29,398 nucleotides of DNA from Paenibacillaceae bacterium (lineage in GTDB: Bacteria > Bacillota > Bacilli > Paenibacillales > YIM-B00363): contig JAGWXQ010000001.1 of the NCBI GenBank assembly GCA_018969805.1, positions 1 to 29,398 on the forward strand. Reading direction: 5' to 3'. Of the stretch, positions 1 to 29,398 are shown piece after piece. The notes below the pieces were generated by a model. That model saw only the letters and a list, made by a program, of their open reading frames with translations, ran no database searches and was not told the DNA's origin. The position numbers and the translations under genes were made by a program. How positions within the stretch are numbered: position 1 is the stretch's first letter; each line of letters starts with the position of its first letter.

Positions 1-659
1 TTTACTGCATTTTCGTGTGTATCCGCAAAATACGCCTGCAGCATCGGCCGCACCCTGCGCAGCTCTTTTCGTGCCAGCAACCCGACCAGTTCGGCTTGTG
101 GACCGAGAACGCGCTTGAGATACAATATTTCCCCGCGCAAACCGATAATTTCATTAAGGTGTGACTTTTTTGTGTGCCGCAAAATATCCTCTTCTAATTT
201 TTCAATTTTTGCCTCAATGCGGTCCCCTACGGTAAAGTAGCTGTCCACGATGCGATCCAATAAATGGTATACAAAGCAATCCGGGGTATCGACTTCCTCC
301 TCCCACAAAATGGGTTTGATCGCCCGCATTTCATTGACTTTTTGCTTTGTCGCTGTAATAACAAAATGCGATCCGAGAAAAATATTTACCGCACGCAAAT
401 AAAACTGCTCATCGTCAAAACGGATGCTGCTTGCTACAATAAAATCGTGTGCTGCATGCACTTCGAGTTTTGGTCGTTGTTCTTCTTCACTAAGACAGTC
501 TTCGATGGCAAGCTCGTGCAACAAAAAAAGCGGTTGCAAGGCAATAAGCTCATCGACATGGGCATCGATCCAATAAAACCCTTGTGCAGGCGCAAGCAAC
601 GCTTCTTCAATATGTTGTATCGGGGTGAATACCCCTTTATGAACACGGCGTATTTTCAT
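1..659 (-). CDS. corA: Magnesium/cobalt transporter CorA, N-terminal ~219 aa (continues off the left edge)
   Basis: Translated by hand: [13 protein letters not shown]...[11 protein letters not shown]...[21 protein letters not shown]...[32 protein letters not shown]...[19 protein letters not shown] and LLDxIVDxYF are typical of the CorA cytoplasmic domain. RBS AGGAGG at 668-673 (minus). No stop before position 1. Confidence 0.88.
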
Positions 660-749
660 CACACGCGCCTCCTCTTGCACCGATGCAATGAATATTGTGT
701 TCTTGCACGCTTCACACGATTGACCTTATGCCAAAAAATAATTTTTTGC

Positions 750-777
750 AACACACCGCACCCTATTGCGGTGTGTT
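750..777. repeat. Perfect 11-bp inverted repeat in the corA/metA divergent spacer
   Basis: AACACACCGCA (750-760) / TGCGGTGTGTT (767-777), 6-nt loop, no U-tract on either strand. Confidence 0.85.
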
Positions 778-834
778 CGGGTGTCGTATTAGTATACGCC
801 CCTATGCACAAAGTGTTCAAGCACGCAGACGATA

Positions 835-863
835 TTGACTTTCGGCAAAAGATCCCGTACGAT
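835..863 (+). promoter_or_regulatory. SigA-type promoter of the metA operon
   Basis: TTGACT (835-840), 17-nt spacer, TACGAT (858-863), about 70 nt upstream of the metA ATG. Confidence 0.65.
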
Positions 864-935
864 GGGCATACGCACACCAAAAGAAGGGCGTTGTGTTCTC
901 GACCAAACCATACGAGTACCAAGGAGCGCGCACGT

Positions 936-1889
936 ATGCCGATCAAAATCGCCGACGATTTGCCTGCACGGCACGTCCTTAGTGCCGAAAATATTTTTGT
1001 GATGAGTGAATCGCGCGCGTATGCGCAAGACATTCGCCCATTGCACATTGCCCTTCTCAATCTCATGCCGACCAAGGAAGCGACGGAAACGCAGTTGTTG
1101 CGCTTGCTCAGCAACAGTCCTTTGCAAGTGGACATTACGCTGTTGCATCCCGAGTCCCATCAATCGAAAAACACGCCTGCCGAACATTTGCGCATGTTTT
1201 ACCAGACGTTTCGCGCAGTACGGCATCGTAAGTTTGATGGGTTGGTCATTACTGGTGCCCCGGTTGAGCATTTGCCTTTTGAAGAAGTGACCTATTGGAA
1301 CGAATTGAAGGCGGTCATGCATTGGGCCAAGCACAATGTCACGTCTACAATGTACATTTGTTGGGCAGCGCAAGCGGCGCTCTATGTGCATTATGGCATA
1401 CAAAAAACGATGCTTCCCAAAAAATTGTTTGGTGTATTCCCCCATACGCTGTGCGCACACAACCACGCATTGACGCGCGGATTTGATGAAACGTTTTTTG
1501 CCCCTCAAAGCCGCCATACCGATGTCCCGCTGGAAGCGGTGCGCGCCATACACGATATTGATGTCTTGGCCACATCTGACGATGCGGGGTTATACCTTGC
1601 TGCATCGCGCGATGGACGTCATGTTTTTGTCACCGGCCATGCCGAATACGATGCGCATACGCTGGCTCTCGAATATGCGCGCGATGTCGGGCGCGGACGC
1701 GACATCGCATTGCCCCGTCACTACTTCCCTGATGACGATGCGACGCGCACGCCTCCTTCGACTTGGAAAGCGCACGCTTTTTTATTGTTTTCAAACTGGA
1801 TGAACTATTGCGTGTACCAAGAGACGCCGTATACGCTGGGAGCCGCTGCACCGTTGCCAGATTTCGTAGACTACGGCGCGCATATTTAA
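936..1889 (+). CDS. metA: Homoserine O-acyltransferase, MetA family (acetyl-type residue)
   Basis: MPIKI start after RBS AAGGAG (921-926); motifs [24 protein letters not shown] (catalytic Cys), GHAEY (catalytic His). The ORF-track start at 264 overlaps corA and is an over-extension. Confidence 0.95.
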
Positions 1890-1941
1890 TCATAAAAATA
1901 TTTTTTACACCAGCGCGATTTTGATACAATGGAAAGGAGCG

Positions 1942-3108
1942 ATGATCGTGCAACAGCACATCGATAGCCGATTGGCACAGCTCGGATCGACGCACGATGC
2001 ACGCACCGGTGCAGTGAGTACGCCCATCTACCAAGCGACCGCTTTTCGCCATCCTGCACTCGGCCAAAGTACCGGATTTGATTATGCACGGACAAAATCT
2101 CCGACGCGCACGGTACTTGAGACGGAATGCGCCCACATCGAAGGGGGCGATGGCTGTAGTGCGTTTTCATCCGGAATGGCTGCCGTCCATGCGGTACTGT
2201 CGCTGTTGCGTCCAAATGAACACATCATTGTCAGTATGGATTTGTACGGGGGCACGTATCGTTTGCTGGAGCACGTCATGCGTCCGCTTGGCATTCGCGC
2301 ATCGTACGTCGATACAAACGACATCGATGCCATCCGGCAGCAGTACGTCGCGGGTATGACGCGTATGGTGCTGATCGAGACACCGTCCAATCCACTGATG
2401 ATGATTACCGATATTGCACGCGTTGGTGCGTGGGCGCGGGCGCACGATGTGTTGTGTGTCGTGGACAATACGCTTATGACACCGTACTTGCAGCGCCCTC
2501 TGGCACTCGGTGCGGACATCGTCATCCACAGTGCGACAAAGTATTTGGCAGGGCACAACGACGTGCTTGCAGGGCTTGTCATCGCCCGTGGCGAAGCGCT
2601 GTGTGCGCGCATCGCGTTTATCCAAAATGCGGTTGGTGCCGTGCTTGCCCCGCTCGATAGCTGGCTGTTGTTGCGCGGGATGAAAACGCTCGCATTGCGC
2701 ATGCAGCGCCACGAGCACAACGCGACGCGTGTCGCCGAATGGCTCTCGACACATCCGCTCGTCAAAACCGTGCTGTACCCAGGACTTCCGTCGCATCCAC
2801 AGTATGCATTGCAGGCGCAACAAGCGCACGGCAATACGGGCATTTTTTCCTTTCGCGTGCGCGATGCCGCGCTCGTCGCCCCGTTGCTCGCCCATATTTC
2901 CTTAATCGCCTTTGCTGAAAGTCTCGGAGGCGTGGAGTCGCTGATGACGTATCCTGCTGTGCAGACGCATGCAGACATTCCTGCGGACGTGCGTGCGCGC
3001 ATCGGTGTGGACGATACGCTGTTGCGTCTGTCTTGTGGCATCGAACACAGTGACGATCTGATTGCGGATTTGGCGTACGCTTTAGACGCCGCAGCAAGGA
3101 GCGTGTAG
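1942..3108 (+). CDS. metI: Cystathionine gamma-synthase / O-acetylhomoserine sulfhydrylase (MetI-like, PLP-dependent)
   Basis: RBS AAAGGAG before ATG 1942; STGFDYxRT, SSGMAA, DLYGGTYRL, HSATKYLAGHND (PLP Lys), FAESLGGVESL, YPAxQTHxDIP, matching my recollection of B. subtilis MetI. Confidence 0.88.
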   Translation: MIVQQHIDSRLAQLGSTHDARTGAVSTPIYQATAFRHPALGQSTGFDYARTKSPTRTVLETECAHIEGGDGCSAFSSGMAAVHAVLSLLRPNEHIIVSMDLYGGTYRLLEHVMRPLGIRASYVDTNDIDAIRQQYVAGMTRMVLIETPSNPLMMITDIARVGAWARAHDVLCVVDNTLMTPYLQRPLALGADIVIHSATKYLAGHNDVLAGLVIARGEALCARIAFIQNAVGAVLAPLDSWLLLRGMKTLALRMQRHEHNATRVAEWLSTHPLVKTVLYPGLPSHPQYALQAQQAHGNTGIFSFRVRDAALVAPLLAHISLIAFAESLGGVESLMTYPAVQTHADIPADVRARIGVDDTLLRLSCGIEHSDDLIADLAYALDAAARSV

Positions 3109-3109
3109 C

Positions 3110-4249
3110 ATGGGTGCGGTCGATGCAGTCCTCGCCAAAGCGTTGCGCGGGGAACGTCTTGGTTTTGAAGATGGACTTGTGCTGTTTGCATCGAATGAAA
3201 TAGAAAAAATCGGTCATGTCGCCAATACCATCAAAATGCGCATGCATCCTGATCCGATCACGACGTTCGTCATCGGCCGCAACATCAACTATACAAATAT
3301 TTGTGACGTATACTGCCGTTTTTGCGCGTTTTATCGCCCTCCTGGATCCCCGGAAGGATATGTACTGCCAAACGAGACAATACTGGCAAAAATAGAAGAA
3401 ACGATCCACTATGGTGGCACAGAAATATTGATGCAAGGGGGGACGAATCCCGATCTTCCGCTTACGTACTATACCGATTTGTTGCGTCTGATCAAGCGCA
3501 CGCATCCGTCCATTACGATGCACAGCTTTTCTCCTGCTGAAATCCACAAAATGATGGACGTGTCGCAGTTGGTGTTGCCCGACGTATTGCGTGCATTGCA
3601 CGACGCGGGTCTTGACTCCCTTCCTGGAGGCGGGGCAGAAATATTGGACAATCGCACGAGAAAACGCATTTCGCGTCTCAAAGGGACGTGGGAGCAATGG
3701 ATCGAAGTCATGACGGAAGCGCATCGCATCGGCATGCATACGACGGCGACGATGGTTATTGGACTTGGGGAGACGATGGAGGAGCGCGTGTTGCATTTGC
3801 TGCGTGTGCGCGATGCGCAGGACGTCTGCCGCAACGAACGATTTCCATCTCCGGGTTTTCTTGCGTTTATCGTCTGGACGTTTCAACCCGAAAACACCAA
3901 TCTGCCCCTCCCGCGACTTGGGGCGGAGGCGTACTTGCATACGCTTGCCATTGCGCGCCTGATGCTGGACAACATCCCCCACTTTCAATCGTCATGGGTG
4001 ACGATGGGTCCTGATGTCGGAAAACAATCGATTGCGTATGGATGCGACGATTTTGGCAGTACGATGATCGAAGAAAACGTCGTCTCTGCAGCAGGAGCGA
4101 CACACAAAGTAAACATTGCGCTTTTGTTGCGCCTTATTCGTGAAACGGGACACGTTCCTGTACAGCGCAACACACAATATGAGCACATCCGCGTCTTCAA
4201 CGACCCAGATGCACCCATTGAGCGCGACTTTGTGCTTCCGCAGCCATAA
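3110..4249 (+). CDS. mqnC: Cyclic dehypoxanthinylfutalosine synthase (radical SAM, futalosine menaquinone pathway)
   Basis: RNINYTNICDVYCRFCAF (CxxxCxxC), ILMQGG, DSLPGGGAEIL, QSSWVTMG, DDFGSTMIEENVVSAAG. Starts 1 nt after the metI stop. Confidence 0.9.
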   Translation: MGAVDAVLAKALRGERLGFEDGLVLFASNEIEKIGHVANTIKMRMHPDPITTFVIGRNINYTNICDVYCRFCAFYRPPGSPEGYVLPNETILAKIEETIHYGGTEILMQGGTNPDLPLTYYTDLLRLIKRTHPSITMHSFSPAEIHKMMDVSQLVLPDVLRALHDAGLDSLPGGGAEILDNRTRKRISRLKGTWEQWIEVMTEAHRIGMHTTATMVIGLGETMEERVLHLLRVRDAQDVCRNERFPSPGFLAFIVWTFQPENTNLPLPRLGAEAYLHTLAIARLMLDNIPHFQSSWVTMGPDVGKQSIAYGCDDFGSTMIEENVVSAAGATHKVNIALLLRLIRETGHVPVQRNTQYEHIRVFNDPDAPIERDFVLPQP

Positions 4250-4250
4250 A

Positions 4251-4706
4251 ATGCCCAATGATTGGCGTGTATCGCTTGCGCACATTTCCCTCATACTGTG
4301 CATGCAGAGCGAAGGGGGCGAAGCTGTGGAGCTGTGTACGTTGCTCATTGACGAAACGCGCATCGACTGCGCAACGTTGCTGGCACAGTTGCGTCGGCAT
4401 CTCGATGCGGTGCATTGTGTGCCGCGGTTTGGACACGCGTGCATCATTTGTGAGGGGGAAGGCATCCACCACCACACGATGACCGCGCTCTGCCTCGCTC
4501 CGCACGTTCATGCGGCATATGCACCCGAGCTTTCCATCGGATTTGCGCAGCGATGCATTCGCCGATTGCGCAGCGACATCGCGTCGTATTTGCGAACGGA
4601 GCGCTTGTTGCACGTCGAAGGGTTTATCCGTTTTCGGGCACATCGGTACCGACACCTGTTGCGCATCAATACGCTTATTCCGGCATCTCTACGCGGAGAG
4701 CGGTGA
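4251..4706 (+). pseudogene. Truncated YtxC-like (putative sporulation) protein, 151 aa
   Basis: IASYLRTERLLHVEGFIRFRAHRYRHLL resembles the central GFxxFRxxxY block I associate with YtxC. The ORF stops ~12 aa later, inside the 3' end of the convergent aminotransferase, and has no clear RBS. Confidence 0.45.
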
Positions 4707-5847
4707 CAAACGCCTGCATCCGTTCCATAGCGATCGTCAATTGCTGTATCGATGTCGCGTACGAGCAGCGGATGTGCCCTTCTCCCCCGATGCCAAACAC
4801 ACTTCCGGGAATGGCCGCTACTTTTCCTTCCAGCAGCAATCGTTTGGCAAACTGTTCATCGGACAAACCAAACGATGCAATTGCAGGAAACGCATAAAAC
4901 GCCCCTGTCGGTTCGTGGCACTGCATCCCCATTTGGGCAAACGACGTCAAGACGAACCGCCGTCTCTGGTTGTACGATGCTACCATGCGTGCGGTGTCTG
5001 CTCGTCCTTCGCGCAGCGACTGCACGGCTGCCCACTGGCTCGTCGTCGGGGCACACATCATCGTGTACTGGTGCACTTTGAGCATCGCCGCGATGATGTC
5101 GCGGTGTCCGCACGCGTATCCGATGCGCCAGCCGGTCATCGCAAACGCTTTTGAAAACCCGCTGACGACGACCGTCCGATCGCGCAGTTCGGGCAACGAT
5201 GCGACACTGATCGGATCGCCATTGTACGTCAGCTCTGCGTATATTTCGTCAGAGATGATGACGATGTCTTTTTGTTTGGCAAATGCAGCGATCGGCAACC
5301 ACTGCTCCCGCGTCATCGTCGCTCCGGTCGGATTGCTCGGAAAACACGCGAGCAACACTTTTGTGCGCGGGGTCACAGCGCGCTCCAGTGCTTCGACGGT
5401 AAGTACAAACCCATGTTCTGCCGTCGAAACCGGTATCGGTGTCGCACCACACAGCGTCGTCACAGGAGCATAGCTTACGTACGTCGGCTCGGGCACGAGT
5501 ACGTCGTCCCCTTCTTGAACGAGTACGCGCAGCGCAAGGTCGATCGCTTCCGACCCACCGACGGTGACGATGACCTCGCTCGTCGGCTCGTAGTGCACGC
5601 CAAAACGATCGTGCATGTATTGTCCGATTTCTTCGCGCAATTCGATCAAGCCCGCATTTGGTGTGTACGCGAGCTTTCCACGCTCCAAAGTGTGCACCGC
5701 AGCATCGCGGACGTGCCAAGGAGCAACAAAGTCGGGTTCCCCGACTCCGAGCGATATCACGTCTTTGCTCGACTGCACGAGATCAAAAAACGCACGAATG
5801 CCCGAGGGGGGGATCGATTGTACGCGGGGTACGATATAGCGTTGCAT
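4675..5847 (-). CDS. Class I/II PLP-dependent aminotransferase (YugH-like)
   Basis: PPSGIRAFFD, VISLGVGEPDF, YTPNAGLIELR, FPSNPTGA, SDEIYAEL, GFSKAFAMTGWRIGY (PLP Lys). RBS AAAGGAG at 5854-5860 supports the ATG at 5847. Confidence 0.9.
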   Translation of the reverse strand: MQRYIVPRVQSIPPSGIRAFFDLVQSSKDVISLGVGEPDFVAPWHVRDAAVHTLERGKLAYTPNAGLIELREEIGQYMHDRFGVHYEPTSEVIVTVGGSEAIDLALRVLVQEGDDVLVPEPTYVSYAPVTTLCGATPIPVSTAEHGFVLTVEALERAVTPRTKVLLACFPSNPTGATMTREQWLPIAAFAKQKDIVIISDEIYAELTYNGDPISVASLPELRDRTVVVSGFSKAFAMTGWRIGYACGHRDIIAAMLKVHQYTMMCAPTTSQWAAVQSLREGRADTARMVASYNQRRRFVLTSFAQMGMQCHEPTGAFYAFPAIASFGLSDEQFAKRLLLEGKVAAIPGSVFGIGGEGHIRCSYATSIQQLTIAMERMQAFVTALRVEMPE

Positions 5848-5879
5848 GTCCAGCTCCTTTATTCGTTGCACATACGCAC

Positions 5880-6371
5880 TTACGGGGTGACGGACATGCG
5901 TTCGTCTTTTGTGCGTTGCTCAAAAATAATGCCGTCTTGCTTATATTTTTTGAGTACAAAAAACGTCTTCGTCGAGAGCACACGCTCGATCGTGGACAGC
6001 TTACTCGATACAAACGTAGCGATATCCCGCAAATTTGCTCCTTCTACTTCTACGAGCAAATCGTACGCCCCAGACATCAAGTACACACTGCGTACTTCGG
6101 GGTACAAATACATATGTTCTGCCATCGCATCGAATCCCCGCCCACGCTCCGGAGTCATCGTCACCTCAATCAGTGCGGTGACGCGCTGTGGATCAATTTT
6201 CGACCAATTGCACACGGTCGCGTACTTGACGATGACGCGATCGTCTTCCAGTGCCTGCACGGCATCACGGACGACTGCCTCATCTTCCCCGAGCAACGCC
6301 GCCAGCAGACGGATGTCGCGCCGTGCATCTTCTGTCAGCAAATCAAGAATTTGGCGCTGTAGTGGTGTCAT
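5880..6371 (-). CDS. Lrp/AsnC-family transcriptional regulator (YugG-like)
   Basis: N-terminal HTH (ILDLLTEDAR...LAALLG) and AsnC ligand domain (YLMSGAYDLLVEVEG, STKTFFVLKKYK); RBS AAGGAGG; directly upstream of the aminotransferase. Confidence 0.9.
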   Translation of the reverse strand: MTPLQRQILDLLTEDARRDIRLLAALLGEDEAVVRDAVQALEDDRVIVKYATVCNWSKIDPQRVTALIEVTMTPERGRGFDAMAEHMYLYPEVRSVYLMSGAYDLLVEVEGANLRDIATFVSSKLSTIERVLSTKTFFVLKKYKQDGIIFEQRTKDERMSVTP

Positions 6372-6392
6372 CTTTGTTCCTCCTTTATGCGT

Positions 6393-6476
6393 TTATCCTC
6401 GCGAAACAACATATGCGACCCCCGCACATAAAAACACGAAGCCGACACACGAAAGCACGATGATCAGCCGCTTCAT
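6393..6476 (-). CDS. 27-aa single-transmembrane peptide MKRLIIVLSCVGFVFLCAGVAYVVSRG
   Basis: RBS GGAGGG (6483-6488) 6 nt before ATG 6476; TAA at 6393-6395, 21 nt before the Lrp start; basic N-terminus followed by ~20 hydrophobic residues. Confidence 0.55.
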   Translation of the reverse strand: MKRLIIVLSCVGFVFLCAGVAYVVSRG

Positions 6477-6543
6477 CCGCATCCCTCCAAAACGACGTGC
6501 CCAATCCGTTGGTCGATAAAGACCGTCATACGGACACACGTGT

Positions 6544-6572
6544 ATTATCGCATACACCTTGCCGCATACCAA
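6544..6572 (-). promoter_or_regulatory. Candidate SigA promoter for the peptide-Lrp-aminotransferase operon
   Basis: TTGGTA - 17 nt - GATAAT with an extended TG. Confidence 0.4.
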
Positions 6573-6690
6573 ACGGAAATGATATGATTTCGCATATGTG
6601 GCGCATGTACACACACGAACAGCGAGGTTGATGGAAGACGACGCACCGCGATTACGTGCTCTAGGCATGGATTACACAGGGAGGGATGAT

Positions 6691-7578
6691 ATGCGCATAC
6701 TGTGCACAGGAGCTACAGGATACGTCGGGCGGGCCATCGTACAGCACATCATCGCGCATACGGAAGACATCGTCGTATGCCTCGCACGCAACCCCGACCG
6801 CCTCCCGAAACATCCGCGCGTCCATGCTGTTCGTGGCGACGTGCTGGATGCCGGAAGCGTCTTTGCAGCAGCAGCGGGATGCGATGCAGCCATCCACCTC
6901 GTCGGCATCATCCGCGAAACGGACGGGGCGACGTTTGCACGCATCCATACTGAGGGGACGAGAAACGTCGTACAAGCGTGCGCGCACGTCCGTACGTTCG
7001 TGCACATGAGTGCACTCGGGGCAAAAAACGGTGCTTCTACGCGCTATTTCCAAACCAAGTGGGATGCCGAACAGCTTGTTCTCTCCAGCACAATTCCGTA
7101 TGTTCTTTTTCGTCCTTCCGTCATTTTTGGGAAAGACGATGCCTTTGTCAACCAGCTCGCATCCCTCGTACGCTTGCCCTTCACACCGGTCATCGGAGAC
7201 GGCCAATACCGATTGCAGCCCGTCGCATTAGACAACGTCGCGCGTCTCTTTGTACAGGCGTTGCGTGGTCCGACCGGTACGGTGTGGGAGCTCGGTGGTC
7301 CAGATGCGCTGACGTACGACGACATGCTGCGCACGATCGCGGCAGCGATGCGCCGTACTGTCCGTCTCGTGCACGTGCCCGTAGCGCTGATGCGCCCGAT
7401 TATTTCCTTGTGTGAATCCGTACCGGCGTTTCCGATCACGACGACACAGCTGCGCATGTTGTTGGAAGAAAACGTATGCTCTGGTCCATGTGGGGCATTT
7501 GCTGCATACGGAGTGTCCCCGATTCGGTTTTCGGAAGGCATTCGCGCTTGGCTCGATCCGAAACACGCTACACGTTGA
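6691..7578 (+). CDS. Atypical SDR / NAD-dependent epimerase, complex I NDUFA9-like family
   Basis: MRILCTGATGYVG (GxxGxxG), AAIHLVGII, HMSALGA, YFQTKWDAE (YxxxK), FRPSVIFG; RBS GGAGGG before ATG 6691. Confidence 0.85.
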   Translation: MRILCTGATGYVGRAIVQHIIAHTEDIVVCLARNPDRLPKHPRVHAVRGDVLDAGSVFAAAAGCDAAIHLVGIIRETDGATFARIHTEGTRNVVQACAHVRTFVHMSALGAKNGASTRYFQTKWDAEQLVLSSTIPYVLFRPSVIFGKDDAFVNQLASLVRLPFTPVIGDGQYRLQPVALDNVARLFVQALRGPTGTVWELGGPDALTYDDMLRTIAAAMRRTVRLVHVPVALMRPIISLCESVPAFPITTTQLRMLLEENVCSGPCGAFAAYGVSPIRFSEGIRAWLDPKHATR

Positions 7579-9913
7579 GCGCGACGACCGTCACCCCATC
7601 TCCTCCTTCTCCATGGGCACCGAGCCGTACAGATGCGACACTGCGATGCGCCCGCACAAACTGCAACACCCGCGTACGCAACACACCTGTTCCTTTGCCA
7701 TGAATGATCGTCGCAAACGGAACACCGTCGCGGAGCACTTCATCGAGCCAACGGTCAATTTCCACCAACGCATCTTCGGCATTCATCCCACGTACGTCAA
7801 TGTGTGTGCGCACAGCCCGTTGCGCATCGCTGTGCGATGGGGGCCGTGGTGATTTGACCGACGGAGCTTGCAGTTGTTGCACGGACGCATCGGCCAATTG
7901 GTTTCGATGCGTTTTTGTTTTCATTACACCAATTTGAACGATCGCCTCGTCACCGTGTATGTCGACGATCGTACCACAAAGGCCGTGGGGAAGGACACGG
8001 ACGAGCGCACCGACACAAAACGCTGCTTGTTTGTGCTGCGACACGTCAGGGACGTCGTCCACAGCATCGTCCAATGCACGCACGTGCTTCCGAATGCGCG
8101 ATGCCCGCTCTTGCGCTTTTTCTCCCTCAATGTCCGCTTGCAACGCAGCAAGGACGTTTTTCGCTTCGTGCTTCGCTTGGGCGACGATGCGCCGTGCGTG
8201 CATGCGTGCGTCTTGAATGAGCTGGGCACGGGTCGCATGCAGCTGCTCTTGTAGTGCTTCGATGTCGCGTTGCCGCGCTTGTGCTTCTTCGCGCAAGGCG
8301 TTCGCTTCCTCGCGTGCCGTGTGTGCCTCTCTCTGGAGGCGATCCAGCGTGTCGATCATCTGATCGACGTGGCGGTCTTGCACGGTCAGCTGCGCGCGTG
8401 CATGCGCTGTGACCGCCTCAGGAAGTCCGAGGCGCGAGGCGATCGTAAGTCCATGGCTGCTGCCTGGCACGCCGATGCGCAGTGCATACGTCGGCGCAAG
8501 CGCATCTGGATCAAATGCCATCGAGGCGGTGATCGTGTGCGGTGCCGCATACGCATACGCTTTGACCGCGCGGTCGTGCGTCGTCGCAATGAGCGTGCTG
8601 CCGATTTTTTTGATGTAGTCAATAATCGCGATCGCCAACGCCGCACCTTCGGTCGGGTCTGTTCCTACACCGACTTCATCGAGCAATACGAGACTGCGCG
8701 AAGTCACTGCATGCAGCATCGCCACAATGTTGCGCATATGACTGGAAAACGTACTCAAATTATGGGCGATGTCTTGTTCGTCGCCGATATCGACAAACAA
8801 TGCGTCGATGTGTGCACACGAACTTCCTTCTTGTGCAGGGATGTACATTCCTGCATGTGCCATTGCGTGCAACAGCCCGACCGTTTTGAGCGTTACCGTC
8901 TTTCCCCCGGTGTTTGGTCCGGTAATGAGCATCGTGTCGTCGTCGTCGCCCAAAACGACATCGATTGCGACGACGCGATCGGGGGCAATGAGCGGATGCC
9001 GTGCACGACGCAGTGCGATGCGGCCACGGGGGTCAAGGTGTGGACGCGTCCCCCGAATCGCAGCTGCATACCGCGCTTTTGCACACCATACATCGATGTC
9101 CCCGATCGTACGGACGTCCGCGATGAGTGCTTCACCGACTTGTGCGATTCGCTCCGAACATTGCTGCAAAATACGCACGATCTCTTGTTGTTCCTCCACC
9201 TTAAGCCGACGAACATCGTTGTTTGCGGCGACGATCGCTTGGGGCTCGATGTACACCGTCGCGCCTGATGCCGACTGATCGTGGATGATTCCATCGAAAG
9301 AGGAGCGCGCTTCTGCCTTAATCGGCAACACAAACCGATCGTTTCGCACCGTAATGATCGGCTCTTGCAGCACCGTGCGAACGTGCTTATCGCGCAGCAT
9401 CGCTTCACACAGCGCGCGTACTGCGCGTTCTTTTGCGCGGATCGCATTGCGCACGCGCGCGAGTTGTTCCGATGCCTCATCGCGCACGTGGCCGTGTTCG
9501 TCAATGATCGTCCGCAAAAACGTCTCCATCGGCCGCCAATCGGACAAGGACGCGTATCGCGCGTGACACAACGGGGCATCGTGCTTGGCAACAAAACGAC
9601 CAAGAGCTGTACGCACACGCTGCATCGCTGCCAGCGTCGTACATACGTCGGCGAGCTGCTCTAGGGCGAGGACACCGCCGATCAACGCATGCGCCACACA
9701 AGCGGTCACGTCATGCACCTCATCAAACGACGGCAATCCGTGCATGGCGTACCATAATACCGCCTCGTCTGTTTGCGCAAGCAATCGTGGAGCGTCTTCG
9801 CTGCTTGGACGCACGACGTCCAACGCAGTTTGGCCCATCGGCGTTTGGGCATGTGCGCGCACGTGTTGGACAATGATGTCAAACTGCACTGCTTGCAGTG
9901 CTTTTTGTTCCAT
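7568..9913 (-). CDS. mutS2: Endonuclease MutS2 with C-terminal Smr domain
   Basis: IIHDQSASGATVYIEP, Walker A ITGPNTGGKT, LSTFSSHM, LLDEVGVGTDPTEGAAL, TTH, Smr IDVRGM...IIHGKGTGVLR...GGDGVTVV. Overlaps the convergent SDR gene by 11 nt. Confidence 0.95.
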   Translation of the reverse strand: MEQKALQAVQFDIIVQHVRAHAQTPMGQTALDVVRPSSEDAPRLLAQTDEAVLWYAMHGLPSFDEVHDVTACVAHALIGGVLALEQLADVCTTLAAMQRVRTALGRFVAKHDAPLCHARYASLSDWRPMETFLRTIIDEHGHVRDEASEQLARVRNAIRAKERAVRALCEAMLRDKHVRTVLQEPIITVRNDRFVLPIKAEARSSFDGIIHDQSASGATVYIEPQAIVAANNDVRRLKVEEQQEIVRILQQCSERIAQVGEALIADVRTIGDIDVWCAKARYAAAIRGTRPHLDPRGRIALRRARHPLIAPDRVVAIDVVLGDDDDTMLITGPNTGGKTVTLKTVGLLHAMAHAGMYIPAQEGSSCAHIDALFVDIGDEQDIAHNLSTFSSHMRNIVAMLHAVTSRSLVLLDEVGVGTDPTEGAALAIAIIDYIKKIGSTLIATTHDRAVKAYAYAAPHTITASMAFDPDALAPTYALRIGVPGSSHGLTIASRLGLPEAVTAHARAQLTVQDRHVDQMIDTLDRLQREAHTAREEANALREEAQARQRDIEALQEQLHATRAQLIQDARMHARRIVAQAKHEAKNVLAALQADIEGEKAQERASRIRKHVRALDDAVDDVPDVSQHKQAAFCVGALVRVLPHGLCGTIVDIHGDEAIVQIGVMKTKTHRNQLADASVQQLQAPSVKSPRPPSHSDAQRAVRTHIDVRGMNAEDALVEIDRWLDEVLRDGVPFATIIHGKGTGVLRTRVLQFVRAHRSVASVRLGAHGEGGDGVTVVALNV

Positions 9914-10007
9914 AATGTGGTCCTCCCTGAACGCATTGATCGATTATGCGCGGGGCATACTGCGCGTGCACCACAAGAAGAGTTCGTACGAAAGAGGAGG
10001 TTGGGAC

Positions 10008-10373
10008 ATGTCTTGGGTAGGACACCTCGTCCGCTTTGTCGTGGCCGCACTCGCGTTGCTCATTGCTGGTGCGATTGTCCCACAATTTCACGTCGGGGGC
10101 TTTTGGAGTGCCCTGCTGCTCGCACTGGCGATCGCTGTGCTCGGTTTTGCCATTGAAGGCATTTTCGGCAAACGCATCCAGCCATTCGGACGGGGCATCA
10201 TCGGTTTTGTCGTCAGTGCGCTCGTCATTTATGTTGCCCAATTTGTCATTGCCGGAGTATTCGTCACCGCACTCGGTGCGATCATCGCTGCCGTCGTGAT
10301 CGGGCTCGTCGATGTGTTTTTGCCGATGGCAAGCCCTTTTGCCCTCGGTCGCAAACCCCACCGCTCGACGTAA
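10008..10373 (+). CDS. Four-TM membrane protein, phage-holin-4/YvlD-like family
   Basis: RBS GAGGAGG before ATG 10008; hydrophobic 121-aa protein with VxGFWSALLLALAIAVL. No phage genes nearby. Confidence 0.75.
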   Translation: MSWVGHLVRFVVAALALLIAGAIVPQFHVGGFWSALLLALAIAVLGFAIEGIFGKRIQPFGRGIIGFVVSALVIYVAQFVIAGVFVTALGAIIAAVVIGLVDVFLPMASPFALGRKPHRST

Positions 10374-10409
10374 TGCCCCACCTTGCACGATCGTTTCTGG
10401 ATGGGGATG

Positions 10410-10438
10410 CACCGCTGTGCACACGCTGCACAGCGGTG
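10410..10438. terminator. Perfect 12-bp hairpin between the convergent holin-family gene and zapA
   Basis: CACCGCTGTGCA / TGCACAGCGGTG with a 5-nt loop; no clear U-tract. Confidence 0.5.
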
Positions 10439-10446
10439 TTGCGCGT

Positions 10447-11106
10447 TTACGCGTGCTTCGGCTGTGCGGTTTTGTTGTCCTCAAGCAGCGCAATCCAATC
10501 ATCAAAGTCTTGTTTCATTTTGGCATATTCTGCCTGAAGCTGCGCATATTTGTGCGCCAGCGTCTCCTCGTCTGGACGTTCCAGCAGTTCTGCTTGCGCA
10601 TGTGTCCCGACGTCGTCCACAATGGGCAATAATGTTTGTTGTTTCATGACGATGTGCGCTGCATTCGCATCAAGTGCAATGTCCTCAGTGAGGACGACGT
10701 GTGCATGGGGCGCATTGTGGCGCGATGCATGCTGTGCGAGCTGCTCTTCCAACCAATTGGTCCGCTCCAGCAACAGCTGAATTTCCTTTTCTTGTACACG
10801 CACTTTGTCTTCTGCCCGCTGCAAGACGTCGCGCACATCCGCACACACCGTCTGCATGTGCTGCCGCTCGGCTTCAGCAGTTTCTGCCTTAGAGCGCAAC
10901 TTTGCGTATTCTTCAGCAATGTGCAACAACGTCAGCACATACACCCGCTCGACATCCAGCTTCGGACTCATGCGTGCGGTCATATTGAGCTTATCGTTGA
11001 TCCACTGACTGAGTGCATGCAGCGCAGCCTGCGACAATGAACCGACAATTTTATAGGATTTCCCATAAATATCAATCGTAACACGATGCTTTTGTTCTGG
11101 TGCCAT
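10447..11106 (-). CDS. zapA: Cell division protein ZapA with long C-terminal extension (219 aa)
   Basis: RVTIDIYGKSYKIVG...INDKL...VLTLLHIAEEYAKL fits the ZapA domain; RBS GGAGG; lies downstream of pheT. Confidence 0.8.
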   Translation of the reverse strand: MAPEQKHRVTIDIYGKSYKIVGSLSQAALHALSQWINDKLNMTARMSPKLDVERVYVLTLLHIAEEYAKLRSKAETAEAERQHMQTVCADVRDVLQRAEDKVRVQEKEIQLLLERTNWLEEQLAQHASRHNAPHAHVVLTEDIALDANAAHIVMKQQTLLPIVDDVGTHAQAELLERPDEETLAHKYAQLQAEYAKMKQDFDDWIALLEDNKTAQPKHA

Positions 11107-11163
11107 CGCACGCCTCCTGTTTGGTCCAGAGTCCTGCCCACCAACGACAACCCGTGTGCGCCT

Positions 11164-13650
11164 TTACCGTTCGCGGATGCGCGCGCCGTGCTCCGATGCG
11201 AGCGCATGTACGACACAGGATACGGCGTGATCGACTTCCATATCGGTCATTGTCCGCCCAAAATGACGAAACACCAACGAAACGCCCGTGCTCTTTTCTT
11301 CCTCGGACAGCGGTGCCCCTGTATATACATCAAAGATCGAAGCCACAGCGAGCGTATCGCCTCCTGCCTTGCGAATCGTGCGCAACAGGTCATCCGCACG
11401 CACCGCCGTATGCGACACGACAGCAATGTCGCGCAGCGACGCTGGGAAACGCGAGACAGGCGTATACGTCGATTGCGACAACGCACACGCACGCATCGCA
11501 TCGACATCAAGCTCAAACGCAATCGCATCGTCGAGCCCATACACGGCTTGCACGTGCGGGTGCAGCTGTCCGATGCGCCCCAACGTGAACGGTTGTTCAT
11601 CGGAGTATGCCACGATGCGCGCCGTGCGGCCCGGGTGGTATCCTTCTATTTCCGTCGGGACAAACGCAATGCCAGACACCCCACACGCGATGCACAGTTG
11701 CTCAACGACGCCTTTACCTGCATAAAAGTCGGCGATCCGGTGCGCGCCTTGCCAATGCGCATCGCCCCACTGCCCCATCGCCAGCGCAGCGATCGTCACC
11801 TTTTCTATGATGTGATCGTTTTTTCCATAAACCGATGCAATTTCAAAAAACGCTGTATTGCGCTCATGGCGTGCAGCGTGCGCAGCAACCGTCTCGATTA
11901 GTGAAGGCAGTATGCTCGTGCGCAACACCGCGTGGTCGCTGCTCATCGGCATACGCACCCGCACGTCCGTCGCCCCATCAAGGACAAACGGCGCAATGCA
12001 AGCGGGCCGCTCGAGGGGTACGAGCGAATACGTCACCGCCTCATCATAACCCCACGCCGTAAGTACTGCCCGCGCCGTTTTGCGCAATCGCTGTGCAGAA
12101 GTCCAATGCCCTGCCGTTTGTACGCCGTGGACAGGCGTATGCGGAATATCGTGGATATGCAAGCGCGCCACTTCTTCAATGACATCGATAGGAAGGCGTA
12201 CGTCCATACGCCACGGAGGTGGAGTACATCGAATCGACCGTACATCCGTGTGTGCGACATCAAACCCAAGCCGCTCCAGAGACGCACACACGGCGTGTTC
12301 GGAAAACGGCACCCCAATCACGTCACACAAGTCGTCGATCGACATCGCAATCGGTTGTTTCGCCTCGATCGTCTCTCCAACGCGCCGCATCGCACAGACA
12401 ACGACATCCGGTTGGCATGCTGTGATCAGCTGCACCGCCCGTTGCAGCGCGGCAATCGCCTGCTGAGGGGCAATACCCCGTTCAAAACGGGCACTCGCTT
12501 CCGTCTTCACTCCATGACGGTGAACCATGCGTGCGACAACGTCCGATGCACATTGTGCGCTCTCAATACAGATGCGCGTCGTGCGTTCCGTCACTTTGGT
12601 GTGTTCCCCACCGATGACCCCCGCGAGCGCGATCGGGCCCTGTTCATCGGCAATGACGATGTCGGATGCATCCAGCACGCGATCCACACCATCGAGCGTC
12701 GTCATGCGCTCTCCACACACTGCGTGCCGCACCACAATCCGATCACCGAACAATGCGTCCGCATCGTATGCGTGCATCGGTTGTCCAAGCTCCAGCATCA
12801 CATAGTGCAACACATCGACGATCACGTGCACCGGCCGCATGCCGCTGTCGATGAGCCTGCGTTGCAACCATATAGGAGACGGACGAACGCGCACGCCGTG
12901 CAGTGCGATCAGCGCATATGCCCGCACCGCCTCCGTTGTCTTCTCGATATTTTTGGATGCAGGCAACGTCGGCTCCACCCACCATGACGACGTGTATTCG
13001 ACATGGTGTGGCACATCGCGATGGACGACTTCCGATGCCCACAACTGCGTCGGATCCAAAAAACTCGTCAACCGCATCGGCAACGTACACACCGCCGACA
13101 CTTCCCGCGCCAACCCAATCCAATGCATCGCATCGGTACGGTTTGGCGTGACGCTCAGCGCAAACACCACATCCCCACATCCAAGCAATGCCGCAACATC
13201 CATCCCAAGTACGAGCTCCGCTGTTGGCTCCGTGGACAGCACCATGATGCCCTCCTGCGGTCCATCGTCGAGCCCAAGCTCCGACGCAGAACAAATCATC
13301 CCATCCGAGCGTACACCGCGCAGCGTCACTGCACGAATGACGAGCCCACCCGGTAGGTGTGCCCCGATGCACGCGACAGGCACGTACTGCCCTGCATCGA
13401 CGTTGGACGCACCGCATACGATCGTCACGTGCGCCTTTGCACCGATATCGACGGTACACACCGACAGTTTGGTTGATTTGGGATGCGTATTTTTTGCCAC
13501 GACGCGCCCTACGACGACACCGTGCACAGGAGGGCGATGGACGACACGCTCTACTTCAATGCCTGCCATCGTTAATTGTGCGGCGAGCTGCTCCGGCGTA
13601 CATGGATCGAGTGCGACGTAGCGCGCCAAATGTTGCCATGAACTATACAT
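11164..13650 (-). CDS. pheT: Phenylalanine--tRNA ligase beta subunit
   Basis: LTMAGIEVE, TIVCGASNV, LRGVRSDGMICSASELG, VTPNRTD, ELGQPMHAYD, ASARFERG, DVIEEVAR, SRFPASLRDIA; RBS AAGGAG. Confidence 0.95.
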   Translation of the reverse strand: MYSSWQHLARYVALDPCTPEQLAAQLTMAGIEVERVVHRPPVHGVVVGRVVAKNTHPKSTKLSVCTVDIGAKAHVTIVCGASNVDAGQYVPVACIGAHLPGGLVIRAVTLRGVRSDGMICSASELGLDDGPQEGIMVLSTEPTAELVLGMDVAALLGCGDVVFALSVTPNRTDAMHWIGLAREVSAVCTLPMRLTSFLDPTQLWASEVVHRDVPHHVEYTSSWWVEPTLPASKNIEKTTEAVRAYALIALHGVRVRPSPIWLQRRLIDSGMRPVHVIVDVLHYVMLELGQPMHAYDADALFGDRIVVRHAVCGERMTTLDGVDRVLDASDIVIADEQGPIALAGVIGGEHTKVTERTTRICIESAQCASDVVARMVHRHGVKTEASARFERGIAPQQAIAALQRAVQLITACQPDVVVCAMRRVGETIEAKQPIAMSIDDLCDVIGVPFSEHAVCASLERLGFDVAHTDVRSIRCTPPPWRMDVRLPIDVIEEVARLHIHDIPHTPVHGVQTAGHWTSAQRLRKTARAVLTAWGYDEAVTYSLVPLERPACIAPFVLDGATDVRVRMPMSSDHAVLRTSILPSLIETVAAHAARHERNTAFFEIASVYGKNDHIIEKVTIAALAMGQWGDAHWQGAHRIADFYAGKGVVEQLCIACGVSGIAFVPTEIEGYHPGRTARIVAYSDEQPFTLGRIGQLHPHVQAVYGLDDAIAFELDVDAMRACALSQSTYTPVSRFPASLRDIAVVSHTAVRADDLLRTIRKAGGDTLAVASIFDVYTGAPLSEEEKSTGVSLVFRHFGRTMTDMEVDHAVSCVVHALASEHGARIRER

Positions 13651-13672
13651 TGCGATGCTCCTTCACGATGGT

Positions 13673-14710
13673 TCATAATCGCATACGAAATTGTTGTAAA
13701 AAAGCGCGGTCATTTGTATAAAAATGACGGATGTCTTCGATGCCATACCGCAGCATCGCAATCCGCTCGACACCAACACCAAACGCAAACGCCCGAACAA
13801 CGGTCGGATCGTACCCGCACCGCGCGAGCACGTCCGGATGCACCATCCCTGCACCGAGCACTTCGACCCACCCGGATTGCTTGCACACGCGGCATCCTAC
13901 ACCCCCACATACCGCGCACGATATATCGACTTCGACGCTCGGCTCCGTAAACGGGAAAAAGCTCGGCCGCAAGCGCACGCGCGAATGAGATCCAAACATG
14001 GTACGCGCAAAGTGCGCCAACGTGCCCTTCAAATGCGCCATGCTCAGATGTGTATCGACGACCAAACCTTCTACTTGCATAAACTGATGCGAATGCGTCG
14101 GATCGTCGTCGTCACGGCGATACACTTTCCCGGGACAAATGATTTTGATCGGTATCGCGCCCCCACACCGCTGCATAGTCCGAATTTGTACTGGCGACGT
14201 CTGTGTGCGCAACAATGTCGTCTCGTCGATATAAAAAGAATCATGCATCGCCCGGGCAGGATGATGCTCCGGAATGTTCAACGCTTCAAAATTGTAGTAG
14301 TCCGTCTCAACTTCCGGTCCTTCTGCAACCGTATAACCCATCCCCACAAAAATATGCTCAATTTCCTCGATGACGTGCATCAATGGATGAACCGCACCCA
14401 AACGCTCCGTCCTGCCTGGAAGCGTCACATCGATCGTTTCTTCCGCGAGTTTTCGGGCAATGCCCTGCGCCACGATGTCGTCGCGCTTCGCCATGATTGC
14501 CGCTTCAAGCGCATGCTTCACATCGTTGATCTGCTTTCCGATGCGCGCACGCTGCTCTGGATGCTGCTGCGCCATCTCCCGAATCGCAAGCGTCAGTAGT
14601 CCTTTTTTTCCTAAATACCGTACGCGTACTGCGTGCAGCGACGGTTCATCTTCACAACGACGAACATCCAGCAGCGCTTCTTCACCCAATGCATCCAATC
14701 GAAAATCCAT
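13673..14710 (-). CDS. pheS: Phenylalanine--tRNA ligase alpha subunit
   Basis: [87 protein letters not shown] 14710 follows a G-rich RBS. Confidence 0.96.
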
Positions 14711-14738
14711 GCCCCCCGCCCTTCCTCTGCACATTGTT

Positions 14739-14843
14739 CATACGCATCCCCTATAAACACATATATCCAGAGGGCTGCCTTTTGCTCGATCGCAAGAGGC
14801 GTTTTTGTGAAACGGATATATGGATTGAAATACGGATGCGTAT
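14739..14843. repeat. Copy 1 of a ~100-nt structured element with terminal inverted repeats (pheS leader)
   Basis: 10-bp inverted repeat ATACGCATCC/GGATGCGTAT, nested CATATATCC/GGATATATG, inner 9-bp hairpin at 14777-14800; colinear with the copy at 16262-16360. Confidence 0.85.
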
Positions 14844-14869
14844 CCTACACAGTCATGCGATCATACAAC

Positions 14870-14908
14870 AAAAAAGCCTGCACACCGAGCACACACGCAC
14901 GGTACAGG
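14870..14908 (-). terminator. Intrinsic terminator downstream of tRNA-Gly
   Basis: Minus strand CCTGTACCG...CGGTGTGCAGG imperfect stem, then C and TTTTTT. Confidence 0.55.
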
Positions 14909-14931
14909 TCGCGTACTGCCTAGCGGGAAAA

Positions 14932-15002
14932 AGCGGGTGATGGGAATCGAACCCACGCCACCAGCTTGGGAAGCTGGAGTTCTGCCATTGAACTACACCC
15001 GC
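14932..15002 (-). tRNA. tRNA-Gly (CCC), CCA not encoded
   Basis: GCGGGTG acceptor stem, anticodon arm CCAGC-TTCCCAA-GCTGG, T-loop TTCGATT, U73 discriminator. Confidence 0.95.
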
Positions 15003-15030
15003 GCGTTTCACCTTGACGTTGATCGTACTG

Positions 15031-15059
15031 ATTATACTGTATGAGAAACACGAACGCAA
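15031..15059 (-). promoter_or_regulatory. SigA promoter of tRNA-Gly
   Basis: TTGCGT - 17 nt - TATAAT on the minus strand. Confidence 0.65.
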
Positions 15060-15114
15060 TTGACGCACGCAAAAAATTTTCCGAATACAAAAAATTGACG
15101 CGGGCAAAAACGTC

Positions 15115-15142
15115 TTGACTTTATGCTGATTCCGTTTATAAT
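15115..15142 (+). promoter_or_regulatory. SigA promoter of the 53-aa peptide gene
   Basis: TTGACT (15115-15120) - 16 nt - TATAAT (15137-15142). Confidence 0.65.
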
Positions 15143-15175
15143 AATATTACAACCTAAGATAAAGGAGAGGAGTAT

Positions 15176-15337
15176 ATGCGAAATCGGGCTTTGCGCAAGA
15201 AAGTGTTTATATTATTGATGGTCTCGTTGTTGCTGCTCTCTTTCCAATCATTACAAGGATCGCTTGCTTCCGCAGGGTCCATATCCAGCTCCTCGTCTTG
15301 GGTTGGCACAGCTTCAGTGGTTTCTTTTCTGCCATAA
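15176..15337 (+). CDS. 53-aa secreted peptide precursor of unknown function (not in the ORF track)
   Basis: MRNRALRKKVFILLMVSLLLLSFQSLQGSLASA-GSISSSSSWVGTASVVSFLP; strong RBS AAAGGAGAGGAG; basic n-region, hydrophobic h-region, A-S-A cleavage motif; terminator 3 nt after the stop. Confidence 0.72.
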   Translation: MRNRALRKKVFILLMVSLLLLSFQSLQGSLASAGSISSSSSWVGTASVVSFLP

Positions 15338-15339
15338 AT

Positions 15340-15367
15340 ACCGATCACACGTTGATCGGTTTTTTTT
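15340..15367 (+). terminator. Intrinsic terminator after the peptide gene (may also serve convergent purU)
   Basis: ACCGATCA / TGATCGGT 8-bp stem, 5-nt loop, then TTTTTTT. Confidence 0.85.
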
Positions 15368-15374
15368 CGTTCCC

Positions 15375-16247
15375 TTATCGAAAAACAACGGTTTTGTTTC
15401 CAACGACGAGCACGCGGTCATCGAGGTGCCACTGCACAGCGCGGGCGAGCACAGTGCGCTCGACGTGTTTGCCAATGCGCTTTAGTGCTTCCAAATCGTC
15501 GCGGTGGGTCACGCGTTGGACATCTTGTTCAATAATCGGCCCTTCATCAAGGACGTTGGTCACATAATGCGCCGTCGCCCCGATCATCTTCACACCACGA
15601 TCAAGCGCTTGGCGATACGGGTTGCCTCCTACGAAAGCGGGCAAAAAAGAGTGATGGATATTGATCATTTGTTGTGGATACTGCGCCACAAACGTCGGGG
15701 ATACAATTTGCATGTAGCGTGCCAATACGACGGTGTGCACGCCATGCGTTTCCAGTACCGCAAGCTGCTGTCGTTCGGCTGCTTCCTTGTCATTGATCGG
15801 GATATGCACAAACGGAATGCCCATCGGAGCGACGCAATGCCGCAACGTGTCATGGTTGCTCACGACGACCGCAATGTCCGCATCGAGGTCTCCCGCTTGC
15901 CACAGCCACAGCAACTCCAACAAACAATGGTCTTCTTTGGTTACGAATATCCCAATCCTTTTTTTCTGAGCCACAAGCGAACATTGCACATTCATATCAT
16001 ACGTTTTTGCGATGCGATCAAAACGATGGCGCATGTCCTCCAATCGGCTCGCAGCGTGCGCACATTCAAATACGATGCGCATAAAAAACTGCCCTCCAGA
16101 TGGATCAAGAGAGTACTGATCCGATTGCACAATATTCGCTCCTTCCGTCGCCAAAAATTGTGCAACGGAAGCGACGATTCCAAGCCCATCTGGGCACGTA
16201 ATGCGCAGACGCACGCGCTCCAGCGCACCAATTTCTTGCTCCCGCAT
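15375..16247 (-). CDS. purU: Formyltetrahydrofolate deformylase
   Basis: ACT domain (ITCPDGLGIVASV, FFMRIVF) and formyltransferase domain (VVSNH, VLARYMQIVS, INIHHSFLPAFVG, GVKMIGATAHYVT, DEGPIIEQDV). Confidence 0.95.
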   Translation of the reverse strand: MREQEIGALERVRLRITCPDGLGIVASVAQFLATEGANIVQSDQYSLDPSGGQFFMRIVFECAHAASRLEDMRHRFDRIAKTYDMNVQCSLVAQKKRIGIFVTKEDHCLLELLWLWQAGDLDADIAVVVSNHDTLRHCVAPMGIPFVHIPINDKEAAERQQLAVLETHGVHTVVLARYMQIVSPTFVAQYPQQMINIHHSFLPAFVGGNPYRQALDRGVKMIGATAHYVTNVLDEGPIIEQDVQRVTHRDDLEALKRIGKHVERTVLARAVQWHLDDRVLVVGNKTVVFR

Positions 16248-16261
16248 GCCCCTTATCCCCC

Positions 16262-16360
16262 CATACGCATCCCCTATCGAAACCATATAGGGCTGTCTTT
16301 TGCTTCATTACTACAGGCGGTTTTGTGAAACGGATCGATAAAGTGAAGGACGGATGCGGA
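16262..16360. repeat. Copy 2 of the ~100-nt structured element, filling the nfo-purU spacer
   Basis: CGCATCC/GGATGCG inverted ends; blocks of 16/16, 15/16, 20/21 and 9/9 identity to copy 1, with equal-length 10- and 14-nt spacers. Confidence 0.85.
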
Positions 16361-17482
16361 TCACAACCCGATTGCGCTTTGCCCACGATCCGCACCAGAT
16401 GCGAGCCAGCACACGAGCCGCTCATATCCGTCGCGCTCCGTCCATCGTTCACCGACCCCAGAAGCAGCGACGATGTCGTACAATTGTTCGAGTGGCTCTC
16501 GTGGATCCGCTTTGCGTGCCTTTGCATGTGCGCGTGCATCCCACATGCCTACGATTGAAGCGGGTGTGTAGCCAGCACGACAAAGCACGTCGTCGATCCG
16601 CTGCACGTCGTCCATAAATTGTGTCCCCATTCGTTGGGCAGTTTCGTTCATGAGCATGGCGATTTCCACGCGGTACATCGGAAACGTTTTGTCCGATCCG
16701 ATCCACGGAGTCTCCAAAATCATGGGGATGTGTTGCAACCTTTGGTCGGATGCAATGCGCGCAAGTGCGGCAAAGCCGATATACCCACTCCCCAACGGTG
16801 CATGGCGGTCTTTTTTTGCACCGCGCGGGTTTTTGCTGTCATTGAGATGGACCACCGCAAGACGATCGCACCCAATCGTCTGATCCAACTGCGCCAGTAC
16901 GCCATCCCAATCATGGACGATGTCGTATCCCGCGTCGTGCACGTGGCACGTATCCAAACAAACCGACAAACGCTGTGGATCAGGAACAAGCTCCATAATG
17001 CGCGCGATCTCCTCAAACGATCGTCCAATTTCCGTACCTTTTCCCGCCATCGTCTCTAAAGCAATCGAAACGTGCTCTGTTTCTGCGAGCACGATGTGCA
17101 GCCGCTGTGCAATGCGCGCAATGCCGGACTCCACATCGGTTTCTGTATAGGCTCCAGGATGCAGCACGATCGTATCGCATCCGAGTGCCTGCGTGCGCCG
17201 CACTTCTTCTTGCAAAAACGACACCGCCAATTGCCACACACTGTCTTTATGCGACGCAAGATTGACAATGTACGGCGCATGGACGATGGCATGTGCCATA
17301 TGGGCATCGTCCATCATTTTGCGTGCGACCACGACGTGTTGCTGCTCGATCGGTTTGCGCGTCGTATTTTGTGGGGCACCTGTGTATACCATAAACGTGC
17401 TGCTTCCGTATGAACACGCCTCCTGCACAGCACCGATCAACCCTTGGTTGCCAAACGAAACGTGCGACCCAATATAGCGCAT
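16361..17482 (-). CDS. nfo: Endonuclease IV (AP endonuclease) with C-terminal extension
   Basis: IGSHVS, VYTGAPQNTTRK, VHAPYIVNLAS, VLHPG, IALETMAGKGTEIGRSFEE, CLDTCHVHDAGYD, HLNDSKN, KDRHAPLGSG, ILETP; RBS AAGGAGG before ATG 17482. Confidence 0.93.
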   Translation of the reverse strand: MRYIGSHVSFGNQGLIGAVQEACSYGSSTFMVYTGAPQNTTRKPIEQQHVVVARKMMDDAHMAHAIVHAPYIVNLASHKDSVWQLAVSFLQEEVRRTQALGCDTIVLHPGAYTETDVESGIARIAQRLHIVLAETEHVSIALETMAGKGTEIGRSFEEIARIMELVPDPQRLSVCLDTCHVHDAGYDIVHDWDGVLAQLDQTIGCDRLAVVHLNDSKNPRGAKKDRHAPLGSGYIGFAALARIASDQRLQHIPMILETPWIGSDKTFPMYRVEIAMLMNETAQRMGTQFMDDVQRIDDVLCRAGYTPASIVGMWDARAHAKARKADPREPLEQLYDIVAASGVGERWTERDGYERLVCWLASGADRGQSAIGL

Positions 17483-17544
17483 GCCGACTCCTCCTTGCCC
17501 AATCTCCACTGTGTGTGCTACGATGTATTGTAGAGGTGGTATAT

Positions 17545-17970
17545 ATGAACCATTTTTGGGGCTGGTTTCTTGTTGCATGGGGATTTTTCTTAATATTGTT
17601 TATGGCTATTGGCGGTTTTTTTATGTTTCGAAAATTTCTGAAAGTATTGCCAAAAAAGGACGGAAAATCGACGCTCGACTGGCAAAACCATTGGGTGGAT
17701 TCCAGCCGCCACTTATGGACCGAAGAAACGAAAGCGTTGCTCAAAAAACTCGTACTGCCGGTACCCAAACCGTTTCGCGACATCGCCCAACACGCCATCG
17801 CAGCGCGCATCGGGCAACTGGCACTCGAACGAAACGTTCCGCACATTACCCAACAATTGTGCATCGAAGGATACATTTTGGCAACCCCAAAACGCGACCA
17901 TCGATACATGCGCACGTTTCTCGCCAAAGAAGGCATCGACATCGCGCCATTTCGCCACTTGCTCTCCTAA
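17545..17970 (+). CDS. DUF2621-family protein with N-terminal TM helix
   Basis: MAIGGFFMFRKFLKVLPKKDGKSTLDW...LVxPVPxPFRDIA...GYILATPKRDH; RBS AGAGGTGG. Confidence 0.8.
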   Translation: MNHFWGWFLVAWGFFLILFMAIGGFFMFRKFLKVLPKKDGKSTLDWQNHWVDSSRHLWTEETKALLKKLVLPVPKPFRDIAQHAIAARIGQLALERNVPHITQQLCIEGYILATPKRDHRYMRTFLAKEGIDIAPFRHLLS

Positions 17971-17989
17971 TGCACCTATGCATGCGCGC

Positions 17990-18030
17990 AAAAAAACACA
18001 TACGCCTGCTCGCATCAGAGCGCGTATGTG
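17990..18030 (-). terminator. Intrinsic terminator after the IS630-like HTH gene
   Basis: Minus strand CACATACGC...GCGTATGTG 9-bp stem with inner GCTC/GAGC, then TTTTTTT, 12 nt after the stop. Confidence 0.75.
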
Positions 18031-18042
18031 CGTGCACACGAT

Positions 18043-18525
18043 CTACTCTACGGGTTTGTTTGCCATCGTGCGCTTCTTGAGCAATACTTTGCGCACCGTC
18101 TGATGGGAAATGCTGTCCACATATTGGAGCTGTACCGCATGCTCCGCAAGCAACTGCAACGTCCAACGTTTCTTTCCTTGCGGTGGAGGAGACTGACGCA
18201 AAGCCAAAATTTTCTCCTCAACTTCTTCCGTTACTTTTGGGGGATTGGGCGGGGAAGAGCGCTGCTTCCGAATGATCGCGCCTTCAATGCCGCTGGTCGT
18301 ATACGCTTTGCGTACCGCATAGATCGTGTTTGTATTCACATCCAACCGCTCTGCAATCTCTCGCTCGGTCAACGTTCCCCCAGAACGATTTTGATCTGCT
18401 GCAAGCAGCACTTGTGCACGACGAATCGTACGGGCCGGAGAACGGCCTTTTGTAATGATCTTCTTTAATTCTTTTTGCTCTTCTGCACTCAGGCGTACAG
18501 GGTATTTGACAGGTCTCATCGTCAT
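18043..18525 (-). mobile_element. IS630/Tc1-family transposase N-terminal DNA-binding (HTH) part only; no catalytic domain
   Basis: YPVRLSAEE...RRAQVLLAAD...EIAERL...GIEGAIIRK...PPKV...PPQGKKRWTLQLLA...ISHQTVRKVL is the typical IS630 N-terminal pattern. No DDE frame follows. Start may be 18519 (better RBS spacing). Confidence 0.75.
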
Positions 18526-18620
18526 CCCCTCTCTTCCAACTCAATTTCGTTCGTGCAACAAAACCATGTGCACAACAAGTACAACCCCAAACGGTATCAT
18601 CGACACACGAGAAAGCAACA

Positions 18621-18702
18621 TGCGGTCGGAGAGATTTGAACTCTCACGCCTTGTGGGCACTGCCGCCTGAAGACAGCGTGTCTGCCGTTCCACCACGACC
18701 GC
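18621..18702 (-). tRNA. tRNA-Leu (CAG), long variable arm, CCA not encoded
   Basis: GCGGTCG acceptor stem, anticodon arm CTGTC-TTCAGGC-GGCAG, T-arm GAGAG-TTCAAAT-CTCTC, A73. Confidence 0.95.
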
Positions 18703-18752
18703 ACTGTGTACTACACCAACTGTTTATAGAGCAAACAATATGGGATATTTTT

Positions 18753-18781
18753 ATGATACCATAAACCCGAACAACTGTAAA
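18753..18781 (-). promoter_or_regulatory. SigA promoter of tRNA-Leu
   Basis: TTTACA - 17 nt - TATCAT with an extended TG. Confidence 0.65.
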
Positions 18782-19081
18782 GTGGTGCGGGAATTTTTTT
18801 TACACGTTCCATCCGTTACCTCCACAATTCAGAACGGACATTATTTTGCCAAAAAAAGCGGTTTTCATATAAAAATTAATTATTTTTTATGATTGCCTTG
18901 TGTGTGATGCAGCGATCTGGACGCGGCTTTTTTTTCACAGCACGTTCCTATCCACTGCGCATTGCTTTGTCCATTTTTTTAGAAACACCGCACCATACAC
19001 CACATGGAAGCGCAGCAGTGCCGCGTCCGTGATCATTTTGCGGCAACCGCTGAACATGGGGTGCATCGATCGATTGCACAT

Positions 19082-19110
19082 TTGCATTACCGACGCATAT
19101 GCGCTATACT
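19082..19110 (+). promoter_or_regulatory. SigA promoter of tRNA-Arg (and probably clpP)
   Basis: TTGCAT - 17 nt - TATACT, 13 nt before the tRNA. Confidence 0.65.
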
Positions 19111-19123
19111 CAGAATGCTGTGT

Positions 19124-19195
19124 GCGCTCGTGGTCTAAAGGATACGACGCAGGCCTCCGGAGCCTGAGATCGGGGTTCGATTCCCTGCGAGCGCG
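19124..19195 (+). tRNA. tRNA-Arg (CCG), CCA not encoded
   Basis: GCGCTCG/CGAGCGC acceptor stem, anticodon arm CAGGC-CTCCGGA-GCCTG, T-loop TTCGATT. Confidence 0.93.
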
Positions 19196-19224
19196 TCGTT
19201 TTTACGGGATAAGGGGGGTTGGGC

Positions 19225-19803
19225 ATGAGTGTCATTCCTATGGTCGTCGAGCAGACGAATCGCGGTGAGCGCGCGTACGACATTTATTCCCGGTTGCTCA
19301 AAGACCGCATTATTTTTCTCGGCACACCGATCAACGACATCGTCGCCAACAGCATCATCGCGCAGCTTCTTTTCCTTGCAGCCGAAGACGCGGAAAAAGA
19401 CATTCATCTGTACATCAACAGCCCTGGCGGATCGATTACCGCAGGTATGGCGATCTACGACACGCTGCAGTACATCAAGCCCGCGGTATCGACGATTTGT
19501 GTAGGTCTTGCTGCCTCGATGGGTGCGTTTTTGCTCGCATCCGGGCATCCAGGAAAACGATTTTGCTTGCCAAACGGCGAAGTCATGATCCATCAGCCAC
19601 TCGGAGGTGCTGAAGGTCAGGCGTCCGACATTGCGATTCGCGCCAAGCGCATCATCGGCATGCGCGACAAACTCAACCATATTTTGTCAGAACGAACGGG
19701 TCAGCCGCTCGCGCGCGTTGAAAAAGACACCGACCGCGACTATTTTATGAACGCCGAAGAAGCAAAAGCGTACGGCATCGTCGATCGGGTCATCGTCTCG
19801 TAA
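19225..19803 (+). CDS. clpP: ATP-dependent Clp protease proteolytic subunit
   Basis: [32 protein letters not shown] (Ser), MIHQPLGG (His), DTDRDYFM (Asp). Confidence 0.97.
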
Positions 19804-19850
19804 ATCAATGCAATCGAATGTCCCCTATTCCTTCTGCTTTTTATAAAATG

Positions 19851-19892
19851 AATCCCGTATTGCACGATCCACCGTGCAATACGGGATTGTTT
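19851..19892. terminator. Perfect 16-bp hairpin between clpP and the convergent 638-aa ORF
   Basis: AATCCCGTATTGCACG / CGTGCAATACGGGATT, 6-nt loop, followed by GTTTT on the plus strand. Confidence 0.8.
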
Positions 19893-19923
19893 TGGGTTTG
19901 ACTTCCCTATAGACACGAAACAA

Positions 19924-21840
19924 CTATTTACTGAGTAAAAAATGAATGATCTCTTTCTTTTTATTGGGATCTTTTATTTTTTGTACAATCGTCGCGAATG
20001 CTGTTGCGGCTTCGGATTCGTTTGAAATCCATCCGCTTTTTGGGAGCGCTTGTTCATGTCCTACCTGAGCATCGTTTCTTGCAGCAAGACTTTGTAAACG
20101 CAAGACAAAATTCATTGATTTTTTTGAAAAATATTGCTCATACATGTTCTGTATCGGTATGCCCCATTTGTGCTGTATTTTCATTACATCAAATATTGTC
20201 AACGATCTTTTTTCACCACGATGTCGTTTTTGTTCGTGGTTGTTGTGCATCGATTCGTCCATGGACGATAACCTAAGATTTGATGCATGTGCCTCGTTTG
20301 GTGCATGCGTACTTTCCACAATAAGATGCACGCCAAGCTTTGTTGATACGGATTCAAGTGCATCATACATTACCTCTATTTCTTGCTGCGGAACTTTTGT
20401 CGTAGCACTGATCAAGCTCGATATAAAAATCGATAATGAACTTCCTGCGACAGCACCATGTGATGCAAGCGCAGCCCCCCGTGCAATAAGATAAGGACTC
20501 TTATTTTTTAATGTATCAAGAGACACTTGTGTCGTTACTTCTGCAAATACAGCCGTTAGCAAATGGATTGATGAAACCAACGTAAACTTACCTGCTTTTT
20601 TTGTAATTTCTGTATTTAATTTTTCTATAATTTTTAATGGCAGGTTACTTATAATTGGCGAAATCTTCTCCAAAACTCCCGGTACGAAATGGTGCGCCCA
20701 ATCAGCGAGTTTTAGTGCCCCAACAACCGAAACAATATGAACGGCATCTTCTAAAAACGGGGTTTTAATAAAATTCGACCCTGTCACCTTATCATAAACA
20801 CGTGTCGCTATGGAAATACCGACACCCCCTGGAATTCCCGCACCCGCAGACGCAATGACGACAGAAAGATGATTTGTGATCTCAATCAACTTGTTCATTG
20901 TTTGTCTATTGTCCAATTCGGTCGTTTCCAATGTATCCCCAATTTTTTGAAGTGTGATCAACACGTTTAAGAGTACCGCATTTGCTGCAACGCGCGAAAC
21001 GTCTTGGTGCAGTAAACTTTCAAAAGTTTTGAGATATGCATCAAACGCACTGAGTTCGTCTGCCAAACTTTTATTCGTAATGCGCAACAACAAACTGGTG
21101 CCCGGCATAAAGTGATTTCTCCATTTTTTGAGGCGTTCTAAAATAAGCGTGTATTCGACATCGTTTCCTAAATTTATGCCCGTTCTTTCCATTGCTCGGG
21201 ATACAGTACTTTGAACGACAAGTTCTGCAACGCCTTGTGTAGTGACATACAGTTCGCTCGCGCGAATATGTTGATCCTGTACCACACTTTTTGCGAATAG
21301 CCGCAGTTCATCTCGATCGTTCGCCGCTTCAATCTGCAAAGGAATCAGAAACGTCCGCCCTTTATTCGTTTGAAGAACCGCTCTTTTTCCTTCCAGATGC
21401 AGGTAACGCAATGCGTAGCGATCGTTATCTAAGACCCCCACACCGTCTCCGTGTTTGTACATGCGTGTTGACGCACCAGACTTTTTGGGCGAAAATAACT
21501 GCCCATTCATTGCACGGTTTCCCCTCATCTGCCCAATCCACGTTTGCACATCATGTAAAGAATGAACGTAGTCCGGAATATCATAACAATGCGCGCGTGT
21601 ACATAATGTCGTCTTTGAATCGACAACTACAGCGACCAAGTCTCCAGATTCATTATTCTTACGCAGAGCAAACCTTTGTCCATGCGCGATGGGCAATGAC
21701 GGCGCCTTGGCATGAACTACGTTCGTACCAACTACACGTAATGGCATAAATGCGAGGGCAATCAAAATCAGAATGGATGCCCGCTTACGATAATGAATAA
21801 AAAGACGATTGTACGCGTGGACATCGGGATGCATCGACAC
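19924..21840 (-). CDS. Hypothetical 638-aa protein with a predicted signal peptide; no family recognised
   Basis: Long uninterrupted ORF in visibly AT-rich DNA; AAGGAG 11 nt before GTG 21840; RKR-ASILILIALAFMPL-RVVGTNVVHA N-terminus. Confidence 0.8.
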   Translation of the reverse strand: MSMHPDVHAYNRLFIHYRKRASILILIALAFMPLRVVGTNVVHAKAPSLPIAHGQRFALRKNNESGDLVAVVVDSKTTLCTRAHCYDIPDYVHSLHDVQTWIGQMRGNRAMNGQLFSPKKSGASTRMYKHGDGVGVLDNDRYALRYLHLEGKRAVLQTNKGRTFLIPLQIEAANDRDELRLFAKSVVQDQHIRASELYVTTQGVAELVVQSTVSRAMERTGINLGNDVEYTLILERLKKWRNHFMPGTSLLLRITNKSLADELSAFDAYLKTFESLLHQDVSRVAANAVLLNVLITLQKIGDTLETTELDNRQTMNKLIEITNHLSVVIASAGAGIPGGVGISIATRVYDKVTGSNFIKTPFLEDAVHIVSVVGALKLADWAHHFVPGVLEKISPIISNLPLKIIEKLNTEITKKAGKFTLVSSIHLLTAVFAEVTTQVSLDTLKNKSPYLIARGAALASHGAVAGSSLSIFISSLISATTKVPQQEIEVMYDALESVSTKLGVHLIVESTHAPNEAHASNLRLSSMDESMHNNHEQKRHRGEKRSLTIFDVMKIQHKWGIPIQNMYEQYFSKKSMNFVLRLQSLAARNDAQVGHEQALPKSGWISNESEAATAFATIVQKIKDPNKKKEIIHFLLSK

Positions 21841-22326
21841 GGTGCGTTCAGCTCCTTCGCATTAAACAGCATCAGGAAAAATACAACACAGCGGTCTTGG
21901 ACCCACACACTCGGTCAAGACGCAACCATGAATTCCTAATTATGTTTTTTTATTATCATTATATAATGAAAAACGAATATTTAAAACATACTTTTGTGAC
22001 GTTTTTATGTCTTTTGGATCACGCCCGCCGACGATGGTAGACTACACATAGTACAATAATGGAAAATAATATATGTAAACAATGGTGTTTATAATAATGA
22101 ATATTTCAATAAATAAATCATTTTTAGAAAAACTTCTTCTTCTTTCTCGGCGCATACAGCGATCTGGATCACTTTTTTAATAGGGTATTCGTATTGTATT
22201 CGTGACATTCGTAAAGTGGAGCAACGATCTGTCCACCCTATTACGAAAGAGAAACGATTTTTCCGCGTACAGGGAACATCTGAACATTGTGAAGCGAATT
22301 CTCGTACGAATCGCCTATTGAAAATT

Positions 22327-22362
22327 AAAAAACGCCTTTTTTGCTTCGCAAAAGGCGTTTTT
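22327..22362. terminator. Bidirectional intrinsic terminator closing the cys/sir operon
   Basis: AAAAACGCCTTTT..GC-TTC-GCAAAAGGCGTTTTT with A/T tracts on both sides, ~47 nt after the sirC stop. Confidence 0.8.
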
Positions 22363-22409
22363 GTGTAGCCAGGCGATGTATTGCAGTGCGGAACCGTATT
22401 CCTGTGCAC

Positions 22410-23030
22410 CTACGCATCCACATACGGTGCGACATACTGCAACCATGCGGCGTGTGCATCCGCACGCACCGCATGCGCGACATCGTCGTGCAACCACGAT
22501 CGGTGCACGCGCGTGCGCTCAGATGTGGGCAAGTGCGCTGTCTGGGCTCGTGCTTGTATGAGAAAGTGCACATATTGTGCGTATTGTTCGTCGTACTGCG
22601 CTGCGATCGCATCGCGCACGTGCGCTGCCAGTGCAGGAAAGCCCCCTGATGTCCCTACAGCGACGTGCAGTGCGCCCCGGCTCATGCTTGCCATGCCATA
22701 AAACGTGCACAGCGACGCATCATCGACGACGTTGACCCACTGCGGGGGCCGCACAGAACGTGCGATGGTAGCGTTTGCTGTGCGGTCTGACGTCGCTGCA
22801 AAAATAAGTGCTGCATCGCGCGCATCGCCTTCATGATACACCCGCTCGTGGACGACGATGCGCCGTTCTTGTGCCCACGCATGCATTTGCGCGCTCATCT
22901 GTGGCGCGACGACGACGACGTGCGCACCGCCGTCGATGAGTTGGCTTACTTTGCGCGTCGCGATCGTTCCCCCACCGACGACGAGGCAACGCACACCGTC
23001 GAGGCGCAGCTGTACACACAGCTCACCCAT
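22410..23030 (-). CDS. sirC: Precorrin-2 dehydrogenase (SirC / CysG N-terminal-like)
   Basis: LVVGGGTIATRK, VVVVAP, LIFAATSD, WVNVVDD, AVGTSGGFPALA. Start 23030 (alternative GTG 23039) overlaps the hemD stop. Confidence 0.85.
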   Translation of the reverse strand: MGELCVQLRLDGVRCLVVGGGTIATRKVSQLIDGGAHVVVVAPQMSAQMHAWAQERRIVVHERVYHEGDARDAALIFAATSDRTANATIARSVRPPQWVNVVDDASLCTFYGMASMSRGALHVAVGTSGGFPALAAHVRDAIAAQYDEQYAQYVHFLIQARAQTAHLPTSERTRVHRSWLHDDVAHAVRADAHAAWLQYVAPYVDA

Positions 23031-23844
23031 CGCCGCCACCGTCGTGCGTCAGTGCTTGTGCGAGCGCGACGACCATCGCCCCCATCCGTTCGTGGGGGGG
23101 GGCGACGATGCGCTGTACGCCCCACTCCGTCAGTGCTTCTTTTGTCACGTGTCCGACTGCGGTCGCGTATACATCGCCAAAAGCGTCCACGAGTGCCTGC
23201 TCTTGCTGACACGCCAGTGCGTGCGCAAACAAAAACTGCACTTGTGGCACGCTCGTAAAACATACGGCATCGACATCCCGCTGCATGATCGCTTCCATCG
23301 CCTCGTGCAATACGTCAGATGGCGGACTTTCATGCACATACGGCATCAGCGGAGTCCATATCCCACCGCGCGCACGAACAAACTGCTCCAGCGCACGCGC
23401 TTGTGTCCCATGCAGCTGCACGAGCACGGGTGCGCCGTCCCACACCACGTCGCCCATCGCCTCCATAAGCCCACGCGTCGATCCATCCGCATCGGTCACA
23501 TACGGCACGACGTCCAACGTCCTGAGTGCCGCCCGCGTCTTATACCCGCGCGCTGCGACGCGGTGTGTGCGCATCCACGATCGCCACTGCTGCGCAAACC
23601 CATGCAGCTCCATCGCCTCATCGACGGCACGCACGCCCATCCCTGTCGTCCAAATGCTCTCACACATGCCGCGATCGATCGCATCGCAGACGACATCGAC
23701 GATGCGTTGCGCATCGACAAATGACGTCCCTTGCAGCGCACACGCGCGCACGTGTGCCCCTTGATGCTGCAACAACGCAACCATTTCCTCCACTTTGCGC
23801 GAGGCAGCGAGCATGACGGTGCGTCCTGCAAGCCGCGCACTCAT
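23023..23844 (-). CDS. hemD: Uroporphyrinogen-III synthase
   Basis: LAGRTVMLAASRK, WTTGMG, VAARGYKT, VLVQLHG, DAVCFTSVPQV, AVGHVT, ERMGAMV; ATGA overlap with the cysC stop. Confidence 0.8.
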   Translation of the reverse strand: MSARLAGRTVMLAASRKVEEMVALLQHQGAHVRACALQGTSFVDAQRIVDVVCDAIDRGMCESIWTTGMGVRAVDEAMELHGFAQQWRSWMRTHRVAARGYKTRAALRTLDVVPYVTDADGSTRGLMEAMGDVVWDGAPVLVQLHGTQARALEQFVRARGGIWTPLMPYVHESPPSDVLHEAMEAIMQRDVDAVCFTSVPQVQFLFAHALACQQEQALVDAFGDVYATAVGHVTKEALTEWGVQRIVAPPHERMGAMVVALAQALTHDGGGDG

Positions 23845-24428
23845 GTGATCCAACCGCGCAGCGCGTCCTTGATCGTGTGTACGCACTGCTGCAATGACCC
23901 CGCCTCGGTATCAACGACGACGTTTGGTGCCTCTGGAGGCTCATACGGGGACGATATGCCAGTAAAGTGGGCGATTTCGCCTTTGACCGCTTTCGCATAC
24001 AGCCCTTTGGGATCTCTGTCCATGCACGTTTGTATCGCGCACTGTACGTATACTTCTATCCATTGGTGTTCCCCAATGATCTGTTTTGCCCGTTCGCGGT
24101 CCTCACGAAATGGGGAAATAAATGCTGTAATGACGATGAGTCCCGCATCGGAAAACAGTTTGGCGACTTCCGCGATGCGGCGAATGTTTTCTTGGCGGTC
24201 TTCTGCGGTAAACCCAAGTCCGTTGTTCAGTCCGTGGCGGACGTTGTCCCCGTCAAGGACGTACGTGTGGGTTCCTTCTTGAAACAGTGCCGCATCGAGT
24301 GCATTGGCGATCGTCGATTTGCCCGATCCGGACAAGCCCGTGAGCCACACGACACCGGATTTGTGTCTGTAGCGCGCATTGCGATCCGATCGCGTCACTG
24401 ACTGCGGGTGCCACGTGATGTGGTTCAT
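23841..24428 (-). CDS. cysC: Adenylyl-sulfate kinase
   Basis: [66 protein letters not shown]. Confidence 0.96.
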
Positions 24429-25501
24429 ATGTGTTCACCTGCCATGCCAGAAATGAGCACTTCAATGACTTCACGCCGACTAAACTCTGGCGGAGGAACG
24501 ATGCCTGCTGCGAGCATTTCCCGTACTTTTGTGCCTGAGAGGATGAGTCGATGTGTGCTGTCGTGCGGACACGTCTTCGTCGATGCCATATTGCCACACG
24601 CACGACAATAAAAGCTGTGCTCAAAAAACATCGGCGTAATGCCGAGCTCATCGACGGAGAACGCATCGAAAATGCGCTGCGCATCGTACGTCCCGTAATA
24701 ATTGCCCACACCCGCGTGGTCGCGTCCAACGATAAAATGGGTGCATCCATAATTGCGGCGCACGAGCGCATGAAATACTGCTTCCCGTGGGCCTGCATAG
24801 CGCATCGCTGCTGGAAACACACCGAGCATGACCCGATCGTGCGGATAATATTTTTGCAACAGCACTTCGTAGCTGCGCATGCGCACGTCTGCGGAAATGT
24901 CGTCTGACTTTGTTTCTCCGACGAGCGGATTAAGAAACAGCCCATCGACGATTTCAAGCGCACATTTTTGAATGTACTCGTGGGCACGATGCACAGGATT
25001 GCGCGTTTGAAAGCCGACGATCGTCTTCCATTTGCGGGCAGCAAAGTGCGCCTTCGTCTCCTGTGGATCGAAATAATATGACGCAAATGGCCGATCCGGC
25101 ATGTCGTGCACGCGTTCGACGCGTCCACCGACGTATACGTTCGGACGGGTCATCAATTTGTGCACGCCGGGGTGCTGTACATCGTCTGTCGCATATACGA
25201 GCAACGCTTCTTGTCGTTTGTCTGGGGTGTACACGTCTTCTACGGTCATCTTCGCGTACACGACGCTGCCATACCGAAGATGCAGCACGTCCCCCGTACG
25301 TACGCGCGATGCGGTGTGTGCATCGATCGGCAGCGTGATCGGCAAGCTCCAAATGCTGCCATCTGTCAAGCGCATCCGCGCAACACACGACGTATAATCG
25401 GCTTCGTTCATAAACGATGTCAGTGGTGCGTATGCACCGTTTGTGAGCAACTCCACATCAGATAACGCCATCGCATCGATACACACGTCATGCGTCGTCA
25501 T
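24425..25501 (-). CDS. sat: Sulfate adenylyltransferase
   Basis: [63 protein letters not shown]; RBS AAGGAG. Confidence 0.95.
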
Positions 25502-25524
25502 GTTCGTATACCGCTCCTTGTTGT

Positions 25525-26211
25525 TTACCCATCTGCATGCAACCCACATTCGTTTTTCGCATGACCGACCCAACGTCCCGAGCGCGAATCCCCTTGTTCA
25601 CTCGATGGTGCCGTGCACGGCATACAACCAATGCTCGGGTATCCTTGATCGTGGAGCGGATTGTATGGCAAGCGGTGTGTGTTGATGTACATCCAAATGT
25701 CGTCCCACGACCAATGGATGAGCGGGCATATTTTGATTTTCCCAAACTTTGCATCTTCATTGACAAACGCGGTGTTTGCCCGCGATGCCGACTGTTCGCG
25801 GCGCAATCCCGTCATCCACGCCTGTACGCCTGCGAGCGCTTGCTGCATCGGACGCACTTTGCGCAACGTGCAACAGAGCGTTGGATTGTGCTTCCACAGC
25901 TCTGGTCCGTATTGTGCTTCTTGCTCCTCAAGCGTCAGCGATGCCGGGGCACGAATGAGCCTTAAACGCGGATACCGCTCCATGACGCGGTCAATGAGCG
26001 CGAGCGTCTCAGGAAAATGGACATCCGTATCCAAAAACAGCAACCGTGCATCCGGGACGACCGCAGCGATCATATCGATCAATACAACCGCTTCCGCACC
26101 AAAACTGCACGCATACAGCCATTCGTCCCCAAACGTCTCTTGCGTCCAACGGATGACGTCGAGCGCATCTCCGTGCTTGAGGGCCTCATTTGCAGCTGCG
26201 ATATCGATCAT
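25525..26211 (-). CDS. cysH: APS/PAPS reductase with Fe-S cysteine motifs
   Basis: [55 protein letters not shown]; RBS AGAGGAGG before ATG 26211. Confidence 0.93.
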
Positions 26212-26229
26212 CGCACGCACCTCCTCTCG

Positions 26230-27546
26230 TCACAATGCCGCATCAAACGCATATGCACCGATCGTACGCGGGCGCACAGCAGCGGGCAACTGCGCGAATA
26301 CCGCTTCTTGCCACGAATGTTCGATCCACACGGTTTCTGCAGTCGGTGTCCTCCAGTATTCGTGCAACGCCCCGAGCACGATCGCATGCGCATGCGCCTC
26401 ACCGTGGTGCACTGTGAGCGTTTGCTCCGTCGCTTTTACCGTTTGCCCCTCCGTTTTTACCGTTTGCCCCTCCGTTTTGGTTGCGCGTAGTCCGTAGTGC
26501 GCAAGCCGCACACGCGCCGTCTCCTCTTCCGCACATACTGCAGCACGAAGGCGACGAATATCGATGTCGTGCGCCACAAGCAACCGTATCGCCGCATCGA
26601 CAGCATACCCGCTTGCAAAAACGATGCACTGCGCCTCCAGCAACCGCGAGACGCACGTCGGCTCATCCGGCAACGCACACGCGCGCAACAACGGACGCAC
26701 GGTGACCGCAGCACCAAGAAATGCCGCCTCAGGCAACGGGTCATCAGCAAACCAATCGTCGGCAAACCGATCATCGTCGCACAGCTGCACAACCGTCTGC
26801 CCATGCAGCGGCAATTGCTCGGCCCACGCCAAGTGCGCGCGCAGACGGACGATGTCCCCGATAACAATAATCGCCGGTGCGCGCACGTGCACCGCCACTT
26901 CCGCAGCCGTCGCAAGCTGCGCCACCGTCGTGTGCTGCATCGGTGTGGCTGCAGCATGGATCAACGCGACGGGCGTATCTGGTCGTTTGCCAGACTGCAT
27001 CAGCGCATTGGCGATGGATTCCATCGCCGCCAGCCCCATATAAATCACGAGCGTCTCCACGTGGGCGTATGCAGCCCAATCGATCGGTCCATGCGGATGA
27101 CAGCGATTTCCCGTGACCACAGCAAACGATGCATTGTAGTCTCTGTGCGTCAGCGGAATGCCCGCATACGCACCCGCTGCCATCGCCGCACTGACCCCCG
27201 GGACGATGACGTACGGAACGCCTGCTGCACGACACGCCTGTGCTTCTTCCCCGACACGCCCAAACACACTCGGGTCGCCCCCTTTGAGGCGTACGACAAA
27301 GTGCCCCCGTTGCGCTTCAGAAATGAGACACGCATTAATTTCTGCCTGCTTCATCGTATGAACATGGGGCTCTTTGCCACAGTAAATGCGCCGCGCCCCC
27401 GTTTTTGCAAACGAAAGTACGTGCGATCCGGCAAGCCGATCGTAGACGACGACATCCGCTTCGCGCAACAACTGCCTGCCCCGCACCGTAATGAGCGACG
27501 CATCCCCTGGTCCTGCACCGACAAACGCTACCCAACCTGGCCGCAT
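26230..27546 (-). CDS. cobA: Uroporphyrinogen-III C-methyltransferase fused to a short, divergent HemD-like tail
   Basis: VAFVGAGPGD, DVVVYDRL, VVRLKGGDPSVFGRVGEE, VPGVSAA, IPLTHRD, LVIYMG. After PLHGQTVV the ~185-aa tail is only weakly HemD-like. Confidence 0.85.
   Translation of the reverse strand: MRPGWVAFVGAGPGDASLITVRGRQLLREADVVVYDRLAGSHVLSFAKTGARRIYCGKEPHVHTMKQAEINACLISEAQRGHFVVRLKGGDPSVFGRVGEEAQACRAAGVPYVIVPGVSAAMAAGAYAGIPLTHRDYNASFAVVTGNRCHPHGPIDWAAYAHVETLVIYMGLAAMESIANALMQSGKRPDTPVALIHAAATPMQHTTVAQLATAAEVAVHVRAPAIIVIGDIVRLRAHLAWAEQLPLHGQTVVQLCDDDRFADDWFADDPLPEAAFLGAAVTVRPLLRACALPDEPTCVSRLLEAQCIVFASGYAVDAAIRLLVAHDIDIRRLRAAVCAEEETARVRLAHYGLRATKTEGQTVKTEGQTVKATEQTLTVHHGEAHAHAIVLGALHEYWRTPTAETVWIEHSWQEAVFAQLPAAVRPRTIGAYAFDAAL
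26434..26478. repeat. Perfect in-frame 21-nt tandem duplication (KTEGQTV x2) in the cobA tail
   Basis: TTTTACCGTTTGCCCCTCCGT at 26434-26454 and 26455-26475, plus a partial third unit. Confidence 0.95.
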
Positions 27547-27566
27547 CGCTCTCCCACTTTCCGCAA

Positions 27567-28322
27567 TTACCCCGCTGCTTTTGCACACACGGAGTCGATT
27601 TTTGACCACAACCACTGCACAAACATCGGTTCATCGGCAAACGGTGTCGCACAATACTGATGCGCAATATGCGTCAGCATCGACGGAATTTTTGTAGACA
27701 AAAAATACCCTGGACAAATAAACAGCGGCATCACCGTCAAATCGCGCCGTTTTGCCAACGCACGTGCGCGCTCTGTCACATTTGCGGGATGCAGCGTCGC
27801 CATCGACACCGCACAAAGCGGGTACGCAGTACGCACGACACGAATAAGCGCATGCATACACGCTTCCCATCGTTGCTGAAACACCGGCACATCACTTCCA
27901 TGCCCGACCAACAACACCGCATCGTCCGCACCGAGTGCAGGCAATTGCGCAACGCGCTGCCGGACGAGTGCAGCCAAAACGCCTTCTTCAAAAAGCGGTT
28001 CGTGCCATACGATGTGCGCATCGTGCGAAATGCGCACAATGTCCGAATCGATCTCCAAAGCCGGTACGACACCGAGCGCATACTGTATTTCATGCACATG
28101 CGTACTGCCCGTCGTCACAAACAAGGGAATGACATGCATCCGATCGACACCACGCTGACACAACGCAAAAACGCCATCGGCGATCGAACGATCAGGCACC
28201 CCTTCCAAAAACCCAATCGCATAAGGGATTGAAAACGATTTGTTTGCGAACATGCGATCGATCGACTGTACCCACTCTGATCGCTGTGAACCGTGGGCAA
28301 TGATGAGCACACCATCGTTCAT
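27567..28322 (-). CDS. Sirohydrochlorin chelatase (SirB/CbiX family)
   Basis: VLIIAHGS, AIGFLE, VIPLFVTTGSTH, and a second half-domain LLVGHGS...VMPLFICPGYF; ATGA overlap with cysI. Confidence 0.85.
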   Translation of the reverse strand: MNDGVLIIAHGSQRSEWVQSIDRMFANKSFSIPYAIGFLEGVPDRSIADGVFALCQRGVDRMHVIPLFVTTGSTHVHEIQYALGVVPALEIDSDIVRISHDAHIVWHEPLFEEGVLAALVRQRVAQLPALGADDAVLLVGHGSDVPVFQQRWEACMHALIRVVRTAYPLCAVSMATLHPANVTERARALAKRRDLTVMPLFICPGYFLSTKIPSMLTHIAHQYCATPFADEPMFVQWLWSKIDSVCAKAAG

Positions 28323-29398
28323 TGGTGAAACGCCCGCCCATCTGTGACTTCCGGAACGTGCCCCTTCCGAACAACAAAATCGCCGAACGGCTCGCCCTCC
28401 ATTCGCTCCTGCGCATACGATGCAAGCAACGGTCGCAACAGCGAGACGATGTCTGCCTCCGCCACTTGCTCCCGATACAGTACGTTTAGTCTACGCCCTG
28501 CACAATCCCCGCCAAGATATACGTTGTATTTACCAACCGCACGGCCAGTAAATGCAATTTCTGCCAAAAACGGGCGCGCGCATCCGTTTGGACAACCGGT
28601 CATCCGCGTCACGATCGGCACATCGGCAAGTCCGAGCTCTGCCATCAACGCCTCAATGCGCGTCAGTACGTGCGGCATCGCCCGCTCCGACTCCGCCATC
28701 GCAAGACCACACGTCGGCAACGCGACACACGCAATCGAATGCATGCGCAACGGTGTCACAGACTGCGCAACACCATACTCCGTGAGCAACGCCTCCACGC
28801 GTTCCCGATCCGCAATGCGCCCAATCACAACGTTTTGGTTCGGTGTCAAGCGGAAGTCGCCTGTGTGCTCCTGCGCGATCGCCCGCAAACACGACATCGT
28901 GCGCACCGCATCGTCGTCACAAATGCGGCCATTTTCAACAAACACAGTATAATACCATAACCCATCTGTGCCTTGAATCCATCCGTATCGATCGGCATTG
29001 TGCGCAAACGCATACGGCTTCGGTGCCTCAAGCACACGCCCCCCCATACGCACGCTAAGCTCCTGCACAAACCAATCCAAACCAAGCCGATCAATCGTAT
29101 ACTTCATGCGCGCTACTTTACGTTCTGCTCGATGTCCATAATCACGCTGTATCGCAATGACGTGCCACGCAATATCGTGGACGCACTCCGGTGTCACAAA
29201 CCCAATGCACTTTGCAAGCTGCGGATACGTCCTCTGATCGCCATACGACATGCCCATGCCCCCGCCAACGACGACGTTGTACCCAATGAGTGCACCGTCT
29301 TGCTGGATTGCGATGAATCCAAGGTCTTGCGAAAAAACATCAATGTCGTTTGTCGGGGGCACACAAAATCCGATCTTAAACTTCCGCGGCAAATAATA
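28319..29398 (-). CDS. cysI: Assimilatory sulfite reductase hemoprotein subunit, C-terminal part (start lies beyond the right edge)
   Basis: YYLPRKFKI, QDLGFIA, GGGMG, RMKYTIDRLG, FRLTPNQN, siroheme/4Fe-4S ligands CVALPTC and GCPNGCARP. Confidence 0.93.
   Translation of the reverse strand, partial: YYLPRKFKIGFCVPPTNDIDVFSQDLGFIAIQQDGALIGYNVVVGGGMGMSYGDQRTYPQLAKCIGFVTPECVHDIAWHVIAIQRDYGHRAERKVARMKYTIDRLGLDWFVQELSVRMGGRVLEAPKPYAFAHNADRYGWIQGTDGLWYYTVFVENGRICDDDAVRTMSCLRAIAQEHTGDFRLTPNQNVVIGRIADRERVEALLTEYGVAQSVTPLRMHSIACVALPTCGLAMAESERAMPHVLTRIEALMAELGLADVPIVTRMTGCPNGCARPFLAEIAFTGRAVGKYNVYLGGDCAGRRLNVLYREQVAEADIVSLLRPLLASYAQERMEGEPFGDFVVRKGHVPEVTDGRAFHQ

Follow-up and report, generated by a model that had tools for sequence, protein, structure and literature searches.

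Two similar elements ahead of pheS and purU belong to a dispersed, probably MITE-like repeat family of a Paenibacillus-like genus

The two similar segments of about 100 nt next to pheS and purU are members of a repeat family that occupies 153 distinct loci in the 1.44-Mb assembly, 92 of them near full length, as found by iterated nhmmer searches. We consider it highly probable that the family consists of genus-restricted, miniature, non-coding palindromic transposable-element relics (MITE-like) and not of gene-specific regulatory RNAs. The family is new, while the MITE kind of element is already known. The original prediction, made from the two copies in the window (the whole 29,398-nt stretch of DNA analyzed), had left a lineage-specific MITE/REP family and a cis-regulatory leader RNA as alternatives; the dispersed loci, found in both orientations and in a second species of the genus with differing insertion sites, speak for the former.

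The homology and colinearity of the two predicted copies were confirmed, with a column identity of 82% and a BLAST E value of 5.8e-16, and the sequence itself shows both the blocks described earlier and the terminal inverted repeat CGCATCC/GGATGCG. The conserved ends extend two bases beyond the limits first proposed, to TGATAC...GTATGA, and two further, diverged copies bring the total in the window to four (Table 1), out of about 150 in the genome. Copy 1 matches the family profile best, with 102.3 bits for the model (R1) and 100.6 bits in nhmmer, and its 3' end lies 28 nt ahead of the pheS ATG at 14710, with a ribosome-binding site, GAGGAAGGG, read from the sequence in between. Copy 2 shows 80% identity to the family consensus; the purU ATG at 16247 is ~13 nt away, and the purU ribosome-binding site directly follows the 3' end of the copy. 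The stop codon TGA of nfo (16361-16363) is at the same time the 5' terminal TGA of copy 2, which therefore fills the nfo-purU gap, as had been claimed. As pheS and purU, like copies 1 and 2, are on the minus strand, it is on that strand alone that the copies are "upstream": the predicted location ahead of the two genes holds there and not as read on the plus strand. Copies 3 and 4 are arranged head to head, ~105 nt apart, and copy 4 has retained a perfect central hairpin with an A-run and a T-run on its two sides. By its sequence, the central hairpin of copy 1 resembles an intrinsic terminator, but solely for transcription running antisense to pheS. A scan of copies 1 and 2 for sigma-70-like promoters gave none.

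Table 1. Members of the repeat family and associated features in the window
Feature	Position	Strand	Description
Copy 1	14738-14844	-	Full-length, subfamily A; between tRNA-Gly terminator and pheS ribosome-binding site
Copy 1, central GC-rich hairpin	14776-14801	+	Followed by TTTTTG on the plus strand; consensus scan
Copy 2	16260-16363	-	Full-length, more decayed; occupies the nfo-purU spacer; R1 73.9 bits
IS630-type HTH-only gene	18043-18525		Single-copy, syntenic in both species
Copy 3	22101-22194	+	Diverged, AT-rich, lacking ~13 nt at the 5' end; R1 43.1 bits, E = 7e-13; also found by nhmmer
Copy 4	22301-22399	-	Diverged; R1 35.3 bits, E = 2e-10

The repeat unit is ~106-109 nt long, has a G+C content of 44% and forms an imperfect palindrome of two imperfectly complementary arms of ~30 nt. 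The consensus ends ATACGCATCC/GGATGCGTAT are conserved, imperfect complementarity runs on for ~30 nt, and the fold of the consensus has a predicted energy of -46 kcal/mol. The central hairpin comes in two versions, defining subfamilies A and B, and a run of at least five A (in model orientation) stands beside it in 54 of 71 copies. With a length of 106-109 nt, the unit cannot hold an ORF exceeding it and is non-coding. Altogether, the family makes up 0.96% of the assembly DNA and is spread over more than 100 contigs; BLAST by itself recovered 43 copies. Within 150 nt of a contig end we found 23 loci, and at these 23 ends the assembly is broken by repeats. The assemblies of both species considered here are fragmented MAGs, ~91% complete. 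A self-comparison of this genome revealed no second dispersed repeat family.

The census bears directly on the idea that the copies in the window arose by local duplication or resemble each other by chance. Copies 1 and 2 are 1.4 kb apart in the same orientation, as a local duplication might leave them, but each is more similar to the family consensus than the two are to each other, there is no duplication of the tRNA and genes between them, and more than 100 other contigs carry copies. This fallback of the original prediction is thus refuted by the genome-wide distribution, and we regard it as exceedingly improbable.

The one sister species, represented by the MAG 'Paenibacillus sp. P_PAEN', carries at least 152 matches to model R1. 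For 14 distinct sister sites both flanks could be mapped to this genome, and 12 of the sites are empty here; conversely, the spacer between pheS and tRNA-Gly of the sister lacks the element. The two co-occupied spacers equal the number expected by chance when 9.7% of spacers are occupied, and the copies in them are 0.50-0.52 alike, against a median of 0.63 for random cross-species pairs. The copy in the nfo-purU spacer of the sister is no closer to copy 2 than a random family member is. We therefore rejected ancestral orthologous copies as an explanation, chance occupancy accounting for both spacers. In each species the median identity of the copies to their own consensus is 80%, and the two consensus sequences are 84% identical, while synonymous sites between the species are saturated (pS 0.70-0.82). 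The family spread independently in the two species, long after their split. There was no sign of recent movement in the form of near-identical copies, the closest pair in this genome being 86.5% identical, and no presence/absence polymorphism was detected at the four window sites in Logan contigs of four independent metagenome runs: contigs of all four runs carry the copies, with no joint skipping any of them. Metagenome runs containing this species come from both freshwater and soil. Outside the two species, 149 further genomes of the order gave no sign of the family beyond a single marginal match at E = 8e-4. When 185,579 species genomes were scanned for an exact pattern, the only returns were the sister MAG and three matches, the latter about as many as estimated to arise by chance.

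On the leader reading, a riboswitch or a protein- or tRNA-binding RNA within the 5' UTR would control pheS, purU and further genes. In its favor, copies 1 and 2 share the orientation of the downstream gene, whose start codon follows 13-28 nt after their end, and copy 1 together with its flank has a better predicted fold than shuffled sequence (z = -2.8). In addition, pheS lacks the T-box that is usual in Bacillota, and no Rfam T-box leader was matched in the window. Against this, copy 2, folded within its mRNA context, has no advantage over shuffled sequence (z = +0.3), and the genome-wide arrangement shows no preference for leaders. With the orientation of the upstream and downstream genes given relative to the element, the intergenic copies fall into the classes same/same (29), opposite/same (29), same/opposite (23) and opposite/opposite (21); that is, 23 loci lie between convergent genes and 21 are antisense to both neighbors. 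The element's 3' end is faced by a gene 5' end in 70 cases and by a gene 3' end in 53; for its 5' end, the counts are 61 and 57. The neighboring genes, among them dnaJ, nfo and methionine gamma-lyase, have no common functional theme, and the pheS leader of the sister species does without the element. Base pairing likewise showed no covariation. RNAalifold gave no consensus pairs on 32 copies and, when pair counts across 71 copies were compared with shuffled and shifted partners, paired cells made up 72.1%, against 71.9 +/- 0.4% with shuffled partners, and double changes numbered 59, against 52 +/- 5.6 with shuffled partners. Rfam matches, whether at the gathering score or at E <= 10, were limited to tRNAs and noise, and the element was left unmatched. 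The original prediction had named many copies in random orientation as an observation against a leader, and this is what the 153 loci present. The genome-wide distribution refutes a leader RNA as a general reading, and we hold it to be very improbable.

We also considered whether the copies are useful to the host, as binding sites of the HTH-only protein, as one-directional terminators or as mRNA-processing hairpins, and overall find this unlikely. The IS630-type HTH gene is present in both genomes, and its 160-aa protein is 80% identical between the species, in comparison with 62% for pheS and 65% for purU, at a divergence where synonymous sites are saturated; the stronger conservation of this gene provides a lead to a possible link with the repeat. 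Within the taxonomic family, repeat and gene were both found in this genus alone, although this co-occurrence comes from one lineage, and the consensus sequences have stayed 84% identical despite the divergence of the species. Conservation falls on the same positions of the arms in the two species: per site, it is over-dispersed and correlated between them (rho = 0.49), which could mean constraint on the copies, but the correlation is confounded as the sister copies were found with a profile derived from this genome. The terminator-like run retained on one strand of most copies also fits a function, as does the greater frequency of stop codons on the side of the run, a stop codon lying within 8 nt of the element's 3' end in 11 of 39 cases and of its 5' end in 4 of 41. 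On the other hand, upstream gene ends are balanced in their orientation (39 vs. 41), insertion sites are not conserved, with 2 of 14 in common as expected by chance, and base pairing is kept no better than chance. In other Paenibacillales, the IS630 elements encoding the closest relatives of the HTH protein were tried as a source, but their ends are unlike the repeat. A specific form of this explanation, in which the repeat and the HTH-only protein are a domesticated pair, the transposase having lost its catalytic half while strong purifying selection preserved the DNA-binding half for its binding to the ~150 copies per genome, seems to us quite improbable. If true, the protein could organize the nucleoid, regulate genes globally or silence transposition, and the pair would parallel, in bacteria, the domesticated transposase/MITE networks of eukaryotes such as SETMAR with Hsmar1 ends.

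The preferred reading of MITE-like relics calls for a mobilizing enzyme, and an IS630-family transposase is the leading candidate, one that we put forward tentatively. In the sister species, the terminal repeat of an IS630-family remnant matches one arm of the element at 21 of 28 positions (p ~0.001-0.005; p = 0.0015 compared with shuffles, p = 0.0012 compared with genomic windows), and both genomes carry the IS630-type HTH gene. The IS630 catalytic domain DDE_3 is absent from this assembly, and Y1_Tnp (PF01797) has no match in it. An IS5-family enzyme of the type duplicating TNA ranks after IS630 as the second candidate; remnants of DDE_Tnp_1/IS5-family elements were rejected as the source, as they had ends unrelated to those of the element or no ends. 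A pair of half-elements on contig C48, the only pair at suitable spacing, was also discarded, enclosing a methionine gamma-lyase gene. A full-length insertion sequence with the end TGATACGCATCC..., if found, would name the transposase.

The sequences flanking the copies leave more than one form of target duplication compatible with the data. TGA stands in direct orientation at both ends in ~70% of copies and could be a 3-bp duplication or a part of the element. Its middle base covaries weakly between the ends, with TT in 4 copies against 1 expected and a log-likelihood gain of 3.1, and no variable direct repeat was found farther out than the TGA. Inside it, a TA is conserved to differing degrees (left, T 100% and A 54%; right, T 93% and A 97%) and could itself be the duplication, in which case the conserved, non-palindromic TGA outside it on both sides would go unexplained. 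At the two positions adjoining the conserved ends, T reaches 37% and A 27%, with no enrichment of TA. Filled and empty sites cannot be aligned at base resolution because the interspecies spacers are too diverged, and as the genome has no second repeat family, there are no nested insertions to reveal a duplication. The TA-flanked, IS630/mariner-type detail of the original prediction was thus not established, given the directly oriented TGA termini on both sides, the lack of outer TA enrichment and the absence of the IS630 catalytic domain from the assembly.

MITEs are elements of ~50-800 bp that lack a transposase gene. The family resembles them in its length of ~106 nt, non-coding nature, terminal inverted repeats, fold-back shape and subfamilies, in the dispersal of more than 100 copies, largely between genes and often just ahead of them or at their ends, and in an occupancy that differs among related genomes, as at the sister sites empty here and the pheS site empty in the sister (for bacterial MITEs, see the review PMC10969869 and Delihas 2008, PMC2229807). 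Unlike typical MITEs, it has TGA...TGA flanks with no demonstrated duplication, the search for an autonomous insertion sequence sharing its ends found none, and no recent movement was seen. The ends of RUP, the repeat unit of pneumococcus, resemble those of IS630-Spn1, and RUP duplicates TA. RUP (107 nt, Streptococcus pneumoniae; PMC3049150) is similar to our family in length, Bacillota host and order of copy number, and in having a suspected source in an IS630-family element, here suggested by one remnant in the sister species; the conserved flanks here are TGA...TGA and not TA, and the likeness implies no relation in sequence. Correia elements of Neisseria and ERIC/IRU of enterobacteria are also imperfect palindromes, ~100-150 nt long and often immediately ahead of genes, that are co-transcribed with their neighbors and give long RNA hairpins cleavable by RNases (PMC10969869). 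They belong to another phylum and have no sequence relation to the family, whose copies 1 and 2 are without a sigma-70-like promoter. The terminator-like core of a central GC-rich hairpin with a T-run on one strand recalls SPRITE, the pneumococcal rho-independent-terminator-like element, but it is placed inside long inverted arms and shows no orientation bias in relation to upstream genes. As high-copy extragenic palindromes, the copies are comparable to REP/BIME with RAYT transposases (PMC2817692, PMC3733652); in contrast to the ~106 nt here in an assembly without Y1_Tnp, REPs are 20-40 nt long with heads of GTAG or CGTC, and they require a Y1 transposase. Insertion within genes, as in Rickettsia RPEs, was rejected, since the strongest candidates were over-extended ORFs or ORFs with no Pfam match; a copy in the dnaJ 5' UTR is an example of an over-extended case.

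Under the MITE-like reading, the elements would have been spread in trans by a transposase recognizing the arms, probably inserting wherever this was tolerated: between genes, and often at stop codons or just ahead of ribosome-binding sites. The copies would later have decayed with no constraint on base pairing. Their location before pheS and purU would be incidental, the insertion of copy 1 postdating the split from the sister species and copy 2 forming the intercistronic spacer of nfo and purU. Where a copy affects its neighbors, for instance through a transcript hairpin or antisense termination, this may be a by-product.

For annotation, the finding means that ~150 stretches per genome in an uncultured, small-genome Paenibacillus-like genus are a repeat family, not to be mistaken for leaders, small RNAs or extended ORFs; a number of longest-ORF calls do run on into copies. 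For pheS and purU, the suggestion of a common new riboswitch is removed. As the family amounts to ~1% of a 1.4-Mb genome and has spread independently, with no visible intact transposase and with a conserved HTH-only derivative nearby, it offers a modest but usable case for the persistence and taming of MITEs in reduced genomes.

Searching the window's own assembly (1.44 Mb, 244 contigs, 91.5% complete) by BLAST with copy 1 gave 43 matches on both strands, and three rounds of nhmmer gave 175 matches at 153 distinct loci, 92 of them near full length and the family as a whole making up 0.96% of the assembly. As 23 loci are no more than 150 nt away from a contig end, the true copy number is probably higher. 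Self-comparison of the assembly revealed no other dispersed repeat family. A model of sequence alone, derived from an alignment of 32 copies (R1/A3), finds four family members in the window. The two look-alike elements of the original prediction are indeed colinear, with 82% column identity, and copy 1 recovers copy 2 from the genome at E = 5.8e-16; on reading positions 14600-16500, the blocks that had been described for them were seen, as was their terminal inverted repeat. The family consensus is an imperfect palindrome of 106-109 nt with 44% G+C, and its conservation stops exactly at TGATAC on one side and at GTATGA on the other, the flanks being random outside. Subfamilies A (28 copies) and B (24 copies) have identical arms and differ only in ~15 central bases, with 19 copies left unassigned.

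The original prediction had left open whether the elements form a lineage-specific MITE or REP family or a cis-regulatory leader RNA. With gene context taken from a crude longest-ORF gene call, they occupy all intergenic classes: between tandem genes there are 29 co-oriented and 21 anti-oriented copies, and divergent and convergent gene pairs enclose 29 and 23. Gene starts face the 3' end 70 times and the 5' end 61 times, gene ends 53 and 57 times, and the median distance to gene starts is similar in both orientations (127 vs. 122 nt). The strongest cases of copies inside ORFs proved to be over-extended starts (e.g. in the dnaJ 5' UTR) or ORFs without a Pfam match. RNAalifold predicted no consensus base pairs for the 32 copies. 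Among 71 profile-aligned copies, pairing in the consensus hairpin was 72.1%, against 71.9 ± 0.4% with partners shuffled among copies, and the 59 double changes were inside the shuffle range (52 ± 5.6); the palindrome is thus inherited from the founder sequence without maintenance. In its mRNA context, copy 2 showed no folding advantage over shuffled sequence (z = +0.3), Rfam gave no match at the gathering score or at E <= 10, and the pheS/tRNA-Gly spacer of the sister species is ~125 nt long and holds the tRNA terminator only. Given their context, structure, Rfam and orthology results, we reject a gene-specific leader RNA. The MITE reading is supported by the anatomy and dispersion of the elements, the site occupancy differing between species, and decay without structural constraint.

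Locally, the flanking genes pheS (Pfam tRNA-synt_2d), purU (Formyl_trans_N and ACT) and an AP_endonuc_2 gene, named nfo in the original prediction, all lie on the minus strand. Immediately upstream of copy 1 are tRNA-Gly(CCC) and its terminator, and we infer that the copy lies between this terminator and the pheS RBS. Copy 2 appears to be the nfo-purU intercistronic spacer and the source of the nfo stop codon, the TGA at 16361-16363 being its first three conserved bases. In ~15 cases in the assembly, this one included, an element boundary falls on the stop codon of a neighbouring gene, some of these being TAA stops that a terminal TTA supplies on the other strand, which suggests that elements were inserted at or beside stop codons. 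Neither copy showed a sigma-70-like promoter, nor did the stretch from the tRNA-Gly terminator to pheS. The central hairpin and T-run of the copies are predicted to be terminator-like only on the strand antisense to pheS and purU. A T-box leader of pheS is missing both in the window (14710-14930, minus strand) and in the sister species (no Rfam hit); in the window pheS stands directly downstream of tRNA-Gly(CCC) and its terminator.

Coordinates of repeat copies and other features (window positions unless a locus or contig is named; G000, the window's own assembly; G001, the sister species)
Feature	Location	Strand	Remarks
Copy 1	14738-14844	minus	3' end 28 nt before pheS ATG at 14710
Copy 2	16260-16363	minus	end ~13 nt before purU ATG at 16247
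Copy 3	22101-22194	plus	diverged member
Copy 4	22301-22399	minus	diverged member
HTH-only ORF	18043-18525	minus	160 aa; HTH_32/HTH_23/HTH_29
Truncated IS630-family remnant	L048:1286-2023 (G001 contig C44)		~740 bp
Second repeat family	L048:1060-1164 (G001 contig C44); L033:1645-1734		~105 nt
CCGCACACGCGGGGAACAC direct repeats	L085:1999-2191 (G000 contig C185)		~61 nt apart
GGTGCATTACGATCGCGACAATGC tandem repeat	G000 contig ends C110:1-119, C96:5538-5705, C125:1-455		~37-nt unit

The two species have diverged to saturation at synonymous sites (pS 0.70 in pheS and 0.73 in purU). By contrast, in both of them the median identity of a copy to the consensus of its genome is 80%; the consensus of one species shares 84% identity with that of the other, and the closest pair of copies in the window's assembly 86.5%. 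Of the 14 distinct sister-species sites with both flanks mapped in that assembly, 12 are empty there. The two co-occupied spacers, nfo-purU and C225/L069, are in line with chance given a spacer occupancy of 9.7%, and the copies in them resemble each other less (0.50-0.52) than do random pairs drawn from the two species (median 0.63), each being nearer its own genome's consensus. We infer that amplification took place independently in the two lineages, well after they had diverged, and that the family has long been inactive since. In four independent metagenome runs, from freshwater and soil, every one of the window's four copies is present in the contigs, none with a copy skipped.

A transposase binding the arms would have mobilised the elements in trans. 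The window's assembly contains no DDE_3 (IS630-type) or Y1_Tnp domain, only a partial remnant of the IS5 family whose ends are not element-like. The sister species has one truncated IS630-family remnant, which keeps its DDE half intact (159 aa) but has lost the HTH half, and whose 33-nt imperfect terminal repeats partly resemble the family's arms: one matches an arm at 21 of 28 positions (P = 0.0015 relative to shuffled sequences and 0.0012 relative to 5,080 genomic windows, uncorrected for four comparisons). IS630 elements of other Paenibacillales that encode the closest relatives of the HTH-only protein (55-63% identity) have unrelated ends, e.g. CTAGTAGCTCTTCAATTCT. TA is not enriched outside the conserved element ends. 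The TGA at both ends is in direct, not inverted, orientation, and its middle base co-varies weakly between them; some groups of the IS5 family typically duplicate 3 bp of the form TNA, and the terminal TGA may equally well belong to the element itself. We tentatively place an IS630-family origin ahead, somewhat short of calling it probable, with an IS5-type origin second and the remainder left to neither.

The HTH-only protein contains only the IS630-type HTH region, the NCBIfam IS630 model matching it solely at positions 1-107, and its gene has its own terminator. The gene adjoins tRNA-Leu, is single-copy and syntenic in the sister species, and its product is 80% identical between species, vs. 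62% for pheS and 65% for purU. This conservation, synteny, copy number and HTH-only content make it a strong candidate for the DNA-binding domain of a transposase that has been domesticated. That protein and repeats together form a domesticated system seems improbable, even though the gene, like the repeat, was found only in this genus within its family and stop codons abut the element 3' end more often than the 5' end; per-site arm conservation also correlates between species (rho = 0.49), a value confounded by the sister copies having been found with a profile derived from the window's genome.

Other repeats were also seen in the window's assembly. Beside the partial IS5-family remnant, direct repeats with CCGCACACGCGGGGAACAC resemble a short CRISPR array in the style of type I-E. 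The tandem repeat with units starting GGTGCATTACGATCGCGACAATGC is not a CRISPR array because its identical units lack unique spacers.

Bacterial MITEs (defined in PMC10969869 and PMC2229807) are alike in their size, their inverted ends, the number of copies and the differing occupancy of sites in related species, and on these features, duplication and cognate element aside, the elements qualify as such. Pneumococcal RUP is the nearest named analogue, having the same length, a host also in Bacillota and a suspected IS630 origin, with no sequence relation claimed. For the effects of hairpins on transcripts, Correia and ERIC elements offer functional analogues; REP/RAYT does not fit. BLAST among 40 relatives found one other genome with matches. 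A 19-base pattern scanned against one genome per GTDB species found that same genome, the sister 'MAG: Paenibacillus sp. isolate P_PAEN' (JAULZZ01), and three other single matches in unrelated phyla, about the number estimated by chance. The sister genome (1.7 Mb) has at least 152 matches to model R1, and 149 other genomes of the order gave only one marginal match (E = 8e-4). The sister genome also carries a second, related family with different ends (ATACTAAACACTG...CAGTGTTTAGTAT) that scores weakly with the first family's profile. The elements form a new family, confined to the genus, of a kind of element that is well known and, as genomes of other members of the bacterial family are 2.7-7.2 Mb, the repeat marks a small-genome genus. 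Near-identical contigs of the organism (window 8000-27999) occur in freshwater and soil metagenome runs of several studies, and this small-genome lineage is therefore environmentally widespread.

Follow-up and report, generated by a model that had tools for sequence, protein, structure and literature searches.

A transcribed small gene beside tRNA-Gly in a small-genome Paenibacillus-like bacterium: a genus-restricted candidate membrane peptide with a drifting Ser-rich tail

Peptide-pheromone precursors typically pair a conserved leader with a divergent mature part, and the secretion-monitoring arrest peptides include SecM, MifM and VemP. RRNPP systems, whose Sec-dependent propeptides include Phr, PapR and NprX, are defined by a small Sec-secreted propeptide (10–100 aa) adjoining a TPR receptor of 250–500 aa (PMC10075063). 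Bacterial small membrane proteins that act on larger partners include KdpF and Prli42, and among Gram-positive bacteria they constitute an established class (review PMC10730256). The toxins of type I toxin–antitoxin systems, among them Hok, TxpA, BsrG and AapA1, are likewise small hydrophobic peptides, and their taxonomic range is very narrow (PMC8309996, PMC5416894, PMC6733600). The 53-codon gene described here resembles each of these in part.

The gene lies in a 29,398-nucleotide stretch of DNA, here called the window, from a 1.44-Mb genome assembled in 244 contigs and 91.5% complete (G000). PheS of this genome is nearest to Paenibacillus, at ~63% identity, and is 62% identical to PheS of G001 (1.7 Mb; ~91% complete), the only other species of the genus compared. 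The first-pass annotation had described a complete monocistronic unit with promoter, ribosome-binding site, ORF and terminator, divergent from tRNA-Gly and richer in AT than its neighbours. All of these parts are present (Table 1), the unit has an ortholog in G001, and GC content is 0.40–0.425 across 15000–15400 against 0.51–0.59 in the flanks. The 8-bp stem of the terminator begins at the third base past the stop codon (15340–15360) and is directly abutted by the seven T that run up to 15367, the whole folding at -10.7 kcal/mol (z = -3.1). The gene was indeed missing from the ORF track, probably through a length cut-off (the default of the ORF lister is 60 aa), but public pipelines did call it. 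Facing the purU stop at 15375, the terminator may act bidirectionally.

Table 1. Positions of the small gene, its predicted signals and its neighbours in the window
Feature	Position	Strand	Remarks
tRNA-Gly(ccc)	14932–15002	minus	Divergent from the 53-codon small gene
18-nt direct repeat, two copies (AATTGACGC..GCAAAAA)	15058–15075 and 15093–15110	.	Between the tRNA-Gly promoter (minus) and the small-gene promoter
Promoter, sigma-A type, TTGACT-16-TATAAT	15115–15142	+	11/12 consensus positions; predicted TSS near 15149
5'UTR with SD	15149–15175	+	Kept between G000 and G001; predicted to pair with codons 38–44
SD AAAGGAGAGGAG	15161–15172	+	Three bases 5' of ATG
Metatranscriptome contig, 169 nt, run X15	15164–15332	unstranded	Word depth 10.7, zero mismatches
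Small ORF, 53 codons + TAA (P0001)	15176–15337	+	ATG at 15176; G001 counterpart has 54 codons, with its stop at the equivalent aligned position
Codons 1–27: basic n-region RNRALRKK, hydrophobic helix, conserved Q-S-x-Q motif	15176–15256	+	Constrained part of the protein
Codons 28–53: possible SPase I site and 20-aa Ser-rich tail, Pro last	15257–15334	+	Sequence unconstrained
Putative SPase I site ASA|G after codon 33	15274|15275	+	
Ser-codon run and following codons, GCUCCUC GUCUUGGGUUG	15288–15305	+	Predicted partner of SD and transcript 5' end (15150–15160, 15167–15173)
Intrinsic terminator: 8-bp stem, 5-nt loop, T tract	15340–15367	+	Faces the purU 3' end
purU-like gene	15375–16286	minus	Convergent with the small gene; 3' end 8 nt beyond the terminator

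A single promoter-like match is not significant alone, because shuffled sequence yields 1.9 +/- 1.5 such matches per 1.5 kb. Judged on the two genomes, what places the unit beyond chance is the recurrence of the whole arrangement beside tRNA-Gly in a second species whose PheS is 62% identical; at that distance the conservation is not attributable to recent common ancestry. The G001 ortholog occupies an equivalent place and orientation, and the alignment retains the -35 box, most of the 5'UTR, the SD core GGAGAGG, the start codon, the stop codon and the bases around it, and a terminator. The -35 box TTGACT is unchanged in G001, L026 and L031, where the -10 box reads TAAATT, and the G001 terminator has a 14-bp stem at the equivalent relative position. 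The downstream gene encodes a metallophosphoesterase in G001 and is purU in G000, convergent with the small gene in both cases. Five protein variants are on record, all of them intact in frame and 53 or 54 aa long; strain variants alter the tail, with I36V and S37H in P0006 (present in NCBI and JGI/IMG) and P50L in P0008 (annotated 'hypothetical protein'). The small gene is therefore real: self-contained, monocistronic and protein-coding.

The gene is single copy, and the unit is the only one of its kind in the 1.44 Mb of G000. In the sister genus G002, pheS and tRNA-Gly are followed directly by an aldo/keto reductase gene with no small ORF between, and in the remaining family members the tRNA is absent from that position. 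A word-indexed search of 5.8 billion proteins matched only the small protein itself. A profile search of 1.84 billion representative proteins returned only P0001 and P0002 besides CRISPR-repeat translations and an unrelated repeat protein. Degenerate-pattern scans of genome and metagenome contigs gave no relative, the ESM Atlas no usable match, and Pfam, PHROGs and PADLOC nothing meaningful for the small protein. When the 12 genomes of the family and 401 genomes from the order were searched in six frames, only signal-peptide noise emerged. Across the databases searched, the gene belongs to a new orphan family that is confined to one small-genome genus of Paenibacillus-like bacteria. The best match outside the genus is the signal peptide of an unrelated lipoprotein.

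Metagenomes of fresh water and soil, sampled in several studies, contain DNA of the unit, and the small gene is transcribed in situ. In the freshwater metatranscriptome X15, a single run of 132 million letters with unstranded contigs that was found by way of this gene, 69% of the sampled words of the unit are present, compared with 12% for the surrounding kilobase. The matching contig is confined to the unit, and no other contig of the organism falls in 14700–16000. In X15, no contig of the organism covers pheS, purU or the spacers, and the pieces that match the tRNA derive from other organisms. Carry-over of DNA would have reached the neighbours as well; the unit is therefore transcribed, and apparently at a higher level than they are.

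The first-pass annotation read the product as a Sec-type signal peptide followed by a secreted tail, and proposed a Ka/Ks comparison with relatives. All rate estimates rest on one species pair (G000–G001) plus near-identical strains; in that pair, codons 1–27 have pN 0.13 and pS 0.76, with differences at codon positions 1/2/3 of 5/3/14 (14 of 22 at third positions), and codons 28–53 have pN 0.57 and pS 0.56, with differences of 17/11/16. What the latter segment retains between the species is limited to its length, the Ser run and the final Pro-TAA. By these values, codons 1–27 are under strong purifying selection, and the supposed mature peptide drifts as if neutral.

Comparison with other proteins of the same two genomes places this pattern in context. 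A 573-kb portion of G001 provided 19 G000–G001 ortholog pairs with N-terminal hydrophobic segments, for which the first 28 residues were compared. Median identity over this stretch is 32% and mean identity 39%, and the rest of those proteins averages 54%. Ten pairs that resemble cleaved signal peptides or lipoproteins show 16–33% identity, with the sorting into cleaved type and helix done by eye. Three of the 19 reach at least 75% (79–82%), all of them transmembrane helices of membrane proteins; neither this count nor the median depends on the sorting. The N-terminal 28 residues of the small protein are ~72–75% identical between the species, against 16–33% for the cleaved-type controls and 62% for PheS of the pair, and the small ORF therefore groups with retained helices. 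AlphaFold2 predicts a single helix over residues 2–33, with pLDDT 80–95 across the first 30 residues and a disordered tail at pLDDT <50.

As an ordinary signal peptide, the N-terminus fits in its layout and not in its evolution. P0001 has the positive n-region, hydrophobic h-region and -3/-1 residues of an ordinary cleavable Sec signal peptide, with five Arg/Lys within residues 2–9 and an h-region of V10–F23(L26). Both orthologs show the n-h-c layout with small residues at -3/-1, ASA|G in G000 and VFA|H in G001, each at residue 33. The drift expected of a cleaved signal peptide is missing: the leader is far more conserved than the cleaved signal peptides of the same genomes, as a retained helix would be.

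The best explanation, held with moderate confidence, is a genus-restricted, strongly transcribed gene whose selected product is a single-pass membrane peptide with N-in/C-out topology and a disposable, disordered tail. The five positive charges of the n-region would remain cytoplasmic, residues ~10–30 would cross and stay in the membrane with the conserved Q-S-x-Q near the outer end, and the ~20-aa Ser-rich tail would lie outside the cell as a spacer. Function would reside in the conserved basic segment and helix. Like other bacterial small membrane proteins, the peptide would act within the membrane, either as a binding partner of a larger membrane protein or through self-association. Several features sit less easily with this explanation. 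The hydrophobic core is uninterrupted for only ~14–17 residues, with a Gly at -6, the n-h-c layout is that of a textbook Bacillota Sec signal, and ASA|G and VFA|H would both serve well as SPase I sites. Both G000 and G001 have SPase I genes, so cleavage at the putative site may well occur.

Like KdpF and Prli42 (PMC10730256), the small peptide is shorter than 60 aa, with a single predicted helix and a short charged stretch on the cytoplasmic side; with their class it also shares the concentration of constraint in the helix and the possession of its own promoter and terminator. The small peptide differs from them in lacking any sequence or family relationship and any partner gene in cis, and in combining a signal-peptidase-like site with an unconstrained Ser-rich extracellular tail. 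The unit is probably needed, being retained and expressed in a genome of 1.4 Mb, and this makes the gene a reasonable candidate for encoding a lineage-specific membrane factor of an uncultured freshwater and soil bacterium.

The membrane-peptide explanation also extends to the mRNA, which would form a compact hairpin-like molecule whose 5' end and SD pair with Ser codons ~120 nt downstream. Such a fold would leave early translation possible and afterwards restrict re-initiation, or else stabilise the 5' end. In the predicted G000 transcript, 15150–15160 pairs with 15295–15305, and 15167–15173 with 15288–15294; pairing between the SD and CUCCUC is also predicted in G001 and in the consensus fold. 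The mean pairing probability of the 7-base SD core is ~0.6 in G000 and 0.9 in G001, and six of the nine SD bases in G000 stand at ~1.0. Whole-transcript folding gives z-scores of -3.5 and -2.8 in the two species. Against a recoding null that preserves the protein and applies the codon usage of the genome, the duplex between 5'UTR and ORF scores -26.3 in G000 (null -18.0 +/- 3.1, p = 0.01) and -23.0 in G001 (null -18.1 +/- 3.3, p = 0.09). Most codons of the Ser run are UCC or UCU, a pair that accounts for 29% of the Ser codons of the genome. In nascent RNA, the SD is predicted to be mostly unpaired up to ~70 nt (G000) or ~90 nt (G001), and paired in longer RNA. A role for the Ser run as an RNA feature that pairs with the SD in the folded mRNA is suggestive only, because the paired bases are invariant between the species, giving no covariation support for the helix, and because the U/C-rich codons of a hydrophobic or Ser-rich ORF tend to pair with a purine-rich SD anyway.

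The alternative that survives best, though we consider it unlikely, is a Sec-exported pre-peptide that SPase I cleaves, so that the 20–21-aa tail or a C-terminal fragment of it acts outside the cell and its changes between species reflect 'pherotype' divergence. The canonical n-h-c layout with small -3/-1 residues at residue 33 of both orthologs favours this alternative, as do the SPase I genes in both genomes, the predicted helix that stops exactly at the putative cleavage site, and the retention of tail length and terminal Pro. A conserved leader joined to a divergent mature part is also what pheromone precursors typically show. However, with tail pN close to pS, nothing distinguishes the tail from neutral drift, and the leader is two to four times more conserved than the real cleaved signal peptides of the G000–G001 pair.

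Comparison with RRNPP systems adds to these objections, since the locus departs from three of the five criteria set out in PMC10075063. Phr, PapR and NprX resemble the small ORF in size (53 aa in G000 and 54 aa in G001, within the propeptide range), in a Sec-like N-terminus, in a strong SD and in a short C-terminal part that differs between species. They differ in their receptor: TPR_12, RapH_N and Rgg_Cterm domains are absent from G000 and G001, each ~91% complete, in searches where the TPR_12 control was positive in 14 of 14 genomes and the controls for RapH_N, Rgg_Cterm, YcaO and SPASM were also positive. The observation in the first-pass annotation that no receptor adjoins the gene holds, the neighbours being tRNA-Gly and purU in G000 and tRNA-Gly and a metallophosphoesterase gene in G001. 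No Opp-type binding protein was found in G000 (91.5% complete), and ordinary signal peptides are much less conserved than the leader of the small ORF.

The proposal of an orphan pheromone or RiPP precursor, with which the same annotation had coupled a genome search for RRNPP regulators and YcaO, is accordingly unsupported, because constraint falls on the 'signal peptide' and the tail changes at a neutral rate. The search itself found neither the RRNPP receptor domains named above nor YcaO in G000 or G001, and SPASM domains are likewise absent from both. Small genes of this kind are routinely missed or mislabelled. The default reading of a signal peptide with a Ser-rich tail as a pheromone or RiPP precursor is open to comparative testing, which here reverses it. 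For peptide mining, the lesson is that leader and core conservation should be weighed against the real signal peptides of the same genomes, and codon-level RNA pairing considered, before a precursor is called.

A more speculative proposal, which we rate as rather improbable, is that the selected product is the signal-peptide-like helix itself. The peptide would be a membrane-resident 'leader' with a throw-away tail, trimmed or not, and its Ser codons would provide a built-in anti-Shine-Dalgarno sequence that makes translation self-limiting. On this view, a streamlined Paenibacillales lineage would have kept either a relative of type I toxin logic that lacks an antitoxin and is fixed in the chromosome, or an effector derived from a signal peptide.

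Slightly less credible again is a membrane peptide of the type I toxin kind, whose abundant, stable mRNA hides its own ribosome-binding site and is normally translated at a low level. The traits that can be matched are those described in PMC8309996 and PMC5416894. The product is shorter than 60 aa and has a predicted transmembrane helix (53 aa, helix 2–33), consistent with the small, hydrophobic, helical membrane peptides of PMC8309996, and its distribution is narrow with no homologs. Long-range pairing is predicted to cover the 5'UTR and SD in both species, with a probability of ~0.6–0.9 over the SD core. The cis sequestration of the ribosome-binding site described in PMC8309996 therefore has an in silico counterpart only (p = 0.01 in G000, p = 0.09 in G001). 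The transcript z-scores given above point the same way, as does detection of the transcript in situ when those of the neighbours were not seen. With Hok, the peptide further shares the predicted order of short basic N-terminus, helix and outside tail.

Type I toxins differ from this gene in several respects, however. The cationic C-terminal residues described in PMC8309996 are lacking, since the charged residues sit at the N-terminus and the G000 tail carries none. No sign of an antitoxin RNA emerged: no conserved promoter for an antisense or overlapping sRNA was found on the minus strand of either species, and G000 leaves no room downstream for an overlapping RNA, since purU ends 8 nt past the terminator. 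The only antisense candidate is a weak, G000-specific minus-strand promoter, TTGCGC-16-TATACT (8/12), with no equivalent in G001, and the terminator-like hairpins upstream on the minus strand are not homologous between the two genomes. The consensus promoter and the strong SD, unpaired in nascent RNA, also argue against this alternative. The gene is single copy, under strong purifying selection across a deep divergence, and holds a fixed syntenic position across species with 62% PheS identity and reduced genomes, which is unusual for toxin–antitoxin modules.

It is very improbable that the transcript is mainly a structured regulatory RNA, possibly dual-function, with the ORF secondary or incidental. 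The transcript is short (~220 nt), strongly promoted, terminated and significantly structured, and nucleotides of the 5'UTR and Ser run are conserved, all of which would suit such an RNA. However, codons 1–27 are conserved at the protein level only, with synonymous sites saturated (pS 0.76) and the differences gathered at third positions (14/22). All five known variants preserve the reading frame and length, and Rfam gives no match to the transcript even at E <= 1.

We give almost no credence to a RiPP precursor (lanthipeptide, thiopeptide or azoline type) or a decaying remnant of a longer secreted protein: the Ser/Thr-rich tail, a weak match to NF033482 (thiocillin RiPP; E = 0.005) and the plausibility of gene remnants in a reduced genome speak for them, but the G000 tail lacks the Cys that a RiPP core combines with Ser/Thr, Sec-type leaders are atypical of RiPPs, YcaO and SPASM are absent from both genomes with working controls, and the short form is under purifying selection. 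The tail composition given in the first-pass annotation is correct, the 20 aa after ASA comprising 8 Ser, 1 Thr, 1 Trp and no Cys and carrying no charge in G000. The NF033482 match is probably compositional, scoring 17.1 bits against a curated cut-off of 25 bits, with no match for the ortholog and no Pfam match. LanC and LanB also gave no match, in searches where the controls for both were silent. Homologues that continue into a longer secreted protein, which the first-pass annotation had named as the observation that would overturn its reading, were sought in the 12 genomes of the family, 401 genomes from the order, 1.84 billion representative proteins and the genome and metagenome contig scans, and none was found. 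At the corresponding locus of the sister genus G002, where the aldo/keto reductase gene comes directly after pheS and tRNA-Gly, no small ORF is present.

Four further candidates were rejected. Attenuation, an arrest peptide or a link to purU is contradicted by the terminator directly after the stop codon, by the absence of a same-strand gene downstream and by the different downstream gene in G001. SecM, MifM and VemP resemble the small peptide in having an N-terminal signal or anchor and a short tail with Pro just before the stop; they differ in that here a terminator follows the stop and the next gene, purU in G000 and the metallophosphoesterase gene in G001, converges. A Tat signal is contradicted by the RR of G001, which is RK in G000 and thus not conserved. 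A lipoprotein is contradicted by the sole Cys (residue 23 of G001), which is not conserved, and by the lack of a lipobox. A frameshift relation between the two tails would rest on a shared word of only 7 nt, which is within chance.

The 18-nt direct repeats lie in the control region shared by the tRNA gene and the small gene, where they may represent UP-like elements or a regulator site. In the alignment, the upstream region of G001 carries a similar motif, CACGCAC.CAAAA, twice.

The terminator hairpin of the small 53-codon gene lies 15 nt from the stop codon of its convergent, opposite-strand neighbor purU, and an A tract flanks the hairpin on the purU side. Because of this A tract, the hairpin probably ends both convergent transcripts. 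On the divergent side, an 18-nt direct repeat (AATTGACGC..GCAAAAA) in the control region between the small gene and tRNA-Gly is a candidate for a shared UP-like element or for a regulator site. Two copies of a similar motif, CACGCAC.CAAAA, are found in the sister species.

Coordinates of the repeats and additional genes (window positions unless a sister-species locus, L002 or L031, is given)
Feature	Position	Strand or orientation	Context
~100-nt element, two copies	14739-14844; 16262-16362	same orientation	immediately upstream of pheS and of purU
18-nt direct repeat	15058-15075; 15093-15110		between tRNA-Gly and small gene
CACGCAC.CAAAA motif, two copies	L002: about 1370-1390 and 1445-1462		sister species
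Terminator hairpin region	15340-15375		small gene and purU
27-aa hydrophobic ORF	6393-6476	minus	GGAGGG precedes start
Gene matching PF03496	L031: 5277-6165 (G001-type contig)	minus	ADP-ribosylating exotoxin domain

A separate element of ~100 nt occurs twice in the window, in direct orientation. It comprises a 16-nt exact block and a 74-nt block with 78% identity between the copies; the two ends of the element are inverted repeats of each other. Neither copy matches an Rfam family. A T-box upstream of pheS is usual in Bacillota; the Rfam search found none upstream of pheS in the window.

The genome under study (G000) and that of the only other species compared in the genus (G001) measure 1.44 Mb and 1.7 Mb, both assemblies being about 91% complete, compared with 2.7-7.2 Mb for other genomes of the same family. 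The closest PheS relative, at ~63%, is from Paenibacillus. Together, the two look like a reduced-genome Paenibacillales lineage occurring in freshwater and soil metagenomes. The receptor-type TPR_12 domain, sought in testing a pheromone reading of the small gene, is absent from both genomes (each ~91% complete) and present in all 14 control genomes.

A genome-wide scan for small membrane ORFs led by a Shine–Dalgarno sequence recovered a second short hydrophobic ORF, whose 27-aa product has a basic N-terminus followed by a single helix. In the sister species, the PF03496-matching gene lies ~2 kb past the small-gene ortholog and extends past the end of the L031 locus.
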